Assembly: GCA_038063455.1 (NCBI GenBank) | Contig: JBBTVB010000002.1 | Coordinates: 257,296 to 321,295 of the forward strand | Direction of reading: 5' to 3' | Length of the DNA: 64,000 bases | DNA from: Patescibacteria group bacterium | Lineage (GTDB): Bacteria; Patescibacteriota; Patescibacteriia; PEXW01 | In this document: one piece after another, positions 1 to 64,000 of the stretch | Layout: every line of letters begins with the position of its first letter | Numbering within the stretch: the stretch's first letter is position 1 | Translations under genes and position numbers: made by a program | The notes under the pieces: model-generated | The model's database searches: none | What the model was told of the DNA's origin: nothing | The model's input: only the letters and a program-made list of their open reading frames with translations

Positions 1-669
1 CTCATCCTCGTCACCGGCCCCACCGGTTGCGGCAAAAGCACGACCCTGGCTGCCATGTTGAACTTCGTCAACAACGAACGCTCCGAGCATATCATTACCC
101 TGGAAGACCCGATTGAATTCCTGTACGAATCCAAAAAATCTATTATCAAGCAGCGCCAGTTGGGCACGGACATGGTCAGCTTCCAAGACGCGCTCAAGCA
201 CGTTCTGCGCCAAGACCCAAACGTCATTATGGTGGGCGAAATGCGCGACCTGGAAACCATTGCTGCCACTATCACCTTGGCCGAAACCGGCCACTTGGTC
301 TTGGCCACCTTGCATACGTTCAATGCTGCGCAGACAGTGGACCGCATTATCGACGTCTTCCCGCCCTACCAGCAAGATCAAGTGCGCATTCAGCTCTCCC
401 TGTTCTTAAAAGGCATTATCTCGCAGCAGCTGTTGCCGCGGGTGAGTGGCGGCCGCATTTCGTCCCGGGAAATTCTTATCAACACACCTGCAATTTCTAA
501 CTTGATCCGGGAAAATAAGATTGCGCAAATTAAAACCACGCTGCAAACCAGTGCTGATGACGGCATGGTGACCATGGACCAAGACTTGAAGCGTCTGTTT
601 GATGCTGGTGAAATTACCGAGGACATTGCCAAGACCTACATGCTTAATCCAGAGACGCTAAAGAATTAA
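1..669 (+). CDS. pilT: Type IV pilus retraction ATPase PilT, C-terminal ~222 aa (5' end outside window)
   Basis: Frame open from nt 1. Walker A GPTGCGKST at nt 16-42, TLHT His-box and AISNLIRENK motif typical of PilT-type secretion ATPases. Confidence 0.85.
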   Translation, partial: LILVTGPTGCGKSTTLAAMLNFVNNERSEHIITLEDPIEFLYESKKSIIKQRQLGTDMVSFQDALKHVLRQDPNVIMVGEMRDLETIAATITLAETGHLVLATLHTFNAAQTVDRIIDVFPPYQQDQVRIQLSLFLKGIISQQLLPRVSGGRISSREILINTPAISNLIRENKIAQIKTTLQTSADDGMVTMDQDLKRLFDAGEITEDIAKTYMLNPETLKN

Positions 670-693
670 CGGAAAAATAATCAATATACGTAT

Positions 694-1245
694 ATGTCGG
701 AAAACGAAAAGGGACGTGCCCACGAAGAAATGAAGAGCGAGCAGCCCGAGGTGTTGTTGTCAGATGAAGAGAAAAGTAAAATAATGGAAGAAAGGGCGAC
801 GCATGACGCATGGCTACTGAACGGTGAAATGGTCGAAGAAGATACTAATGAATATGGGCATGATGGTGGCGGTGGGGCGAAAATCGTAACTTCGACAAGC
901 CTGGAAGGGAAAAAGACATTCACCTATGATTTAACGAAAAAGCAAGTAAACGAACTGCAGCGCGAGATGTGGAAGAAAAATGGAAGAACTCCCGAGCAAG
1001 CCAAAGTTTTTGTAGAGGCAAGTATACAGCGGGAAAAAATTGTCGACGGCGATGCAATTCAAATTAACGAGTGGTATGATAGTGGTTATAACGAAAAATT
1101 TGACTTCATACACCTCGCTCAAGATAGCGTAATTGGAGTGCAAAGCAACGGCGATGAAGTGCGGATACCATACGAAAAAATATTTTCGATAGAGAAAATT
1201 CAATCTGAGGAGCCTGAAAAAATTGAAGATGGTACTGAAGTTTAA
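694..1245 (+). CDS. Hypothetical acidic protein (183 aa)
   Basis: Longest ORF in this interval, followed directly by a hairpin terminator. No motif recognised. Confidence 0.5.
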   Translation: MSENEKGRAHEEMKSEQPEVLLSDEEKSKIMEERATHDAWLLNGEMVEEDTNEYGHDGGGGAKIVTSTSLEGKKTFTYDLTKKQVNELQREMWKKNGRTPEQAKVFVEASIQREKIVDGDAIQINEWYDSGYNEKFDFIHLAQDSVIGVQSNGDEVRIPYEKIFSIEKIQSEEPEKIEDGTEV

Positions 1246-1248
1246 TAA

Positions 1249-1280
1249 GCCGCCGCCCAACCAGGGTGGTGGTTTTGTAA
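1249..1280 (+). terminator. Intrinsic terminator-like hairpin (GCCGCCGCCC aacca GGGTGGTGGT + T-rich tail)
   Basis: A 10-bp stem is possible with G-U pairs, followed by TTTTGTAAAAAAA, immediately after the stop at 1245. The motif recurs at 2508-2534 and partly at 1959-1978. Confidence 0.5.
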
Positions 1281-1309
1281 AAAAAGCCAGCCGTCCAATG
1301 AACGACTGG

Positions 1310-1891
1310 CTACGAGTCTTGCCGTCTGGATGCGACCCGGTAGGCATCAAGAATGAAGAGCAATGAAATAGCTTGTTGCGCGCAGAGCCAAGGGTAGTTT
1401 TGGATCCACATGAGCCAGCAGCCAGCAACGTGCATGAGCAGGTACCACAGGTAGCCACTGTGCCGCTGTAGGGCGAGCTGGTAGGTGCCAAGCAGGAAGC
1501 CGGCAACGAGGCTGATTTCCAAACACTGATTGAGTGTGGTTATGCCGCCAAAGTCATACAGGCTGACGGCAAAACCAATGGGTATACACGCAAAGGCAAG
1601 GTGGTTAAGCCAGCGAGGCGGCTTGCTCCCTTGGCCTCGAATGGCCATGATAAGCCCGAGAACCATAGCTGGTGCACCGCTTGCTTCAACCGAAGCGACT
1701 ATCCAGTTGTGCGAGTGAATGAGGATAATCACCCACGGCGGCAGACCAACCAGGTAGACTGCCCAAGCGGCAATCCTCAATGTTCGAGCGCTGTGAATTT
1801 TGCCGCTCTTGGTCTTTCGCTCCGAAATGGAAAGGAATATTTTGTTGAGGAGATAGCAACCCCCTCCAAGCAACTGCAAGAATGCTTGCAT
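1310..1891 (-). CDS. Integral membrane protein (193 aa, ~6 predicted TM), function unknown
   Basis: Hydrophobic segments throughout. SD GGAGGT lies 6 nt upstream of the ATG. Terminator hairpin at 1284-1310 on the minus strand. Confidence 0.7.
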   Translation of the reverse strand: MQAFLQLLGGGCYLLNKIFLSISERKTKSGKIHSARTLRIAAWAVYLVGLPPWVIILIHSHNWIVASVEASGAPAMVLGLIMAIRGQGSKPPRWLNHLAFACIPIGFAVSLYDFGGITTLNQCLEISLVAGFLLGTYQLALQRHSGYLWYLLMHVAGCWLMWIQNYPWLCAQQAISLLFILDAYRVASRRQDS

Positions 1892-2026
1892 GAGGGACCT
1901 CCATACCTTTTGTGTTTCAAATGACTTTATACCTTCTCAAAAATTGCGTCAAGGCAAGCCAGGGGCGGCGGCTTTGTAAAGAAAAGACTCGCCTGCAGCT
2001 GGCGAGTCTTAGGGTCATACTTTTAT

Positions 2027-2410
2027 CTACCGACTAGTCCCCGTTAAAAAGGTAGTTACGTGCTGCACTTGATGCTTGCAGATGCCCTGTAAAAATTTTA
2101 AAAGCCTACGATTATCACCAACGAAAGCTTGGAAGCGACCCTGCCGACGACATTGCCAAAGCGCGCCGCCTATATCAAGCTGATAGATGGTCTTCCTTCC
2201 ATTAGTATACTTAACGGTTGCAAGGAAGAATGGCGCGGGGTGATGAGGAACATAGACTGTCCTCTTCGCCTTTGCTAGCGCTAGAGCTCTAGCAAACTCT
2301 GCTCTCATTTTCAGGTCTTGAACAGTGATCGCTTTAGGTTCGACCATCAAACCCAGGACACCTCGCAATTGAATTGTCAAAGACTTTATACTTTTTCCAC
2401 TTTGAATCAT
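2027..2410 (-). CDS. Hypothetical protein (127 aa if started at internal ATG; track ORF extends to 2539)
   Basis: AAAGGAG SD lies 5 nt upstream of the ATG at 2410. The longer N-terminus would read through the repeated hairpin motif at 2508-2534. Terminator hairpin at 1985-2012. Confidence 0.5.
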   Translation of the reverse strand: MIQSGKSIKSLTIQLRGVLGLMVEPKAITVQDLKMRAEFARALALAKAKRTVYVPHHPAPFFLATVKYTNGRKTIYQLDIGGALWQCRRQGRFQAFVGDNRRLLKFLQGICKHQVQHVTTFLTGTSR

Positions 2411-2645
2411 CCGCACTCCTTTCAAATGAGCAATGTACTTATCAAAGATTATCACGAAATTGTTACTCGGTAAATGAAGGTCCGCGAGAATAAAGTCTAA
2501 ATTTTTTCCGCCCAACCAGGGCGGTGGTTTTGTAGACATAAAACCTGCCTACATTTGTAGTATTGACCTTCCTGTAAAAACCTGATAGTTTGCAATGAAT
2601 GCACATTGACAGCACAACGGGGACACAGTCCCAGAAAGTGAAAAA

Positions 2646-3194
2646 ATGCGATTCTATTTGTTTGAATCACAAATTAACGAGCATAAAATACTCGACCTTT
2701 TGAATGCCTTAAAACAAGCGAATGGGCCACAGGGCGTGTACGTAAATTCTCCCGGCGGTACGTTTGAATTTTTTTCCCAGCTCGGGCCAGCCATTGAACG
2801 TCGAGGTATCGTCACCCTCAGTGGCGATGTCCGGTCTGCGGCAGTCATCTTGGCGCTGCTAGGAAACAGGCGATACGCCCTCCCTGATTCGACGTTTTTC
2901 TTTCATGAGGTAAGGACTATAGTAAACGAGTCACAACAGGTAACCTTATACGACCTCGATGAATTTCTCGAGTATGAACATTACATGTCGGGGAAAATGC
3001 GGGAGGGAATTCAGGAATGGCGAAGGCAGATGCTGGTGGCGCAAAATTGGTTTCTCAGGTATCTCTCTGAGAGAACCGGGGTGGCTATTGGGACTCTGCT
3101 CAACCTTATGAGGAGTGAGGCCACACTCACGGCTCACGATGCTTTGCGGTACGGCATCATTCACGAGATCCTACCTTGTATACCTATGGAATAA
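2646..3194 (+). CDS. Divergent ClpP/S14-like serine peptidase paralog (182 aa)
   Basis: VNSPGGT (ClpP INSPGG), SAAVIL (Ser site), FFFHEV (His site) and C-terminal LRYGIIHEI (ClpP YGIIDxI). No obvious third catalytic Asp. Confidence 0.65.
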   Translation: MRFYLFESQINEHKILDLLNALKQANGPQGVYVNSPGGTFEFFSQLGPAIERRGIVTLSGDVRSAAVILALLGNRRYALPDSTFFFHEVRTIVNESQQVTLYDLDEFLEYEHYMSGKMREGIQEWRRQMLVAQNWFLRYLSERTGVAIGTLLNLMRSEATLTAHDALRYGIIHEILPCIPME

Positions 3195-3293
3195 AACACA
3201 AAAAATCGACCGCGCTTTACTCTGCTACAACAAGCGGAGCGAGTGCGATTTTTTTGTTGCAACGAAGATTGACACATGCTACCTTGCTTCCGC

Positions 3294-3370
3294 GCGCCCG
3301 TAGCTCAATTGGATAGAGTACATGGCTTCGGACCATGGGGTTGGGGGTTCGAATCCCTCCGGGCGCACCA
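3294..3370 (+). tRNA. tRNA-Arg (anticodon TCG), CCA encoded
   Basis: Manual cloverleaf: acceptor GCGCCCG/CGGGCGC, anticodon arm CATGG-CTTCGGA-CCATG, T arm GGGGG-TTCGAAT-CCCTC. Confidence 0.9.
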
Positions 3371-3419
3371 GCCACTTGAGCATGCTCTAAATGGCAACAC
3401 AGGTGGATAACTCTATAAG

Positions 3420-3445
3420 AATCGCTCAACAGAGCGATTTTTTCT
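3420..3445 (+). terminator. Intrinsic terminator after tRNA-Arg
   Basis: AATCGCTC aaca GAGCGATT followed by TTTTTT. Confidence 0.75.
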
Positions 3446-3520
3446 TTCCACAGAAGTTGTACGAAGAGGAAAGTTCGAATTAGATTTGGAGGGGGAGATT
3501 GTTCGTTCGAACCTTTTGAA

Positions 3521-3745
3521 TCAGAAAAGTGACTGCTGACGAGGCTGATGAGGGGGAGGTTCACTCGGTTGAGATGTTTGCTTTTTGTCAGGCTTCGGAG
3601 CATCGTTGTCATGGCTGAGTAGGAGCCGAAAAAGGTTCACGAGCCTATGACCCATTTCCCATGCTTCGTCGTCAGTCAGGTCCTCGCCGAAATCCTCTTT
3701 GTGGATGCGTTTCAGTTCGTCGATGTGGTGCTGTTCGAGAGACAT
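3521..3745 (-). CDS. Hypothetical small protein (74 aa; acidic helical N-half, Pro/Gln-rich tail)
   Basis: ORF 75 nt downstream of the HEPN gene on the same strand. No motif recognised. Confidence 0.45.
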   Translation of the reverse strand: MSLEQHHIDELKRIHKEDFGEDLTDDEAWEMGHRLVNLFRLLLSHDNDAPKPDKKQTSQPSEPPPHQPRQQSLF

Positions 3746-3819
3746 GATCGATTCAAGAGCTGGTTTCGAGCAAGGCTAAGCACACTGGTCCACCAATTCA
3801 GACAGACCGACTTTGAAGT

Positions 3820-4326
3820 CTAGAATCTAGCCGTCTTCTTATACACCTTCTTATAAACCAGCGATATTACACTCTTGATCGTGTCGAGTGATATTTGTGC
3901 ATGTTTCTTCGTGATAGCCGCGCTTTGTTGAGCCTTGGGATGCACAAGTGAATTTCTCCAATCCTCAACATTGCGAAGATTTGCCCAAAGGAGGTCCTCA
4001 TTGTTGATGTTGTAGTTTCCGAACCTCTTTAGCAGGAAAATAAGCTTGTCTCTTGTAGGTAAGTACTTCGTCCCAGAAATGACAAAGTTTCCATTTGAGT
4101 ATTCCAATTTCTGTTCACTCAAAAAGGCTCGCTCGTGAAGCTCTAGGCTCTTGAGCGAGATAAAGTCAGAAAATGCAAGACTAATAAATCCCTCTAAACC
4201 AAACCATGAAAATGCGATTGATGATTTGAAGTACAAATCCTTGAGGAATGCGTCCTTCTCAGCCACTCCTTGACTGAGCAGTGTTTCTGCTCCTTTCACC
4301 AGCTGTCCAATTTCTGATACCTTCAT
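3820..4326 (-). CDS. Minimal HEPN-domain protein (168 aa), putative RNase effector
   Basis: RNSLVH (aa 124-129, nt 3940-3957) fits the HEPN R[NDH]x3H / Rx4-6H motif. Sequence is helix-rich. The ATG overlaps the upstream stop (ATGA at 4323-4326). Confidence 0.6.
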   Translation of the reverse strand: MKVSEIGQLVKGAETLLSQGVAEKDAFLKDLYFKSSIAFSWFGLEGFISLAFSDFISLKSLELHERAFLSEQKLEYSNGNFVISGTKYLPTRDKLIFLLKRFGNYNINNEDLLWANLRNVEDWRNSLVHPKAQQSAAITKKHAQISLDTIKSVISLVYKKVYKKTARF

Positions 4327-5600
4327 ATACGATTCTTTGCCTTAGTCACTTCTGCCTTCGCGAGTTTGGCATGATAGCTTTTCAATGCCAATTCGATGAG
4401 GAGCTTAGTTAATGTCGGCTTCGCATTTTCAACAAATTGAACGAAGACTTCTGCCATTCTTCCCAGTTCTTTCTTGTCAGATCGTGTGCCTACCCCACGA
4501 TACGTGTCGCTATCTGTGTGGTGCTTAGTAGTCGAAAGTGCCTCTGCGTTCAGAGGGTCGATGTTTGCGGGCTTGCTGAGGCTAAACAATTTTGTCAACA
4601 GTTTCTTGTCGCTCGATAGAGATCCAGCAACCATCGCGAAAGCCGCAGTTACTACTGGCGTGATAGTCTTTGTCTTGAACTCTCCAAACCTCTTGAGCTT
4701 GTCATTGTCTTCAATAGCCGTAATTTGCTGCTTGTGAATCTCCGCAAATGCCTTTCCCGCTCGAATGAGGTCGGGATCCTGCCATAGCTCCTCGCCCTTC
4801 GCATCCAGCAATGAAGTGTACTTATCATCGACCGCGCCTCCGATACTTGATCGACATAGGTAGGGAGAATACAATGCATCCGCGTCATAAGGAGTAGACT
4901 TTCCTTCAAAGAAATTGACGATAAAACTCCTTGCGGATCGCACGGTAATCAACCCCTCTTGATTTTTTCGGTCAGCAAAATCCTTGCCTTTACCTAAGAG
5001 CCCGACAGATTGACACCATTCGCGTAAGCCGGAACGCAACATGGTCTCTTGCATACGATCAAGCAGGTCGACAGGAATTGCGATGTTGGTATTAGAGATC
5101 TGTGCAATCTCGTTCCGTTGCTCTCTCGTCAACGCAAAGTAGCACTTGAAGCCATGAGGGAGGTCAATTCCATCTTGCAAGGCGTCGCCGATAGCAATGA
5201 CCCGATGTTGTCCGCCCAGTACCTTTAGAGGTTTCGAAGCCTCATAAGCTTGATTAAATTCAACGATTAAGTCACTGAACTGCCTCCCTTTTTGTGCGTC
5301 CTCCAACATTTGGGCAAATGCACGATGCTCCTCCTGGATGCTTCGATTTGCCCTATACTCGACTTGTTCATCAGGGTCTAGTACTGCGTCGGGGTCAAGG
5401 AGTGGATCGGCCACAGAAGCAAGTATGTGACACTCGACGTAGTAGGACTTACTCTTTTGGTCCTGGAAGATAATGGGGGTAATGCTCGACGAGCTCTCTA
5501 TGGTTGTGACTGACTTCCAAAACAGTAGAAAGGCCTTCTCCGCCTCACTAGGGAAGTCTGCAATGCGACTGTCTAGAATGTAATTCTTCACTTCGATCAT
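4323..5600 (-). CDS. DGQHR-domain (DndB-like, ParB/Srx-fold) protein (425 aa)
   Basis: LKVLGGQHRVIAIGD (GGQHR = aa 129-133, nt 5202-5216), the hallmark strand plus motif of DGQHR/ParB-like domains. SD AAGGAAG upstream of the ATG. Confidence 0.65.
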   Translation of the reverse strand: MIEVKNYILDSRIADFPSEAEKAFLLFWKSVTTIESSSSITPIIFQDQKSKSYYVECHILASVADPLLDPDAVLDPDEQVEYRANRSIQEEHRAFAQMLEDAQKGRQFSDLIVEFNQAYEASKPLKVLGGQHRVIAIGDALQDGIDLPHGFKCYFALTREQRNEIAQISNTNIAIPVDLLDRMQETMLRSGLREWCQSVGLLGKGKDFADRKNQEGLITVRSARSFIVNFFEGKSTPYDADALYSPYLCRSSIGGAVDDKYTSLLDAKGEELWQDPDLIRAGKAFAEIHKQQITAIEDNDKLKRFGEFKTKTITPVVTAAFAMVAGSLSSDKKLLTKLFSLSKPANIDPLNAEALSTTKHHTDSDTYRGVGTRSDKKELGRMAEVFVQFVENAKPTLTKLLIELALKSYHAKLAKAEVTKAKNRI

Positions 5601-5736
5601 ACTTCCTTGGGTAGCTGTTTATGAACCCACAATTGAGATATTCGCAATCAAAAAGTTACAGCATATGCTGAGTTTGCGCAACTTCACCGTGAAAAGCCGC
5701 CTTCAATCTAGAGGAGAGTTTTCCACATAACATGTA

Positions 5737-6018
5737 CTATTGCGCAATTGCCCTGTGTCGCGAGCCTGCTACACTCCCATCAGACAGTTTATAGATTGTT
5801 CTTTTCCTCTTCGAGAATTGCTTCAATCGATCCTGCGATTTCAATTTCGTCGCTGCGAGGATCTGCTTGAAGCTGGGCGCCGATGGATTTTTACGGTAAA
5901 AGGTGCAAACCTGATCCATCAGGCCGCACCAGCTCGTTTCGCGGTCACAGTTCCGCGTGATGCGCGTTCGCCCATCCCGCTTCACCGTTCCCGCGAAGCC
6001 TCGCTTTACCCCAAACAT
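5737..6018 (-). CDS. Candidate small basic protein (93 aa), possible HTH regulator
   Basis: GAGGGAG SD (6024-6030) lies 5 nt upstream of the ATG at 6018. Arg/Lys-rich. The N-terminal half coincides with GC-rich hairpins, so coding status is uncertain. Confidence 0.35.
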   Translation of the reverse strand: MFGVKRGFAGTVKRDGRTRITRNCDRETSWCGLMDQVCTFYRKNPSAPSFKQILAATKLKSQDRLKQFSKRKRTIYKLSDGSVAGSRHRAIAQ

Positions 6019-6217
6019 TCGTGCTCCCTCACGGAGTTTACCCCGCCGAAGGGCGGGGTTCGGTCCGCGCCAAATGTTTGGGGACCCCGAAACCGATCTG
6101 GACCAGGACCTAAATCATCTTGCAACAGACACCTATTCAACCTATGGGGGCTTGACCTTCTTTAGGTTGCGTGATAACTTTATTTGAAACATAAAATAAA
6201 TTGAAAAAGGAGCCGAC

Positions 6218-6526
6218 ATGCTTAAGTTTATGAATGCTTTGCATTGCAGGTTTGAGCCATTTATGAACGCACGTTGGTTCAAATCCTTGATGCTCTTTAT
6301 AATATTCTTGAACCCTTTTGCCATCATTCCACAGGTCTACCAAGTATGCACGTCGACCAGTGTGGAGGGTGTATCTCTGTTTACGTGGTGCATTTTTGGG
6401 GCAATCCAAACAGCACTTGCATTCGAAGCGGTTAGGACGAAGAGTGTGGGGATATTCTTTTCGATGGCTGTAAGCGTGGTCGAATCAACTACCATTATAG
6501 TTGTTACGTACTTGCGAAGTTCATAA
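6218..6526 (+). CDS. SemiSWEET / PQ-loop family small membrane transporter (102 aa)
   Basis: IIPQVYQV PQ-loop motif followed by EGVSLFTW. Three hydrophobic segments. SD AAAGGAG upstream. Confidence 0.7.
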   Translation: MLKFMNALHCRFEPFMNARWFKSLMLFIIFLNPFAIIPQVYQVCTSTSVEGVSLFTWCIFGAIQTALAFEAVRTKSVGIFFSMAVSVVESTTIIVVTYLRSS

Positions 6527-6621
6527 AAACACTCCATAAACAAAGCCCTTGCGTCTAGCGGGGCTTTTCTTTTTCATGCATCTTGCTTAATATTTGGCTC
6601 CTCTATACAATGCTGTGGCGT

Positions 6622-6697
6622 GGGAGCATAGCTCAGCTGGTAGAGCAGATCCCTCTTAAGGATATGGTCGGGGGTTCGAATCCCTCTGCTCCCACCA
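6622..6697 (+). tRNA. tRNA-Lys (anticodon CTT), CCA encoded
   Basis: Manual cloverleaf: acceptor GGGAGCA/TGCTCCC, anticodon loop CTCTTAA, T arm GGGGG-TTCGAAT-CCCTC. Confidence 0.9.
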
Positions 6698-6732
6698 GGA
6701 ACCATCACTAGATTCGGTTTCATGGCAAGCCA
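6695..6732 (+). repeat. CCA-pairing trailer hairpin + TGGCAAGCCA motif (tRNA-Lys copy)
   Basis: CCAGGAACC ... GGTTTCATGG pairs with the encoded CCA. TGGCAAGCCA at 6723-6732. Confidence 0.6.
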
Positions 6733-6787
6733 CGAGAGTGTCTCGCCGTGTTTCCGGTGCAAGGGATTCGAACGGGTGCGACCCATC

Positions 6788-6832
6788 GGGAGCACCCTGG
6801 CCCCGAAGGGGCGAATCCCTCTGCTCCCACCA
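6788..6832 (+). pseudogene. tRNA-Lys-derived minihelix / att-like scar (acceptor 5' strand + last 21 nt of tRNA-Lys)
   Basis: GGGAGCA + 17 nt + CGAATCCCTCTGCTCCCACCA. The last 21 nt (6812-6832) are identical to 6677-6697 of the intact tRNA. Confidence 0.55.
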
Positions 6833-6984
6833 AGCTGGAAATAGCTCGAAGATAGCTAGCCTAGAAAAACCGCCAAGAACTGACGGTTTTTCTATTGCCA
6901 ATTGGAGCTGCGTTCTTTGCTGACTTGCCAAACCCCACGCAAAGAGTACTGTAACTCCAAAGAAAATCAACAAAGGAGGTTGAA

Positions 6985-7242
6985 ATGAACGCAATGACCT
7001 ACACGCCGATTGGCTGGCAAACGAACCGGAATGGCGTAACCATTCTCGTAAGCTTAGAGATACCAGAAACAGCAGCCGAATCACTGGTTGGCATGTGCGA
7101 CACCACAGCACAAGATTCCCAAACGCTTGCAATTGTATCGTATGCGAAAGGAAAGGTTGCAATCATTCCTATGCGCGATGCACAAGGCCACCGCCAAATC
7201 CAGATTAGACCGTACGTTGCAGGAACAGTCTATACAGCATAA
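6985..7242 (+). CDS. Hypothetical protein (85 aa)
   Basis: SD AAAGGAGG upstream of the ATG, with a bidirectional terminator hairpin at 7262-7290. Confidence 0.55.
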   Translation: MNAMTYTPIGWQTNRNGVTILVSLEIPETAAESLVGMCDTTAQDSQTLAIVSYAKGKVAIIPMRDAQGHRQIQIRPYVAGTVYTA

Positions 7243-7304
7243 AAAATTGCTGTAACGAAAAACAGGCCGGAGTAATCTAGCCTGTTTCTTTTATGCACAA
7301 TAGT

Positions 7305-7583
7305 TTACGACTTCAGAGCATCCTTTAGCGACTTGCCAGCCTTGAACTTAGGCACGCGCACGGCGGCAATCTGGATTTTCTGCGTGGGGTTCTGTGGGTT
7401 AACGCCAGTACGGGCGGACCGCTGCTTGGCCATGAACGTCCCAAAACCGGTGAGCGTTACTTCACCATTCGCTTTCAAGGTCTCGGTAACGGTATCTTCA
7501 AAACCCTGTAGCACGTCTTCAACTTGCTTCTTCACCAAGTTGGTCTTGGTGGCAAGCGTATCGATGAGTTCAGCTTTGTTCAT
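7305..7583 (-). CDS. hup: DNA-binding protein HU
   Basis: MNKAELID...GFGTF...RTGVNPQNPTQKIQIAA..VPKFKAGK is the classic HU/IHF signature. The ATG at 7583 is preceded by AAGGGGGTG. Confidence 0.9.
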   Translation of the reverse strand: MNKAELIDTLATKTNLVKKQVEDVLQGFEDTVTETLKANGEVTLTGFGTFMAKQRSARTGVNPQNPTQKIQIAAVRVPKFKAGKSLKDALKS

Positions 7584-7622
7584 AGGTTCCACCCCCTTTC
7601 GTAAAAAAATACCCTGCAGCTA

Positions 7623-8405
7623 TTATACCTCAAGTTGGCGGTCGATACGCTCAATTGCGATAGCGTGGCCGTCAGGACCAATTCCGACGAGTACAGCACA
7701 AAATATGGTTGGCCCATGCTCGGCAAAGGTGTGCGGCTTTTTCTCGTTGTTCAAAAACCTTGGCATAATTGCTTCCCGGTCCACGCCAATAATGCCATCG
7801 CGCAAGCCACACATGCCCACGTCCGTTATATACGCCGTGCCGCCGGGCAGGATGCGGCAATCAGCAGTCGGTATGTGCGTGTGCGTGCCGACAACCACGC
7901 TCACCCGGCCGTCGAGATACCAACCCAACGCAACTTTCTCGCTCGACGCTTCAGCATGCAGGTCGACAAACGTTGCGGCGACCTTCTCACCGGTCAACAA
8001 TTTATCCGCTGCCGTAAACGGGGAGGTCGGTTCATCTTGCATGAATGACTGGCCGATCAGATTCATAACCCGCACTTTCCCGGCAGGCGAATCAACAATT
8101 ATCGCGCCACGGCCTGGCTCGCTCGGCAAAAAGTTTGCCGGCCGCACCAGCGGCTGCTGCTCATCGGCCAGCAGAACACGGGCATCGTCTTTACTAAACG
8201 TGTGGTTGCCGCCGGTGCCCACATCCACGCCGGCTTTGTGCATCTCGTCCCAGGTCTTTTGCGTGTAACCTTTGCCATGCGCCAGGTTTTCAACGTTTGC
8301 AATAACCACATCTGGTTTGAGTTCCGCCTTCAACTGCGGCAAAACCTTGGCCACGGTTAGGCGGCCAGGTTTACCCACAATATCACCGATGAAAAGTATT
8401 TTCAT
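7623..8405 (-). CDS. ymdB: YmdB-family metallophosphoesterase (2',3'-cyclic-nucleotide phosphodiesterase)
   Basis: MKILFIGDIVGKPGR...NVENLAHGKG...GNH motifs. Start moved to the internal ATG at 8405. Confidence 0.85.
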   Translation of the reverse strand: MKILFIGDIVGKPGRLTVAKVLPQLKAELKPDVVIANVENLAHGKGYTQKTWDEMHKAGVDVGTGGNHTFSKDDARVLLADEQQPLVRPANFLPSEPGRGAIIVDSPAGKVRVMNLIGQSFMQDEPTSPFTAADKLLTGEKVAATFVDLHAEASSEKVALGWYLDGRVSVVVGTHTHIPTADCRILPGGTAYITDVGMCGLRDGIIGVDREAIMPRFLNNEKKPHTFAEHGPTIFCAVLVGIGPDGHAIAIERIDRQLEV

Positions 8406-8435
8406 GAAACGTCGCCGATGAATTTTTCGTGTTTC

Positions 8436-8493
8436 GTAGGGGTCGAGCTTGCTCGACCCAAGTGATGATGGGCAGAGCAAGTTCTGCCCCTAC
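8436..8493. repeat. REP/BIME-like element: GTAGG-hairpin-spacer-hairpin-CCTAC
   Basis: GTAGGGGTCGAGCTTGCTCGACCC ... GGGCAGAGCAAGTTCTGCCCCTAC. Related copies at 28143-28202, 36671-36694 and 59998-60053. Confidence 0.7.
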
Positions 8494-8498
8494 TCGCT

Positions 8499-10046
8499 TT
8501 ACCTAGCATACTCAATAATGCGCTTTTCGCGAATAACTGTGACTTTAATTTCACCCGGGTACTGCAACTCTTTCTCGATATTGTTCGCAATTTCTCGGGC
8601 CAGCTTGATCGCTGCGTAGTCGTCAATTTTCTCTGGGGTCACAAACACGCGAATCTCGCGGCCGGCTTGAATAGCGTAGACCTTTTCCACGCCTTCAAAG
8701 CTCATGGCCACTTTTTCCAGCTCTTCCAAGCGCTTGATGTACTCTTCAATACTGTCTTTACGCGCGCCCGGGCGGGAACCGGAAATGGCGTCCGCGGCTT
8801 TAACAATGCAGCCTTCCAGCGTTTTCGGCTGGTCTTCGTGGTGGGAAATGCACTGGTAGGCAATTTCCTCGGACATTTTAAACTTGCGGCGCAATATATC
8901 GTAGCCGATTTCCGGGTGCGTACCTTGAATGTCGTGGTCCAGCGCTTTGCCAATGTCGTGGAGCAAACCGCCCTTCTTACACACCGAGACGTTGGCGTTG
9001 AGCTCTTCGGCAAGTAGCCCAGCCAAAGTGGCAACTTCAACCGAGTGGCGCAGCACGTTCTGCCCATAGCTGGTGCGGTACTTCAATCGGCCAAGGAGTT
9101 GTAGTAGCTTGGGGTCCATACCGGCCAAACCAACTTCATAGGCAGCTTCTTCGCCGGCTTTTTTCATGTCTTGGGCAACTTCCTTTTTTGCCTGTTCCAC
9201 CATTTCTTCAATGCGTCCGGGGTGGATGCGCCCATCAGACATCAAGCGGTCTAGGGCGCGTTTGGCCACCTGGCGGCGCACAGGCGAGAAGCCGGACACA
9301 ATAATCGACTCCGGGGTTTCATCCACGATAATTTCCACGCCGGTCATGAGTTCCAAGGCTTTAATGTTGCGCCCTTCGCGGCCGATAATGCGGCCTTTCA
9401 TTTCTTCGTTTGGCAGCTGCACAATGGTCGTGGTGGTTTCGGCTGTGTGCGGGCTGGCCACGCGCTGAATTGCCAAGCCAATAAGCTCTTTGGCCTTCTT
9501 ATCAAGCTCTTCGGACGATTCTTCTTGAAATTTACGAATGCGGTCGGCCAGTTCGTCTTGCATGTCTCGCTCGGTTGCATCCAGCAGCACGCGTTTGGCC
9601 TCTTCTTTGCTCAACGCGGCAATCTTCTCTAGCTTGGCTACCTGCTGCTCGCGGACGTTTTCTAATTCTTTGCGCGCATTTTCCAAATGGTTTTCTTTGT
9701 CCTGCAAAGACTTCTGGCTATTTTCCAATTGCATCAGCTTCTGGTCGAACGTACTCTCGCGTTGTTCCAGGCGAGATTGGAGGTGCTGCATTTCTTTGCG
9801 GCGTTCGGCTTCTTCACGCTTAGCATCGTCAATAACCTTCAAGGCCTTTTCTTTGGCCTTAAAGAGGAGCTCTTGCTCTTGGACTTTCGCGTCTTCGAGG
9901 GCTTTCTGAAGCTTCGCCTCGGCACCTTCAACTTGCTTGCCAGCCCAAACTTTACGGGCAAAGTACCCGACCAGTATGCCGCCGAGCGTCCCGACCGGCA
10001 AAAAACCTAACCAAAACCAAATAGAGAGGTTGGTGGTAATCGACAT
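8499..10046 (-). CDS. rny: Ribonuclease Y
   Basis: N-terminal TM, long coiled coil, KH domain (GRIIGREGRNI) and HD domain (LLHDIGKA). Confidence 0.9.
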   Translation of the reverse strand: MSITTNLSIWFWLGFLPVGTLGGILVGYFARKVWAGKQVEGAEAKLQKALEDAKVQEQELLFKAKEKALKVIDDAKREEAERRKEMQHLQSRLEQRESTFDQKLMQLENSQKSLQDKENHLENARKELENVREQQVAKLEKIAALSKEEAKRVLLDATERDMQDELADRIRKFQEESSEELDKKAKELIGLAIQRVASPHTAETTTTIVQLPNEEMKGRIIGREGRNIKALELMTGVEIIVDETPESIIVSGFSPVRRQVAKRALDRLMSDGRIHPGRIEEMVEQAKKEVAQDMKKAGEEAAYEVGLAGMDPKLLQLLGRLKYRTSYGQNVLRHSVEVATLAGLLAEELNANVSVCKKGGLLHDIGKALDHDIQGTHPEIGYDILRRKFKMSEEIAYQCISHHEDQPKTLEGCIVKAADAISGSRPGARKDSIEEYIKRLEELEKVAMSFEGVEKVYAIQAGREIRVFVTPEKIDDYAAIKLAREIANNIEKELQYPGEIKVTVIREKRIIEYAR

Positions 10047-10149
10047 AGAACATTGGAGGGTTTAGCGTCATGAGAGTGCGCTACTTTGGCGAAATGCCAA
10101 CATTTGGTAGCGTTCGCACCATACCATAGGGCATTGCCGACGGCAACGG

Positions 10150-10734
10150 TTAGGAAGCTTTACTGATTATTTTATCGATAATCCCGTACTTCTTAGCGTC
10201 TTCGGCGCTCATGAAGTTGTCGCGGTCGGTGTCTTCTTCAATCTTCTTAATCGACTGGCCCGTATGCTTGGCCAAGAGCTGGTTCAAGCGGTCTTTAATT
10301 TTCAGGATGTGCTCGGCCCGGATTTTAATATCCGAGGCCTGACCTTCGGTGCCGCCCATGACCTGATGAATGAGAATCTCCGCATTCGGCAACGCCAGAC
10401 GTTTCCCTTTGGCGCCGCCGGCCAACAGGAAGGCGCCCATGCTGGCAGCCATACCCACGCAAATCGTGCTCACGTCGGGTTTGACGTACTGCATGGTGTC
10501 ATAAATGGCCATACCGGCCGTCACCGACCCGCCCGGCGAGTTAATGTAAAGCTTGATGTCTTTTTCGCGGTCTTGGCTCTCTAAGAAAAGCAGCTGGGCA
10601 ATAACCGTATTTGCAATGGCATCGTCAATGCCGTCGCCAAGAAAAATGATGCGCTCTTTGAGCAAACGGGAGTAGATGTCGTAGGCTCGCTCGCCGAATT
10701 GCGACTTTTCAATAACCGTTGGGACGAGGTACAT
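10150..10734 (-). CDS. clpP: ATP-dependent Clp protease proteolytic subunit
   Basis: [24 protein letters not shown] and YGIIDKI canonical ClpP motifs. Confidence 0.95.
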
Positions 10735-10829
10735 AGGTGGAATGGGTTAGAAGAAAGATTAGGGTGTGGAAGCTAGTATGGTTTAGGGGTGTGGTTGAAG
10801 GTATAGTCTGGCACAGAAAAAAAGTCAAC

Positions 10830-10858
10830 TTGCAATTTGATGAAAAGCAAAGTATACA
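10830..10858 (+). promoter_or_regulatory. Sigma70-like promoter TTGCAA-17-TATACA
   Basis: Hexamers at 10830-10835 and 10853-10858 with a 17-nt spacer, pointing into an ORF-free interval. Confidence 0.45.
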
Positions 10859-10864
10859 TTAAAT

Positions 10865-10975
10865 AGAAAAAGAAATTGTACATGCTAAGTTTGCGCCTCT
10901 CTTCCTCTTGATCGAGTGTTTGTGGCACTCGCATTACGTATACCAGTCAGAGCTTCATTCTCTGGCTGGTTTTTT
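10865..10975 (+). ncRNA. Candidate ~110-nt sRNA (promoter + terminator, CU-rich core)
   Basis: Lies between the promoter above and a plus-oriented terminator (CCAGTCAGAG...CTCTGGCTGG TTTTTT, 10943-10975). Contains GCGCCTCTCTTCCTCTTG. Both flanking genes are on the minus strand. Confidence 0.3.
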
Positions 10976-10976
10976 G

Positions 10977-11948
10977 TTACCGCTGGATGCGCCAGCCGTC
11001 GGGTGTCTGGGTCAGGGTGCCCGGTACGCTAAAGCCTGCAGCCTTTTTATGTCCGCCGCCGCCAAAAAGTTGCTTGGCCATAGCCGCCACATCGGTGTCT
11101 GGGTCGGTAGTGCGTAAACTGCCTTTCACTTCGCCATCGCGCTCTTTCAGCACCATAATAACTTTGGCGTCTTGCAGGGCGTTAAGGAAGTTGGAAATGC
11201 CTTCCATGTCTTCTTCCGTCGCCTCGCACTCTTCCAGGTCGGCTTGGGTTACCACCGTGCTCACAATGCCGTTGGCGTGGCGCGTCAAACGGTCGAGCGC
11301 CCGGCCCCAGAGCTTGAGCGAGTTAACGGTCTTGTTACGGACCGTGTGGTTGGTAATGGCACGGAACTTAGCACCGCGCTTGAGCAGCTCGCTGGCAATC
11401 TCCATGGCTTCGTGCGTGGTGCCCATGTTCGAAAAACCACCAGTGTCCGTGAGGATGCCGGTAAGCAGGCAGGTCGAAATATCCTGGCTCACGTGCGCGC
11501 CAATGTGCTGCAAGAAACGGTGCACGAGCACGGTGCAGGATGGCGCCTCGGGGTCGACCACATTCAAATTGCCAAAGTGCGGGTTGGTGCCGTGATGGTC
11601 AATGTTGATGATCGTCGGTTGGCCTTTGAGTTTGGCAACAAGCGAGTCTGCACCCGCATAGGTGAGGCTAGAAGAGTCCAGGGCAATAACCACGTCAAAA
11701 GGTATAAGTGCGAGCTCCTCTTCGGTAGACTTGATGTGCTCCCACAGCGGCAGGTACTGAAAGTGCGGCGGCACCGGGTGGGCGCAGAAAATGTGGAAGT
11801 GCCGACCTTCGTCGCGCAGCCAGTTGGCCATGGCCAGGTTGGCGCCGAGCGTGTCGCCGTCGGGCTTTTGGTGGGCAATCAGCAGGATCTCCTTGGCGCC
11901 TTTAATGGCGTCGTGGATCTTGGTAAATGTGGTGGGATGGTCGGTCAT
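10977..11948 (-). CDS. nrnA: DHH-family phosphoesterase (NrnA-like oligoribonuclease/pAp phosphatase)
   Basis: HQKPDGDTLG, IDHHGTN (DHH motif) and C-terminal GGGHKKAAG (DHHA1). Confidence 0.8.
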   Translation of the reverse strand: MTDHPTTFTKIHDAIKGAKEILLIAHQKPDGDTLGANLAMANWLRDEGRHFHIFCAHPVPPHFQYLPLWEHIKSTEEELALIPFDVVIALDSSSLTYAGADSLVAKLKGQPTIINIDHHGTNPHFGNLNVVDPEAPSCTVLVHRFLQHIGAHVSQDISTCLLTGILTDTGGFSNMGTTHEAMEIASELLKRGAKFRAITNHTVRNKTVNSLKLWGRALDRLTRHANGIVSTVVTQADLEECEATEEDMEGISNFLNALQDAKVIMVLKERDGEVKGSLRTTDPDTDVAAMAKQLFGGGGHKKAAGFSVPGTLTQTPDGWRIQR

Positions 11949-12177
11949 AGGTAAGCCACGTAGTGTACGGGGTTACAGGCTGCACGTCAAGAGCTACATT
12001 GACGCTGTAGGCATGGGGAGTACCCTAGAAACATACGTCGTGAATGTTACGTAAACGACGCAAATAACCAAAACTGACATGTGTTAGCTCGCATGTCTGA
12101 ACCAAAAAACGTACCGGCGAGAATGCGGAGGTAGACTTGATAAAACAAATTCGCATACTAAATTAACACCATTCAGT

Positions 12178-12217
12178 AAGAACTCGAGCGTCAATCCTGA
12201 TACTCGAGTTCTTTTTA
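12178..12217 (+). terminator. Plus-strand intrinsic terminator with no annotated plus-strand gene upstream
   Basis: AAGAACTCGAG ... CTCGAGTTCTT followed by TTTTA. Confidence 0.5.
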
Positions 12218-12289
12218 TGCTTACAAAAAAACAGACCCACGATATTTCGTAGGCCTGCTATGGGTCACTATGCTTTTTCCCAGAGACTA

Positions 12290-12868
12290 TCAATGTTTTT
12301 TGTTGACTTTGCCTGAATACTTCGCGCGCCATTCGTCCTGGGTAATGCCGAACAGGATGGCATCAATCCTCTTGCCGTCTACTTGAAATGCTTTACGTCT
12401 GGCACCTTCCTGCGTAAAGCCGCATGAGACGAGCATGGCCTTGCTAGCCGTATTTGTTTCATACGCTTCGCCATCGATCTTGAATAAGTCTAGGCTTAAG
12501 AATGCATAAGACACCAGTGATAAAAGCGCTTCTTTACCATAGCCTTTCCCACGGTCTTTTTCGTTGCCAAGGTATTGGCCCACAACTGCTCTTCGGCTGA
12601 CCCAGTCGATTTGATGCAGACCAACGACACCCATGAGTCGAGGGCCTTTCTTGTGGACAATAGCAAACACGATATCGCTGGGTGGATTTCCAGGTTGCAT
12701 CATATGCTCTAGCCAAGCACGCTCGGCTGCAGAACTATATGGAGTGCGAACAGATAGAAGCGAGCGCATTTCCGGTTTGTTAATCCAACGCACTAGGTGC
12801 GGTAGATCCGCCAGTTCAAGTGGACGCAGGATAAGCCGCGTGGTTTCAAGGAACGTGAGTGGGGGCAT
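12290..12868 (-). CDS. GNAT-family N-acetyltransferase (RimJ/RimL-like)
   Basis: LRPLELADL..., GQYLGNEKDRGKGYGKEAL acetyl-CoA pocket. SD AAGGAGGG. Confidence 0.8.
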   Translation of the reverse strand: MPPLTFLETTRLILRPLELADLPHLVRWINKPEMRSLLSVRTPYSSAAERAWLEHMMQPGNPPSDIVFAIVHKKGPRLMGVVGLHQIDWVSRRAVVGQYLGNEKDRGKGYGKEALLSLVSYAFLSLDLFKIDGEAYETNTASKAMLVSCGFTQEGARRKAFQVDGKRIDAILFGITQDEWRAKYSGKVNKKH

Positions 12869-12979
12869 ATGGCCCTCCTTTCGGTTTGGGTGTTGGTATA
12901 AAATTTGGTACGTACAAAAAATCCCGCGCTGCTGGTAGCATGATGCGCGGGGTAAGGTGACTAAAGTATTTCTGTATTC

Positions 12980-13081
12980 CTAGCTGCTCACACCTTTCCG
13001 CGCAAAAACATGCCAGTAACCAAAGCGAAAATCTGCCAGGCGGGCAACATTTTTGCGAGAAATTGTGGCAACGCTATTCAT
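12980..13081 (-). CDS. Candidate 33-aa basic sORF between rbfA and its terminator
   Basis: TTGACA (13113-13118) -17- TACTCT, then an ATG 8 nt later. Encodes MNSVATISRKNVARLADFRFGYWHVFARKGVSS. Terminator hairpin at about 12925-12960. Confidence 0.2.
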   Translation of the reverse strand: MNSVATISRKNVARLADFRFGYWHVFARKGVSS

Positions 13082-13122
13082 ATACATGCAGAGTATAAAA
13101 AGTGGTCAGGATTGTCAATACA

Positions 13123-13482
13123 TTACGACTCCTCCGGCGGCATCTCCGCCTTCACCTTATCCAGTAATTTTTCAATATCCGTCACGGCCTTGCCGCGCGT
13201 TTCAATGCGGAAATGCAGCGTTGGGATACGTGAGAGCGTAAGTTGCTTCATGAGTTCATGATGGATAAACGGCAAACGCTTGTTGAGCAAGGAGATGACA
13301 CCTTTTTCAAACTTCTCTGGCAGGACAGAAAGAAAAACCACCGCGTGACGAATTTCACCGTTGGTTTCTACACGCGTGATACTCACCATAGCCCCCGGGG
13401 CAAAGCTAAGCTCCATTAAAAACAGTGCGCCAAGTTTTTGCTGGAGCAAAGCATTAAGTTGGTGGACGCGTTTAGAGGGCAT
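13123..13482 (-). CDS. rbfA: Ribosome-binding factor A
   Basis: RVHQLNALLQQKL...ITRVETNGEIRHAVVFLSVL...IPTLHFRIE pattern typical of RbfA. Downstream of infB. Confidence 0.85.
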   Translation of the reverse strand: MPSKRVHQLNALLQQKLGALFLMELSFAPGAMVSITRVETNGEIRHAVVFLSVLPEKFEKGVISLLNKRLPFIHHELMKQLTLSRIPTLHFRIETRGKAVTDIEKLLDKVKAEMPPEES

Positions 13483-13495
13483 AGATGTGTTCTGT

Positions 13496-13938
13496 CCCTC
13501 CTCTCCTATTGGGAGAGGAGCTGGAGGTGAGGGTGACCAGCACTTATAAAAATGTAGCTATGTATTCTAGAACACTATCAATACTAGCATGCACGTCATT
13601 TGACCACACGCGAACAACTTTATAACCTTCGGCGCGCAGGTATGTATCACGCAGAACATCTTTCTTAATCTGCGTAGGTTCAGCATGTCCCCCTCCATCA
13701 ACTTCAACAACTAAGCGCCGCTCACGACAGCAGAAATCAACAACATACCGCCCAATGGGGAACTGACGATGAAACTTGAGTCCAAAAAATTGACGATTCC
13801 GCAATCGTGCCCACAAACGGACTTCATGAGGATTCCTTTCTTGACGGAGCTTTCGTGCAACTGGCGTTAAATCTTTTTTCATACCTGATCAACCTCACCT
13901 GCCCTTCGGGCATCCTCTCCTACAAGGAGAGGAGGGTG
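13496..13938. mobile_element. DUF559 endonuclease cassette bounded by ~40-nt imperfect terminal inverted repeats
   Basis: Left CCCTCCTCTCCTattgGGAGAGGAGctggAGGTGAGG (13496-13535). The reverse complement of the right end (13891-13938) reads CCCTCCTCTCCTtgtAGGAGAGGA...AGGTGAGG. It interrupts the infB-rbfA pair. Confidence 0.55.
13544..13882 (-). CDS. DUF559 (Vsr-like) endonuclease-domain protein
   Basis: RQFPIGRYVVDFCC...LVVEVDGGGH...GYKVVRVWSNDV typical of the DUF559 family. Confidence 0.8.
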   Translation of the reverse strand: MKKDLTPVARKLRQERNPHEVRLWARLRNRQFFGLKFHRQFPIGRYVVDFCCRERRLVVEVDGGGHAEPTQIKKDVLRDTYLRAEGYKVVRVWSNDVHASIDSVLEYIATFL

Positions 13939-13941
13939 AAT

Positions 13942-15933
13942 TTACCTCTCCAACTTCCGTTTAACCAACTTCTCCTCGATGAACACCAGGGTATCCCCTT
14001 CGGTCACCCCGGCCAGGCCAGCCAGCTTGAGGCCGCACTCCATATTGGTTGCCACCTCGCCGACATTTTGCTTGTTCTGCTGCAGCTGCTCCAGCGCGAC
14101 CAAGCCCAGCACTTTGCTGCCGCGGAACACGCGGACGCGCGCTTTAGCTTTGGCTACCCCTTCGGTAACCTTGGCACCCACAATGGCAATCTTGCCGTCG
14201 GCGCGGAAAACTTTGAGGACGCGCGCTTGGCCAATGGGCTCTTCCACCACGTCGGCACCAACTTTTTCTTCGAGGCCCGCTTTAATATCGTCGAGCATTT
14301 CGTAAATAATAGTGTAAGACTTTACCGTCGTCTTAGCGTTGCTCACGAGCTTGGCATTCAAACCTACGTGGAAGCCCAGCAGCCAAGCACCGGCTTGCTC
14401 AGCGCGCAGGATGTCGGACTCCGTCACATCACCCAAGCCTTGGCCCACCACTTCGGGCCGCACTTCGGGAAAGCTAAAAATTTTCAAGCTCTCAATAATT
14501 GCTTCCAGCGAGCCTACTTTGTCCGCCTTAATAAAGAGCGGCAATTTGGTAACCGCATTTTCGGTTTTGCCGGCAATCACGGATGCGGTTTTAGACGACT
14601 CGCGCGCCTTCACCTGCATCAGCCGCAGGGTGGATTCCTGCTGCTTCATCATCTTGCGCGCAGCTTTTTCATCGGCAGGCGCTTCCAGCACGTCACCCAC
14701 CGACGGCGCGGCCTTCAAACCTAAAATAACAACCGGCATAGACGGCCCGGCTTCCTGTACAACATGAGCATTCCAATCTTTGAGGTTGCGCGCCTTGCCG
14801 ACCACTGGCCCGGCCACAATAAAATCGCCTTGGTGCAGCGTACCGTTCTGGACCAACACTGTCGCCACTGGCCCTTCGCCCGGGTCGACGTGAGACTCCA
14901 CAATGGTGCCAACCAGTTTGCCTTTGGGGTTAGAAAGGAGCGTGTCCTTTTCCACGTCCGCAACCAAGTTGATGGCTGCCAGCAAGTCCGGCAAGCCGTC
15001 GCCGGTTTTTGCCGACACGCCCACGGTCATTACCTTGCCGCCCCAATCTTCGGGTTGCAAGTTGATGGAGGCGAGATCGGTTTTCACTTTATCCTGCGTC
15101 ACGCCATCTTTATCAATTTTAGTAATGGCCACAATAAACGGGATTTTTGTGCGCTCCACGATGTTGAGCACTTCACGTGTTTGCGGTTTGATGCCATCGT
15201 CAGCCGCAATAACTACAATGGCAATGTCCGCCACATTTGCCCCGCGCGAACGCATGGCGGTGAACGCCTCGTGGCCTGGCGTGTCGATAAAAGTCATCAG
15301 CCGGCCTTCGTGCGTCACTTGGTAGGCCCCAATGTGTTGGGTGATGCCGCCGTGCTCTTTGTCTGCCACTTTGGTCGTGCGAATTACATCCAGCAAACTG
15401 GTCTTACCATGGTCCACGTGACCCATGACCACCACCACCGGTGGGCGGGGTGTAGTGCGATCCTGCTCGTCGGCAATCAACTGGGTAATCCGGTCGGCGT
15501 GTGCACTCTCGCGCTCGCTGGTGGTTTGCTCTTTCTGGCGTTGCACGTCGGCACCAAAATCGCTACCAACAATGGACGCAGTTTCAAAATCTATTTCTTC
15601 GTTGAGCGAAGCCAGGATGCCGTTCTTCATCAAGTGCGAGATGACCAGCGGCGCGGGCTTGCCCAGGCGCGCGGCAAATTCGTGCACCGTAATGCGCGAA
15701 GGAATTTCTACCACCCCCGAGACCTGCGTCTTTTCCGCAATGGCAATTTCATCAATTTCTTTTTCCGGCTCAAACAGCTCGGGCTCGTCTTTGTGCTTTT
15801 TAATAATACCCTGAGCAACGACGTCGGACACCTTGTGCGCTTTGGAACCAATGCCAAAACCTAGCTTGGGTAAAGCTTGACGAAGATCTTGCACAGGGAT
15901 GCGCAGCCGTCGCGCGAGTTCGGTAACGTTCAT
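13942..15933 (-). CDS. infB: Translation initiation factor IF-2
   Basis: GHVDHGKTSLLD, DTPGHEAF, NKID-like TKIDK and the C-terminal IF-2 domains. Confidence 0.95.
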   Translation of the reverse strand: MNVTELARRLRIPVQDLRQALPKLGFGIGSKAHKVSDVVAQGIIKKHKDEPELFEPEKEIDEIAIAEKTQVSGVVEIPSRITVHEFAARLGKPAPLVISHLMKNGILASLNEEIDFETASIVGSDFGADVQRQKEQTTSERESAHADRITQLIADEQDRTTPRPPVVVVMGHVDHGKTSLLDVIRTTKVADKEHGGITQHIGAYQVTHEGRLMTFIDTPGHEAFTAMRSRGANVADIAIVVIAADDGIKPQTREVLNIVERTKIPFIVAITKIDKDGVTQDKVKTDLASINLQPEDWGGKVMTVGVSAKTGDGLPDLLAAINLVADVEKDTLLSNPKGKLVGTIVESHVDPGEGPVATVLVQNGTLHQGDFIVAGPVVGKARNLKDWNAHVVQEAGPSMPVVILGLKAAPSVGDVLEAPADEKAARKMMKQQESTLRLMQVKARESSKTASVIAGKTENAVTKLPLFIKADKVGSLEAIIESLKIFSFPEVRPEVVGQGLGDVTESDILRAEQAGAWLLGFHVGLNAKLVSNAKTTVKSYTIIYEMLDDIKAGLEEKVGADVVEEPIGQARVLKVFRADGKIAIVGAKVTEGVAKAKARVRVFRGSKVLGLVALEQLQQNKQNVGEVATNMECGLKLAGLAGVTEGDTLVFIEEKLVKRKLER

Positions 15934-16043
15934 AGTGCGGGTATTCTACGAGAAATCGGCCTTTTCGTCAATGGTACGTAAATAAAACAAGGACTGAAGT
16001 ACATCAGTCCTTGTGTAAGGTGCATAGGATTTTCAAGCTTCTG

Positions 16044-16988
16044 TCATCTGCCTAAGCTGGCAACTTGCAATTTACGCCATTGGGCTTCGATTCCAACACG
16101 AACGCAAGCAGCAACCTGGTCAGCAGTGAGTTTGGATGGCTCCACATTGGGGGTGGTGTTACTTCCGTTCAATAGCATTTCGCCCCGCGGATTGTAAAAC
16201 CAAGGAATATCTCTCATGAAGCCTTCTTTGTAAAAGTCCTGAGCAGGAATAGGCTCAGTTCTCCCACGCGCACCCAGTTCAGCAATGCGAATGTGCTTTG
16301 CCACTTCAGAAAGCACCACGGGCATTCTCTTGTTGGTAAAAACCATAGTATGGCCGTTTGATCGACGTTGCACGAGCGCCACCCAATCCCGCTGAAGCAT
16401 ATGACTTGCTGCTCGAACAACGCTGCCATGGTCACTCTCAACAATAAGAATCGAGTACTGATCGCCCGTGTGATTCTGGGCGGTTATCACGCGCGCCATT
16501 CGAACGGCTTCTTGTGACTCAACAAAGTCCAGTTGTTCAGCATGTTTTGCATCCAGAGCCAGGAAAGCCCAGTCAATGACCTTTTGCGGATCATTTGGAT
16601 GAGCTTCATTCAGCTGCTTGACCAAATTGTACAGGTCAAAGGGGCTGCCGTTGCCCTTTACATCAACATTGAAAATGAACTTCTGAAGCTGAACCAACTC
16701 CGGCTGATCGCTTAGTCCAAGTGATCTCGCCATCAGCGTTGTACAACAGTCTTCTGCTTTTGCTGGGTTGTCGGTTGTTGGGTGCTCATCAAAAGCCCCG
16801 CCGCCAACTCCCAGCTGCAGCACGCTTTCCGGACAATATCGGGCTACCCAGTCTGGCGTTGCAAAACGCATGGCAAGCCAGAGGGCGGCGATTTCATCCA
16901 AATGCATTTTGTAATGCGATTCAACAACCACGCTTTGACCAGCTATCACCACAGGTGACAGTCGAATAGTACTACTGCTCAAAATCAA
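16044..16988 (-). CDS. Hypothetical protein, tentatively MYG1/UPF0160-like metal-dependent hydrolase (start uncertain)
   Basis: HLDEIAALWL and VGGGAFDEH resemble MYG1 FHaDE / GG.yD..DHH motifs. TTG starts at 16988 or 16982 after AAAGGAG. Promoter TTGACA-16-TAATAC at 17077-17104. Confidence 0.5.
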   Translation of the reverse strand: MILSSSTIRLSPVVIAGQSVVVESHYKMHLDEIAALWLAMRFATPDWVARYCPESVLQLGVGGGAFDEHPTTDNPAKAEDCCTTLMARSLGLSDQPELVQLQKFIFNVDVKGNGSPFDLYNLVKQLNEAHPNDPQKVIDWAFLALDAKHAEQLDFVESQEAVRMARVITAQNHTGDQYSILIVESDHGSVVRAASHMLQRDWVALVQRRSNGHTMVFTNKRMPVVLSEVAKHIRIAELGARGRTEPIPAQDFYKEGFMRDIPWFYNPRGEMLLNGSNTTPNVEPSKLTADQVAACVRVGIEAQWRKLQVASLGR

Positions 16989-17249
16989 CTCCTTTGCTTT
17001 TCGAGGCGGTGTTTATTTTCGTCTAATTTTCAAGGTGTGCGTTCCAACGAACATTATGTTCGAAAGAGACTGTGGAGTATTACACACAAAGAATACTTTG
17101 TCAATGGCTCATAATAAAAATCCCTCTACTTCTTTGCGGCCACCTTATGCACTTTCTGTGCAGGCTCCTACAGAAGTAGAGGGGAACAGAAAACGTAAGT
17201 ACCCCTGAAAGGTACTAAGTCGAAGTGTACACGAGATCTTCAATTGCGC

Positions 17250-17280
17250 AAAAAACAGCCTCGCTTGTACAGCGAGGCTG
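17250..17280 (-). terminator. Intrinsic terminator (CAGCCTCGCTgtacaAGCGAGGCTG + TTTTTT on minus strand)
   Basis: Perfect 10-bp stem with a U-run, about 17 nt after the stop of the 75-codon ORF. Confidence 0.8.
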
Positions 17281-17296
17281 AGCTCTCGGTTCGGCC

Positions 17297-17524
17297 CTAC
17301 GTTGAATCGGCACGACGAGATGGTGCAAGCCTGAAAGGTTGCCCATGCGACTTTGGACGCAGCGACACTTCTCTACGCGCTCCATCGGGCCGGCACTTCT
17401 GCAAGTGCTCATGCAAATTTCCTGAGATGTTCCTGTAGCAATGCGAGCATTGACTACAGCAATTGATAATGTGTCGGGCGTTCCCGCCACTGTGGCACGA
17501 GCAGCGGCATTCTGACCATGACAT
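17297..17524 (-). CDS. Candidate Cys/His-rich small protein (75 aa)
   Basis: SD GGGAGGT (17531-17537) lies 6 nt upstream of the ATG. 8 Cys and 6 His in the first 44 aa (CRCSCH, CCSQCSHC). Has its own terminator. The region is also highly self-complementary, so an RNA role is possible. Confidence 0.35.
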   Translation of the reverse strand: MSWSECRCSCHSGGNARHIINCCSQCSHCYRNISGNLHEHLQKCRPDGARREVSLRPKSHGQPFRLAPSRRADST

Positions 17525-17608
17525 GAATGTACCTCCCTTTAGAATGTTTATCTTATGTTTTCAGGCTAAAACAAAGCCGCTTGAGCGACAAGGCTCGGAC
17601 GAAAAAAT

Positions 17609-18373
17609 TTACGAGAAGCTTCGCTGCTTGCCCACAATCACCTTCAATTTCCGCGGCGCAACTTCCACTGTGGCCGGGGTCTTAATAATCGTCTCGCCGT
17701 CGGACATAATTGGCATGCTCTCGCCGCCGCTGCGGATGGTCAATTTTTTTACCGGAAAAACGCTGGTCCGGGAAAAATTGCGACGGCCAAAGCCGAACAT
17801 ACGCCGCTCTTCCTGCGGGCGCACGATGACATCTAAATACCCGTCTCTAGGGTTCCCCTGCTCGCCGAAGTTGGCAATATCAATCGTCGCTGGCGACAGT
17901 GCCGAAATCTGGAACTTGCTATCGCAATCGATAGTAATACTCTTGCACTCCGGTAAACTGAGTTTGGAAAGGAAGTACCGGTTGTTCACTTTGCCCAAAT
18001 CCAACGTCGCGGTAATTCGGGCGGACAGCACGTCGCAGGCCGCTACGCCGTAAGGAATGCCCAGAGTCATTGCCATTATGGTTTCTTCACCAAGCGGAAT
18101 AATTCCAACTGTCACAGCGGTTTCCGCCAGCGCCGACATTGCGCTATTCAGCATCCGATCTGTGCCAATAAGCACAATGGTTTCCGAATGATTCCGCAAA
18201 GCGTCTTTAATTGCTTCGGGCAGGCTTTTGAGAATCGTCAGCTTCTCAATCCGGCCGCTCATTTCCAATTCAATCAACCGGCTCTCGATTCGGGCGAGTT
18301 CTGCTTCGTATTTCTTATCGTTAATAGCGGCTTCAACAATGTACGTGTACATACTCGCGCTAAACTGCGTCAT
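17609..18373 (-). CDS. DAGK-catalytic-domain-like lipid kinase (YegS/BmrU-like, degenerate motifs)
   Basis: LIGTDRMLN (cf GGDGTLN) and IIPLGEET (cf IIPLGTGN). The ATG overlaps the bactofilin stop (TAATG at 18371-18375). Confidence 0.55.
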   Translation of the reverse strand: MTQFSASMYTYIVEAAINDKKYEAELARIESRLIELEMSGRIEKLTILKSLPEAIKDALRNHSETIVLIGTDRMLNSAMSALAETAVTVGIIPLGEETIMAMTLGIPYGVAACDVLSARITATLDLGKVNNRYFLSKLSLPECKSITIDCDSKFQISALSPATIDIANFGEQGNPRDGYLDVIVRPQEERRMFGFGRRNFSRTSVFPVKKLTIRSGGESMPIMSDGETIIKTPATVEVAPRKLKVIVGKQRSFS

Positions 18374-18741
18374 TAATTTTCTTCCTGTTGTTGCGGTGCG
18401 CCAGACATCGTACACTTGCCGTTCAGAATTGCACCGGGCTCCACCGAGAGCATGCTGGTTTCCACATTGCCGTGCAGCTTTGCGCCGGCTTTAAGAATGA
18501 GCTTACCAGTCGCTTTAATGTTACCGATCAGCTCACCAGCGAGCAGCACGTCAACCGCTTCTACGTTTGCTTTCACTTTGGCACTAACACCAATGGTAAC
18601 GTTGTGCTTAGTTTTCAAGGTTCCTTGCAACTGCCCTTCGACAATAACGTTCCCCTCACCCACGAAGTTACCTTCAACCTTCACCGCACCGCCAATAACT
18701 GTGTCGCCTTGCTTTGTGCTTGCTGCGTCGCCTTTGAACAT
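18373..18741 (-). CDS. Bactofilin (DUF583) cytoskeletal protein
   Basis: Repetitive beta-helix pattern VIGGAVKVEGNFVGEGNVIVEGQLQGTL...VLLAGELIGNIKA...KLHGNV. Start set at MFKGD (18741). Confidence 0.8.
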   Translation of the reverse strand: MFKGDAASTKQGDTVIGGAVKVEGNFVGEGNVIVEGQLQGTLKTKHNVTIGVSAKVKANVEAVDVLLAGELIGNIKATGKLILKAGAKLHGNVETSMLSVEPGAILNGKCTMSGAPQQQEEN

Positions 18742-18864
18742 AGAGTAAATATGTAAATCTGGAGCACTTGGATTGTACGTCGACGGGCGCAGGGGGTCAA
18801 AGCGTTGTCTGGATGCTGATTGTTCGCTACACTCAGCGAGCAATTATTATCCAGAAAAATCCGT

Positions 18865-19038
18865 ATGAAAAACGAAGCGCCTCAGGCAAACCCGATTAAG
18901 AAAGACCTACGAAGGTTGGCGATTTTGCTAGTCGGGATTGCAATAGTACTTGCGGGAATACGGTACTTGTCGCTAAAAACAACAATTGTAAGCGATATAT
19001 CACATAATTTATATAAAGCGACACTTGAAAATAGCTAA
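18865..19038 (+). CDS. Hypothetical small membrane protein (57 aa from ATG; track ORF starts at TTG 18820)
   Basis: Single TM segment LAILLVGIAIVLAGI. No SD seen. Confidence 0.3.
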   Translation: MKNEAPQANPIKKDLRRLAILLVGIAIVLAGIRYLSLKTTIVSDISHNLYKATLENS

Positions 19039-19050
19039 TATAAGCAACTT

Positions 19051-19125
19051 GCCCCTGTAGCTCAATGGATAGAGCAGTCCCGTCCTAAGGGAAAGATGGG
19101 GGTTCGATTCCCTCTTGGGGCACCA
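19051..19125 (+). tRNA. tRNA-Arg (anticodon CCT), CCA encoded
   Basis: Manual cloverleaf with anticodon loop GTCCTAA and T arm GGGGG-TTCGATT-CCCTC. One T-T mismatch in the acceptor stem. Confidence 0.85.
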
Positions 19126-19160
19126 TGAACCACTCGCACGCTCGGGTTCATGGCGGGCCA
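19123..19160 (+). repeat. CCA-pairing trailer hairpin + TGGCGGGCCA (tRNA-Arg-CCT copy)
   Basis: CCATGAACC (19123-19131) pairs perfectly with GGTTCATGG (19145-19153). TGGCGGGCCA at 19151-19160. Confidence 0.65.
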
Positions 19161-19258
19161 CACATAACACTCGCTTTAATGAAGTTCTGCTCTAATAATG
19201 AGTTAGTGGTTCATGCGCTGTACCGAAACGAAGTGACTGGTACATGGCGGCTATAGAT

Positions 19259-19274
19259 TGTTCCACGTGGAACA
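19259..19274. promoter_or_regulatory. parS centromere-like site TGTTCCACGTGGAACA (copy 1)
   Basis: Perfect 16-bp palindrome matching the chromosomal parS consensus TGTTNCACGTGNAACA. Lies 24 nt upstream of tRNA-Ala(CGC). Confidence 0.7.
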
Positions 19275-19298
19275 TATTGAAAATTAGCTAGTATTTAT

Positions 19299-19372
19299 GG
19301 GCCTGTGGTTCAGTGGTAGAACACGGCATTCGCATTGCTGAGACGGGAGTTCGATTCTCCCCAGGTCCACCA
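19299..19372 (+). tRNA. tRNA-Ala (anticodon CGC), CCA encoded
   Basis: Manual cloverleaf with the G3:U70 identity pair and anticodon loop TTCGCAT. Confidence 0.9.
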
Positions 19373-19480
19373 CGCACCAGTCGCCCGCGCTTCGCACGGA
19401 CTCCGGTGCATGGCAAGCCATCAAGCTAAAGTCTTTAATAAGGACAAAGCTGGTGCGTGCCGTGTACCCGAGTTCGTGAA
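19363..19480 (+). repeat. 118-nt perfect direct repeat, copy 1 (tRNA-Ala 3' end + trailer)
   Basis: Identical to 19749-19866 (offset 386), although the two tRNA-Ala bodies differ. Includes the CCA-pairing hairpin (19370-19413) and TGGCAAGCCA (19411-19420). Confidence 0.85.
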
Positions 19481-19632
19481 ACGGACGAGTGGTTCACGGC
19501 GTCTCTAGAGAATTCATGATACGCTCGGGTTCATGGCGAGCCACCTTTCTAAATGGCTCGCGAACTTATATGTAGCGAGTGGTTCATGCGCTGTACCGAA
19601 ACGAAGTGACTGGTACAGGGCACATATCGGAA

Positions 19633-19648
19633 TGTTCCACGTGGAACA
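19633..19648. promoter_or_regulatory. parS centromere-like site TGTTCCACGTGGAACA (copy 2)
   Basis: Second perfect copy, 374 bp from the first and 34 nt upstream of tRNA-Ala(GGC). Confidence 0.7.
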
Positions 19649-19682
19649 TTTGCGAGGAATGGTATAGGATGTTTAACAATAT

Positions 19683-19758
19683 GGGCCTCTAGCTCATCTG
19701 GTAGAGCGCTTCCATGGCATGGAAGAGGTGAGGAGTTCGAGTCTCCTGAGGTCCACCA
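19683..19758 (+). tRNA. tRNA-Ala (anticodon GGC), CCA encoded
   Basis: Manual cloverleaf with G3:U70 and anticodon loop ATGGCAT. Confidence 0.9.
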
Positions 19759-19866
19759 CGCACCAGTCGCCCGCGCTTCGCACGGACTCCGGTGCATGGC
19801 AAGCCATCAAGCTAAAGTCTTTAATAAGGACAAAGCTGGTGCGTGCCGTGTACCCGAGTTCGTGAA
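19749..19866 (+). repeat. 118-nt perfect direct repeat, copy 2
   Basis: Identical to 19363-19480. TGGCAAGCCA at 19797-19806. Confidence 0.85.
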
Positions 19867-20071
19867 GCGGACGAGTGGCTCACGACTTTCGTAATAGCAC
19901 ATCTGGGCTAGGCCCGAGGTCGAACAGAAACCCTAACAAGCATTAAACAGAATTCATCAGTCAGGTACCATACTTTGGAGTTTTTTTACTAGCTAAACAC
20001 GAAAAAATTTGTGGTATGTTTAATTTGATAGATGAACATTGATAATCTAAATTCTACAAACGGGAGATAAT

Positions 20072-20857
20072 GTGAATACGAGTGTAGAAGCGGCTAAACC
20101 TGCAATTGAGGTAAAGAGCTTAAACTTTTGGTACCCAAAACAGAGAGAGAAAGTACTTCATGACGTTACCGTCTCAATCCAGAAATCAAAAATTACCGCG
20201 ATCATGGGGCCATCTGGCTGCGGCAAGTCTACTCTGCTGCGCTGCATGAACCGCATTCATGATATATACCCTGGGTGCCGATACCAAGGTCAAATCATTC
20301 TTCAACCAGACAACCTTGAAATTCTTTCCTCTCGAACTGACCTGTACCTTGTGCGCCAACAGATAGGAATGGTTTTTCAACAGGCAAACCTGTTCCCAAA
20401 AACCATTTATGAAAATGTTGCCTACGGCCTTAGGGTCAATGGGATAAAAGACAAGCAGCTTCTCGATGCATCAGTTGAGGAGTCACTCCGTCAGTCTGCT
20501 CTCTGGGATGAGGTAAAGGACCGACTACATACGCATGCTGGAAATCTTTCTGGTGGGCAGAAACAACGTCTATGTATCGCGCGCGCGATTGTAGTGCAGC
20601 CGCAAGTATTATTGCTAGATGAGCCATGCTCTGCGCTTGATCCAAATGCAACGGGCAGGATTGAAGAACTACTTGTCAATCTGAAGGATAGGTACACAGT
20701 GGTGATCGTGACACATAACCGTGAACAAGCCGGGAGGGTATCAGACTTCATAGCTTTCATGTACCTTGGGGAACTCATTGAGTTCAACGCCAGCGCTAGT
20801 ATTATTGGAAACCCGAAAACGAAACTAGTGCAGGACTTTCTAACCAAAAACTACTAG
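20072..20857 (+). CDS. pstB: Phosphate ABC transporter ATP-binding protein PstB homolog (no pstSCA nearby)
   Basis: LNFWYPK..., [48 protein letters not shown] and [10 protein letters not shown] closely follow the PstB pattern. GTG start after GGGAGA. Confidence 0.85.
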
Positions 20858-20865
20858 TAGACCTT

Positions 20866-20896
20866 AAAACTCGCAAGCCAACTTGCGAGTTTTTTA
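20866..20896 (+). terminator. Intrinsic terminator after pstB
   Basis: AAAACTCGCAAG ccaa CTTGCGAGTTTT + TTAT. Confidence 0.8.
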
Positions 20897-20897
20897 T

Positions 20898-20926
20898 TTG
20901 ACAACTTACTATGCACATGTGATACT
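20898..20926 (+). promoter_or_regulatory. Promoter TTGACA-17-GATACT placed 6 nt before the hxlR ATG (leaderless layout)
   Basis: Hexamers at 20898-20903 and 20921-20926, ATG at 20933. Confidence 0.6.
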
Positions 20927-20932
20927 TTCCAT

Positions 20933-21277
20933 ATGAAAGTATCAAAGCAAGCCTGCCCCGTGGACATGGTCTGCCGGCTGGTACAAGACCGCGCCGCCTT
21001 TGTCCTACTCCGCCGGTTATCCGAATATCCCTCCCGCCGGTTTTCGGAACTCATGGATGACGTCGGCGGCATCAGCACCCGGACACTTACCATCCGGCTA
21101 AAAGAGCTGGAGGGTTGCGGCATGATTAAACGCACAGCGTATCGCGAAGCCCCGCCGCGGGTGGAATACAGCCTAACGCCCAGCGGCAAAGCCTTCCGCA
21201 AAGTGCTCAACTCCATGGCGGATTGGTCCAAAAATAACCTGCCCGCCAAAGCGCAATTGCGGCGGGCCAAGGCCTAA
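20933..21277 (+). CDS. HxlR-family transcriptional regulator
   Basis: CPV...RRFSEL...ISTRTLTIRLKELEGCGMIKR...PPRVEYSLTPSG, the winged-helix HxlR pattern. Confidence 0.85.
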   Translation: MKVSKQACPVDMVCRLVQDRAAFVLLRRLSEYPSRRFSELMDDVGGISTRTLTIRLKELEGCGMIKRTAYREAPPRVEYSLTPSGKAFRKVLNSMADWSKNNLPAKAQLRRAKA

Positions 21278-21318
21278 CCTATACTGCATATCCAACCTCT
21301 TCTTAACCCTCCTGCGCT

Positions 21319-21642
21319 ATGAGCGGCATTGAATTTACGGACGCAAACTTCAAAACCGACGTTCTGGCTGAAACCGGTAAACCCGTCCTGGTCGACTTTT
21401 GGGCTACCTGGTGCGGGCCGTGCAAAGTGCAGAGCCCCATCATCGAGGAGATTGCCAAAGAGATTGGCGACAAAGCCACGGTCGGGTCCATGGACGTGGA
21501 CGCGCACCCAACCATCCCACAGGAGTACGGCATCATGAGCATTCCCACGCTTATCATTTTCAAAGACGGCAAACCCGTGTGGCGTGTGGCCGGGCTGCAG
21601 CAGAAGCAAGCCATTCTGACCGAGCTGAAGAAAGCAATGTAA
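21319..21642 (+). CDS. trxA: Thioredoxin
   Basis: WATWCGPCK active site; 107 aa. Confidence 0.9.
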   Translation: MSGIEFTDANFKTDVLAETGKPVLVDFWATWCGPCKVQSPIIEEIAKEIGDKATVGSMDVDAHPTIPQEYGIMSIPTLIIFKDGKPVWRVAGLQQKQAILTELKKAM

Positions 21643-21643
21643 C

Positions 21644-22612
21644 ATGGCTGACACAGCGTACGATGTTGTCATTGTTGGCGCGGGCGCGGCAGGATTAACT
21701 GCCGCAATTTACACCAGCCGTCGGGCGCTGAAGACGTTGGTCATTTCCCAGGACATTGGCGGCCAAGCAGCCACCACCGAGGAAATTGAAAACTACCCAG
21801 GCGTAGATTTTTCTGACGGCCCCAGCTTGATGAACAAGTTCCGCGAGCAGGCGGAAAAATTTGGTGCAGAGGTGCGGCTGGATGAGGTGACGAAAATCGA
21901 GAAGCAAGCTGACGGGACGTTCACCGTAAGCACACCGACGTCGAGCGCACATGGCCGCACGGTAATTATTGCCTATGGCCTCTCGCACAAACACTTGGAC
22001 GTGCCGGGCGAAAAAGAATTCATCGGCCGCGGCGTGACGTACTGCGCCACCTGCGATGCGCCACTTTACAAAGGCAAACCCGTGGCCGTGGTCGGCGGCG
22101 GGAATTCAGCAATGGATGCAGCTTTGCTCTTGGCAAAACTTTGCCCTGAAGTCCATATGATAGTCCGCGGTGATGCCCTCAAAGGTGAAGCCGTAATGGT
22201 GGAAAAAATTACTGCAGCGAATAATATCCAGGTGCATACTAATACCGTGCCGGTTTCAATTGCCGGTGACAAAACGGTAACCGGCCTTACGGTAAGCAAA
22301 GCCGACGGCACTGACCAACAGACCCTAGCTGTGCAGGGCGTGTTTGTCGAAATTGGCTTTGTGGTTAAAGCCGACCTGGTGCGGGGGCTAGTGGCACTGG
22401 ATAAACGCAACCAAATTATTATCACTCACGAAAACGAAACCGATGTGCCAGGCATCTTTGCTGCCGGTGACATTACCACCATTGCCAATAAACAAATTGT
22501 TATTTCCGCGGGCGAAGGTGCGAAGGCCGCGCTCAAAGCCTACGACTACGTGCAGAAGCAATCGGGCAAACCAGCTATCCCCACGGATTGGGGCTTTACC
22601 CCGCACCACTAG
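21644..22612 (+). CDS. trxB: Thioredoxin-disulfide reductase
   Basis: VVIVGAGAAG FAD site, CATCDA redox centre, GGGNSA NADPH site and GDIT motif. Confidence 0.9.
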   Translation: MADTAYDVVIVGAGAAGLTAAIYTSRRALKTLVISQDIGGQAATTEEIENYPGVDFSDGPSLMNKFREQAEKFGAEVRLDEVTKIEKQADGTFTVSTPTSSAHGRTVIIAYGLSHKHLDVPGEKEFIGRGVTYCATCDAPLYKGKPVAVVGGGNSAMDAALLLAKLCPEVHMIVRGDALKGEAVMVEKITAANNIQVHTNTVPVSIAGDKTVTGLTVSKADGTDQQTLAVQGVFVEIGFVVKADLVRGLVALDKRNQIIITHENETDVPGIFAAGDITTIANKQIVISAGEGAKAALKAYDYVQKQSGKPAIPTDWGFTPHH

Positions 22613-22704
22613 AAATATGCGAATGGATACAATATTTTTTACTAATTCCACCCAAACCACAACTAGTGGTGCGGGGTTTACGAAATAATTAACTCCTTAC
22701 CTTT

Positions 22705-23979
22705 ATGGCCATTAACCCGTTTGCCAGCGCCATGCAGCAGCTCAAGAAAGCCGCGGCCGTGGCCAAGCTCAACCCGCAACTGCTGGAGTCACTCCAAAAA
22801 CCGCAGCGAATTTTGGAAGCCGCCCTCTCTATTACCATGGATGACGGTTCGACCAAAACCTTTAGCGCCTTCCGGGTGCAATACAACGATGCGCGCGGGC
22901 CGTTCAAAGGCGGCATTCGTTACTACCCCAAAGTGGATTTGAACGAGGTAAAAGCTTTGGCTTTCTGGATGACGATGAAGACTGGTGTGGTGGGCATTCC
23001 CATGGGCGGCGGCAAGGGCGGCATTGTGGTAGACGTGAAAAAACTTTCCGCTGGCGAAATTGAACGCTTGTCCCGCGCCTGGGTGCGTGCGTTTGCAAAA
23101 TACCTTGGGCCACGAACTGACGTTCCTGCGCCGGACGTCTACACCACGCCGCAAATTATGGGCTGGATGGTAGATGAGTACAGCCGCATCACCGGCAGCT
23201 GGGAACCGGCCGTATTCACGGGCAAGCCGCTGGCGATTGGCGGTTCACTCGGCCGCACCGAAGCCACCGGCTTTGGCGGGGCAATGATTTTTGAAGAGCT
23301 CGCCAAAAAACTCAAACTCAAAAAAGGTGCAACCATTGCCGTCCAAGGCTTTGGCAACGTGGGCTACTACATTGCCGAGAAGCTGCACGACCTGGGCTAT
23401 AAGATTATCGCCCTGTCCGACTCCAAAGGCGGCATCCTGGATATCCGCGGTAAGGGTATGGACCCACGCAACGTGCTGCACAGCAAACAGGAGAAGGGCG
23501 TAATCGACGGGTGCTACTGCATTGGCTCGGTGTGCGACTGTGAGAATTACAAGCAGATTACCAACGAGCAACTCTTGCAGCTCAAGGTTGATATACTCAT
23601 CCCGGCTGCTTTGGAAAATGTGATCACCGGCAAAAACGTGGGCAAGATTAAAGCCAAGGCAATTGTGGAAATGGCCAACGGCCCGCTCACGCCCGAAGCT
23701 GATGAAAAATTGTTCCGCCGCAAAATCCCGGTGGTGCCGGACATTCTAGCTAACGCCGGTGGTGTGACGGTGAGCTACTTTGAGTGGGCGCAGAACTTAA
23801 GTGGCGCGTACTGGACCAAAGCGGACGTCTTTAAAAAACTGCGCGAGGTTATGACCACCAGCTTTAACGACGTCTGGGCTGCGGCCGACAAGCACAAAGT
23901 CGACCTGCGCACGGGGGCCTACATCGTGGCCCTGAGACGCGTGGAAGAAGCCATGAAGGCGCGGGGATTGGTGAAATAA
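22705..23979 (+). CDS. gdhA: Glutamate dehydrogenase (Glu/Leu/Phe/Val dehydrogenase family)
   Basis: GPFKGGIRY, PMGGGKGGI and GFGNVG Rossmann motifs. Confidence 0.9.
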   Translation: MAINPFASAMQQLKKAAAVAKLNPQLLESLQKPQRILEAALSITMDDGSTKTFSAFRVQYNDARGPFKGGIRYYPKVDLNEVKALAFWMTMKTGVVGIPMGGGKGGIVVDVKKLSAGEIERLSRAWVRAFAKYLGPRTDVPAPDVYTTPQIMGWMVDEYSRITGSWEPAVFTGKPLAIGGSLGRTEATGFGGAMIFEELAKKLKLKKGATIAVQGFGNVGYYIAEKLHDLGYKIIALSDSKGGILDIRGKGMDPRNVLHSKQEKGVIDGCYCIGSVCDCENYKQITNEQLLQLKVDILIPAALENVITGKNVGKIKAKAIVEMANGPLTPEADEKLFRRKIPVVPDILANAGGVTVSYFEWAQNLSGAYWTKADVFKKLREVMTTSFNDVWAAADKHKVDLRTGAYIVALRRVEEAMKARGLVK

Positions 23980-23996
23980 CCCCACTGTCATCCCGA

Positions 23997-24057
23997 GTGC
24001 CAACGAGGGATCTCGCATTTTGGAATTCGAGATTCCTCCCTTACGGTCGGAATGACA
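23997..24057. repeat. Long imperfect palindrome (TGTCATCCCGAG...CGAGATTCCTC...TCGGAATGACA)
   Basis: Self-complementary arms seen directly. REP-like element after gdhA. Confidence 0.5.
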
Positions 24058-24111
24058 AAAGAAAAACCGTCCATTGCTGGGCGGCTTTAATAAAAATGCA
24101 CTATTTTGCTT

Positions 24112-24675
24112 CTAAGGAATCTCATTGAGTAACTTCCGGAAATACGGATTATCTCCCGACAAGCCACATTCCTCTATCGCTTGCTGAGGATTCAACACTC
24201 CTAAACGTATAGCAAGGACAAGGGCGAGTGCCTGGTTGGTCAGTGGGTCTGTGAATCCTGCAACCGCGAGGTACTTTGGCTGCTCGGCTTGCGAGATTCC
24301 TAACGTACTTAGCGATATCCCGAGTACAGTAGGTGATTGCGGATAGATCAGAATGCAATAGCAGATAGCATCGCTTGCTATTGTAAACGCTGAAGCTACT
24401 ACAGATGCGGTAGCCCTTTTACGGCGACACGCATTCAGCGTTTCTAAAGAAAGCATTTTTAGCCGGCTATTGTCCATGTCACCGATACGGAAAATTTGGC
24501 TACTAGTATGGAATTCGTTGCTCAATCGTACCATCACACCTGGGAATGCGTTGTTTGCATAGGCATCGAGTTCTGCCAAGGTGGCAAGCATAGGTTGCAA
24601 AAATTCCGTTACGTCTTTAAATGCAAAGTACTCCGGCTTTCTTGAGGCACAAAAAATGGGAATGTGCATATCCAT
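24112..24675 (-). CDS. Hypothetical protein (187 aa), orphan, AT-richer
   Basis: Strong SD AGGAGG 4 nt upstream of the ATG. Flanked by 23-nt direct repeats (24060-24082 and 24737-24759). Confidence 0.55.
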   Translation of the reverse strand: MDMHIPIFCASRKPEYFAFKDVTEFLQPMLATLAELDAYANNAFPGVMVRLSNEFHTSSQIFRIGDMDNSRLKMLSLETLNACRRKRATASVVASAFTIASDAICYCILIYPQSPTVLGISLSTLGISQAEQPKYLAVAGFTDPLTNQALALVLAIRLGVLNPQQAIEECGLSGDNPYFRKLLNEIP

Positions 24676-24835
24676 TTATCCTCCTGTTTATTTTAATTTT
24701 CATATGAGCATACACAAAAGATCCCATTATGTCAAGAGAAAAACCGTCCATTGCTGGGCAACTTTTGCATTGACAATGTAAAGGTAGAACTCTAGGGTGT
24801 AGCTACGTAAGGACATACAAAAAAGGAAAAATTCT

Positions 24836-25609
24836 ATGACACAAAGTCACATTTCCAAAGAACTCCAAGTGGCTATTGAAGCTTCTCGTCGTGCGGAAGA
24901 ATGTATCATGGGGTACTATCGCCATAACGTTACGGTGGAGAAAAAAGCCGACGCCACCCCGGTAACAATTGCCGATCGCGAAGCCGAAGCATTGATAAAA
25001 CACATCCTGCACGAACACTTTCCAAACTATGGTTTCCTGGGTGAAGAATCTGGCAAAACTTCAAGCGCGGGCACAAAAATCTGGATAGTTGACCCAATTG
25101 ACGGCACCAAAAATTTCATCCGGGGCATTCCACTCTTCGGTATTCTCATTGGCCTAATGGAAAATGGTGTATGCATAGTAGGGGTTTCAAATGTGCCGGG
25201 AATGCAGGATATCGTTTGGGGCCAGCGAGAAACCGGCGCCTTCTGGAATGGTGAACCAGTAAGGGTCTCGGACATCGAATCGCTATCAAAAAGTATGATT
25301 AGCCTTGGTGGCATAAAGCACCTTGAGAAACGGAACGATGGACAAGGACTCCAAAATCTTATACGGCAAGCTGCTCGTATCCGAGCCTTTGGTGATACGT
25401 ATCCCTATAACCTAGTGGCCAGCGGCCGACTGGAAGCCGTGGTCGAAATGGGCATCAAAATCTGGGACATTGCCGGGCCAGCGGCGGTTATTGAAGCGGC
25501 AGGTGGAAAATGCACAGACATTGAGGGCAGACCTATAACCGAAGAGACAACGACGATTATCGCTTCAAATGGAAAAATACACGATGAGATTGTAAAGATT
25601 CTAAGCTAA
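24836..25609 (+). CDS. Inositol monophosphatase family protein (copy 1)
   Basis: GEES...WIVDPIDGTKNF and WDIAG motifs. Confidence 0.85.
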   Translation: MTQSHISKELQVAIEASRRAEECIMGYYRHNVTVEKKADATPVTIADREAEALIKHILHEHFPNYGFLGEESGKTSSAGTKIWIVDPIDGTKNFIRGIPLFGILIGLMENGVCIVGVSNVPGMQDIVWGQRETGAFWNGEPVRVSDIESLSKSMISLGGIKHLEKRNDGQGLQNLIRQAARIRAFGDTYPYNLVASGRLEAVVEMGIKIWDIAGPAAVIEAAGGKCTDIEGRPITEETTTIIASNGKIHDEIVKILS

Positions 25610-25638
25610 TCCTTCACAAGGATTACTAGATCTAAAGA

Positions 25639-25677
25639 AAAACCGTCCAAATTTCTTGGACGGTTTTAACTTTTTTT
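25639..25677. terminator. Bidirectional intrinsic terminator
   Basis: AAAACCGTCCA aatttct TGGACGGTTTT flanked by an A-run and a T-run. Confidence 0.8.
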
Positions 25678-25691
25678 GGCAGTAAAACTTC

Positions 25692-25889
25692 TTACTGGCG
25701 GTGTCGGTTTCTGCGCTTCAGACCGCAATTACGAACACGGTCGGTGGCACGCCGCCTATGTGCATGATTGGTCGCATGGGGCCGACCTGTGTACACAACT
25801 ACATTCGGTACTTCAGCCTCTTCAATGTCTAACGTTTGCGTGGATGGTACGACGGGCGCGCCTTTTGTTTTTCCTGGCTCAACAGGCAT
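25692..25889 (-). CDS. Candidate small protein (65 aa, strongly basic C-terminus)
   Basis: SD AAGGGAGGTG lies 6 nt upstream of the ATG. The ORF ends just before the bidirectional terminator. No family recognised. Confidence 0.4.
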   Translation of the reverse strand: MPVEPGKTKGAPVVPSTQTLDIEEAEVPNVVVYTGRPHATNHAHRRRATDRVRNCGLKRRNRHRQ

Positions 25890-25975
25890 GTATACACCTC
25901 CCTTAGGTAAAACTCATTGTTACTTCAAGTGTACTCCCAGTTTCCATCAGGGGTCAATTTCGATACACTGTAAGC

Positions 25976-26974
25976 ATGACTGAACTCCATACCATTGCAA
26001 CGCAACTCCTGGCCGACCACAAAGGTTTACTCGCTGCGGACGAAAGCGTGAACACGGCCGGCAAACGGCTGGAGAGTATTCATTTGGAAAACACGGAGGG
26101 GAACCGACGGCAATATCACGCCCTCTTTTTTACCACCCCAGGGATAGAGCAATACATGAGCGGAGTTATCCTGCCCGACGAGGCCATGCACCAAGCTGCG
26201 GATGATGGAACGTCGTTCGTCCAGCTGCTGCAGCAAAAAGGGATTATCCCCGGCATCAAAGTCGACATGGGCGCCCACCCGATGCCTGACTCGCCCGAAG
26301 AAAAAATGACGGATGGGTTAGACGGGCTGGATACTCGCCTGGCCGACTACTACGCCCGTGGTGCGCGCTTTGCTAAGTGGCGCGCGGTCATTACGATTGG
26401 CAAAGGCATCCCCACTGACCACTGCCTACTAGAAAATGCCAAAGCCTTGGCCGAGTATGCCATGCTCTGCCAGAAAAACGGCATTGTACCAGTGGTCGAA
26501 CCCGAAGTGTTAATTGACGGTGACCATGACTTGGCCAAGAGTAAGGCGGTAACTACCAAAACCTTACAGGTGCTTTTCCAAGAACTCATTGCCCGAGATG
26601 TAGATCTTACCGGGGTAATCCTAAAATCCAGCATGGTCATTAGCGGGAACGCCTGCTCCACCCAGGCAACCGCGGCACAAATCGCAGATGCGACTATCCG
26701 CTGCTTCAAAAAATCCGTGCCTGCAGAAGTCCCGGGCATTGTCTTCCTGTCCGGCGGGCAAAGCGCAACGCAAGCCACGGAAAACTTGAACGCAATTGCC
26801 AAAGCGAACACTGGCCCGTGGACCATAAGCTTTTCGTACGCGCGGGCACTGCAAGAATCAGCCCTAGAAATCTGGCGAGGCAAGGCGGAAAATGTACCTG
26901 CTGCGCAAGCCGAATTTATCAAACGCCTGCAGGCCAACGTTGCGGCGAATCAGGGTCTGTACGTGGGCCAGTAA
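25976..26974 (+). CDS. fba: Fructose-bisphosphate aldolase, class I
   Basis: LLAADES..., class I aldolase pattern with the Schiff-base Lys context VILKSSMV. Confidence 0.9.
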   Translation: MTELHTIATQLLADHKGLLAADESVNTAGKRLESIHLENTEGNRRQYHALFFTTPGIEQYMSGVILPDEAMHQAADDGTSFVQLLQQKGIIPGIKVDMGAHPMPDSPEEKMTDGLDGLDTRLADYYARGARFAKWRAVITIGKGIPTDHCLLENAKALAEYAMLCQKNGIVPVVEPEVLIDGDHDLAKSKAVTTKTLQVLFQELIARDVDLTGVILKSSMVISGNACSTQATAAQIADATIRCFKKSVPAEVPGIVFLSGGQSATQATENLNAIAKANTGPWTISFSYARALQESALEIWRGKAENVPAAQAEFIKRLQANVAANQGLYVGQ

Positions 26975-27047
26975 TACGTTTGACGTTCACCAACCAATTG
27001 TCTAGGATTGCGGCAACCCTAGTACTTTGAAATTGGAGGAATACCAC

Positions 27048-27566
27048 ATGAAACGGAATATCAACATTCCGAACCTGCTCTCAACCCTGCGGATGCTGGC
27101 GGCCTTGCCTATCTGGCTGTTGCTCACCGCCAACCAACCAGGGTGGGCATTCTGCGTGTACCTAGGTGCGCTAGCCACAGACTTTCTAGATGGCTGGATT
27201 GCAGCGCACTACAACCAGGGCACAAAACTGGGAATGCTCCTCGACCCCTGGGCCGACAAAGTGTTGCACGTCACGGTGATGTTGCTATTCCTGGAAAAAT
27301 ATCCGCAACTGGAATTGCAGATCTACATTAGTATTGCACTGGCAATGGTCCTGGTCGGCTTAGCAAGCGCAAAGTTGTACTTCCGCGTCAAACGCCAGCT
27401 TGGCGCCAATGGGTTCGGCAAGATCAAAATGTGCTGCGAGGGCTTTGCAATTATTGCTCTTTTTCTTGGCTACGTTACTACCGGTGGCATACTCCTGTGG
27501 GCCTCAATCGCTTTTGCCGTGCTGAGCATTGTTACCCACCTGCTCATTCGTGAACCATCGTACTAA
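27048..27566 (+). CDS. CDP-alcohol phosphatidyltransferase family protein
   Basis: DFLDGWIAA...GTKLGMLLDPWADK = Dx2DGx2AR...Gx3Dx3D motif. GGAGGA SD before the ATG at 27048. Confidence 0.8.
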   Translation: MKRNINIPNLLSTLRMLAALPIWLLLTANQPGWAFCVYLGALATDFLDGWIAAHYNQGTKLGMLLDPWADKVLHVTVMLLFLEKYPQLELQIYISIALAMVLVGLASAKLYFRVKRQLGANGFGKIKMCCEGFAIIALFLGYVTTGGILLWASIAFAVLSIVTHLLIREPSY

Positions 27567-27599
27567 ACCAACAACGACTTCCCTACAAGGAAGTCGTCT

Positions 27600-28139
27600 T
27601 TATTTTACGGCCAGACCCTGCGCCATCAGGGTCACTTTGCGCTCGCGATCGTGGTCCAGCTCGATAAGCATGATCTGCTGCCAGTGACCTTTCACCAGTT
27701 TGCCGTTTTCAATAATCATGGTTACCGAGCAGGGTAAAATCATCGCCTGCGCGTGCGCGTGGCCGTTGATGCACTCGTGAATCACGCCGCAAATATCTGG
27801 CTCGCACAAATGCGTGTCGCGTTTGCCTTTGGGATTGTTCGCATCGCGGATGTCGTTGTGGCCATACTCTTCTTCCGGGTCGGCAAACCTATCCAGCACG
27901 CGCGCGAGATCGTTAACGTAACCTAACTTTTCCTTGGGGCCAATCAAATTCTTCTCATCCTCGTTGACCCAAATACTCGCTGTGGTGTGGTGTGACTGGA
28001 TGGTGATGGTGCCGGTCTGCACACCGCTCTCCGCAATAAAAGCATCCACCTGCGGAGTGATGGTAATAAATTCCTGACGGTGTTTCGTCTGGAAGGTAAG
28101 GGTTTTCGTGGCAGCCGTTGGCGTGAGTGCGTTCGACAT
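27600..28139 (-). CDS. YjbQ/UPF0047 family protein
   Basis: SHHTTASIWVNE and NGHAH motifs. Confidence 0.75.
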   Translation of the reverse strand: MSNALTPTAATKTLTFQTKHRQEFITITPQVDAFIAESGVQTGTITIQSHHTTASIWVNEDEKNLIGPKEKLGYVNDLARVLDRFADPEEEYGHNDIRDANNPKGKRDTHLCEPDICGVIHECINGHAHAQAMILPCSVTMIIENGKLVKGHWQQIMLIELDHDRERKVTLMAQGLAVK

Positions 28140-28142
28140 AAG

Positions 28143-28202
28143 GTAGGTGCAGAGCTTGCTCTGCTGGGCTATAGTTTAGAGGCGAGCAAGCTCGCCACCT
28201 AC
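28143..28202. repeat. REP/BIME-like element (same family as 8436-8493)
   Basis: GTAGGTGCAGAGCTTGCTCTGC ... GGCGAGCAAGCTCGCCACCTAC. Confidence 0.7.
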
Positions 28203-28231
28203 GGACATAATCCTGATACTACCAAATACCT

Positions 28232-28624
28232 ATGGATCCGCAAGTATTCCTCAATCCGAACTTCCGCTACGCCGTCGTTGGTGCAACAATAAACGAAGCG
28301 AAATACGGCTACCGTGTGTTGCAGGATTTGCATGGCGCGGGCTGGACAGTGGTGGGCGTGAATCCAAAGTACACCGAGGTGGCGGGCATACCCTGCTTTC
28401 CGAACTTGGGCGCACTACCGTGGAAGCCGGATGTTGTAGTGTCTGTTGTCCCGCCCGAAGTCGGTGATGAGATTTTGACCCAAGCCAAAGCCCTGTCCAT
28501 AACCCGCATGTGGTTCCAGCCCGGCGCCGAGTCGGACAAGATAATGATGCATGCTACTCGTTTGGGCATTACTACCAACGACCCGGGAACATGCATTATG
28601 GTGGCGCGGCGGTTGATGGCCTAA
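28232..28624 (+). CDS. CoA-binding domain protein (YccU/YneT-like)
   Basis: AVVGATINEAKYGYRV...GVNPKY pattern. The last 9 codons lie inside the 27-nt repeat. Confidence 0.8.
   Translation: MDPQVFLNPNFRYAVVGATINEAKYGYRVLQDLHGAGWTVVGVNPKYTEVAGIPCFPNLGALPWKPDVVVSVVPPEVGDEILTQAKALSITRMWFQPGAESDKIMMHATRLGITTNDPGTCIMVARRLMA
28592..28618 (+). repeat. 27-nt perfect direct repeat, copy 1 (flanks purL)
   Basis: TGCATTATGGTGGCGCGGCGGTTGATG, identical to 32659-32685. Confidence 0.9.
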
Positions 28625-28696
28625 GCACCTACTTTTAGGCAAAAGAAAACCCCGAACAAAATTGTTCGAGGTTTGTATGAAACAACAATTCTCCTT

Positions 28697-31600
28697 TTAT
28701 CTTTGGCACCAATCGTACGCATTCTGGAAAAATCGAAGCCAAGGGCTTGCCGGAAGCTGTTGCCACGCTTCCGGAATCCAAGGCTGCTGCCAGGCCAAAA
28801 AGGTGCGTTCAGGGTGCGGCATCATGGCCAAGTGCCGGCCATCAGGTGAGCACAGGGCGGTAATTCCTTGCGGACTCCCGTTCGGGTTAAACGGATAGAG
28901 CTCTGTACACTTACCATCTATATCAACGAAACGCATAGGCGCAAGGTGCTGCGTTACCAGCCGATCTAGCAACGCATTATCAATGCTATGCAGCCGACCT
29001 TCACCGTGAGAAGACCATACCCCAAGCGTTGAACCAGCCATGCCCGTAAGCATAATGGCTGGGGTCTCTTGGATCTGGACGGTTGAAAAACGAGATTCAA
29101 ATCGGCCAGAGATATTCCTGATGAACCTCGGTTGCATTTTCAGATCCTGGATATCGCCAGGAACCCAACCCAAGATAGTCATAAGCTGGCAGCCATTACA
29201 TACACCGAGCGAAAAAGTATCTGGGCGATTTCGAAACCGCGCAAACATTTTTGCCAGATGCTCATTGAAACGGATAACCCCGGCCCAACCTTTGCCTGCA
29301 TCAAGTACGTCGGCGAAAGAAAACCCACCAACAAATGCAAGACCCCGGAAATCATCCAAAGTCACCTCGCCATTCAGCAGGTCCGTCATATTCACGTCGT
29401 GAGCCTCAAAGCCTGCACTCATGAATGCTGCGGCCATCTCCCGGTCACCGTTGCTCCCCTGTTCACGGATAATCGCTACTTTCGGCTTCATGGAAGCCTT
29501 AAGAATAGCGTCTGCCGTGCGTTCAGGCACAAAGGTAAGTAACCGCGGTGGAGGCGTGACGATATTGAAGCTTCGTGTTTCGGCATCAACACAGTCAGGA
29601 TTCGCCTGCAGGCAATCAATGCGGCTAGAGGTTTCTTCCCAGATACCTCGCAACGTTACCATGCGTTCATTGAGCATGAGTTCCCCATTAAGAAACGCCG
29701 TAACATCGCCATCGTCCGTTACCCAACCAATGTGTTGGTGAGGAACGCTGTGTCTATGAAGGATTGCCGAAACTGCTGCCCCATCCGCGCACGCTAGTAC
29801 CAAGCCTGGCCCTTCATGAAAGAAGGTGGTGAGTGGATCTTCATCACTTTGCATGACGATGTTCACACCAACATTCCCGGCAAATGCCATTTCGAGCACG
29901 GCGGTAATCAGCCCACCATCACTTCGGTCATGGACAGAAGCAATAAGGCCTAATTGCACCAACTCTTGTACAGCATTGAACGTGCGAGCTAAGAGCCCAA
30001 CACTCTGAAGGTCAGGAAATTCGCTACCAACTTGTCCGTACACCTGGGCAAGCGCCGAACCACCCAAACCAAAAAATGGCCGTTCGTCAGCCAAGTCAAT
30101 AAAGAGTAATTCATTCTTAGTACTCTTCAAGTCTGGCGTGACTTTTTGTCTAATATCATCCATTGGCGCATAGGCAGCAAGCACAAGCTGGCCCGGCGCT
30201 TTCACGACATGGGGTTTTCCATCAGGACCAATTGCCTTGGCAGCCATAGACAAACTGTCTTTGCCGCCGTCAATGGCTATCCCGAGCTCAATTAATATGT
30301 CGCGCAAGGCACACGCCGCATCATACAGCCACGCGCCTTCGCCTGGCTCCTTCGCCGCGAGCATCCAATTGGCGGACAATTTAATGTCTGCCAAGCTGGT
30401 AATCTTAGCGCCAACCAAGTTCAGCAGCATTTCGCTAACTGCCAGTCGGGCCATGGCTTGCGGCGAAAGCAATCCTTTTATTGGTTGCTCACCAAGACTC
30501 TTCGCCGTACCGGTGAGACCAAAATAGCTATGGGCTTCAATGGCGTAATCGGCTAGGGTCAGCTGGTTTGGGCCCACACACTGTTGCTGGGCAACCAAGC
30601 CAGTCACGCTCCTATCTACTTTTGTGGTCAGAAAACGTTTTGAACCAACAGACACTAAACGTAAGACGCGCTCAAGGGCATCCCGAACGGTCAAGCTTGC
30701 TGGCAACTGTAACACTTCACGTTGAGGTTGGCGCCGCTCCAGCTGAAACGTCTTTTGCGGCAACTGCCCTAACACTCTATCAAGTGGCAAGTGCACCGGG
30801 GTGGTTCCGTCATTCTCGTCATGGAGAACCAGGCAGCCGTCACCAGTCACCTGGCCCACAATAGCGCAGGGCACGTCTTCACGGCTGCAGACTTCTTGCA
30901 GTTGATCAACGTGTTCGGGCCGCACGAGCAAGGCATTCCGCTCTTGCGACTCGTTGCACCAAATTTCCAACACGGACAAGGTCTGGTCACCAACCGGGAG
31001 CTGACGCAAATGTATGCGTGCCCCGGCCGGCTCAACAATTTCTGGCAGGGCATTACAATCGCCTCCCGCGCCAAGGTCATGGATAGTAACAATCGGGTTG
31101 CCGCTATCCATCTCCACACACGCTCGAACAACGCGGTTCACTCGTTGGGCCAGCTGTGGCGCGCCACGCTGAACCGCATTGAAATCCAGTTCAGCCGTGT
31201 TATCACCTTGGACCATCGAACTCGCTGCGCCGCCACCCAGACCAATGCGGTACGCTGGACCGCCGATCTGCACAACCAGCATACCGGTTTCGGGTTTGCC
31301 CTTGGTCGTATGCAGGTCGTTGATAAGACCAGTGCCCACCGAATACATAACTGGTTTAAACCAACTGCGGTAACCATCGGGTAAATCCATACCAAACGAT
31401 CGGGTAAAACCGTAGATGACAGGCTCGCCAAAACAATTTCCGTAATCTGACGCTCCGTTTGATGCCTGGATAAGGATATCAACCGGCGCAGCAAGATTGG
31501 AGGGGTACTTCCAACCATCCTGCTCCCAAGGTAGTACGTAGTCGGGAAGGTGAAGGTTGCCAACGCAATAAGCAACTCCGGCAGTGACCACCAAACCGCC

Positions 31601-32539
31601 GCGACCGACTGCCTGGTTGTCGCGGATGCGGCCGCCGGTTCCGGTGGCAGCGCCTGGATTGGGTGCAACACCCGAAGGGAAATTGTGCGTTTCCGCAGTG
31701 AGGGTTAGGTGATACGTTCGCCATTCCACCTGAAACGCACCCGGTTGTCCTGGGCACATCGGCAAAAGGGAAAACATGCTGTAACCGCGGATGGCTGAAC
31801 TATCATCACAAAAAGCAATCAAAGAGTTCCCAGGGTTATTTCTCCATGGCATTTTCACAATCTCCATAAGCGTCTCTGGCTGTACTCGATTGTCAATGAC
31901 GAGTTGGCCTTTGAAAAAACCATGGCGGGAATGTTCGGAGTTCGCCTGGCCCAGCTGGCATAGTTCAACGTCAGTTGGGTTGCGCTTTAGGACATTGGTG
32001 AAAAGGTCGCAGTACATTGCAATATCCTGGCTGTCCATCCCTAAACCACGCCGCTGGTTAAACACAGTTAACGCGTCTACACCTTCTTCAAGCAGCGGAA
32101 TAATCTGGATTGGCTCAATGACTCTGCTGGTCATGAAGCTTTCGGGTTGCATCACGTAGCGCATTTCTGTCATGCGATCGTGATGAGTCGCCACAAATGC
32201 CTCGACATCATCAGCAACCAGGCGCGCTGCAAAACCGTATCGCCTGGATCGTTCCAGACGCACAATTTTATGCAATCCACAGGCATGGCAAATTGATACC
32301 GCAGTGGAAGACCACGCAGTTTCAAAATTGAGCCGGGGGCCGATTTCGATAATTGTCGGTGCGTCGGCCAAAAATGAATTCTGGTCCAACTTTTCCAGTT
32401 CGTACGTCTCGCCCAGTAACCAGCGCAACAGCGTACATTCCGTCGTCGTAAGCTCGGCAGCTAGCTGGATGTAGTAACACCATTCTGATGCCACACCTAA
32501 GGGGGCGGCAGGGATTGATTTTCGGTACATTCGTAACAT
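28697..32539 (-). CDS. purL: Phosphoribosylformylglycinamidine synthase, single-chain large PurL
   Basis: 1280 aa with N-terminal, AIR-synthase-like repeat and C-terminal glutamine amidotransferase (GVCNGCQ) regions. SD AAAGGAGAAAG. Terminator at about 28650-28680. Confidence 0.95.
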   Translation of the reverse strand: MLRMYRKSIPAAPLGVASEWCYYIQLAAELTTTECTLLRWLLGETYELEKLDQNSFLADAPTIIEIGPRLNFETAWSSTAVSICHACGLHKIVRLERSRRYGFAARLVADDVEAFVATHHDRMTEMRYVMQPESFMTSRVIEPIQIIPLLEEGVDALTVFNQRRGLGMDSQDIAMYCDLFTNVLKRNPTDVELCQLGQANSEHSRHGFFKGQLVIDNRVQPETLMEIVKMPWRNNPGNSLIAFCDDSSAIRGYSMFSLLPMCPGQPGAFQVEWRTYHLTLTAETHNFPSGVAPNPGAATGTGGRIRDNQAVGRGGLVVTAGVAYCVGNLHLPDYVLPWEQDGWKYPSNLAAPVDILIQASNGASDYGNCFGEPVIYGFTRSFGMDLPDGYRSWFKPVMYSVGTGLINDLHTTKGKPETGMLVVQIGGPAYRIGLGGGAASSMVQGDNTAELDFNAVQRGAPQLAQRVNRVVRACVEMDSGNPIVTIHDLGAGGDCNALPEIVEPAGARIHLRQLPVGDQTLSVLEIWCNESQERNALLVRPEHVDQLQEVCSREDVPCAIVGQVTGDGCLVLHDENDGTTPVHLPLDRVLGQLPQKTFQLERRQPQREVLQLPASLTVRDALERVLRLVSVGSKRFLTTKVDRSVTGLVAQQQCVGPNQLTLADYAIEAHSYFGLTGTAKSLGEQPIKGLLSPQAMARLAVSEMLLNLVGAKITSLADIKLSANWMLAAKEPGEGAWLYDAACALRDILIELGIAIDGGKDSLSMAAKAIGPDGKPHVVKAPGQLVLAAYAPMDDIRQKVTPDLKSTKNELLFIDLADERPFFGLGGSALAQVYGQVGSEFPDLQSVGLLARTFNAVQELVQLGLIASVHDRSDGGLITAVLEMAFAGNVGVNIVMQSDEDPLTTFFHEGPGLVLACADGAAVSAILHRHSVPHQHIGWVTDDGDVTAFLNGELMLNERMVTLRGIWEETSSRIDCLQANPDCVDAETRSFNIVTPPPRLLTFVPERTADAILKASMKPKVAIIREQGSNGDREMAAAFMSAGFEAHDVNMTDLLNGEVTLDDFRGLAFVGGFSFADVLDAGKGWAGVIRFNEHLAKMFARFRNRPDTFSLGVCNGCQLMTILGWVPGDIQDLKMQPRFIRNISGRFESRFSTVQIQETPAIMLTGMAGSTLGVWSSHGEGRLHSIDNALLDRLVTQHLAPMRFVDIDGKCTELYPFNPNGSPQGITALCSPDGRHLAMMPHPERTFLAWQQPWIPEAWQQLPASPWLRFFQNAYDWCQR

Positions 32540-32658
32540 TTCTCTTTCTCCTTTCGAATTTTCAATCTACAATTTCAACTTTTTTTGATTGTTCACCTTA
32601 CCACCACCCAAAGTTGACTGTCAATGAAAAAATCTAACAAAAAGTGAATGAAAGTTTC

Positions 32659-32685
32659 TGCATTATGGTGGCGCGGCGGTTGATG
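32659..32685 (+). repeat. 27-nt perfect direct repeat, copy 2
   Basis: Identical to 28592-28618. Read in the CoA-binding frame it gives CIMVARRLMQK-stop. Confidence 0.9.
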
Positions 32686-32741
32686 CAAAAATAAAAGGAT
32701 TGCTTTTGGCAATCCTTTATCATCGAAAGAAAGTTTAGACT

Positions 32742-33161
32742 TCAACTGGCACGCACGGGCATGGGCATTCGAAAACGCTGTCTTGGTATGTAGCTCACGG
32801 TGCTATCCGGGTGAACAATGGCAGAGAGACCGCCAAATGCATCATCATATTTTCGAATAGTAATATGCATACCCTCAGACGCCATTGCGTTCACTGATTG
32901 AAAATACCAGTGACGAGTACACGCGCCTGGGCCGAGATCGGAAATCTGAACCCCGCTTGGCCATTCACCATTGGTGTGGTAGTAGCCAACAGCGTAGTTG
33001 GCAATTTGCTTTAAGAGCATATCGCCTTCGGGGATAATCACGGCATCACGCACTTCTGCTTGTAAAGCATCTATTTGCTTGTTGCTTTGCAGACGACCAA
33101 TAGTACTGGACGCTAAATTCACCAACGTCAGTACTAAAATCAATCCTACTAGAGCTTTCAT
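32742..33161 (-). CDS. Hypothetical secreted/anchored protein (start 33161 or 33197)
   Basis: Signal-like MKALVGLILVLTLVNLASS. GAAGGA SD before the ATG at 33161. Confidence 0.55.
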   Translation of the reverse strand: MKALVGLILVLTLVNLASSTIGRLQSNKQIDALQAEVRDAVIIPEGDMLLKQIANYAVGYYHTNGEWPSGVQISDLGPGACTRHWYFQSVNAMASEGMHITIRKYDDAFGGLSAIVHPDSTVSYIPRQRFRMPMPVRAS

Positions 33162-33353
33162 TTTCAATCCTTCTTTCCTTCTTTTTGTTTTATTCATTTA
33201 ACGTAGAATGATAGCACTTCAATATGATTATGTCAAGTCCAAGCTTGACAATAAGCGATAAGCCAGTTATAGTACCCGCGCTTCACATTTACTGGTACGG
33301 TAGCTTGGTTGCGGGCTCTCGCCCCTACTCGGCTTCCGCGAAAGGACCACGCT

Positions 33354-33653
33354 ATGCTCGAAAAGAGCGCCAAGGATAGGATCATCAAAAAGTTTAAGAC
33401 CCACGAAGGGGACACGGGCTCGCCCGAGGTCCAGATTGCGATTTTGTCGCATGAGATTGAACAGTTGGCTGAGCACCTGAAGACGCACAAGAAAGACTTC
33501 AGCTCCCGTCGCGGTTTGCTGAAGAAGGTTGGGCAGCGCCGCCGCCTGCTGGTGTACCTCCAGCGCGAGGACAACACCCGGTTTGAGGACCTGACCAAAA
33601 AACTCAAACTCAAGGCGCAGACCTACATCATTCCTACCGCGCCGGCTGAATAA
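33354..33653 (+). CDS. rpsO: 30S ribosomal protein S15
   Basis: [40 protein letters not shown]. Confidence 0.9.
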
Positions 33654-34222
33654 TGATTTCCACGGCTGACCAACGCATCGGGGTTTTCGTAGATCTCTCC
33701 AATCTGTACCATTCGGCGCGTCGCCTGCACGGCGGCCGGCCCAACTTTGGCGCAATTTTGGAAAAAGGCGTCGGCAACCGCAAACTCATCCGCGCGTTTG
33801 CCTACGGCATTAGCAACCAGACGGCGGAAGAAGAAAAGTTTTTTGAAAGCCTGACCAAGCAAGGCTTCGAGCTCCGGATGAAAGAGTTGCAGGTGTTCGG
33901 CGATGGCACCAAAAAAGGTGACTGGGATGTAGGCATTGCCATTGATGCACTGCGCTATGCCAAAAAAGTTGACGTGGTTATTCTGGTCACGGGTGATGGC
34001 GACTTTGTCCCCTTGGTCCGCGCCTTGCAGCACGAAGGTGTGCGCGTGGAAGGCATGGGCTATGGCCTGGCCGCCAGCGTGAAACTCAAAGAAGCGGTTG
34101 ACCAGTTCACCGACCTCTCAAATGACAAACGCTCGTTCCTGATTCCCAGCAAGCTGGCGCGCGAAGGCCGCTTGCGCTTGCCCTCGCACCCCTCGGTGGT
34201 GCGGGGAATTCTCTCTCGTTAA
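33653..34222 (+). CDS. NYN-domain (LabA/DUF88-like) protein
   Basis: IGVFVDLSNLY...AFAYG...VILVTGDGDFVPLV pattern. The ATG overlaps the rpsO stop. Confidence 0.8.
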   Translation: MISTADQRIGVFVDLSNLYHSARRLHGGRPNFGAILEKGVGNRKLIRAFAYGISNQTAEEEKFFESLTKQGFELRMKELQVFGDGTKKGDWDVGIAIDALRYAKKVDVVILVTGDGDFVPLVRALQHEGVRVEGMGYGLAASVKLKEAVDQFTDLSNDKRSFLIPSKLAREGRLRLPSHPSVVRGILSR

Positions 34223-34337
34223 TTCATTTCTCTCTCATAAGCCCAGGTTGGTATTCGGAGTTTGAAGTCAAAGGTTCACCGCAATGCGGATCTTCGACTG
34301 CAAACTGTGGATGCCCCGGGCATAAAGGACCCTAGGT

Positions 34338-36638
34338 ATGGCAGACCCCAAAACGTTTTCCGCCGAGATTGGCGGCAAGACCCTAACCATCCAAACCGGC
34401 AAGTACGCCGGCTTGGCCGATGCGGCGTGTACTGTCCAGTATGGCGACACCGTCATCTTGGCAACGGTTGTGCTCTCCAGCAACGTGCGCGACGGCATTG
34501 ATTACTTCCCGCTGATGGTGGACTACGAGGAACGCCTGTACGCAGCAGGAAAAATTAAGGGCTCCCGCTTTATTAAGCGCGAAGGCCGCCCGACCGACGA
34601 AGCAATTCTCACCGGCCGTGTCATTGACCGCTCGGTGCGGCCGCTCTTCGACGACCGGATGCGCAACGACGTGCAGGTGAGCATCCTGGTGCTGTCCGTG
34701 GACCAGGAGAACGACCCGGACATGCCGAGCTTGATTGGTGCGGCAACCGTTCTCTCCATGTCACAAATCCCGTGGAACGGCCCCATCGCCGGCGTGCGCG
34801 TGGGCCAGATTAACGGCGAGTGGGTGTTAAACCCTAGCTATGAAGCGCGCGAAAAGTCTGATCTCGACCTCGTACTGGCAGCCAGCAAAGACAAAGCCGT
34901 GATGATTGAAGCCGGAGCCAAACAAGTGTCCGAAGACACCATTGCCGGCGCTGTAGAATTCGGCATGAAGCACAACCGCAAAGTTATTGAGCTCATCGAG
35001 CAAGTCGTGGCTGCGGTTGGCCGAGAAAAAATTGTCATTACCACGGCCGGGGATGATGAAGAGCTAAAGAAAAAGATGCAAGCCAAGGTAGAAACTTTCT
35101 TCTCGGCTGACAAAAAGCAAAATATCTTTGCTGACCCAAGCAAGCAGGCACAACATACTGCTATTGAAAAACTGACGACGGAACTTGATGAAACCCTCAA
35201 AGCGGACAACGACGTGAACAAAGATGAGCGCGCCTTGGGCGTGGGTATGCTAGAAGCCTTGATTGACGAAGCCTCTATGGCCCTGGTGCTCGACACCGGT
35301 AAGCGCGTGGACGGCCGCGGCGTGGATGAAGTCCGCCCGCTGTCCGCAGCCGTTGGCTTACTCCCGCGCACGCATGGCACGGGTTTGTTCCAGCGCGGCG
35401 AAACCCAGGTGATGTCCATTATCACCCTCGGCTCGCCTGGTGATGAGCAGACCTTGGACGGCATGGAAGAGAACGGCAAGAAGCGTTACATGCACCACTA
35501 CAATTTCCCGTCCTACTCGGTGGGCGAAGTGAAGCCGAACCGCGGCCCCGGTCGCAGAGAAATTGGTCACGGCGCGTTGGCCGAAAAGGCACTCGTCCCG
35601 GTGTTGCCAGATAAAGAAGCGTTCCCCTATACCATTCGCGTGGTGAGCGAAGTGCTCTCGAGCAACGGTTCGACCTCGCAAGCTTCGGCCTGCGGTTCGT
35701 CCCTGGCACTCATGGATGCGGGCGTGCCGATCACGGCGCCGGTTGCGGGCATTGCCATGGGCATTATCGTCGACCCCAAAGATGCCACACGCTACAAAGT
35801 CATTACCGACATCCAGGGCATCGAAGACCACGCTGGCGGGATGGACTTTAAAGTTGCCGGCACCAAGCAAGGTATCACCGCCATCCAGGTAGACATCAAA
35901 ATTGATGGCTTGACCATGGACATGGTGAAAGAGGCACTCACGGGCGCGCTCAAAGCCCGTTTGCAAATCCTGGACGTAATGACGCAAGCAATGCCAGAGC
36001 CGCGCAAAGAACTTTCCCAGTACGCCCCGCGCATTACCAGCATCCGCATTAACCCTGAACTCATCCGCGATGTTATTGGTAAGGGCGGCGAGACCATTAA
36101 CAAAATTATTGACGAGTGTGGTGGCGCCGACGTTACCAAAATTGACATTGATGATGACGGCTTGATCTTCATTACCTCCACTAACTCCGAAATGGCCAAG
36201 AAAGCCGAGGAGTGGATTAAGAACATTACTCGCGAAGTCGTACCGGGTGAAATCTTCGAAGGCACGGTGACGCAGATAATGAAAGACCGCAACAGTGGCG
36301 GCGAAATTGGCGCCATTGTGGAATTTGCTCCGGGCAAAGACGGCATGGTGCACATTTCTGAATTTGCCGAAGCGCGCATCCGCGCCGTCTCGGACATTGT
36401 CCAAGTTGGCCAGAAGCTCAAAGTGAAAGTGATGGATGTGGACAAAGAGCGCGGGCGCATTAGCTTGTCGGTGAAAGCGCTGGGCGCGGAAAGCGGACTA
36501 GTTATTCCAGACTCTGCCTATGACACCGGCGGTCAGGGTGGCTTCCACGGCACCGGTGGCCGGGACCATCACGGCCCCCGCGGGTTCGGTGGCCCAGGTG
36601 GCGGCAACGACCATGGCCACTTCCGCCGACGGGAGTAG
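34338..36638 (+). CDS. pnp: Polyribonucleotide nucleotidyltransferase (PNPase)
   Basis: Two RNase PH domains, KH (GKGGETINKI) and S1 (GTVTQIMK...GMVHISE), with a Gly-rich tail. Confidence 0.95.
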   Translation: MADPKTFSAEIGGKTLTIQTGKYAGLADAACTVQYGDTVILATVVLSSNVRDGIDYFPLMVDYEERLYAAGKIKGSRFIKREGRPTDEAILTGRVIDRSVRPLFDDRMRNDVQVSILVLSVDQENDPDMPSLIGAATVLSMSQIPWNGPIAGVRVGQINGEWVLNPSYEAREKSDLDLVLAASKDKAVMIEAGAKQVSEDTIAGAVEFGMKHNRKVIELIEQVVAAVGREKIVITTAGDDEELKKKMQAKVETFFSADKKQNIFADPSKQAQHTAIEKLTTELDETLKADNDVNKDERALGVGMLEALIDEASMALVLDTGKRVDGRGVDEVRPLSAAVGLLPRTHGTGLFQRGETQVMSIITLGSPGDEQTLDGMEENGKKRYMHHYNFPSYSVGEVKPNRGPGRREIGHGALAEKALVPVLPDKEAFPYTIRVVSEVLSSNGSTSQASACGSSLALMDAGVPITAPVAGIAMGIIVDPKDATRYKVITDIQGIEDHAGGMDFKVAGTKQGITAIQVDIKIDGLTMDMVKEALTGALKARLQILDVMTQAMPEPRKELSQYAPRITSIRINPELIRDVIGKGGETINKIIDECGGADVTKIDIDDDGLIFITSTNSEMAKKAEEWIKNITREVVPGEIFEGTVTQIMKDRNSGGEIGAIVEFAPGKDGMVHISEFAEARIRAVSDIVQVGQKLKVKVMDVDKERGRISLSVKALGAESGLVIPDSAYDTGGQGGFHGTGGRDHHGPRGFGGPGGGNDHGHFRRRE

Positions 36639-36670
36639 GAACAACTAAAAAGCTGCGAGGCTTTAGGGCC

Positions 36671-36694
36671 GTAGGGGTGGAGCTTGCTCCACCC
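36671..36694. repeat. REP-like single hairpin GTAGGGGTGGAGCTTGCTCCACCC
   Basis: Same family as 8436-8493. Confidence 0.65.
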
Positions 36695-36800
36695 TTTTAG
36701 CTGTCAATTTTTCCGAGCGTGGGCGGCCCTGCCCGCGCTTGTTGATATTTGACTGGTTATTACATATACTCTAAAAAATAAAAGTGATATGGAGGTAAAA

Positions 36801-37244
36801 ATGTATAACTTGAAAACTCAAAAGTGGCTTTTTCTCATAACTTCGATTGGTATTGGTGCTATTGGGTTGTGCTTGCTGTTGAGTCTGATACCAATAAGTA
36901 CTGTCCTCATACCGCTGGCTATCTTTACCAGTCTATTAGGCTGGACACTACACGGAAAAATCTGGCCGAAGCAATTATTGAAGTATGGGTCGGCATGGAA
37001 AGCTGTACTAGTTAGTACTGGTTTATTCTCTGGGATAATAGGGCTATGCCTCATCATTCTAGCCATCCCTATGAGCTTGGGTTTGAAAATGCATATCAAT
37101 TTCCAAGGGCTCTTGCAATACTGCCAAGGCATCTGGGTGTCGTATATATTGATACTCTACGGACAAGGCAGCAGTATTTTTCTCGACTGGCTGATGCCTA
37201 AAGTCACCCGCTTCCGCCGCGCTGTCGCACTGTCGAGCATCTAG
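36801..37244 (+). CDS. Hypothetical membrane protein (AT-richer)
   Basis: GGAGGT SD before the ATG at 36801. Four hydrophobic segments with an internal repeat (IGxIGLCLxL..IP). Confidence 0.55.
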   Translation: MYNLKTQKWLFLITSIGIGAIGLCLLLSLIPISTVLIPLAIFTSLLGWTLHGKIWPKQLLKYGSAWKAVLVSTGLFSGIIGLCLIILAIPMSLGLKMHINFQGLLQYCQGIWVSYILILYGQGSSIFLDWLMPKVTRFRRAVALSSI

Positions 37245-37477
37245 CATTTGTTCAACCGTTCTTCTGAAAACCCGTTCTGCAATATGGCGGGTTTTTATTT
37301 TTTAAAGATCAGCGCACGTTAGAAAACATACGCTGGGATTCAATTATGGATACCGAGCGTACCTTCTCCAAGGTGCGCGAGTATGCAGTGACCACTGGGT
37401 TTCCCGGGCGGCTTTTGGCAGTATTTGACATTAAAATGATATGACTTATACTCTATATATCGTATAACGATATATCT

Positions 37478-37801
37478 ATGAATAAAGAGCAACTCAAAGG
37501 GCATTCCACCATGCTCATCCTGGCCACCCTAGAGCGCAAATCCCTCCACGGCTACGCTCTCTCACTAGTTCTTCGGGACAGCATGCCGGACGAATTTAAG
37601 TTTGGCATGGGGATGCTGTACCCCTTGCTGCACAAGCTGGAGAAGCAAAAGTACATTACCGGAGCCTGGCAGGAAACCGGCAATGGACAACGCCGGGTGT
37701 ACGAACTCACCCGGAAGGGGGAAAAAGAACTCCAGGCGAAAAAAGCTGACTGGGTGGTGTTTCAAAAAGCGATCACTCGCATTATCCACGCCGCCGTATG
37801 A
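37478..37801 (+). CDS. PadR-family transcriptional regulator
   Basis: LHGYAL...MLYPLLHKLEKQKYI...RRVYELTRKG. Confidence 0.85.
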   Translation: MNKEQLKGHSTMLILATLERKSLHGYALSLVLRDSMPDEFKFGMGMLYPLLHKLEKQKYITGAWQETGNGQRRVYELTRKGEKELQAKKADWVVFQKAITRIIHAAV

Positions 37802-38406
37802 CACACGAAGAATTCTTAAACATATTCCGCAAGGAACTCTTGGTAGGTGGGCCGCGTCGAGAAAAACTGGTGATGGAACTTGGGCAGCACCTAGGAGAAT
37901 TGGGTAAGCATACCGACGCCATTACCGAGTTTGGTCGGCCCGACGTCCTTGCGAAAAAATATAGTCAAACCCACTTGGGAATTTTTAGCAGTCGTCTAAA
38001 AATTGTAGCGCTTTTTGCACTCGCTTGGCTTTTCATGGAGAATGCACACTGGCTATACGCTTCCACGTTAAGCACCAAGCTCTCGGTGGGTCAGGCGGGA
38101 CTAGTGATTGCCATTACAACAATTGCTGGGAATCTTTTGATAAGTATCTTTTTTGCTTTTCTCTTGCAAAAAATACATCAAAAGATAATTGTGATTTTCA
38201 GTGCACTTTTTATGTTCCATATCCTGGAAGTTACGCTGAATATTTTGCTCTTGCGGGATTGGGACGGACCGTTACCACCAATATTATTTGCAAACTTTAC
38301 TAGCGTTATAAATATTAGTAGTCTATTATTCTATATTTTCGCGGCTTTAGGCGTGTACAAAATTTTGACATACGTCAAAAAACAATTGTCAAAAGAAGCG
38401 GACTAG
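37798..38406 (+). CDS. PadR-associated membrane protein (DUF1700-like N-terminus)
   Basis: ATGA overlap with padR. N-terminal soluble helix followed by 4 TM segments. Confidence 0.6.
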   Translation: MTHEEFLNIFRKELLVGGPRREKLVMELGQHLGELGKHTDAITEFGRPDVLAKKYSQTHLGIFSSRLKIVALFALAWLFMENAHWLYASTLSTKLSVGQAGLVIAITTIAGNLLISIFFAFLLQKIHQKIIVIFSALFMFHILEVTLNILLLRDWDGPLPPILFANFTSVINISSLLFYIFAALGVYKILTYVKKQLSKEAD

Positions 38407-38460
38407 GGCCGTGATGCAATACGTACCTCCATCTAGAAAGATTTCTGCTATCCTGTAAGT

Positions 38461-38871
38461 ATGCTCGCCCACCACTGGCACCCCCTGCACCCCGGCCGAA
38501 CCTTTGCGGGAACCATCCTCATTCTCACCTTCCTCTTTCGAGTGTGGGTGGTTTTTATTATTATCACGTTTGCCGCAACCCGCTACGGTTTGTCTGAACA
38601 GCTCATTGGGGCCAGCGCCATAAGCGCTCTGGCAATTATTCTGGACTTCTTCTTCACCGCGCGGCAATTTATTGGCTGGGACAAAACTATACCGCTGCGG
38701 TTTACTACCTACGCGATCAAACTAGCACTCATACTGGTAGCGGTTTGCTACGCGGCAAGCATCTGGCATGCCCGTCACGTCGTAGCATACTCAGCATTTG
38801 GTCTTTTCGTGGCTGCAATATTTGCACTAGACTTCCTGCTACTCCACCCCCATGCAAAAACGCGCCGCTAG
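38461..38871 (+). CDS. Hypothetical membrane protein (136 aa)
   Basis: Four hydrophobic segments. Overlaps the next gene by 20 nt. Confidence 0.5.
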   Translation: MLAHHWHPLHPGRTFAGTILILTFLFRVWVVFIIITFAATRYGLSEQLIGASAISALAIILDFFFTARQFIGWDKTIPLRFTTYAIKLALILVAVCYAASIWHARHVVAYSAFGLFVAAIFALDFLLLHPHAKTRR

Positions 38872-39208
38872 CTTCCTTATCGTTACGACTATCCTGCTGG
38901 CATGGAGCCTGCCCGGACTGGCGCAGGCCCTGTCCATTGAAACCGTGGGCGGCACGCTGGGCTTGGGTAGTGCAGATTTAAAAACCACCACCGTCAACAT
39001 CATCCAGTGGGTCTTGGGCCTGCTCGGGCTCATTGCGGTAGCCATGATTATTATAGGCAGCATCGTTGCTGCGACGAGTGCGGACAGCGACCGCGGGGAC
39101 GCCGCACGGAAAACAATTCTTGCGGCAATCATTGGACTGATTATTATTCTTATCTCCTGGGCCATTGTCACGTTTGTGATTGGCACCACCACAAATGTAA
39201 CCTCATAG
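38852..39208 (+). CDS. TrbC/VirB2-like small pilin-type membrane protein
   Basis: Signal peptide ending LAQA, then two TM helices separated by a charged loop (SADSDRGDAARK), the typical VirB2/TrbC topology. Confidence 0.5.
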   Translation: MQKRAASFLIVTTILLAWSLPGLAQALSIETVGGTLGLGSADLKTTTVNIIQWVLGLLGLIAVAMIIIGSIVAATSADSDRGDAARKTILAAIIGLIIILISWAIVTFVIGTTTNVTS

Positions 39209-39266
39209 CATTAGGACGCGCGCAAAAACACCCGAACCATTGGTTCGGGTGTTTTGAAGGTGCACG

Positions 39267-39803
39267 TTAGACAGTACGTCGCTTCCGATAGGCAGCTACA
39301 GCTATAGGGATAATATGTTCCCAGTGATGGTCGATAGTGTTCTCGGGAAGATTATCAATATCGTACCAAGCGCCACCTGTAGGCTCACCGTCAAGTTCAA
39401 CGAGGAAAATTCGGTTATTGAAAGAACCGCGCTCTTCTTCGAAAAAAATTTCACCCACCAAATCAAAATTGGTAATGCCCACATGAAACTCACGCTTCGC
39501 CAAGCGGTCTATGACCCGACGGTACGCTCCATCGCTACAGGGGTCAATGTTTTCGAAATCGCTATTACGAAGAATGCTGCCGGGCGAGTGCTTCTCGCCG
39601 GGGTAGGCAGGTTCGTCGTCCGGTCTCTGGATCATATACACCTCAATAGTGTTGTTAGACCCTTGACGCAGAGCAACTGTTTCGACGGCGACCTGCGGGG
39701 TGAGGCGGGCGAGGGAGCCAAAAAGTTCCGGCGAAAATCCGTCACGACTATTGATGGCTGCCAATTCTCCCATAGCAAGCTGGCTGAGGACTTGTTGTGC
39801 CAC
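39267..39803 (-). CDS. Hypothetical protein (178 aa; possible Nudix-like fold, no canonical Nudix box seen)
   Basis: Clean ORF with no competing frame. Weak resemblance only. Confidence 0.5.
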   Translation of the reverse strand: MAQQVLSQLAMGELAAINSRDGFSPELFGSLARLTPQVAVETVALRQGSNNTIEVYMIQRPDDEPAYPGEKHSPGSILRNSDFENIDPCSDGAYRRVIDRLAKREFHVGITNFDLVGEIFFEEERGSFNNRIFLVELDGEPTGGAWYDIDNLPENTIDHHWEHIIPIAVAAYRKRRTV

Positions 39804-39908
39804 GTATACTCTCCTTTGGTAATGTGCGTCTCTGCACGTTGATTGTGTGTTTTTGAACTAACTATGGTACCGTAGAAAGTACTTTTTGTCAAGGGTTAAC
39901 ACAGCTTC

Positions 39909-40472
39909 ATGATCATCACCATCAACGGCCGGCCCGGGTCCGGCAAATCCACTACCACGCAGCTCCTGGCTAAGGCATTGCACTTCCGTACTATTGATGT
40001 CGGCCAACTGCGCCGAAAGGCCGCGAAGCAGCACGGCATGACCCTGCACGAATTTAACCAGTGGTCCGAAAAACACCCGAATGCCGGCGACAAAGCCTTT
40101 GACCGGGCACTCGTTGCTACAGTGAAGCGGACAAAAAACGTCGTGGTAAGCAGCCGCACGGCCTTTCACTTCTTCCCCCAGGCATTCAATGTCTTCTTAG
40201 ATGTGAGCCCTGGTGTTGGTGCGCGGCGCATCCAAGCCGACCAGCACGACCGCTCCGTTGAAACTGGAAAACTCACCAGCGTCCGCGCTATCCAGCAAGC
40301 GGCAGCTAAACGCATGCGAAACGACGACCGCCGGTACCGAAAACTCTACGGCATCAACATTTTCCAGCAAAAAAACTACTCCTTCATCCTGAATACCACC
40401 CGTATCCCCATCCCGCAGGTTGTGCGCCGGGTACAAGGTGCTTTCCGCACCTGGCAAAAGCGCAAAAGCTAA
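39909..40472 (+). CDS. Cytidylate kinase-like P-loop kinase
   Basis: IITINGRPGSGKST Walker A with archaeal-type CMP kinase-like layout. Confidence 0.65.
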   Translation: MIITINGRPGSGKSTTTQLLAKALHFRTIDVGQLRRKAAKQHGMTLHEFNQWSEKHPNAGDKAFDRALVATVKRTKNVVVSSRTAFHFFPQAFNVFLDVSPGVGARRIQADQHDRSVETGKLTSVRAIQQAAAKRMRNDDRRYRKLYGINIFQQKNYSFILNTTRIPIPQVVRRVQGAFRTWQKRKS

Positions 40473-40501
40473 TTTTGGCTAACCTTAGCCACACCAGTTT
40501 G

Positions 40502-40530
40502 TTGACAAAGGGTCAAATTCCTGCTATACT
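40502..40530 (+). promoter_or_regulatory. Consensus sigma70 promoter TTGACA-17-TATACT
   Basis: Hexamers at 40502-40507 and 40525-40530. No ORF with SD downstream. Confidence 0.65.
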
Positions 40531-40536
40531 CCCTGT

Positions 40537-40957
40537 AGAAATAGAAACCGCTCCTTCATCAATCCAACGACTACTGCACTTGGGCCAACCAAGGAGCGAG
40601 AAGTACGACAGCTGGCACTACCAAACGTTGTGGGGCTTCTGTTCTACTACTCGTCATAGCTGTCCATGCAGCTGACTGAAAAGAAAAACTAGGAGAATAT
40701 AAAAATTCCCTAGCTTAAAAGGTTAATCTTTACGCTTTCGAGCCAGAGATATAACCACAAGAGTGGTAGTCACATTTATCGCGAAAACATGGAAAGCGAT
40801 GAATACACAGTTGTTTGTGGTTTATGATAATGCCTGCCACGTTTGCGTCTGCTCCTAGCGAGAAGAATCAAACGTGGCGGACATCGTCTACACAAACAAC
40901 CATTTAAGGGGCAGCCTATTAATCTCTATGATATACAGGCGTCGCCCCTTTTATTTT
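40537..40957 (+). ncRNA. Candidate ~420-nt structured non-coding RNA of unknown class
   Basis: Bounded by the promoter above and the terminator AAGGGGCAGCCT...AGGCGTCGCCCCTT + TTATTTTT (40906-40958). Long-range pairs include GTTGTTTGTG (40811-40820)/CACAAACAAC (40891-40900), GCCACGTTTG/CAAACGTGGC and GCTCCTT/AAGGAGC. Confidence 0.45.
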
Positions 40958-40994
40958 TGCTGAAAAAAAGTGAAAAATAGCGTATACTGCATGC

Positions 40995-41789
40995 ATGGCC
41001 AAAACTGCACCCACCAATGCACACGAAGCAAAGCTCCGGAAAGCCGGGCACCGACTGATTGCGGGCGTGGATGAAGCAGGCAAAGGCAGCTGGGCAGGGC
41101 CACTGGTTACTGCCGCGGTGATTTTGGATGAGAACGATATCCCGAACGAACTATATGATTCAAAAATGCTCACACCCGCACAACGCGAGCGAGCTTTTGT
41201 CGCAATCGCGAAAAAAGCATTAGCCTGGTCTGTGCACGTGGTGTCGGTTAACGACATAGATACGCACGGCGTGCACAAAGCAAATATAGCCGCGCTCAAA
41301 CGTGCAGTGGACAAACTCCACATCTCCCCCGATGCGGTGCTGGTTGATGCATTCAAAATTGATCTGGGAAAAATTCCCATGGTTAATATTATCGATGGCG
41401 ATGCGCTGGAACGAACCATTAGTGCCGCATCCATAATGGCCAAAGTCTCGCGAGATCGCTTGATGAGCTCGGAAATCCATCGGGCGCACCCAGAGTTTCA
41501 TTTTCATATTCATAAAGGTTACGGCACGCCCCTCCATGCAAAACTGCTTGCGATGCATGGCCCATCGCTCGAGCATCGCATGAGCTTTGCGCCGGTGAAA
41601 GCTGCGGCGGCTAAACCAAGAAAAAAGTCTAACGCAAAACGCAAAGCGAAACCAACAAAGAAAAAACTGGGCGCAAAAAAAGCAGTGCGACGTACAGTCC
41701 GCACAAAATCCGCAAAAAGGAGTATAACAAAGAGAGCGTCGCGCAAGCGGATAGCGAAGCCGAAACGCACAATACGCAAACGACGGTAA
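40995..41789 (+). CDS. rnhB: Ribonuclease HII with ~55-aa Lys/Arg-rich C-terminal tail
   Basis: GVDEAGKGSWAGPLVTAAV, DSKMLT and KGYGT motifs. The tail is KPRKKSNAKRKAKPTKKK... Confidence 0.9.
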   Translation: MAKTAPTNAHEAKLRKAGHRLIAGVDEAGKGSWAGPLVTAAVILDENDIPNELYDSKMLTPAQRERAFVAIAKKALAWSVHVVSVNDIDTHGVHKANIAALKRAVDKLHISPDAVLVDAFKIDLGKIPMVNIIDGDALERTISAASIMAKVSRDRLMSSEIHRAHPEFHFHIHKGYGTPLHAKLLAMHGPSLEHRMSFAPVKAAAAKPRKKSNAKRKAKPTKKKLGAKKAVRRTVRTKSAKRSITKRASRKRIAKPKRTIRKRR

Positions 41790-41795
41790 ACCCCT

Positions 41796-42350
41796 ATGGC
41801 AAAAATCCCTTCTGGTACAACCCTTTTTGAAACCGAGCACACGCTGCGGCGTATGGGCGTTGGGCCAGGCCAAGTTATTGCCGATCTTGGTTGCGGTGGG
41901 TCGGGCTACTTTGTGTTGCAAGCAGCAAAAATGGTGGGCAGCAAGGGCACGGTCTTCGGCATTGACGTGCTCAAGTCTGCGCTGTCGAACTTGGTCAGCC
42001 GGGCTAAACTTTCGGGGTTGCAAAATATTATTCCGGTGTGGTCGAACCTCGAAATGTATCGCGGCGCGCGCCTGGTGCGGGACGAGGTGGTCGACGTGAG
42101 CCTGCTGATTAACCTGCTCTACCAATCCAAGCGCCACACGGATATCCTGCGCGAGACCTACCGCATGCTCAAACCTGGCGGGCGGTTGCTGGTTGTAGAC
42201 TGGAAAGTGAGTGGCATAAAAATGGGCCCTACCCCAGAAAATTTGATTCACCCTGCGGACGTGCGGCGGGTAGCTGAAGATGCTGGATTCCTGTTTGTAG
42301 AGGAATTCACGCCCGGACCGTACCATTTTGCTTTGGTGTTCAAGAAATAA
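41796..42350 (+). CDS. Class I SAM-dependent methyltransferase
   Basis: IADLGCGGSGYF motif I and LKPGGRLLVVDW. Confidence 0.8.
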   Translation: MAKIPSGTTLFETEHTLRRMGVGPGQVIADLGCGGSGYFVLQAAKMVGSKGTVFGIDVLKSALSNLVSRAKLSGLQNIIPVWSNLEMYRGARLVRDEVVDVSLLINLLYQSKRHTDILRETYRMLKPGGRLLVVDWKVSGIKMGPTPENLIHPADVRRVAEDAGFLFVEEFTPGPYHFALVFKK

Positions 42351-42694
42351 TGGGCCTGACGCAAGAGCGAGGTAAACGCGGCGAAGACCTGGCGGCAGAT
42401 TTTTTGCGGGCCAAAGGCTACACCATAGTGGCGCGCAATGTCCGTAGCCCATTCGGGGAAATTGACCTGGTGTGTAAAGAACAAGACAGCCTGGTATTTG
42501 TTGAGGTGCGCTACCGAGCTTCAAGTGCCTTTGGTCGACCGGAAGAAACCGTGGTCGGCCATAAGTTACTGCGCATGCAGCGGAGCGCAGAATGGTATGT
42601 GACGCATAAAAACTACGCGGGCGATTACCGCATTGATGTAATTGGCATTACTCGAACGCAAGGTCAAATGACTCACTTACGTAACGTGAGTTAG
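42350..42694 (+). CDS. yraN: YraN-family (UPF0102) endonuclease
   Basis: GKRGEDLAADFL...GEIDLV...LVFVEVRYR. Confidence 0.85.
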   Translation: MGLTQERGKRGEDLAADFLRAKGYTIVARNVRSPFGEIDLVCKEQDSLVFVEVRYRASSAFGRPEETVVGHKLLRMQRSAEWYVTHKNYAGDYRIDVIGITRTQGQMTHLRNVS

Positions 42695-42791
42695 GCTGTC
42701 ATGCCTCTATATTGACATTCCAACCAACCCGTGTATACTGCAGCTACTGACAGCCTGAATAGGCTGTTTTCTTTTTTGATACCTTACGTCA

Positions 42792-44177
42792 ATGTCTGAC
42801 AACCCGATTATTAGCGCGATGCAGCAGATCGCCGACGAGAAGCGCATTCCTATGGATGCCGTGCTCCACACGGTGGAAGCCGCCCTGGCCGTGGCCTACC
42901 GCAAGGATTTTGGCGAGAAAGACCAGAATATTAAAGTTGAGTTCAGTTTGGAAGACGGCTCCAGCCGCGTCTTTGACGTGAAGACGGTGGTGGAGGATGA
43001 GAAGAAAGCCACCACCGAAGCGTACGATGCCGAGCGCAAAGCCAAGATAGAAGCCGAGGAAGCAGAACGTGCAGCCAAGGTTGCAGCCGGTGAAACTGTT
43101 GTCCGCACCGAAGAAGAAGCCCGCGCCGAAGCCAGCCAACCTGCCGAACCGGTGACCACCGAAGAGCCAGCGTTCGAACGCTTTGACCCGAAAACGGAAA
43201 TTGCCAAGGCTGATGCCCAGGCGTTGAAAAAAGGTGCAAAGATCGGCGACACCATTAAAACCGAGCTCTTCCCGCCCGCAGCATACGGTCGTATGGCTGC
43301 GCAGACTGCCAAGCAGGTCATTATCCAGCAACTGCGCGAGGCGGAGCGGGAAATTGTGTTTAACGAATTTAAAGATAAGGAAGGCGAACTCATGAACGCC
43401 ACCGTGCAGCGGCAGGAAGGCCGGCTGGTGATGATTGATATTGGCCATGCCGTAGCAATCATGCCGCCGGGTGAGCAGCTGCCCACGGAGCAGTACCGGG
43501 CTGGCGCGCGCATCAAGGTGTACATTGTGTCCGTCAACTCCACCACCAAAGGCCCGGAAATTGTAGTATCCCGCACGCACCCCGAAATGGTCCGCAAACT
43601 CTTTGCGGTGGAAGTGCCAGAAATTCAGAACGGCACGGTAGAAATTAAGGCTGTGGCCCGCGAGGCCGGCTTCCGCTCCAAAATTGCGGTGAGCTCAACC
43701 CAGCCGAACATCGACCCGATTGGTTCGTGCGTGGGCCAGCGCGGCAGCCGCGTGCAGACCGTGATTAACGAACTCGGCGGCGAAAAAATTGATATTATTG
43801 AATGGGCCGAAGACCCCATTGGCTTTATTGGCAACGCCCTGTCGCCAGCCAAGGTCATTTCTATTACCCTGGATAACGACACGCACACGGCCAAAGTTGA
43901 AGTAAAAGAAGATCAGCTCTCGCTAGCTATTGGCAAGTCTGGGCAGAACGTCCGGTTGGCCGCCAAACTCTCGGGCTGGCGGATTGATATTGTGGGCGAA
44001 GGTGGTGCACCGCGCAAAAAAGAAGGTGAAGTTATAGCGGAAGCAGCCCCAACGGATGAGGTGCCAGCAGTGGTCGAAACCCCTGCCGAAGGCACGCTGG
44101 AAACCCCGCCAGAAGTTGTCGCAGAAACACCAGTGGAAACTGCACCGGAAGTGCCGGCCGAAGAACCGAAAGCTTAA
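42792..44177 (+). CDS. nusA: Transcription termination/antitermination factor NusA (with acidic insert and C-terminal extension)
   Basis: N-terminal domain, S1 and two KH domains ([23 protein letters not shown]). Confidence 0.9.
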
Positions 44178-44211
44178 CTTCACTTATTTCCCTTTCGTAA
44201 CGCGTACCTGT

Positions 44212-46224
44212 ATGACCGATTCCCAACCCCTGCTCATGGCCCTCATCGGGTCGATTATCGCCATCGGCACTGGCCTGTGGCTGGCAAAATGGATTCTGGG
44301 TTTGCCCCAAGGGACAGACAAAATGAAAGAAATTGCGAAAGCAATCCAAGAAGGCGCGAGTGCCTATCTCAACCGCCAAACGCGAACAGTGGCCTGGATT
44401 GCAGGTATCCTGTTTGTGGCGTTGTTCATTTTTGTCGATGAAAACACTGCCTACGGTTTCCTCGTCGGCGCCGTGCTTTCGGCCCTTGCCGGTTACATTG
44501 GCATGTACATAGCGGTCCGCGCCAACGTGCGCACCGCCGAAGCGGCCAAGTCTGGCATGCCGTCCGCGCTCAAAGTTGCGGTCCGCGGCGGCGCTGTCAC
44601 GGGCTTACTCGTGGTGGGTCTTGGTTTGCTGGGCGTGACAGTCTTTTACTGGATTACCGGCGACGTGAAAGCACTCATCGGTTTGGGTTTTGGCGGTTCG
44701 CTCATCTCCGTGTTCGCCCGTCTCGGCGGCGGCATCTTTACCAAAGCTGCAGACGTGGGTGCTGACCTGGTGGGGAAAGTGGAAGCCGGCATTCCGGAAG
44801 ATGACCCGCGCAACCCGGCTGTCATTGCGGACAACGTGGGTGACAACGTCGGGGACGACGCGGGTATGGCCGCAGACTTGTTTGAAACCTATGCCGTGAC
44901 GGCCGTGGCCGCGATGCTGCTTGGCTCATTGCTCTTCCCGGGCATGGACGAGCCCATCCTGTACCCCTTAGCCCTCGGCGCCATTTCGATTGTGGCATCA
45001 GTGCTTGGTACGTTCTTCGTGCGCTTGGGCGTGAAGCAAAATATCATGGGCGCGCTGTACAAAGGCCTCATCGCCGCCGGCGTCATTGCTGCAGTATTTT
45101 TCTATCCGATTACCCAGTGGCTAATGAAAGATAACGGCACCTACACAGTGGCCGAACTATACCTGGCCAGCTTGGTGGGCTTGGGCGTGACCGCCCTGCT
45201 CGTAGTGATTACTGAATACTTTACTTCCACCCAGTACAAACCCGTACGCTCAATTGCGGATGCCTCCACCACTGGCCATGGTACCAACATCATCGCTGGT
45301 CTAGCCGTTGGCATGAAATCCACCGCCCTGCCCGTCTTGGTTATTGCCGCCGGTATTTGGGGCGCGCATGAACTGGCTGGCCTCTACGGCATTGCGATTG
45401 CCGCTATGGCCATGCTCTCGCTGACTGGGATTATCGTTACCATTGACGCGTTTGGCCCAATTACGGACAACGCCGGCGGCATTGCAGAAATGGCCGGCCT
45501 ACCCAAAGAAGTGCGCGATGTGACTGACCCACTGGATGCCGTGGGCAACACCACCAAAGCCGTGACCAAGGGCTACGCCATTGGTTCGGCCGGACTCGCG
45601 GCCGTGGTGCTGTTTGCCGCCTACGTGCAAGAATTTGCTGACCGTGGCTATGCCCTCACTTTTGACTTGAGTGACGTGAAGGTAATTATGGGCTTGTTCA
45701 TCGGCGGCATGCTGCCGTACTTGTTCGGTGCGCGCGCCATGCAAGCCGTGGGCAAAGTTGCTGGCTACGTCGTGGAGGAAGTGCGCCGCCAGTTCCGCGA
45801 AATGCCCGGCATCATGCAGGGCACGCAAAAGCCAGACTACGGCCGCGCCGTGGACATTGTAACCAAAGGTGCCATTAAAGAAATGTTTGTCCCGGCACTC
45901 ATCCCCGTCGTCGCGCCGATCTTGGTCGGCCTTATCCTAGGTCCCGTGGCGCTTGGTGGCTTGCTGGTCGGTTCCATTGTTACTGGCTTGTTCGTGGCCG
46001 TCTCTATGACCAGCGGCGGTGCAGCCTGGGACAATGCCAAGAAGTACATTGAAGCCGGCAACCATGGCGGCAAAGGCTCGGAGGCACACAAAGCTGCCGT
46101 CACCGGCGACACCGTAGGCGACCCCTACAAAGACACCGCCGGCCCAGCAATCAACCCGATGATTAAGATTATCAACATCGTGGCGTTGCTGATCGTCGGC
46201 CTGCTTATCAACTGGAAACTCTAA
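44212..46224 (+). CDS. hppA: Membrane-bound proton/sodium-translocating pyrophosphatase
   Basis: [26 protein letters not shown] and [11 protein letters not shown] signature motifs. Start set at the ATG at 44212 after the nusA stop. Confidence 0.9.
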
Positions 46225-46242
46225 TTCTGGTATTCTAGGCAC

Positions 46243-46869
46243 ATGGTAGACACCATTGCCCGCATCCTCAGTTATCCTTTCCTCCGCTGGCGCGTTGCGT
46301 CCGCGGAGGGTTTGGAAAATATTCCCCGAAAGGGACCAGTGCTGCTGGTGGCAAACCACATTGGCATCCACGACCCCCTCTTGTTGATATTTACCATTGC
46401 CTGGGGCACGCAGGGTCGGGCGGCACATGCCATTGCCAAGTGGAAAATTTTCCAGACCGCCTTTGCCCAGCGGTTCATGCATACCATCCCGCTCTACGAA
46501 GATCGGGCGCGTTCAATGCAATATTCCGCTGACCTGCTCGCACGGGGCGAGGTAGTGCTTATCTACCCGGAAGGCAGGGTAAATACCAGCGACACTATTG
46601 GGAAGGTCAAAAGTGGCGCGGCGCGTTTAGCCTTGCAATGTGGTGTACCAGTTATACCCATTGGCATTCGCCGCACCAGCCCGCCGCCGCAGACATCAGC
46701 CGACCATCGGAAAGATTTGCTCTTTGGCCGCATGTCGTGCACCGTAGGAAAACCAATTGACCTTTCGGCCTGGCAGGGAAGAACCGTGGATGCTGCACTG
46801 CTGGCGCAAGTAAACCGAGCCATCATGACACCAGTTGCCACCCTCGCTGGAAAAATCTACATGGTATGA
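46243..46869 (+). CDS. 1-acyl-sn-glycerol-3-phosphate acyltransferase family (PlsC-like) 1
   Basis: NHIGIHD (HX4D) and YPEGR blocks. Confidence 0.8.
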   Translation: MVDTIARILSYPFLRWRVASAEGLENIPRKGPVLLVANHIGIHDPLLLIFTIAWGTQGRAAHAIAKWKIFQTAFAQRFMHTIPLYEDRARSMQYSADLLARGEVVLIYPEGRVNTSDTIGKVKSGAARLALQCGVPVIPIGIRRTSPPPQTSADHRKDLLFGRMSCTVGKPIDLSAWQGRTVDAALLAQVNRAIMTPVATLAGKIYMV

Positions 46870-47501
46870 AGCGTTACGCTGGTTTACTGTGGCTCATACG
46901 TTTGTACCAGCGCCGTTTTCGTGTGCTCTCTGGCCTCGAACATCTGCCGCGCACCGGGCCCTACATTCTGGCTGGGAACCATGTGGGCTCACCCGACCCA
47001 CTCTACGTGGCGAGCGTCGTCTATTTTTACACCCGCCGTTCAGTGGTCTTCTTGGCGTACGATAAAATTGCAAAAAAATTTGGCCACGACATTGCCTACC
47101 AGTGGCTCGGCGCCGTTGATAAAAAAGAAGGGAACTTGGCCGCCTCACTGTTGCCGCTACGGCAGGAACTGGAAGCCGGGAATGCCGTGGGTATTTTCCC
47201 TGAAGGCATGCGCAACGCTGCCCCCTTTGTGCTGCCGGGGAAAACCGGCGTGGCCCGCCTGGCGCACTGGACTGGGGTGCCCGTCATTCCCTTTGGCTTT
47301 GACGGGCCATTTACCTGGAGCGTTACCGAGGGGGTGCGGGCAGCCTTGTCTTGGAAGCGCAACCTCCGTTTACACTTTGGTGCGCCGCTGCATTTTCCAA
47401 AAATTCCCGAGGACCAGCTGACCAAAGAAAAACTGACGGAAACTACGCGCACAATTATGCAGCGGGTTGGCGAGCTTGCCGGGCGGCCTTCACCCTTCTA
47501 G
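46866..47501 (+). CDS. PlsC-like acyltransferase 2
   Basis: NHVGSPD (HX4D) and FPEGMR blocks. ATGA overlap with the previous gene. Confidence 0.75.
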   Translation: MKRYAGLLWLIRLYQRRFRVLSGLEHLPRTGPYILAGNHVGSPDPLYVASVVYFYTRRSVVFLAYDKIAKKFGHDIAYQWLGAVDKKEGNLAASLLPLRQELEAGNAVGIFPEGMRNAAPFVLPGKTGVARLAHWTGVPVIPFGFDGPFTWSVTEGVRAALSWKRNLRLHFGAPLHFPKIPEDQLTKEKLTETTRTIMQRVGELAGRPSPF

Positions 47502-47510
47502 ACTACCTGC

Positions 47511-48962
47511 ATGGACTGGAGTACCGTTAGCCACCTAACCCGCGAAGAAATTGCCAGCTTGCAGAACCGCCAGCTCAAGCACTTCTTTGCCCACGAACTG
47601 CCCTATAGCCCGTACTTCCGGGGGCTTTTTGCTAAGCACAATCTAAAATTTTCAGATATTCAGACCGTCGATGACTTGCAGAAACTCCCGTTTAGCTCCA
47701 AGGTGGACCTTGCCCCGAGTGCTGAAGAACCTGGGAAATCCCGCGCGTTTATCCTGCAACCCGACGAACATTTACTCAAGCAGTACGCGTCTAAAAAGAA
47801 ACTTATTGGCATTCTCCTACGCAAGCTTGCCGGCCAAGATGTTAAGAAGAAATTGGAGTGGGAGTACAAACCCATCCACTTGCACTTTACCACCGGCCGC
47901 ACCGCGCTCCCCACTGCTGTTGGCTACAGCGCGCGAGATGTGGAGGTGCTCAAAGCAACCGGCCAACGCCTGTTCGATACTATGGGCATCCCGCGCGATG
48001 CCGTGGTGGTGAACGCATTCCCCTACGCGCCGCATTTGGCCTTTTGGTTGACCTTCTTCGCCACGTCGAGCCTGCAGCTGACGACGCTACAGAGTGGTGG
48101 AGGCAAAGTGATGGGTACGCAAAAAATTATTGATGCTATCGAGCGCCTCAAGGCCACCCTTGTCACGGCCATCCCGGGCTATTTCTACCATGCCTTACGG
48201 GAAGCGGTTGCCCAGAAAAAAAACTGGTCCAGCCTGCAGTACGTGGTCTTTGGTGGCGAGCGCGTAAGCGACGGCCTGCGCACGAAAGTGAAAGAGCTAC
48301 TTAAAGAAGTGGGCGCAACCAAGACAAAAATCTTTGCTACCTATGCCATGACCGAAGGGAAAACTGCCTGGTCGCAGTGCAGCGAGGAGTCTGGCTACCA
48401 CACCTACCCAGATATGGAAGTGTTCGAGGTGGTGGACGAAGTCGGCAACCGCGTAGCCCCAGGCCAGCCCGGCGAACTGGTGTACACCAGCCTCAACTGG
48501 CGCGGAACCGTGATGGTCCGCTACCGCACTGGCGACATTATCCAGGGCATGAGCTATGACCAGTGCCCCGACTGCGGCCGCACCGTGGCGCGGATCAGCA
48601 AAGATATTAAACGCAAATCTGATATCAAAGAGTTCCACCTGACCAAAGTGAAAGGCGAACTGGTGGATCTCAACGCCTTCTTCCCTCTGCTCTCCGGCAC
48701 GTCGGAGGTGGAAGAGTGGCAGCTGCAAATTGCCAAAGTGAATAATGATCCTTTTGAAGTAGACGAGCTCATCTTATTTATTGCCCCGAAAAAAGGCGTG
48801 GGTTTTGAAGAATTGTCCGTAGCCTTGAACAAAAAAATACTCAACGAAACCGGTGTGACCGCCCGCCTGGTAGAGAAACCGCTTGCGGAAGTACTCCAAA
48901 TGATTGGCATGGAAACCGAACCCAAAGAGAAACGCGTGGTGGATGTGCGGCCGAAGGCTTAA
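47511..48962 (+). CDS. Adenylate-forming enzyme, PaaK / coenzyme F390 synthetase-like
   Basis: FTTGRTALP (cf SGTTGKP), YAMTEG and YRTGDI core motifs. Confidence 0.75.
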   Translation: MDWSTVSHLTREEIASLQNRQLKHFFAHELPYSPYFRGLFAKHNLKFSDIQTVDDLQKLPFSSKVDLAPSAEEPGKSRAFILQPDEHLLKQYASKKKLIGILLRKLAGQDVKKKLEWEYKPIHLHFTTGRTALPTAVGYSARDVEVLKATGQRLFDTMGIPRDAVVVNAFPYAPHLAFWLTFFATSSLQLTTLQSGGGKVMGTQKIIDAIERLKATLVTAIPGYFYHALREAVAQKKNWSSLQYVVFGGERVSDGLRTKVKELLKEVGATKTKIFATYAMTEGKTAWSQCSEESGYHTYPDMEVFEVVDEVGNRVAPGQPGELVYTSLNWRGTVMVRYRTGDIIQGMSYDQCPDCGRTVARISKDIKRKSDIKEFHLTKVKGELVDLNAFFPLLSGTSEVEEWQLQIAKVNNDPFEVDELILFIAPKKGVGFEELSVALNKKILNETGVTARLVEKPLAEVLQMIGMETEPKEKRVVDVRPKA

Positions 48963-49022
48963 TTATTGACGCGAGTTTTAATTTGCGGTAGCGTGACCTT
49001 CTCACCCTAGCCGATTTTTGTT

Positions 49023-50309
49023 ATGCAAGTGACCGTATCCAAGCAGCCCAAAAGCCTGGTCAAACTCACCGTGGAACTCACGGCCGAGGAATTTGCCCCG
49101 CACCTCAAAGACGCTATTCAACACCTGGCCGCCGACGCAAAAATTCCTGGGTTCCGCCCTGGTATGGCCCCGCGAGAAATAATTGAGAAGAAGGTTGGCC
49201 TTGGCGCAATCCTGGAACACGCCGCCGAACATGCTGTGCAGCATACATTCACCAAAGCTATCCTCGAACAACAACTAAAAACTATTGGCGGGCCCAAAAT
49301 TAGTGTAGAAAAACTCGCCGAGGGTAATCCTTTTGTGTACTCTGCAGAAGTTGCCGTCTTGCCAGAAATTGTCGTAGGCGACCTAGCCAAAGTTAAAGTT
49401 GAAAAGAAGCCAGTCGAAATTATTGGCGAGCAAATTGAGAAAACGCTAAAGAGCTTACTGAGCATGCATGCCTCACACACCATCGCTAAGCGACCAGCGA
49501 AGGAAGGTGACCGTATAGACGTTGACTTTGATGTGTTTTTGGACAATGTGCCGTTGGAGGGTGGCAAGGGGAGCAACCAAACGTTAACCATTGGCGAGAA
49601 ACTCTTTATTCCAGGTTTTGAAGAGCAGGTTGTTGGCATGGAAGCCGAACAGGAAAAAAGCTTCAAACTCACTTTCCCCAAAGACTACGGCAAGAAGGAA
49701 TTGCAGAATAAGGAGGCTGAGTTTAAGGTGAAGGTAAAATCTGTGTATGACACTACAACGCCGGCGCTGGATGATGCTTTTGCTAAAAAGCTTGGAAACT
49801 TTGAGAGCATGGAAAAGCTACGCGAGAAGATTAAAGAAAACCTACACGAAGAGGCTGCCGAACGCGAACGCCAGCGCTACGAGCAGGCGGTGATGGAAGA
49901 GTTACTCAAGCAAAGTAAGCTTGATGATGTTCCAGCAATCTTGGTGGAAGCCGAACAAGACAAAATGCTCAACGAGCTGCGCCATGCCATAGAACACGAT
50001 GGGGGAAAGTTCGATGATTACCTTTCGTCTATTAAAAAAACGGAAACGGAACTAAAGGCAGAATTTGCAAAGCGAGCCGAAGATCGCGTTAAAGTAGCTC
50101 TTTTGCTACGTAAAATTGCCGATGATAATAATCTCCTCGCAACTGCCGCAGAAGTTGAAGGTGAAATTAATGCGGAAAAGTTACGCCTTGGTGACCAGCC
50201 CGAACTGCTGAAGCAAGCCGAGTCCGAAGACTACAAGAATTACCTCAAGATGGTGCTGACCAACCGCAAGACCATTGCCTGGGTACTGGAACAGGCCGAA
50301 AAGAAGTAA
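49023..50309 (+). CDS. tig: Trigger factor
   Basis: N-terminal ribosome-binding GFRPGMAP motif, a central PPIase-like region and a C-terminal helical arm. Confidence 0.9.
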   Translation: MQVTVSKQPKSLVKLTVELTAEEFAPHLKDAIQHLAADAKIPGFRPGMAPREIIEKKVGLGAILEHAAEHAVQHTFTKAILEQQLKTIGGPKISVEKLAEGNPFVYSAEVAVLPEIVVGDLAKVKVEKKPVEIIGEQIEKTLKSLLSMHASHTIAKRPAKEGDRIDVDFDVFLDNVPLEGGKGSNQTLTIGEKLFIPGFEEQVVGMEAEQEKSFKLTFPKDYGKKELQNKEAEFKVKVKSVYDTTTPALDDAFAKKLGNFESMEKLREKIKENLHEEAAERERQRYEQAVMEELLKQSKLDDVPAILVEAEQDKMLNELRHAIEHDGGKFDDYLSSIKKTETELKAEFAKRAEDRVKVALLLRKIADDNNLLATAAEVEGEINAEKLRLGDQPELLKQAESEDYKNYLKMVLTNRKTIAWVLEQAEKK

Positions 50310-50522
50310 GAAATAAAAAGGGCGCGGAGAGTCATGCTCGTCTGCGCCTTGCTTCGGATGCTTGGGTTTCCGCCTGTAGGTTGTATCGTCCTCTTGGACT
50401 TTGGGCGGCTTTTTTGGTAACGGAATTCGACGCTTGATAGGCTTGTCTTTTTTCACTGTTCTTCCTTTGTGAAGGTGCATCCTAGCGCACCAGATCGGAC
50501 GAGTCAATGGTATACTGGCTCC

Positions 50523-51365
50523 ATGCTCATCGGACATCACGTCTCGGCAGCGGGCGGTAGCCAGAATGCCCCAAAGAACGCCCACGACCTCAAGTGCGAA
50601 ATCTTTCAATTCTTCACCCGCTCCCCGCAAGGCGGGGCCGCGCCAAAATTGACGCCAGAAATTGTTGCTGCCTTCAAAGCCGAGAACACAAAGTACAGCA
50701 TAGCGCGAACGTACGTCCACACGCCGTACTTTATTAACTTTGCTTCAGCCAATGCTGGTTTGCGTAAAGGCTCTATTGAAATCGTCCGGGGTGAGTTGGA
50801 GCGCTCATCCCTGCTCGGCGTGACCGCAGTAATGACACACCTCGGCTCGGCAAAAGACGTGGGTGAAGTGAAAGCACAAAAAATGGTGGGTGATGGAGTG
50901 AAGGCAATCCTAAAAGGCTACACGGGTTCGGCGCTCTTCTTATTAGAAAACTCTGCCGGCTCTGGCGCGGCCATCGGTGGCACACTCGAACAACTTGCCG
51001 CGTTTATCAACGCTGTTCCCGCCACCCAACGAAAAAAACTGGGTATTTGTGTCGATACGTGCCATGCCTTTGCCAGCGGCTATGACCTGCGGACCAAATC
51101 CACGGTGGATGCCTTCCTGAAAAAATTCGACAAGCTCATTGGCCTGCAATACCTTAAGCTCTTCCATGTGAACGACAGTAAAATGGACTTAGGCGAACAT
51201 AAAGACCGGCACGAGCACATTGGCGACGGCAAAATTGGCCTTGCTGGCTTTAAGGCCCTCTGCGCCCATCCAAAATTGAAGAATATCGATATGATTTTGG
51301 AAACCCACCACGATGGCAAGCACATTGCCGACATCGCGCTCTTGAAAAAACTTCGAAAAAACTAG
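50523..51365 (+). CDS. nfo: Endonuclease IV
   Basis: MLIGHHVS..., HTPY, LENSAG and HVNDSK..G...DRHE.IG.G motifs. TATACT lies 6 nt before the ATG. Confidence 0.9.
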   Translation: MLIGHHVSAAGGSQNAPKNAHDLKCEIFQFFTRSPQGGAAPKLTPEIVAAFKAENTKYSIARTYVHTPYFINFASANAGLRKGSIEIVRGELERSSLLGVTAVMTHLGSAKDVGEVKAQKMVGDGVKAILKGYTGSALFLLENSAGSGAAIGGTLEQLAAFINAVPATQRKKLGICVDTCHAFASGYDLRTKSTVDAFLKKFDKLIGLQYLKLFHVNDSKMDLGEHKDRHEHIGDGKIGLAGFKALCAHPKLKNIDMILETHHDGKHIADIALLKKLRKN

Positions 51366-51366
51366 C

Positions 51367-52023
51367 ATGTACCGTCCTGTCACCATGCACGTGCGAAAAT
51401 TTCCCGGGTCACTCTGGCTCCTGGGCGGCACACTCCTGATTGTTTTACTGCTTGCTGGGTTCACCGATCTTAATATCTTCCTGGGCCGCACTTGGCTGGA
51501 GCAGCAGCCGCTCAAGCCGGCAGATGCAATTGTCGTGCTCGGCGGCGGCATTGATGCAAAAACTGGCGCCCTCTCATTCAAAACCGAAGAACGCGTCCGC
51601 ACCGGCGCCAAGCTTTACCTTGCAGATCACCTGGCTCCAGTAATTGTCGTCACGGGTGGGAAGGTCGGAAACAATCCATACGCCGAGGCGCCAGCCATGT
51701 CCGAGCTGCTCCAAAAACTTGGTGTCGTAGAGAACAACATCCTGCAGGATGACGAGGCGCAGAATACTTTAGAAAATGCCGCTAATGTGGTAGCCCTCGG
51801 CAAGAAATTGGGCTGGCGTAACATAATTGTGGTCACCAGTGACTTTCATACCAGCCGGGCGTGCACCTTTTTTCGCCGAGCCGATGCCCCGCCGGTCATT
51901 TGCCGGGCGGCCGACCGCTCGTTAGTGAAGCAAGAATCCTTCGGACGACGCCTGCAGAGCACAAAAGCTGTGCTTCGGGAGTATGTAGCAAATACCTACT
52001 ACTGGCTCACCGGTAAACGTTAA
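51367..52023 (+). CDS. DUF218 (YdcF/ElyC-like) protein
   Basis: ADAIVVLGGG ... VTSDFHTSRA. Confidence 0.75.
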   Translation: MYRPVTMHVRKFPGSLWLLGGTLLIVLLLAGFTDLNIFLGRTWLEQQPLKPADAIVVLGGGIDAKTGALSFKTEERVRTGAKLYLADHLAPVIVVTGGKVGNNPYAEAPAMSELLQKLGVVENNILQDDEAQNTLENAANVVALGKKLGWRNIIVVTSDFHTSRACTFFRRADAPPVICRAADRSLVKQESFGRRLQSTKAVLREYVANTYYWLTGKR

Positions 52024-52035
52024 TTACCACCCCGA

Positions 52036-52088
52036 CTCGCCTTCGGCTCCCCACCCCTCCTTGACCAAGGAGGGGAAGCAGGGGGGTA
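52036..52088. repeat. Solo copy of the hairpin module that flanks the DUF559 cassette
   Basis: GCCTTCGGC tcc CCACCCCTCCTTgaccAAGGAGGGG. Compare 13898-13935, GCCCTTCGGGC atc CTCTCCTacaAGGAGAGG. Confidence 0.5.
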
Positions 52089-52110
52089 ACCCGTTCATAA
52101 TTCGTGTTCT

Positions 52111-52878
52111 ATGCAACCAATAGCCATTGCTACCCGCGCGGCCAACCAAGCTGGCAAACTCCTGCTCCAGCGCTTCCAGCACCTGCACGCACGCGATGTG
52201 AATGCCAAGTCTGCACACGAACTAGTGACAGTAGCAGATAAAGCTGCCAACCGCCTCATCCAAAAAATGCTGCGCCAAGCCTTCCCCGCAATTGGCGTGC
52301 TTTCCGAAGAAGGGCACAACCGCCCGGGTAGACTCCGCTGGGTTATCGACCCGCTGGATGGCACGACGAACTTCGTGTTGCACGTGCCATTCTTTGGCGT
52401 GTCTATTGCGCTCATGGATGGGAACATGCCGCTCTTTGGGGTCATCACCTGCCCGCCGACCAAAGAAATCTTCATCGGCGCGCGGGGCCAAGGGGCAACC
52501 AAAAATGGCCAGGCCCTTCGGCGGCAACCAGCCCCACCCCTACGGCAAGCCATCATTGGCTACGGCTACACCCACAGTGCCCGGTCCCTACGCGCTTCTC
52601 TGGTGCTGGCCGAGCGCTTGAGCCATCGTGTCCGCTCAGTGCGGCATGCCGGCTCCACGGCCCTCGACTTGGCCTACCTGGCAGCTGGGCGCCTGGATGC
52701 GGTCATTATTGCCGGACCGATTAACCTGTGGGACGTGGCAGCCGGCGTCATTATTGCCCAAGAAGCCGGCTATGCTGTGCAGGATGGAAAGGGGAAAGTG
52801 TGGACGCCGAAAAGTCATGATGTGTTCGCGGGGCCCATATCGCTATTGAAAAAATTACATAACCGAAAAAACAGGTAA
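52111..52878 (+). CDS. Inositol monophosphatase family protein (copy 2)
   Basis: SEEG...WVIDPLDGTTNF and WDVAAG motifs. Confidence 0.85.
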   Translation: MQPIAIATRAANQAGKLLLQRFQHLHARDVNAKSAHELVTVADKAANRLIQKMLRQAFPAIGVLSEEGHNRPGRLRWVIDPLDGTTNFVLHVPFFGVSIALMDGNMPLFGVITCPPTKEIFIGARGQGATKNGQALRRQPAPPLRQAIIGYGYTHSARSLRASLVLAERLSHRVRSVRHAGSTALDLAYLAAGRLDAVIIAGPINLWDVAAGVIIAQEAGYAVQDGKGKVWTPKSHDVFAGPISLLKKLHNRKNR

Positions 52879-52895
52879 GTTCCCTTGTTCGCTAG

Positions 52896-53342
52896 CTACA
52901 AGCGCCCAGCCTTAATTAGTTCTATAGATGATTTACCTCTTTGTTCCTTTAAAGTGATATTTTTTGGGTTAATAAGAAAATCTTGCACTCTCTCTACCTG
53001 CCTAGGGGATGTATTTTTTGGAAAGCTGGAAAAAGAAAAGAATGTCGTTTTATCTGACTCGCTTGTTTGAATTGGCACACCGGGTACCACAATACAATGG
53101 AAAGAAAAAATAATCTCGTGCTGCTCGGGCTTGCTGTACACACCAACAAGCGTGCTGGAGCTAACTACTAGGCCAGTTTCTTCCTTGACTTCACGAGCAA
53201 CCCCTACCCAAGGTGCCTCGCCGTCCTCTAGGCTTCCTCCAGGTAAATTCCACAAATCATAATCCCTACGATGACAGAGCAAAATTTCTCCTTGCGGATT
53301 AAGGATAATACCAAAGACTCCAATTGAAAAAATTTTACTCAT
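52896..53342 (-). CDS. NUDIX hydrolase
   Basis: GGSLEDGEAPWVGVAREVKEETGL Nudix box. Confidence 0.85.
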   Translation of the reverse strand: MSKIFSIGVFGIILNPQGEILLCHRRDYDLWNLPGGSLEDGEAPWVGVAREVKEETGLVVSSSTLVGVYSKPEQHEIIFSFHCIVVPGVPIQTSESDKTTFFSFSSFPKNTSPRQVERVQDFLINPKNITLKEQRGKSSIELIKAGRL

Positions 53343-53392
53343 GCCCTTCTACGAAGTCCCTATAGCGAGAATGTAAACTTCACTTATACGCT

Positions 53393-53466
53393 TGGAGCGG
53401 GTAGGGGGAATCGAACCCCCGGCAACAGGTTGGAAACCTGTGGTATTGCCATTATACGATACCCGC
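53393..53466 (-). tRNA. tRNA-Gly (anticodon TCC), CCA encoded
   Basis: Manual cloverleaf on the minus strand: acceptor GCGGGTA/TACCCGC, anticodon loop TTTCCAA, T arm GGGGG-TTCGATT-CCCCC. Confidence 0.9.
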
Positions 53467-53549
53467 ATTGCCTCATTCTTACAGCCGAAACTCAGCTCGT
53501 CAATGGATTATTAAACGTATACGATTCATATGCGACCGCGTTGCAAGCA

Positions 53550-54773
53550 CTAGCTGCGCTTTTGCCCATGTGGCCAAAATCCGAACACAAAAGCCAGCAA
53601 AAGAGCAGCACCAGCTATACCGATAGTCAGGCCAGAGAAGCCAAAGCCATCAAGCGCAAACCCTAGAACTAATGGTCCAATCAAGCCGCCAATCGTTGCA
53701 ACACTCGCAAAGGCCCCGCCGCGCTGGCCGTACAGACTGGCCGAGCCCAAGGTAGTAACCAAGCTCCGTTGAATAACCGAAAATTGCTCGAGCAAAATAC
53801 CCAAGAAGAAACTTGCAGCAAGTTTAAACGCGTACGATGGAAAAGCAGCAAGGCCCAAAACTACTACGGCTACAATAGCTAAACCAAACGCGACAAGCCG
53901 GTGCTTATTTTCATGGTCGGCAATCTTACCAAGTGCATAACCAAACAAACTGGGGATGGTCGCAGTAATCGTGAGCAAGACTACCAGTGCCGGGGCTGCG
54001 CCTTCGACGTACGCATCAATCGGAATGAAAAACCACATCAAGGCTTCAATAAGCCCGGTGAAGAGCACCAAGATGCAGAGTAACCAGAGGTGTCGATCCC
54101 AACTTCGCCATTCATCCCAAAGTTTTTTGTAGGAGGCAAAAAATGCGAAGCGAAATTTTTTAGGCCGTGCCACGCTATCTCGCGGAATCCGCAGTGCAAT
54201 CCAAAGCGCAATGAGACTAGTCGGGGTGACAATAAGTAAAAGGTAGTGAATAGAGACGTAAGGAACTAATAACATGCCGAGGAATGCTGCAACAATCCAG
54301 CCAAAATTCGACCACGTGTCAATATATCCAAAAGACGATCCAAGGTTGCGTCGTTGAGCAACGCGTCGGTAGTAGGTATCCACGGCCATATCTTCCACAC
54401 CCCAGGTTACGCCGTTGATTACTCGTGCAAAAATGATAAACACGCCGATACCAAACGCGCCAGCTAAAAAATAACTGATACCCACTAATGGGTACAAAGC
54501 CAAAGCAAACAGGATAAGCGACTTTGCCGGTATTCGATCGGCAAGCCGACCGATCACTGGTAGGGCAAGTAGCAGAGCAATGTCGTAGGCCGCACGGAAA
54601 GCGCCGGCTTCGGCATACGACTGTGAGAATCTAAAAATGAATAAGGGGATAAGTGCTTCCCCAAAACCCCAACCGAGCCAGCGAACCGTGCGCATCCAGG
54701 CAATCCGCTTGATGCTGTTTGCAAGATGAACGTGACCGGAAAAAAGCGCTCGCCTCGAGTGCAGTAGGCCCAT
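53550..54773 (-). CDS. MFS transporter
   Basis: About 12 TM segments with the GRLADRIP loop motif between TM2 and TM3. Confidence 0.8.
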   Translation of the reverse strand: MGLLHSRRALFSGHVHLANSIKRIAWMRTVRWLGWGFGEALIPLFIFRFSQSYAEAGAFRAAYDIALLLALPVIGRLADRIPAKSLILFALALYPLVGISYFLAGAFGIGVFIIFARVINGVTWGVEDMAVDTYYRRVAQRRNLGSSFGYIDTWSNFGWIVAAFLGMLLVPYVSIHYLLLIVTPTSLIALWIALRIPRDSVARPKKFRFAFFASYKKLWDEWRSWDRHLWLLCILVLFTGLIEALMWFFIPIDAYVEGAAPALVVLLTITATIPSLFGYALGKIADHENKHRLVAFGLAIVAVVVLGLAAFPSYAFKLAASFFLGILLEQFSVIQRSLVTTLGSASLYGQRGGAFASVATIGGLIGPLVLGFALDGFGFSGLTIGIAGAALLLAFVFGFWPHGQKRS

Positions 54774-54780
54774 AAGGATC

Positions 54781-55119
54781 CTAAACGACGGGAGGCTGCC
54801 AGAGGTACTTCTCCAAATCCACGCGCCACATCGTTTCCTTCTTCATTAGCTTCACCCCATCCTGCTTCAGCTTCCAGGCCTGCTCATCCTGCGCGTGCTC
54901 GCGGTTCATAATCGAAATGTAGCCCTGCTTATTGACCACGCGCTGCCAGGGCACGTTCTCGCTCTTGGCCGCGTCTAAGGCATGCAGGGCCCAACCCACC
55001 TGGCGGCTGGCCTTTGGGCTACCAATGAGCGCGGCCACCTGGCCATAGGTGGCAACTTTGCCTTTGGGAATTCTTCGGACCACGGCGTACACCCGCTGGT
55101 GAAAATTGAGTGGAGCCAT
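54781..55119 (-). CDS. Alkyltransferase-like (ATL) / MGMT-family DNA-binding protein lacking the acceptor Cys
   Basis: RIPKGKVATYGQVA and VPWQRVV in place of MGMT PCHRV. Confidence 0.75.
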   Translation of the reverse strand: MAPLNFHQRVYAVVRRIPKGKVATYGQVAALIGSPKASRQVGWALHALDAAKSENVPWQRVVNKQGYISIMNREHAQDEQAWKLKQDGVKLMKKETMWRVDLEKYLWQPPVV

Positions 55120-55124
55120 ATATT

Positions 55125-56192
55125 TTATGTGCTGCGTTGCACTAAATACTCGCCAAAGTCGGCCAGCAGCTTTTTCGTCTGGCCAGGCAGGCGACTGCGC
55201 GTCAGCACCGCTTCGGCCCGACGAATGTAGCGCTCAATCTGCCGTTCAATGTGTGTTTTGGCACCGGTTGCAATAAAAATGGTCCTTACCTTTGCTACAG
55301 CCGCGCGCGGCGCTTGCCGATTGCCAAGGGTTCGGAGTAAAATCCCGCGCTGTGCAGCAGTGGCGTGATGTAAAGCATGCACGGCCAGCAAGGTCGCTTT
55401 CCCTTCCCGAATGTCAGAGTCAGTGGGCTTGCCAACAGCCGCGCTACCGAATGTGCCGAGCAAATCATCTTGCAGTTGGAAGGCGATACCAGCGGGCTCA
55501 GCAAAGGTGCGCAAAGCCCGAAGGTTGGAGGCAGATGCACTACCCAACGTTGCCCCAAGCAACAGAGGCAGAGCAATGGTGTAGTGTCCTGATTTTACGG
55601 ACATCACATGGAGCACCTGTTTGGGGGTTGCTTTCGGCAAGTGCAAACTCAACTCAACGTCCTCGTACTGCCCGGCAATCAACTCTGTCCGCATGGCAAG
55701 AAAAAGTGCACGCGCTCGACCGGCGGCAGTTCCAGAAAAACCCGCGGCCTCTAGCGCCTCGTCTGCTGCGCTTAGCAGCAAGTCGCCAACCAGAATCGAC
55801 TGAGCTACGCCAATCGCTTCTGGGTTCTGTAAACCAGCGCGGCGAGCCAGTTGCGCTTGGTCTACATGCATCGTTGCTACACCCCGTCGGGTGACCGACC
55901 CATCAATAATATCGTCATGAATAAGCGCGAAGACGTGGAGTAGCTCCACAGCGACGCCAGCCTGGATAATCCGCCGGTCAGCTCTTTTGCCTGCAGCTCG
56001 GTAGCCCGCAACCACTAGGGCGGGGCGAAGGCGTTTGCCACCACGAATGAGCGCGCTTTGGAGCGCCTGGGCCATGGCTGCACTGGTCGGTCGAATGCGT
56101 TTCGCCAACTTCTGTAGCTCGCGAAGCAATGCCCGATCGCTCTGGCGTTTTACCTGGGCAATGAATGCTTGGGCGTGGGCCGTAGATTCCAT
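55125..56192 (-). CDS. Polyprenyl diphosphate synthase (trans-IPPS family)
   Basis: LIHDDIID (FARM) and QLQDDLLG (SARM). Confidence 0.85.
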   Translation of the reverse strand: MESTAHAQAFIAQVKRQSDRALLRELQKLAKRIRPTSAAMAQALQSALIRGGKRLRPALVVAGYRAAGKRADRRIIQAGVAVELLHVFALIHDDIIDGSVTRRGVATMHVDQAQLARRAGLQNPEAIGVAQSILVGDLLLSAADEALEAAGFSGTAAGRARALFLAMRTELIAGQYEDVELSLHLPKATPKQVLHVMSVKSGHYTIALPLLLGATLGSASASNLRALRTFAEPAGIAFQLQDDLLGTFGSAAVGKPTDSDIREGKATLLAVHALHHATAAQRGILLRTLGNRQAPRAAVAKVRTIFIATGAKTHIERQIERYIRRAEAVLTRSRLPGQTKKLLADFGEYLVQRST

Positions 56193-56224
56193 ACCTGTAT
56201 TCTAGCAGGTGGTACACTATACAC

Positions 56225-58048
56225 ATGACGAGTAAAGTCTTGAGCAATATCGCCCTACAAACCCGCCGCTGGATTTTGCAGATGACCACGGCGGCTGGCT
56301 CCGGACATGCCACGTCTTCACTTTCGGCTACGGACCTCATGGCTGCGCTTCTTTTCGGTGGCTTTTTTAAGGCCAACCTGGGTCAGCCCAAAAACCCAAG
56401 CAACGATCGGATTATTTTTTCCAAAGGCCATGCCGCGCCCCTGCTCTATGCGCTGTACGCCGCAGCCGGAATTATTCCCGAACGCGAACTTTTGAGCCTG
56501 CGAAAATTTGGCAGCCGGCTGGAGGGCCATCCTGTGCCCACGACTTTCCCGTACGCAGAGGCTGCCACTGGCTCCCTGGGCCAGGGCCTCTCTGTGGGCC
56601 TAGGCATGGCACTAGCTGGCAGGATGGATAAACTCCCATACCGAACGTTTGTGCTCCTGGGTGACAGTGAGTTAGCTGAAGGCCAAGTGTGGGAAGCCGC
56701 ACAGCTGGCCAGCCACTACAAACTAAGCAACCTGATTGCCATTGCGGATATCAACCGCCTGGGCCAGCGCGGGGCAACCATGCTCGGTTGGAATGTCCAA
56801 ACCTATGCCAAGCGTTTCCAAGCTTTTGGGTGGCGCACACTGGTCGTTAATGGCCATGACGTGGACGCAATCGCAAAAACTTATCGTCGTGCACTATCAG
56901 CAAGCAATAAACCTACAATCATCCTCGCCCAAACCATAAAAGGTAAAGGCATCTCATTCTTAGAAAACAAAAACGGTTGGCATGGCAAGGCGCTGACCAA
57001 AGTCCAGCTTGACCAAGCACTCGCTGAACTTGGCGAAGCTGGAAAAATCCGGGGTGTAGTAAAGCAGCCAGCTGGTCGGAGCCCAAAGCAGTCAGCCAAA
57101 AAACCGGCCAAGCCAATCCAGTACACGCGTGGCGAACTTGTGGCCACCCGCCAAGCCTATGGCAATGCCTTAGCCCGCCTGGCGCCCGCGTATCCTAATC
57201 TGACCGTGCTAGATGCCGAGGTGAGTAATTCCACCATGGCTGACGAGTTTGCCAAAGCCCAGCCCAAACGGTTCTTCGAGATGTTCATTGCTGAACAAAA
57301 TATGATGAGTACGGCACTGGGCCTGTCCCGTCGCAGCAAAATCCCGTTTGCCTCCAGCTTTGCCGCCTTTCTCACACGTGCCCATGACCAAATCCGCATG
57401 GCCGCCTTAAGCGATGCACACATTGTTATCTGCGGTTCCCACAGCGGTGTGTCTATTGGCCAGGATGGCGCCTCACAAATGGGTTTAGAAGACCTTGCCA
57501 TGCTCCGCAGCACCTTTGGCAGCACTGTGCTGTACCCCAGCGATGCCGTGAGCACGGAAAAACTTGTAGAGCAGGCCGCCCGCACCAAAGGGATTGTGTA
57601 TATTCGGACGACGCGCGGCAAAACCCCGGTGCTCTATAAAAATACCGAGGATTTCCCCATTGGCGGCAGTAAAACCCTGGCCGAAAGCCGTAAGGATAAA
57701 GCCACGATTATCGCCGCCGGCATTACGGTGCACGAAGCAGCCAAAGCCTATAACGAACTGCAAAAAAAGCACATCAACGTGCGGGTCATTGACCTCTATA
57801 GCATCAAACCGATTGATAGAAAGACCTTGCTCCGCGCTGCGCGCCAAACCAAGCATTTGATTGTGGTGGAAGACCACGTGGCCGAAGGCGGCATCGCCGA
57901 CGCCGTGCGGGAAGTAGTCGGCAGCACTGCCAAAGTGACATCACTCGCTGTCCGAAAACTGCCTCGCAGTGGCAAGCCCGAGCAACTCCTGACGTATGAG
58001 GGGATTGATGCGAAGGCGACCATACGGGCGGTAAAACGGGGGATGTAA
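56225..58048 (+). CDS. tkt: Transketolase (compact fused form, 607 aa)
   Basis: GSGHATSSLS, GSLGQGLS, GDSELAEGQVWEA TPP-binding motifs and a C-terminal Pyr/TK-C region. Confidence 0.9.
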   Translation: MTSKVLSNIALQTRRWILQMTTAAGSGHATSSLSATDLMAALLFGGFFKANLGQPKNPSNDRIIFSKGHAAPLLYALYAAAGIIPERELLSLRKFGSRLEGHPVPTTFPYAEAATGSLGQGLSVGLGMALAGRMDKLPYRTFVLLGDSELAEGQVWEAAQLASHYKLSNLIAIADINRLGQRGATMLGWNVQTYAKRFQAFGWRTLVVNGHDVDAIAKTYRRALSASNKPTIILAQTIKGKGISFLENKNGWHGKALTKVQLDQALAELGEAGKIRGVVKQPAGRSPKQSAKKPAKPIQYTRGELVATRQAYGNALARLAPAYPNLTVLDAEVSNSTMADEFAKAQPKRFFEMFIAEQNMMSTALGLSRRSKIPFASSFAAFLTRAHDQIRMAALSDAHIVICGSHSGVSIGQDGASQMGLEDLAMLRSTFGSTVLYPSDAVSTEKLVEQAARTKGIVYIRTTRGKTPVLYKNTEDFPIGGSKTLAESRKDKATIIAAGITVHEAAKAYNELQKKHINVRVIDLYSIKPIDRKTLLRAARQTKHLIVVEDHVAEGGIADAVREVVGSTAKVTSLAVRKLPRSGKPEQLLTYEGIDAKATIRAVKRGM

Positions 58049-58142
58049 ATTTACTATAGACATAACTTCATACCAGCTTGACAGCCGGTACTGTTTTGCT
58101 AGGGTAGGGTGAAAATCACAATAGAAAAAATGAGGAGGAGTC

Positions 58143-58829
58143 TTGAGTAAAAAATCGCCCTTACCATTACGCCGAATACGCATTGGTTACTCGCAACGCA
58201 TTTTTGATCGACCCACGTTTGAACGGATAGTCGAAACAGAATTGTACCCACGTGAATTCGAAGACGTTATGCTGGCTTACCGACTCTCGAAGCACGGGCA
58301 TCGGGGACAATTCCGGCACGACCAGCTTACGCGGTACTTTGATCACTGCAAGAGCGTCGCCCTGATTATCGTTTTGGAGTGCGAGGTCTTCCTCGGCAAG
58401 GCCATTTGCGTCGCCCTGATGCATGACCTTAAAGAAGACGCTTACATTCTCACCTGGAACGATATCGTCCGAATTTTCAAGCGTGACATCTATCGGGGCT
58501 TGCGGATTATCACGAAAGAACGCGACAAAGACTACTACCGCGGAATTCTTTCGGTAGAACCCAAAGACTGGTGGATTATGCTGGTGAAGCTGGCAGATCG
58601 CCTGCATAATCTTCGGACCTTATTGCACGAACCTCAAGTCTTTCAGCGCAAGCAGTTAGCTGAAACCGAACGCCTGTATCCTGGGCTCATCGAGGTATTC
58701 CGTAGCAAGGCGCCCAAGCGGTTCCGTCATCTGGCAGACTTCTTCTCGAGTGAGCTAGAGTATGCCTGTAACCGTGTGTATAAACAACTCGGTGAACAAA
58801 AAACAACTGCATTCAAACATGCAGCCTAA
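58143..58829 (+). CDS. HD-domain (p)ppGpp hydrolase-like protein (SpoT/RelA hydrolase domain only)
   Basis: HRGQFR..., ALMHDLKED and KLADRLHNLRTL. TTG start after GAGGAGGAG. Confidence 0.8.
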   Translation: MSKKSPLPLRRIRIGYSQRIFDRPTFERIVETELYPREFEDVMLAYRLSKHGHRGQFRHDQLTRYFDHCKSVALIIVLECEVFLGKAICVALMHDLKEDAYILTWNDIVRIFKRDIYRGLRIITKERDKDYYRGILSVEPKDWWIMLVKLADRLHNLRTLLHEPQVFQRKQLAETERLYPGLIEVFRSKAPKRFRHLADFFSSELEYACNRVYKQLGEQKTTAFKHAA

Positions 58830-58876
58830 AACCTTAAACAATTGGCAAGGCACAGAAATCTGTGCCTTTCTTTTAT

Positions 58877-59455
58877 TTATCTTTGTGTAAAATCTGTAAC
58901 GAGTTTCTCTACGTCTTTGGTGCTCCATTTATACTTTTTGCCGAAGCGCTGGCGGCTAATCTCATACACGCAAATCGCCGTCATCACAGACACATTCAAG
59001 CTCTCCACAAAGCCGCGCATGGGGAGCATGAGCAAACGGTCACAGACGGCAATGGCTTCTGGCGACAGGCCGGCATGTTCATTGCCGACCCAGAGGGCAA
59101 TTTTTGTAGCCGTGAGTTTAGCTTTGGTAAAATCTTCTGCGCCGGGTCGCAACACCGTACCGACTGATTCGTACTTTAATCGCTTGAGCGCGGCTTTACA
59201 CTCGGCAACAGATTTAAAAGTTCTAAAGGTCAACCACTTGTTCGCGGACGATGAACTAGACTTGCCCACGCGCTTGGGGTTGTAGGCCTTTTCTTTGTTA
59301 AAAATAAACCACACGTCCTGCACGCCAAAGGCATCACAGGTCCGTAAAATTGCCGCGGCATTGTGCGGGTCGTGAATATCTTCCAAAACGACAATGAATC
59401 CGGCCTGGCGTAGGCTAGCAACGTGCTGCAATCTTGCTTGACGTTTACTTTGCAC
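58877..59455 (-). CDS. SpoU/TrmH-family RNA 2'-O-methyltransferase
   Basis: VLEDIHDPHNAAAILRTCDAFG, GNEHAGLS and ESLNVSV motifs. Confidence 0.8.
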   Translation of the reverse strand: MQSKRQARLQHVASLRQAGFIVVLEDIHDPHNAAAILRTCDAFGVQDVWFIFNKEKAYNPKRVGKSSSSSANKWLTFRTFKSVAECKAALKRLKYESVGTVLRPGAEDFTKAKLTATKIALWVGNEHAGLSPEAIAVCDRLLMLPMRGFVESLNVSVMTAICVYEISRQRFGKKYKWSTKDVEKLVTDFTQR

Positions 59456-59657
59456 GGCGCAAAAAAGTAAATCGCTTTACACGCTTGCCCTGCACTTTTA
59501 CAAAGCCTTCAAACATTTTTCTTGGCCGTACCCAAAACCCACGGTTTCCATAGCGCATTCTATAAACTACCAATTCGCTCAATGACTCCGAATGCCGAGC
59601 AATACCCAGGACATCATATAACTTGCCTTTGTAGTGCTGGTAAATGCCTAACTTCAT
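59445..59657 (-). CDS. DUF1653 protein
   Basis: GIYQHYKGKLYDVLGIARHSE..ELVVY...WVRP..MF. Confidence 0.75.
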   Translation of the reverse strand: MKLGIYQHYKGKLYDVLGIARHSESLSELVVYRMRYGNRGFWVRPRKMFEGFVKVQGKRVKRFTFLRRAK

Positions 59658-59977
59658 TTCCGCGCTTCGGCCTGTACCCAACGAAAATATTCTTTTGAAA
59701 CCTCAACGGCAATACCATTTATTGAGGGTAACGAATCGCTATGCAGCCTGGTAACAGCCGTGCGAACTTTCGAAACCAATTTTGGTAAAGTGACGGCAAT
59801 GAGCATTGCGCCTTTTGCAGTTTCAATTTTTCCGCTCTTCGGGGGCCAAAAATACGCCGCTTTTGAACGGAGAATAATGTCATAGCAAGCAATGCTTCGC
59901 TGCTTAAGCAGTGCATTGCCAATTCGGTCAGCTTCAGCTCGTGAATTACAGTTGATAAGCAACCAAGCAATTTTCAT
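59654..59977 (-). CDS. cutA: Divalent-cation tolerance protein CutA-like
   Basis: About 105 aa. ...A..I...L...R.IAC..I......YFW.G.IE... CutA1 pattern. ATGA overlap with the next gene. Confidence 0.7.
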   Translation of the reverse strand: MKIAWLLINCNSRAEADRIGNALLKQRSIACYDIILRSKAAYFWPPKSGKIETAKGAMLIAVTLPKLVSKVRTAVTRLHSDSLPSINGIAVEVSKEYFRWVQAEARK

Positions 59978-59997
59978 ATAGAAATTCTACCACATGG

Positions 59998-60053
59998 GTA
60001 GCCTGGGTCCCTTGACCCAGGCTTTCATGACGAGGTCAAGGGACCTCGTCTAC
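59998..60053. repeat. REP/BIME-like element (GTAG-hairpin-spacer-hairpin-CTAC)
   Basis: GTAGCCTGGGTCccttGACCCAGGC ... GACGAGGTCaaggGACCTCGTCTAC. Confidence 0.6.
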
Positions 60054-60091
60054 CCTTGGCTCGCCCTCCCCAGCACCACTCGCAATCTTAA

Positions 60092-61852
60092 CTATTGTGT
60101 ATTGAGGCTCGGGTGCTGGGCAAGCTGCTGGCGCCACAAGGCAGCGTACAGGCCGCTCTGCTTTAGTAGTTCGGCATGGCTACCGTGCTCCACTACTTTA
60201 CCGCGCTCCAGCACGTAAATAACGTCTGCGTGCGCGATGGTAGAGAGTCGGTGGGCGATGAGCACAGTCATGAGCTGCGGCTTCTTAGCCGTAATGTCTT
60301 TAATGGTCTCTGTAATGGCCTGCTCGGTAATGCTGTCCAGGCTACTGGTGGCTTCGTCAAAAATGATGAGGTCAGGTTCGCGCAGCAGCGCCCGAGCAAT
60401 GGCTAAGCGTTGACGTTCGCCGCCGGAGAGCTTAAGGCCGCCCTCACCAATCCGCGTGTCTAAGCCTTGTGCGGAACGGGACAGAATTGTGTCGGCCGCG
60501 GCCGCATGCAGCGAGGTTAGGCATTCCGCATCCGTAGCCTGGGGTCGGACGAATTGCAGGTTTTCCCGAATCGTCCCAGCAAAAAGTTGCGTTTCTTGCG
60601 CCACCAAACCAATGCGCTGGCGGAACTGCCGGTAGTCCATGGCTTGGCTGTCCACGTCGTTGAAAAGTAACTTGCCGTGCGTGGGTTTGTACAAACCGGC
60701 AAGGAGCTTAACGAGTGTGGTCTTGCCGCTGCCCGATGGGCCAACAAAAGCAATGGTTTGGCCAGATTGAATGCTAACCTGAATCTGTTCCAAGGCGGGG
60801 CGCGATGCGGTAGCGTACCGAAAACCCACATCCTGAAACTGAATAGCTGTGAGCTTGCCAACCTGTACGGGCCGGGAGGGTTGTTCGTCAGCCGGTTTTT
60901 TGAGAATGACTTCTAGCTGGTCCATGCTCGCGCGCGCTTCTTGGTATTGCCGTGCCACGGTGCCAAGTTCGGCGAGCGGCGAAAAAATAAAAAAGGAGTA
61001 GATGAGCAAACTGAAGTACTCACCCATGGTAATGTGCTGCTGGAAGATGAGCCAGAACATGAGGACGAGCAAGATAGAACGTAAAGTGTTGATCAGCGTT
61101 CCCTGAATAAAGCTGAACTTGCGAATGATCACGATTTTTTTGAGCTCCAGTTGCAGGATAGTGTCGTTGGTCGTGTTCAGGCGGTCAATTTCTTGCTGCT
61201 CAAGGCCCAGGCTCTTGACCAGCTCCACGTTACGCAGAGTTTCGGTGGTGGAACCGGAGAGCGAGGCAGTTTCCGCAACAATTACTTTTTGCGCGGCTTT
61301 AATTTTTTGGCTAATGAGAAATGTCGCCGTGCCCAACGCTGGAATCATGAGCGTGTACACCAGCCCAATAGACCAGTGCACGGTAAAAGCGTACGAAAGC
61401 ACAAAAAGGATGCCAATGAGGGAGAAGAAGAGGATGCCGATGGCGCTCACAATAAGCGCTTGCACGTCGGTCCTGGCTTTTTGTAACTTCTGCAAGAGCT
61501 CTCCCGACCGCTGATCTTCAAACGCCTGGTAGGGGAGGGAGAACGAGTGCTGCACGCTGTGGGCGTAGAGCCGAGCTCCAATGCGCTGGACCATGACGTT
61601 AACGAAGTAGTCCTGGAAATTCTTGGCAATGCGCGAAACCAATGCCGTGCCCATGGAAAGCAGGACCAGGATAATGACACCTTGGATAAATTGGCTCTGA
61701 CTAAGCTCGGTAACGCGGCTAGCATAACGATCGACCAAAATCCGCATGATTTGGGGGTCGAGCAGGGAGAAACCCTGGTTTATAGCCGCCAGCAAGAGCG
61801 CTCCAAAGAGGAGTCGCTTGTACTTGGTGAGATAGGTCCAAAGAAGTTTCAT
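60092..61852 (-). CDS. ABC transporter, fused permease/ATPase (MsbA/MdlB-like exporter)
   Basis: 6 TM N-domain, then GPSGSGKTT, LSGGERQRLAIARA and IIFDEATS. Confidence 0.9.
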   Translation of the reverse strand: MKLLWTYLTKYKRLLFGALLLAAINQGFSLLDPQIMRILVDRYASRVTELSQSQFIQGVIILVLLSMGTALVSRIAKNFQDYFVNVMVQRIGARLYAHSVQHSFSLPYQAFEDQRSGELLQKLQKARTDVQALIVSAIGILFFSLIGILFVLSYAFTVHWSIGLVYTLMIPALGTATFLISQKIKAAQKVIVAETASLSGSTTETLRNVELVKSLGLEQQEIDRLNTTNDTILQLELKKIVIIRKFSFIQGTLINTLRSILLVLMFWLIFQQHITMGEYFSLLIYSFFIFSPLAELGTVARQYQEARASMDQLEVILKKPADEQPSRPVQVGKLTAIQFQDVGFRYATASRPALEQIQVSIQSGQTIAFVGPSGSGKTTLVKLLAGLYKPTHGKLLFNDVDSQAMDYRQFRQRIGLVAQETQLFAGTIRENLQFVRPQATDAECLTSLHAAAADTILSRSAQGLDTRIGEGGLKLSGGERQRLAIARALLREPDLIIFDEATSSLDSITEQAITETIKDITAKKPQLMTVLIAHRLSTIAHADVIYVLERGKVVEHGSHAELLKQSGLYAALWRQQLAQHPSLNTQ

Positions 61853-61886
61853 TGCATGTGGTAGCCGGCCGATGCCGGGGCAAGCC

Positions 61887-62387
61887 CTACTGGACGGTTA
61901 TAGTGGTCTCTAATACTAGCTGCTCTGCTGCGGTGAGTCCACTGCCCAGCAATCGGCTGCCGACGCACTTGCTGGTACGGTACGTACCGTCGACTTGCTG
62001 CTGCAGGAAAAGGAGGTAAGGTGGTTTGCTGGAGGCAAAGTGCAGGTCGTCTGCAGGAATATTTTCACCCTCGGTGGTAGCGAGCGCCCGAATGCGCACG
62101 CCAAGTGCCGGCAACGTACCTTTGTAGAAGTGCTGCGGCGTAATGAGCACGTTTGCGTAACCAGGCTCGGCCGGAACCACGAGAAAAACTTTCCCGGTGA
62201 GAATAAGATCGGCGTGGGCAACACTCTCGGCAAGGGAAAGCGGCGTGCAGTTTACAGATTGCTCCGTCGCTGGTTGCTTACGGTCAATGACCAGAGTGGC
62301 AGCAAGGATGGCCGTAATAATTGCCCCAATGGTGAATACAAATAGTCGGGCAAAATGGTGGTGGGCAATGTGCTGATGTTCGGGCAT
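61887..62387 (-). CDS. Hypothetical membrane-anchored protein (166 aa)
   Basis: His-rich N-terminus followed by a single TM. No family recognised. Confidence 0.5.
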   Translation of the reverse strand: MPEHQHIAHHHFARLFVFTIGAIITAILAATLVIDRKQPATEQSVNCTPLSLAESVAHADLILTGKVFLVVPAEPGYANVLITPQHFYKGTLPALGVRIRALATTEGENIPADDLHFASSKPPYLLFLQQQVDGTYRTSKCVGSRLLGSGLTAAEQLVLETTITVQ

Positions 62388-62555
62388 GTGCCTAGTGTAT
62401 CATGCAGGTTAAAGTTTTTGGCACCAGCAAAATATACTTCCCTAATGCATAGTAAAATAAAAATGCGCAACAACACCGAGGGTGTAGCATAATCAACAGA
62501 AGGCACTTGTGTATAGCGAGTACCTTGTCATATGCAAACATGGTAAGCTAGATAC

Positions 62556-62852
62556 ATGCACGAACCGGAAATCCAAAATTGGCTTAACCACGCGCGGAGC
62601 ATTGGGTACACAGACTCAGAAATCCGTGGACTCATGCTCAAGGCCGGCTGGAGCAGCAAGCAAGTGAACGAAACCATGACTGCCCGTGGACTTAGTGCCG
62701 GTACCGCCTCAGGAAATCGCACGGGCAAGGTGGTGCCGCGGCGGCTCGAGCAACATGGTAAAGCCGTAGCGCGACATTACCTAACGGTAGGTCTGCTTAT
62801 TGCCGTGAGCGTTGTAGTGTGGGTGGTGGTGTACTGGGCCTGGCAGCGCTAA
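62556..62852 (+). CDS. Hypothetical protein (98 aa, C-terminal TM)
   Basis: TGgTAAGCT lies 6 nt before the ATG (leaderless layout). C-terminal hydrophobic helix. Confidence 0.5.
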   Translation: MHEPEIQNWLNHARSIGYTDSEIRGLMLKAGWSSKQVNETMTARGLSAGTASGNRTGKVVPRRLEQHGKAVARHYLTVGLLIAVSVVVWVVVYWAWQR

Positions 62853-62877
62853 CTAGCAACAACCGTACCTGGACACC

Positions 62878-63228
62878 CTACACCAGGGCGTTTATTTTTG
62901 CGGCCAGAATAAAGTCGTTGTCGTGCAAACCGCCAATGGCATGCGTCCACAACGTAAAATCAACCACGTTATAGTGGACGCTAAAGTCCGGGTGGTGGCC
63001 TTCGGCTTCGGCTACGTCTTCCACTTTTCGCAGGAAAGCCATTGCCGCTCGAAAATCTTTAAACGTGAGTTGCTTTTGCAACGTCGCCACGTGCGTCCCG
63101 TCTTTTTCGGTTAGCACAACGCGCCACCCCGGAACTTGGGGCAGCAATGCTTGCACTTCGGTATCAGTAAGTGCGGCCACGCCGCCTTCACAGGGGACAC
63201 ACTTCTTTTGGATAAGCGCTTCTTCCAT
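62878..63228 (-). CDS. Pterin-4-alpha-carbinolamine dehydratase family protein
   Basis: EGHHPDF...V...L.TH motif and an N-terminal CVPCEGG. Confidence 0.85.
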   Translation of the reverse strand: MEEALIQKKCVPCEGGVAALTDTEVQALLPQVPGWRVVLTEKDGTHVATLQKQLTFKDFRAAMAFLRKVEDVAEAEGHHPDFSVHYNVVDFTLWTHAIGGLHDNDFILAAKINALV

Positions 63229-63430
63229 GGCTAAACCACCTCTTTGAGGCTCTCAGCCGTTTCTCGAATAATTTTACCCTCTGCATTCTCAACGCTTTCC
63301 ATGTTGACCTCTCCCATAGAGATAGTGGTAAATTCGAGACCCTCCTATGTGTAGTCTAGCAGACCAATACATACGCGCAATAAAAAAACCGAATGGGTTG
63401 GCCCATTCGGTAATGCATAAAAGCTACATA

Positions 63431-63931
63431 CTAACGGCTAGCAGATTCGATTTGTACGCCGCCTTCGTAGCAATCAAAAAGTACTTCGCATCCAGCAACG
63501 TACTGGGTTGAGCCTCGCACTCCATCTACACCCGGCGTGCTTTGTGGCCCAAGCATTGCAAAGGTAATGTCTGCATGTGCTGGCAGAAAAATAACGATAG
63601 ACTCACTAGTGACTCCAGCGTTTGCGGCCACAAAAAATGTGTCAATTTGTGCGCCGACCTGTAACGTGTACGGTGTAGCAATATCAACGCCGGAAGTGAC
63701 TTGCCATGAAAGAATCCGGTCGCCGGCATTTTCAGGACCATGCAAAGTGAAGCTCGGCGCCGCATCACCAAGTTGAAAGTGAGGTGAAAAGAATTATTCC
63801 GGGTGGATGACCTGTATGGATTTGCTAGCCGCTGCATCGGTGTCTGCCGATATCGGACTTGGACCTCTGCTGCAACCAACAAAAAGAACTACGAGCGTAA
63901 CGAACGCTGAAATGAGGACGCGATTTTTCAA
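63431..63931 (-). pseudogene. Lipoprotein gene interrupted by a single in-frame TAA (63794-63796)
   Basis: AAGGAG SD, TTG start at 63931, signal peptide with lipobox LFVGC. 45 codons, then TAA, then the same frame stays open for 121 more codons to the stop at 63431. Terminator at about 63385-63420. Confidence 0.5.
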
Positions 63932-64000
63932 AGTCTACTCCTTTTTAAGAAACGGTTTGGTGCACACATCCCCGTGATGCGTACATTTTTATCTTTGACT

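Follow-up and report, generated by a model that had tools for sequence, protein, structure and literature searches.

A purL-only cassette flanked by 27-bp direct repeats, probably a recent insertion into the end of a CoA-binding gene of a groundwater Patescibacterium

We found that the end of a CoA-binding gene in a groundwater Patescibacterium (MAG GCA_964364675.1) has very probably been the site of a recent, lineage-specific insertion of a cassette that carries purL only. The locus lies in a 64-kb stretch of DNA which was analysed as a whole and is referred to here as the window. The 27-mer TGCATTATGGTGGCGCGGCGGTTGATG is present in exactly two copies in these 64 kb, at 28592–28618 (copy 1, left junction) and 32659–32685 (copy 2, right junction), both on the plus strand and with 0 mismatches, at the coordinates given in the original prediction. 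None of 100 dinucleotide-preserving shuffles contained a match, even when 3 mismatches were tolerated (chance expectation 0). The repeat was sharply bounded, with no similarity on either side beyond 27 nt, and by eye alone the 27-mer appeared to lack the dyad symmetry that recombinase cores usually have. The 4,040 bp between the two copies (28619–32658) are absent from the homologous site of the close relatives L012/L021 and of the other relatives examined.

The left junction leaves the host gene intact. The plus-strand ORF at 28232–28624 (130 aa, ending in ...GTCIMVARRLMA and a stop) matched PF13380 (CoA_binding_2, E=6e-27) and takes its last codons from copy 1. Specifically, the last nine conserved codons (CIMVARRLM) are copy 1, while the final codon and stop (A-stop) are provided by the insert, and residues C121–L128 of the protein were invariant in 15 homologs. 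When copy 2 is read in the same frame, it gives CIMVARRLMQK-stop, followed by a hairpin at 32694–32718. Both readings had been predicted from the letters of the window and were confirmed here. Copy 2 is non-coding and a remnant of the ancestral end of the gene, and the orphaned tail (CAA AAA TAA, or QK-stop) together with the ancestral terminator hairpin (32686–32718, plus strand) was identical at 33 of 33 positions to the uninterrupted gene end of L012. Downstream is a minus-strand ORF of 139 aa (32742–33161) which is convergent with the CoA-binding gene and has a hydrophobic N-terminus and no Pfam or NCBIfam match; it is part of the pre-insertion locus and lies outside the cassette. On the minus strand, copy 2 overlaps a weak promoter-like match, TTTGCA-16-CATAAT, oriented toward purL.

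The empty site was identified in relatives. In Patescibacteria H51-bin156_1 (L012/L021/L026), whose CoA-binding protein is 95% identical to that of the window, the gene continues uninterrupted into ...TGCATTATGGTGGCGAGGCGGTTATTGCAAAAATAAAAGGATTGCTTTTGGCAATCCTTT, reading CIMVARRLLQK-stop. After it come the hairpin and the convergent 139-aa ORF known from the window, and purL is missing from the homologous site. This agrees with the earlier view that copy 2, QK-stop and the hairpin represent the ancestral gene end. The comparison of synteny that had been proposed also showed that the arrangement with purL is not common to relatives: purL was absent downstream of the CoA-binding gene in all eight relatives (the L012/L021 type and seven further), and the block of FBA, CDP-OH transferase, YjbQ and CoA-binding genes was kept in at least eight. 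Another relative, L004, was collinear with window positions 26123–44394 except for the gap at this site and one more divergent stretch, at ~36650–38440. The extra DNA of the window relative to L004 is larger (about 28619–33243), and L004 is also without the 139-aa ORF, so the locus was altered more than once. Collinearity with L004 resumes at the rpsO stretch (33245–33653, plus strand), which comprises a promoter-like site (TTGACA-17-TATAGT), a leader and rpsO. The genes found downstream of the CoA-binding gene were different in almost every relative, an observation that is suggestive only, and in a more distant relative, L027, a tyrosine-recombinase fragment was found at the equivalent place. 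Elsewhere in the window a second att-like relic was observed, which provides a precedent: another copy of the 21-nt tRNA-Lys 3' end lies 135 nt downstream of the gene.

The cassette itself holds three items only, a terminator hairpin, the purL ORF and the purL upstream region, just as had been described from the sequence. The hairpin (28647–28674, minus strand) is bidirectional and intrinsic-terminator-like, with a 12-bp stem and a T-run, and lies just past the purL stop; because it lies 23 nt past the stop codon that the CoA-binding gene has gained, it could end both convergent genes. The upstream region (32540–32658, minus strand) is 119 nt long and AT-rich, and a GGAG-type SD is located ~8 nt before the ATG, around 32546–32553. 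The purL gene (28697–32539, minus strand) is intact and encodes a large, single-chain FGAM synthase (EC 6.3.5.3) of 1280 aa, with five Pfam domains in the order FGAR-AT_N, FGAR-AT_linker, AIRS_C, FGAR-AT_PurM_N-like and GATase_5. Its score against the NCBIfam equivalog TIGR01735 was 1538 bits (cutoff 1123; residues 15–1277) and against NF003672 1361 bits (cutoff 783), and the best PDB matches were FGAM synthases, human PFAS (9n9w, 1215 bits) and the large PurL of Salmonella/E. coli (1t3t, 902 bits). Both have the same five-domain architecture and were matched over the full length, and the window protein itself shows no difference from these enzymes. All 217 columns invariant across 31 homologs are kept, as are the motifs GVCNGCQ (residue 1112) and HPER (residue 1242), which we take, from StPurL, to represent the catalytic triad (the glutaminase Cys and the His/Glu pair). 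Judged by these features, PurL looks fully functional and would give or replace FGAR-to-FGAM amidotransferase activity. No other pur-gene families were detected among the ORFs of the 64 kb by Pfam scans or in the precomputed annotation of identical and collinear contigs, which bears out the earlier statement that purL is the only purine-biosynthesis gene here. Since pur genes are commonly scattered in genomes, purL can be called "lone" only for the 64 kb inspected. In one survey, a complete de novo purine pathway was found in 32% of CPR MAGs (PMC11608272).

Under the explanation we favor, the 4,040-bp cassette would have landed in the last codons of the CoA-binding gene and duplicated 27 bp of target, bringing in purL together with a ribosome-binding site, an upstream region and a terminator of its own. 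The CoA-binding gene would have survived because the left copy keeps CIMVARRL(M) in frame and the insert adds A-stop, while the right copy, QK-stop, the old terminator and the convergent 139-aa ORF would be the orphaned ancestral end. The most likely route is one crossover that integrated circularized DNA also bearing the 27-bp stretch; this crossover may have been either att-like and site-specific, with a recombinase acting in trans, or RecA-type on short homology. Either type of crossover would automatically leave identical copies of the 27 bp on both flanks and restore the gene end. The circle would have carried the junction …GAAAGTTTC-27mer-GCCTAAGC….

The age of the insertion could be approached from neutral sites. 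At fourfold-degenerate sites of the CoA-binding gene, 31 of 64 differed between the window and L012, which is near saturation and corresponds to ~0.78 substitutions per site after Jukes-Cantor correction, while non-coding copy 2 was identical to copy 1 at all 27 positions. If the insertion were older than the split, the probability of no change would be ~e^(-27x0.39), roughly 3e-5. Identical copies in spite of near-saturated neutral sites suggest that the insertion is recent and lineage-specific, although gene conversion could in principle have kept the copies identical instead of youth. A neighbor-joining tree of four proteins, with L007, L013, L014 and L016 as outgroups, placed the window outside (L012, L004), and a single gain on the window branch is the most parsimonious history. 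The opposite polarity, an ancestral repeat-flanked purL lost in relatives by precise deletion between the repeats, appears very unlikely. Recombination between the repeats would indeed leave one 27-mer, with CAAAAATAA and the hairpin behind it, which is the arrangement of L012; however, this history needs a gain and at least one loss on the same tree, purL was at the site in none of eight relatives or outgroups, and copy 2 has accumulated no changes. We also considered that the structure might be an artefact, arising from chimeric assembly or from a common REP-like repeat flanking purL by chance, and this seems extremely improbable. The source is a metagenome-assembled genome, and the NCBI MAG, Logan and ENA assemblies, in which the structure is base-identical, probably derive from one aquifer and may have been built from overlapping reads. 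Yet all 6.6 kb over both junctions were identical in these three assemblies, which were made by different pipelines, and reading frames as well as regulatory signals make sense at either junction. A REP or other dispersed intergenic repeat, which had been named, together with a full pur pathway, as a finding that would undo the original prediction, was rejected: the 27-mer has two copies in the 64 kb with up to 3 mismatches allowed, and in relatives it occurs once, solely as the coding 3' end of the homologous CoA-binding gene.

PurL grouped with Patescibacteria PurLs in 100 of 100 bootstraps; members of this clade are ~71% identical to it, and in three genomes their genes adjoin metG. These relationships place the probable source within the Patescibacteria PurL radiation, either in another Patescibacterium or at another locus of the same genome. 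It is conceivable, though we think it rather unlikely, that a vertically inherited purL was relocated within the genome by recombination of this kind, for example from beside metG, without foreign DNA. Composition is compatible with such a move: codon-usage distance (0.375) was inside the host range of 0.32–0.71, the tetranucleotide correlation (0.83) was also inside the host range, and purL was indistinguishable from host genes. Besides, the closest PurL relatives are Patescibacteria of similar GC (53% in L009 and 52% in the window), and purL of the 71% clade occupies a different yet conserved site, next to metG; the metG locus of the source genome is outside the window. Against relocation, no PurL more than 71% identical was present among the best 120 matches listed from a 5.8-billion-protein database, even though assemblies of the closest relatives (L012/L021 and L004) are included in it, and the same unexplained insertion step would still be needed; short fragments may, however, have fallen below these 120 ranks. 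The earlier reading is supported with regard to a discrete insertion, by the empty site in a relative; acquisition from outside the genome is less certain, given the host-like composition and the patescibacterial relatives, and relocation stays an alternative to transfer. The purL flanks in L008 and L009 were unrelated to the cassette ends, and searches that included viral and JGI metagenome collections detected no second instance of the cassette or its end sequences. This result counts against the favored explanation, as does the lack of a donor above 71% identity among the matches listed. A different entry mechanism is also possible but unlikely, namely the capture of linear DNA without prior homology at a 27-nt staggered break, followed by fill-in, or a comparable transposon-like process. 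The duplication is perfect and sharply bounded, and no donor is known in which the end of a CoA-binding gene adjoins purL, both of which would fit such capture. On the other hand, neither a transposase nor terminal inverted repeats are present in the cassette, and 27 bp is far above the 2–15 bp target-site duplications of known bacterial transposon families. In addition, the new tail MA-stop resembles the tails of CoA-binding homologs (RRLIA-stop, RRLMAH...), a hint that a homologous gene end came in with the insert.

We compared the insertion with known integrative systems. Prophages, ICEs and IMEs use tyrosine recombinases, insert into the 3' ends of tRNA or protein genes and carry a replacement 3' end. 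The purL cassette is similar in that identical direct repeats flank it, as attL and attR would, in that it sits at the very 3' end of a conserved gene which was rebuilt with a slightly changed tail, and in that the block of identity stops exactly where element and host sequences diverge. Unlike these elements, the 4-kb unit lacks genes for an integrase, an excisionase or mobility and carries one enzyme gene of the housekeeping type; it was not found a second time, and a recombinase-binding dyad is not recognizable. Pfam scans identified no recombinase or transposase in the cassette, where purL was the only ORF with a family match, and no Phage_integrase-family match among the scanned ORFs of the window. 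With respect to the marks of an integrative element, identical repeats at both junctions and a single-copy empty site in a relative were observed, and recurrence at the same att site was not seen either in relatives, which have one copy of their own 27-mer, or in viral and JGI metagenome collections. A transposon or insertion sequence was rejected as an identity for the cassette, as no transposase was present and the best end-to-end inverted alignment of its ends scored 8, compared with a mean of 8.3 for shuffled sequences. CIMEs, such as those of the Streptococcus thermophilus ICESt families, are att-flanked modules without a recombinase, and they resemble the cassette in being short segments with att-like direct repeats and no recombination genes of their own, which would need a recombinase in trans. 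However, CIMEs adjoin or derive from a recognizable ICE, and the 64 kb show no such element. The fragment in L027 is the sole hint of a recombinase nearby. Campbell-type single crossover, or homology-facilitated illegitimate recombination as in natural transformation, likewise duplicates the homologous segment on both sides and needs no element-encoded enzymes. At 27 bp, the shared segment would be about as long as the minimal efficient processing segment reported for RecA in E. coli. What differs is that Campbell-type integration requires a circular incoming molecule already bearing the 27-mer, and no such donor was observed.

A further, doubtful possibility is that the cassette is a minimal, recombinase-less mobile unit of Patescibacteria, which would excise as a circle with one 27-bp att-like site and re-integrate at the CIMVARRL-coding end with the help of a tyrosine recombinase acting in trans. 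This would explain both the variable gene content downstream of the CoA-binding gene and the L027 recombinase fragment. If true, metabolic gene cassettes would have a docking site dedicated to them in streamlined CPR genomes, at the end of the CoA-binding gene. On the favored explanation of a recent, lineage-specific insertion, the locus would be a clean, fairly ordinary example of single-gene acquisition.

Two perfect copies of the 27-mer TGCATTATGGTGGCGCGGCGGTTGATG, and no more, were found in the window, both on one strand (28592-28618 and 32659-32685), and searches at up to 3 mismatches revealed no further copies in the window and none in shuffled sequence. The first copy supplies the final conserved codons of a 130-aa plus-strand ORF (28232-28624) which matched Pfam CoA_binding_2 (E=6e-27) and ends in ...GTCIMVARRLMA-stop. 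Both the duplication and its location in a CoA-binding gene end agreed with the original prediction. The frame of the second plus-strand copy reads CIMVARRLMQK-stop, and 3' of this tail lies a hairpin with a 10-bp stem and a T-run on the minus strand. No similarity extended beyond 27 nt on either side of the two copies, and the ends of the 4,040-bp insert between them (28619-32658) carried no inverted repeats (alignment score 8, compared with a shuffled mean of 8.3). The insertion is precise, with a perfect 27-bp duplication, and it leaves the reading frame of the host gene intact while adding a new tail of one codon. The 6.6 kb across both junctions was base-identical in the NCBI MAG contig, the Logan assembly and the ENA assembly, which may have reads in common; a simple assembly chimera is therefore unlikely. 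A common REP sequence, the alternative named in the original prediction, was rejected, with only the two copies in the window and no second copy in relatives of their own 27-mer.

The insert was expected to contain only a terminator, a single-chain purL and an AT-rich upstream region with a strong Shine-Dalgarno sequence, and these three features were found: a terminator hairpin with a 12-bp stem (28647-28674), a 1280-aa purL ORF on the minus strand (28697-32539) and 119 nt of AT-rich DNA upstream of purL with a GGAG-type ribosome-binding site. For riboswitches and other RNAs, the cassette yielded only a sub-threshold sRNA match (23.8 bits; gathering score 100). PurL contained all five Pfam domains in order, scored 1538 bits against TIGR01735 (cutoff 1123) and aligned over its full length to the solved FGAM synthases 9n9w and 1t3t. 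It also kept 217 of 217 columns invariant among 31 homologs, from CPR bacteria to a turtle, including the glutaminase-domain motifs GVCNGCQ and HPER. By sequence, the encoded protein is a bona fide large-type FGAM synthase and unremarkable within the large PurL family. A promoter-like TTTGCA-16-CATAAT (9/12) was located on the minus strand at 32662-32689, inside copy 2 and directed at purL, so that the purL promoter could include this remnant of the former gene end. Besides, a 17-nt perfect inverted match was observed between the purL interior (30466-30482, coding PIKGLL) and the left arm of the relic hairpin beside copy 2 (32690-32706); a Leu in the window PurL, where five relatives have Ile, extends this match. 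It was considered as a recombination footprint but is probably due to chance, one other unrelated non-trivial 17-mer inverted match being present in the 64 kb.

In all CoA-binding homologs, the C-terminus consisted of an invariant GTCIMVARRL and a short tail that varied between proteins. The closest such protein outside the species (95% identity) came from Patescibacteria bacterium H51-bin156_1 (L012), and the same gene sequence was present in L021-L023 and L026. Its gene end is uninterrupted, TGCATTATGGTGGCGAGGCGGTTATTG-CAAAAATAA-AAGGATTGCTTTTGGCAATCCTT, reading CIMVARRLLQK-stop, and is followed by the same hairpin and then by a convergent 139-aa ORF that shares 48-49% identity with window 32742-33161. 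From CAAAAATAA to the end of the hairpin (L012 8388-8420), all 33 nt are identical to window 32686-32718. Copy 2, the QK-stop tail and the hairpin therefore represent the original CoA-binding gene end, as had been proposed, and 28619-32658 plus one copy of the 27-mer is extra DNA in the window. The L012 empty site shows the before-state, and the view of purL as a discrete insert flanked by the 27-bp duplication was supported. The 33 nt were unchanged between the window and L012 even though fourfold sites of the neighbouring gene were near saturation (31/64 differ), and this could reflect either strong constraint on a bidirectional terminator or recent exchange.

The synteny comparison suggested with the original prediction extended this picture, as L012, a second relative (L004) and six further relatives all lacked purL at the site. 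L004 (CoA-binding protein 90% identical, PNPase 96%) was collinear with window 26123-44394 except for the cassette gap and a second divergent stretch at ~36650-38440; neither purL nor the 139-aa ORF was present at its locus, and its CoA-binding gene end falls within the rpsO promoter, in the -35 box. The six further relatives kept the upstream block of aldolase, CDP-alcohol transferase, YjbQ and CoA-binding genes, followed by unrelated downstream genes; none had purL downstream of the CoA-binding gene or a second copy of its own 27-mer. Another candidate empty site, L003, was rejected: its gene table lacked purL there, yet its sequence had the same structure as the window, with an uncalled purL fragment. 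A JGI metagenome search with the shared tail and hairpin matched only L026 (14,603 bp, well H51, both as for the contig of L012), and a search with the 27-mer gave no match. Several other features of this region were observed. Three independent contigs of the L012/L021 relative (L021, L022 and L023) stop at the same base (position 1), 142 nt upstream of the 139-aa ORF, which suggests a repeat or a strain-variable junction. The CDP-alcohol phosphatidyltransferase at window 27027-27566 was only 46-48% identical to its L004 and L012 counterparts, compared with 76-96% for flanking genes, and may be a replaced or fast-evolving allele. In a 1.8-kb contig from a more distant relative (L027), the 139-aa ORF adjoins rpsO, as it does here; the opposite flank of this ORF, occupied in the window by purL and the CoA-binding gene, carries a tyrosine-recombinase fragment (1219-1800; Phage_int_SAM_1 and Phage_integrase).

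A neighbor-joining tree of four shared proteins, with L007, L013, L014 and L016 as outgroups, placed the window lineage outside the L012 and L004 pair. A single gain on the window branch explains the distribution of purL on this tree. The rival history, an old gain later undone in relatives by exact deletion between the repeats, needs extra steps, and under it the non-coding copy 2 would have stayed identical to copy 1 at 27 of 27 positions despite diverged neutral sites. In the CoA-binding gene, 31 of 64 fourfold-degenerate sites differed between the window and L012 (~0.78 substitutions per site, Jukes-Cantor), and the chance of zero changes in 27 free sites, if the duplication predated the split, is ~3e-5. 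By our own estimate, with the 95% limit taken as 3/36 sites, a gain on the window branch occurred in roughly its last fifth or later, barring gene conversion.

Elements that integrate at a gene 3' end bring a replacement end, and a single-crossover geometry is their pattern. The observed geometry would result if a circular DNA with the same 27 bp recombined with the chromosome by a single crossover; the junction of such a circle would read GAAAGTTTC, the 27-mer, GCCTAAGC. The new MA-stop tail resembles the tails of homologous CoA-binding genes, e.g., RRLIA-stop and RRLMAH..., and this likeness leans toward a circle that brought a gene end. The window also contains a tRNA-Lys whose last 21 nt (6677-6697) are perfectly repeated at 6812-6832 with 114 nt between (region 6622-6832), which resembles the attL/attR-type remnant of an element that integrated or was excised and likewise leans toward an integrative-type crossover. 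Tetranucleotide correlation with the window was lowest (0.42-0.45) in the 2-5 kb neighbouring this repeat, where no ORF had a Pfam match. At 19138-19755, long direct repeats around two tRNA-Ala genes (19299-19372 and 19683-19758) indicate a tandem duplication of a ~380-nt tRNA-Ala unit.

The cassette behaves on insertion like an att-flanked integrative module, but it lacks a recombinase, the defining feature of such modules. Several points speak against a dedicated site-specific system: the cassette has no integrase and did not recur in the genomes and collections searched, and the 27-mer has no obvious dyad symmetry. The 4,040-bp insert contained neither a mobility gene nor inverted repeats, and it does not qualify as a transposon. 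RecA-type recombination on short homology and fill-in of a 27-nt staggered break are both possible routes to the same structure. Selection matters under any of these mechanisms: the duplication includes the codons for eight family-invariant residues, CIMVARRL, so only insertions restoring them would survive. The locus is best filed as a new, well-documented case of single-gene insertion with gene-end duplication.

With regard to the source of purL, the best database match outside the species was only 71% identical. These homologs were from Patescibacteria, with purL next to metG in each of three independent genomes (L008, L009 and L024) and a 399-aa PurM-like gene nearby in two of them. The PurM-like genes (L009 12823-14022 and L024 12727-13926) were divergent (TIGR00878 80 bits, cutoff 236). 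A RAYT-like Y1 transposase adjoins purL in L009, and in another locus (L025; 14989-15648) purL lies inside a Wzy/glycosyltransferase cluster with a Formyl_trans_N gene. In a neighbor-joining tree, the window PurL was sister to the 71% group (100/100 bootstraps), inside a larger clade with sequences named Kazan, Kerfeldbacteria and Saccharibacteria, separate from a clade with Deltaproteobacteria, Nitrospirota, Gemmatimonadota and Deferrimicrobiaceae names. Compositional foreignness was rejected, as GC (52.7% for purL, 51.6% for the window), GC3, RSCU distance (0.375; host range 0.32-0.71) and tetranucleotide correlation (0.83) were all inside the host range; this native-like composition neither supports transfer nor argues against it. 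Judging from the Patescibacteria sister group and host-like composition, purL probably came either from a Patescibacterium of similar composition or from elsewhere in the same genome. Cassette ends shared only 10-15-nt chance matches with purL flanks in the 71% clade, no direct repeats flanked purL in L008 and L009, and IMG/VR, searched for a phage vector, contained neither a related purL nor the 27-mer.

The window lies in MAG GCA_964364675.1 (contig CAYIMS010000003.1), and related contigs came from Hainich groundwater samples. Named homologs of local genes were labelled Patescibacteria, Kerfeldbacteria, Parcubacteria and similar. Other window genes were ordinary chromosomal genes, such as those for IF-2, RbfA, RNase Y, ClpP, PNPase, S15, trigger factor, H+-PPase, class I aldolase and transketolase. 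No other purine-biosynthesis family was detected among genes of the 64-kb window, in agreement with the original prediction, and this absence says little about the whole pathway. In one survey, a complete de novo purine pathway was present in 32% of 399 CPR MAGs (PMC11608272). A literature search for purL in CPR or Patescibacteria found no paper.

Insertion with duplication of a gene end is a well-known event and many Patescibacteria carry a large PurL, and this locus alone overturns nothing. CPR/Patescibacteria genomes are very reduced and, to our knowledge, how they gain or reshuffle biosynthetic genes has seldom been documented to the base pair. Here, the after-state (window) and before-state (relative) of one single-gene gain are both preserved with exact junctions, and an invariant protein C-terminus is saved by the 27-bp duplication. 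For this uncultivated CPR lineage, the locus is a worked example and could serve as an entry point for detecting excision at the read level. Should the remaining purine-pathway genes turn out to be missing or different in close relatives that have no purL at this site, this insertion would mark a datable change in the nucleotide self-sufficiency of a presumed symbiont.

What the first reader, a model, noticed from the sequence alone, without database searches (positions are those of the whole stretch)
40502..40957. Orphan ~420-nt transcription unit with consensus promoter and strong terminator but no ORF: unknown structured RNA
- TTGACA-17-TATACT (40502-40530) is the best promoter match I see in the window.
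- The unit ends at a long GC stem plus U-run (40906-40958), just before the separate rnhB promoter.
- Inside, multiple long-range complementarities exist: GCTCCTT 40549/AAGGAGC 40591, GACAGCT/AGCTGTC, CTAGG/CCTAG, GCCACGTTTG/CAAACGTGGC and GTTGTTTGTG 40811/CACAAACAAC 40891.
- No ORF above 12 codons has an SD.
- I could not find the signature sequences of RNase P RNA (GGAAAGTCC), tmRNA (T-loop and CCA end) or SRP RNA (GGAAGCAGC).
Basis: partly seen in the sequence, partly recalled or inferred. Interest (0 to 1): 0.6.

Follow-up and report, generated by a model that had tools for sequence, protein, structure and literature searches.

The report
New large structured RNA in Kerfeldbacteria
This is a real, separately transcribed gene for a roughly 420-base folded RNA that makes no protein, matches no known RNA family, and is conserved next to the same kinase gene in a group of tiny-genome groundwater bacteria, so it is probably a new housekeeping RNA of unknown function.

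Summary
Window 40502-40958 (+) carries a perfect extended promoter (TTGACA-14-TGc-TATACT), a ~422-nt non-coding body and a -19 kcal/mol terminator with a U-run.

- **Organism:** a Candidatus Kerfeldbacteria (Patescibacteria/CPR) groundwater MAG.
- **Conservation:** I found 14 distinct full-length or near full-length homologues. Nucleotide identity is as high as, or higher than, the flanking genes, and no ORF is conserved.
- **Structure:** 98 base pairs are 97% paired (about 40% in slid controls), and 31 show double compensatory changes.
- **Two added features:** a loop-loop pseudoknot (CCAUG/CAUGG, switching to CCACA/UGUGG and CCCAC/GUGGG), and two mutually exclusive pairings of one pyrimidine-rich strand.
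- **Synteny:** the RNA tracks the upstream archaeal-type cmk-like gene, not rnhB. Three more distant lineages (cmk 40-44% identical) have the same promoter, a 370-395-nt RNA with the same helix order, the pseudoknot with different sequences, and a terminator, sometimes followed by lspA instead.
- **Downstream genes:** rnhB and lspA have their own leaderless promoters, so the RNA is not their leader.
- **Known families:** Rfam 15 gives only noise in three lineages even at E<=10, and ARAGORN finds no tmRNA.

Best reading: a new family of abundant, trans-acting, compactly folded RNA. Its function is inferred, not shown.

The parts
39909..40472 (+). Upstream archaeal-type cytidylate-kinase-like gene (187 aa). 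It is the constant neighbour of the RNA in every lineage.
   Evidence: Pfam Cytidylate_kin2/AAA_18. The order cmk -> RNA holds in all clade A loci and in L030, L031-33, L036, L038 and L041.
40502..40530 (+). Sigma-70-type promoter: -35 TTGACA (40502-07), extended -10 TGcTATACT (40522-30).
   Evidence: Scores 11/12 with TG. Only perfect match in the window. Invariant TTGACA and TATACT in all homologues.
40537..40568 (+). Inferred transcription start (A at 40537, 7 nt after the -10) and a 5' single-stranded, A-rich leader.
   Evidence: AGAAA is conserved at this distance from the -10. The leader is unpaired in the consensus fold. The start site is inferred, not measured.
40569..40582 (+). P1 5' strand (GACUACUGCACUUG). 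It pairs long-range with 40758-40771.
   Evidence: 93% of cells paired. Only one-sided changes plus two single-sequence double changes.
40597..40653 (+). H2/H3 long irregular hairpin. The 5' strand X is CGAGAAGUA. The 3' strand X' is CUACUACUCG, inside the invariant block GCUUCUGUUCUACUNCUCGUCAUAG.
   Evidence: 99-100% paired. The 3' strand is invariant in 13-14 sequences.
40654..40679 (+). H4 hairpin. Its apical loop CCAUG (40664-40668) is the 5' half of the pseudoknot.
   Evidence: Three pairs carry double changes. Loop covariation with the H7 loop.
40680..40688 (+). A-rich single-stranded linker (AAAGAAAAA). It continues in 40714-40720 (CUUAAAA).
   Evidence: Unpaired and conserved. A 20-25-nt A-rich linker sits at the same place in clade B, L030 and L041.
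40689..40713 (+). H5 hairpin (CUAGGAGAA-UAUAAAAA-UUCCCUAG). Specific to clade A.
   Evidence: Two pairs carry double changes and the loop AUAAAA is invariant. Absent from clade B.
40721..40756 (+). H6 hairpin with a UUCG-like cap.
   Evidence: 14 pairs, 98% paired, three with double changes. An equivalent hairpin exists in clade B.
40758..40771 (+). P1 3' strand, also called X2 (CAAGAGUGGUAGUC), within the invariant ACCACAAGAGUGGUAG. It can pair with either the P1 5' strand or X'.
   Evidence: Both pairings are 95-98% paired in clade A.
40776..40803 (+). H7 hairpin. Its 14-nt loop holds CAUGG (40788-40792), the 3' half of the pseudoknot.
40809..40901 (+). H8-H9 long rod. Structure is conserved while sequence is free, apart from the internal-loop residues GGUUnAUGG / GUCUAC.
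   Evidence: 33 pairs, 20 with double compensatory changes.
40905..40958 (+). Intrinsic terminator: stem 40906-40950 with a long AU-rich loop, then UUAUUUUU.
   Evidence: -19.0 kcal/mol. Compensatory changes in the stem. Present in all homologues.
40960..40997 (+). Separate rnhB promoter (CTGAAA-17-TATACT) with the ATG 6 nt after the -10, giving a leaderless mRNA. This is not part of the RNA gene; it marks its boundary.

Best explanation
Window 40537-40958 (+) is a stand-alone gene for a ~420-nt non-coding RNA that belongs to no described family.

Shown here:
- It has its own consensus extended -10 promoter and its own intrinsic terminator.
- It is single-copy and inherited vertically, directly downstream of an archaeal-type cmk-like gene, in Kerfeldbacteria-like CPR bacteria.
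- It folds into a conserved multi-domain structure. A 5' core holds the H2/H3, H4, (H5) and H6 hairpins around an A-rich single-stranded linker. A 3' domain holds H7 and a long rod.
- A loop-loop pseudoknot (H4 loop with H7 loop) locks the two domains together.
- One invariant pyrimidine-rich strand (X') can pair with either of two purine-rich partners, X or X2, about 115 nt apart. Predicted stabilities are similar.

Inferred:
- It is made in large amounts and acts in trans.
- It acts as the RNA part of a ribonucleoprotein or an RNA-only assembly.
- The compact pseudoknotted core and the sequence-invariant helix provide a specific binding or active surface.
- The X/X'/X2 exchange works as a conformational switch that exposes or hides the purine-rich strand and the A-rich linker.

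I put about 0.95 on 'real, independent, structured ncRNA gene of a new family'. I put about 0.35-0.4 on the RNP scaffold/switch mechanism specifically.
For: Promoter and terminator.

Conservation:
- Nine species-level genomes plus metagenome contigs carry full-length homologues.
- RNA nucleotide identity is 68-82%, against 60-79% for cmk and 66-77% for rnhB.

Structure:
- 98 pairs, 97.2% paired against 38-48% when slid.
- 31 pairs have double changes, and 0/500 shuffles reach the observed values.

Pseudoknot:
- Clade A uses CCAUG/CAUGG, CCACA/UGUGG and CCCAC/GUGGG.
- Clade B uses CCGAG/CUCGG and CCAAG/CUUGG. L041 uses UCCGAG/CUCGGA and L030 uses GCUGAC/GUCAGC (read).

Bistable strand: the X:X' and X':X2 duplexes both score -12 to -19 kcal/mol in nine representatives of four lineages, with different sequences in each.

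Not coding: no ORF is conserved.

Not a leader:
- rnhB and lspA carry their own TATACT/TACACT-N6-ATG leaderless promoters, including in relatives that lack the RNA.
- The downstream gene differs between lineages, rnhB versus lspA.
- In assembly GCA_964518425.1 the RNA stays with cmk (L033) while rnhB sits elsewhere without it (L013).

Not a known family.

Not viral: no hit in IMG/VR.
Against: - No expression data. Transcription, abundance and the exact ends are inferred from sequence signals.
- Nothing here identifies a partner protein, ligand or target. The cmk-like neighbour is an ordinary P-loop NMP kinase with no RNA-binding domain.
- Homology between clade A and the three distant lineages is not established by score. 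nhmmer finds nothing. The clade A core covariance model gives only 4-17 bits at the right places, within the range of chance hairpins.
- The two competing pairings cannot be separated by covariation within clade A. One of them could be non-functional.
- CPR RNase P RNAs are known to be diverged (PMC8172020), so failure of Rfam models is not absolute proof against a universal RNA.
Confidence: 0.6

Rival explanations
1. It is an extremely diverged RNase P RNA, or another universal RNA such as tmRNA, SRP RNA or 6S RNA, that Rfam models no longer recognise.
For: - The size (370-430 nt), the strong promoter, single copy, vertical inheritance and a long-range helix of invariant sequence all fit a housekeeping RNA.
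- None of these RNAs was found in the 64-kb window.
- CPR RNase P RNAs often fall below Rfam thresholds and need manual refolding (PMC8172020).
Against: - With permissive filters and E<=10, chance hits down to 10 bits are listed. Even so, no RNase P, tmRNA, SRP or 6S model appears in three different lineages.
- ARAGORN finds no tmRNA.
- The helix topology is a 5' single strand, four simple hairpins inside one long-range helix, then two more hairpins and a terminator. It lacks P1-P3, the nested P5/P7-P12 specificity domain, the GAGGAAAGUCC and ACAGAA...GGCUUA P4 motifs, a T-arm and a CCA end.
- The RNA is absent from related Kerfeldbacteria loci and from cmk loci of other CPR, whereas universal RNAs should be everywhere.
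- In Lui et al. all CPR genomes examined, including five of class ABY1, yielded an RNase P RNA with model RF00010 at a lowered threshold.
Confidence: 0.07
2. It is an RNA-only homo-oligomeric assembly of the ROOL/GOLLD/OLE type. On this reading the H4-H7 loop pairing is made between copies of the RNA rather than within one.
For: - Covariation cannot tell cis from trans pairing.
- The loop sequence is palindromic (CCAUGG) in most clade A members.
- Large ornate bacterial RNAs were recently shown to form homo-oligomers held by kissing loops (PMC12286853, abstract).
Against: - There is no direct evidence.
- In several lineages the loops are not palindromic (CCACA/UGUGG, GCUGAC/GUCAGC), so self-pairing of a single loop is not the conserved feature.
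- There is no Rfam similarity to ROOL, GOLLD or OLE.
Confidence: 0.12
3. It is a cis-acting leader (riboswitch or attenuator) that controls the downstream genes through its terminator, with the X/X'/X2 exchange as the expression platform.
For: - It ends in a terminator 37 nt before rnhB.
- It contains mutually exclusive helices, as attenuators do.
Against: - The alternative helices lie 135-300 nt upstream of the terminator and do not overlap it.
- The downstream gene differs between lineages, rnhB versus lspA.
- Both downstream genes have their own -10 box 6 nt before the ATG, so they are leaderless and a read-through transcript would place the AUG internally without an SD. This is also true in relatives without the RNA.
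- Insertions of 190-820 nt separate the RNA from rnhB in L023 and L011.
Confidence: 0.04
4. It is an mRNA for a small protein, or the 3' UTR of cmk.
For: ORFs of 29-45 codons exist in the window copy.
Against: - No ORF is shared in frame and position by the 13 homologues. Indels are not multiples of three, and substitutions are compensatory in helices.
- The unit has its own invariant promoter downstream of the cmk stop codon.
Confidence: 0.02

Closest known systems
Large 'ornate' orphan bacterial ncRNAs (OLE, ROOL, GOLLD, raiA motif RNA)
   Same: - It is several hundred nucleotides long, with many covarying helices, invariant nucleotides in junctions and loops, and long-range tertiary pairing.
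- It has its own promoter and terminator and encodes no protein.
- Its phylogenetic range is narrow and its biochemical function is unknown.
   Different: - There is no sequence or structure match to any of them in Rfam 15.
- The host group differs: CPR/Kerfeldbacteria rather than Firmicutes, Actinobacteria or phages.
- The gene neighbourhood differs: a cmk-like gene, with no oapA/oapB, tRNA arrays or prophage context.
- It is smaller than OLE, ROOL and GOLLD.
Bacterial RNase P RNA (Rfam RF00010/RF00011)
   Same: - Similar length.
- A highly conserved long-range helix encloses several hairpins.
- Junctions are A-rich, and the genomic context is housekeeping.
- CPR versions are known to be diverged (PMC8172020).
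   Different: - There is no model hit even at E<=10.
- It lacks P1-P3, the P4 consensus sequences and the nested specificity domain.
- The 3' half (H7, rod, terminator) has no counterpart.
- It is restricted to part of one lineage.
Transcription attenuators and riboswitch expression platforms (mutually exclusive 1:2 / 2:3 helices)
   Same: One strand (X') has two alternative partners of similar stability, and this is conserved across lineages despite sequence change.
   Different: - The switch is not coupled to the terminator or to a downstream ORF.
- The RNA appears to be a separate trans-acting gene.
6S RNA / CsrB-type protein-sequestering RNAs
   Same: - An abundant stand-alone RNA from a strong constitutive promoter.
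- Possible single-stranded protein-binding tract (the A-rich linker).
- Possible conformational rearrangement.
   Different: - It has no 6S rod with a central bubble.
- It has only a few GGA motifs rather than the many repeated ones of CsrB.
- There are no Rfam hits.

Membership tests
Bacterial RNase P RNA (RF00010/RF00011) | A covariance-model match, even a sub-threshold one. | tested here: not met
   No RNase P model is listed at E<=10 in the window RNA, L031 or L030, although chance hits of 10-19 bits are listed.
Bacterial RNase P RNA (RF00010/RF00011) | A P4 helix formed by GAGGAAAGUCC... and ACAGAA..GGCUUA, preceded by P1-P3 and enclosing the nested P5/P7-P12 domain. | tested here: not met
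   These motifs are absent from the consensus. The consensus fold has a single-stranded 5' end and four simple hairpins inside the long-range helix.
Bacterial RNase P RNA (RF00010/RF00011) | No other RNase P RNA gene in the same genome. | not testable with these tools
   Only about 20-kb loci and the 64-kb window could be read.
tmRNA | A tRNA-like domain (paired 5'/3' ends, T-arm, CCA) and a tag reading frame. | tested here: not met
   ARAGORN finds none and there is no Rfam hit. The 3' end is an intrinsic terminator, and the A-rich region is full of stop codons.
SRP RNA / 6S RNA | A covariance-model match, plus the domain IV motif (SRP) or a rod with a central bubble (6S). | tested here: not met
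   No hits at E<=10. The architecture is multi-domain and pseudoknotted.
OLE / ROOL / GOLLD / raiA / HEARO large ncRNAs | A match to the Rfam model of the family. | tested here: not met
   No hits at gathering score or at E<=10.
OLE / ROOL / GOLLD / raiA / HEARO large ncRNAs | The characteristic gene neighbourhood: oapA/oapB for OLE, prophage or tRNA clusters for GOLLD/ROOL, IscB/TnpB for HEARO. | tested here: not met
   The neighbours are pnp, the cmk-like gene, rnhB or lspA, a methyltransferase, yraN and nusA. There is no IMG/VR hit.
cis-regulatory leader (riboswitch / attenuator) | The regulated ORF lies on the same transcript, and the alternative structure overlaps the terminator or the RBS. 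| tested here: not met
   Downstream genes vary between lineages and have their own leaderless promoters. The alternative helices are far from the terminator.
Independent structured ncRNA gene (generic) | Own promoter and terminator, conservation, significant covariation, and no conserved ORF. | tested here: met
Independent structured ncRNA gene (generic) | A discrete transcript observed experimentally. | not testable with these tools
   No transcriptome data were available.

The most novel reading that the evidence does not exclude
The RNA is a lineage-specific catalytic or self-assembling RNA machine of CPR bacteria. It would be either a new large ribozyme or a ROOL/GOLLD-like RNA-only assembly. 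Its pseudoknotted core and conserved two-state helix exchange would carry out a housekeeping task that other bacteria do with proteins, which would explain why a ~1-Mb genome keeps a 420-nt RNA under a consensus promoter.
Probability: 0.2. Interest if true: 0.9.

Novelty: categorically new. Interest (0 to 1): 0.68.

Why it matters
Large RNAs of more than 350 nt with complex tertiary structure are rare in bacteria. Nearly every class understood so far (ribosome, RNase P, tmRNA, group I/II introns) does something fundamental. The few orphans (OLE, ROOL, GOLLD, raiA) have turned out to be structurally unprecedented.

CPR bacteria have about 1-Mb genomes with very little non-coding DNA. A 420-nt RNA under the best promoter in 64 kb, kept across lineages whose neighbouring proteins are only 40% identical, is therefore probably important to them.

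The finding also supplies concrete, testable features:
- a covarying loop-loop pseudoknot;
- a conserved two-state helix;
- an A-rich single-stranded tract;
- a ready alignment for structure determination.

If the rival is true and this is a disguised universal RNA, it would still be the most diverged example known.

Tried and rejected
- **Rfam.** I ran gathering score on the window, on 11 distant loci and on 8 RNA-bearing loci; only tRNAs appeared. I ran E<=10 on the window RNA, L031 and L030; only miRNA, snoRNA and lncRNA noise on single hairpins appeared.
- **ARAGORN.** No tmRNA.
- **Synteny with rnhB.** I looked for the RNA upstream of rnhB in more distant Kerfeldbacteria (L013-L022) with nhmmer --max and found nothing. 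Gaps of similar size in L020 and L021 hold an antisense small ORF, not the RNA. That led me to drop rnhB as the anchor and find cmk as the real one.
- **Covariance model.** A model of the clade A core was meant to link the other lineages statistically. It hit the right place and strand in all six loci, but at 4-17 bits, which is not separable from chance hairpins. I therefore call those lineages probable, not proven, homologues.
- **Viral origin.** No match in IMG/VR to the invariant 21-mer.
- **Coding.** No conserved ORF.
- **cmk-like protein as a dedicated RNA partner.** The alignment shows an ordinary NMP kinase. K/R-rich tails occur in one clade only. Archaeal and other bacterial homologues have no adjacent RNA.
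- **Which pairing is native.** I tried to decide between P1+H2 and X':X2 by covariation. Both are 95-98% paired, with almost no informative variation.
- **Literature.** Searches for Kerfeldbacteria or Patescibacteria ncRNAs found no description of this RNA. One possibly relevant 2026 preprint on mining prokaryotic non-coding elements (10.64898/2026.09.22.753630) could not be opened.

Full report
**1. What is at the coordinates**

The window comes from a Candidatus Kerfeldbacteria (Patescibacteria/CPR) groundwater MAG. The RNase HII protein encoded at 40995-41789 is found identically on contig CAYIMS010000003.1 of GCA_964364675.1 and on Hainich aquifer contigs. Its closest relatives are Kerfeldbacteria and Patescibacteria MAGs.

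- **Promoter.** The consensus scan reports TTGACA-17-TATACT with a TG extension at 40502-40530, scoring 11/12. It is the only zero-mismatch match to TTGACA-N14-TGNTATACT in the 64 kb.
- **Terminator.** The unit ends in a 45-nt hairpin (40906-40950, -19.0 kcal/mol) followed by UUAUUUUU.
- **Fold.** The 422-nt body folds far better than shuffles, with z = -8.7.
- **Known RNAs.** Rfam 15 finds only six tRNAs in the window at gathering score. At E<=10 it finds only microRNA-precursor noise on one hairpin. ARAGORN finds no tmRNA.

**2. Conservation and structure**

*Homologues.* Loci around RNase HII homologues in GTDB genomes, plus a metagenome scan with an invariant 21-mer, gave 13 distinct full-length homologues and one partial one by nhmmer. 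One more came from a cmk look-up (L034).
- All sit between a cytidylate-kinase-like gene and rnhB.
- The -35 and -10 hexamers are invariant and the terminator is always present.
- Nucleotide identity to the window copy is 68-82% for the RNA, against 60-79% for cmk and 66-77% for rnhB.
- No ORF is shared in frame and position.

*Covariation.* RNAalifold predicts about 100 pairs. Counted independently, 98 pairs are 97.2% paired, against 38-48% when the 3' partners are slid. Thirty-one pairs carry double compensatory changes, and 0 of 500 column shuffles reach any of the observed measures.

*Architecture* (window coordinates):
- 5' single strand, 40537-68.
- Long-range helix P1, 40569-82 with 40758-71.
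- Inside P1: the H2/H3 hairpin (40597-653), H4 (40654-79), an A-rich linker, H5 (40689-713) and H6 (40721-56).
- After P1: H7 (40776-803), a 93-nt rod H8-H9 (40809-901) with 20 covarying pairs, and the terminator.

The other two are not the conserved pairings.

**3. Tertiary features**

*Pseudoknot.* A scan of unpaired columns found that the H4 loop pairs with the H7 loop.
- Most clade A members use CCAUG/CAUGG.
- L005, L008 and L024 use CCACA/UGUGG.
- L034 uses CCCAC/GUGGG.
- The pairing extends to CCAUGA/UCAUGG in L011, L012 and L023.

On the alignment the pairing is 93.8% paired, against 23-46% slid. No shuffle reaches the observed covariation score, the percentage paired or the number of double-change cells; the other two measures are not above the shuffles.

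*Two-state strand.* The invariant pyrimidine-rich 3' strand of H2 (X') can pair in two ways. One partner is its local 5' strand X. The other is X2, a purine-rich look-alike of X about 115 nt downstream, which is also the 3' strand of P1.
- Within clade A both alternatives are 95-98% paired and are not separable.
- One position (A-U, then G-U, then G-C in L034) favours X':X2, while one U-A to A-U change favours P1.

**4. The real genomic anchor, and a wider family**

Distant Kerfeldbacteria loci found through rnhB lack the RNA. Homologues of the upstream cmk-like protein told a different story. At 40-44% identity there are four lineages or loci groups of interest:
- L030.
- Clade B: L031/L032, L033, L036 and L038.
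- L041.

In each of these, the cmk-like gene is followed by a gene-free stretch that holds TTGACA-17-TGnTATACT, a 368-394-nt (L041 ~400-nt) RNA and a terminator hairpin. The called-gene gaps are 315-660 nt (460-484 nt in four of the six loci; the 315-nt gap in L038 reflects an over-extended lspA call). The next gene is rnhB in L030 but lspA in the others.

In assembly GCA_964518425.1 the RNA is next to cmk (L033), while rnhB (L013) is on another contig without it.

Archaeal cmk homologues and another bacterial one have no such gap.

Clade B folds with 39 covarying pairs among only four sequences. The order of elements is the same as in clade A:
- a long H2 hairpin;
- H4;
- a 20-25-nt A-rich linker (no H5);
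- H6;
- a purine-rich X2 segment;
- a hairpin whose loop pairs with the H4 loop;
- a long rod;
- the terminator.

The pseudoknot is kept with new sequences. Clade B uses CCGAG/CUCGG, changing to CCAAG/CUUGG in L036. L041 uses UCCGAG/CUCGGA and L030 uses GCUGAC/GUCAGC.

The two-state strand is kept too. X:X' and X':X2 duplexes score -12 to -19 kcal/mol in nine representatives of four lineages, although the sequences differ.

The statistical link is weak:
- nhmmer finds nothing between lineages.
- The clade A core covariance model hits the right place and strand in all six loci, but at only 4-17 bits.

I therefore treat these lineages as probable homologues, on the grounds of synteny, promoter, size and architecture. 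Rfam at E<=10 is equally empty for L031 and L030.

**5. What it is not**

*Not a leader.*
- rnhB and lspA each have a TATACT/TACACT box exactly 6 nt before the ATG, so they are leaderless. This is also true in relatives that lack the RNA.
- The pattern TATACT-N6-ATG is enriched in the window: 3 matches against 0.12 expected.
- Insertions of 190-820 nt separate the RNA from rnhB in L023 and L011.

*Not an mRNA.* No ORF is conserved.

*Not mobile or viral.* It is single-copy, absent from IMG/VR, and in stable synteny with pnp, cmk and nusA.

*Not a recognisable universal RNA.* CPR RNase P RNAs are known to be diverged (PMC8172020), so I did not rely on cmscan alone.
- The topology lacks P1-P3, the P4 consensus motifs and the nested specificity domain. 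It adds a 3' half with no counterpart in RNase P.
- The RNA is missing from related lineages.
- In that paper all CPR genomes examined, including five of class ABY1, yielded RNase P RNA with RF00010 at a lowered threshold. That Kerfeldbacteria belong to ABY1 is from my own knowledge of GTDB.

I could not scan whole genomes, so this rival keeps about 7%.

**6. How it most likely works**

*Shown:* an independent gene; a compact, pseudoknotted, multi-domain fold; invariant sequence in one helix and in the junctions; a conserved A-rich single strand; and a conserved pair of mutually exclusive helices.

*Inferred:* high constitutive expression, and action in trans as the RNA component of an RNP or an RNA-only assembly. 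On this model the invariant H2/H3-X2 region is the recognition or active surface. The X/X'/X2 exchange is a switch that exposes the purine-rich strand and the A-rich tract. It may be set during transcription or by a partner.

My estimates:
- RNP scaffold or regulator: 35-40%.
- RNA-only oligomer: ~12%.
- Ribozyme: ~10%.
- Disguised universal RNA: ~7%.
- cis-regulator: ~4%.
- Coding or UTR: ~2%.
- The remainder is unassigned.

**7. Comparison and novelty**

It most resembles the large ornate orphan RNAs (OLE, ROOL, GOLLD, raiA) in size, complexity and lack of a known function. It matches none of their models or gene contexts. Its two-state helix resembles attenuator logic but is uncoupled from the terminator.

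I found no description of it in Rfam 15 or in the searchable literature. As an RNA family it is new. Whether its function is also new cannot be decided from sequence.

Noticed in passing
window 40983-40997, 50511-50525, 62433-62447; also L010-L019 upstream of rnhB and L031/L038 upstream of lspA: Genes appear to be expressed as leaderless mRNAs, with a TATACT/TACACT -10 box exactly 6 nt before the ATG and no Shine-Dalgarno sequence. The pattern occurs 3 times in the window against 0.12 expected. It is conserved upstream of rnhB and lspA across Kerfeldbacteria.
   Followed up: partly
window 42712-42792: A second near-consensus promoter (TTGACA-16-TATACT, 42712-42739) is followed at once by a terminator-like hairpin (42749-42768) and a T-run, about 20 nt before the nusA start codon (42792). 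This looks like a short attenuator-type leader, possibly NusA autoregulation.
   Followed up: no
window 40995-41789 (rnhB); clade B cmk-like proteins P0033, P0034, P0039, P0056: RNase HII carries a ~60-residue Lys/Arg-rich C-terminal tail. The cmk-like kinases of clade B carry similar K/R-rich tails, which are absent from clade A and from archaeal homologues.
   Followed up: no
L034/L035 10590-11060; L011/L026 between the RNA and rnhB (L011 9178-10000); L023 2183-2374: Insertions sit next to the RNA gene in some genomes. L034 has a ~480-nt block of GC-rich palindromic repeats between cmk and the RNA promoter. L011 and L023 have ~820-nt and ~190-nt inserts between the RNA terminator and rnhB. 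The RNA unit itself is left intact.
   Followed up: no
L016 934-2173; L020 9510-9977; L021 3240-3709: Distant Kerfeldbacteria have gene-poor stretches upstream of rnhB that are unrelated to this RNA. In L016 the stretch is a GC-rich 1.2-kb region with minus-strand small ORFs. L020 and L021 share a conserved ~60-codon minus-strand ORF. There are no Rfam hits.
   Followed up: partly
window 40906-40950 and homologues: The terminator hairpin is unusually long, at about 45 nt. It has a semi-conserved AU-rich loop of 17-20 nt (UUAAUCUCUAUGAUAUAC and similar) in all lineages. It may have a function beyond termination.
   Followed up: no
window 38852-39208 and 39267-39803 (-): A T4SS-pilin-like gene and a 178-aa hypothetical gene on the opposite strand lie between the PadR cluster and cmk in some clade A genomes but not in others. 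The region upstream of cmk is therefore variable, while cmk-RNA is constant.
   Followed up: no
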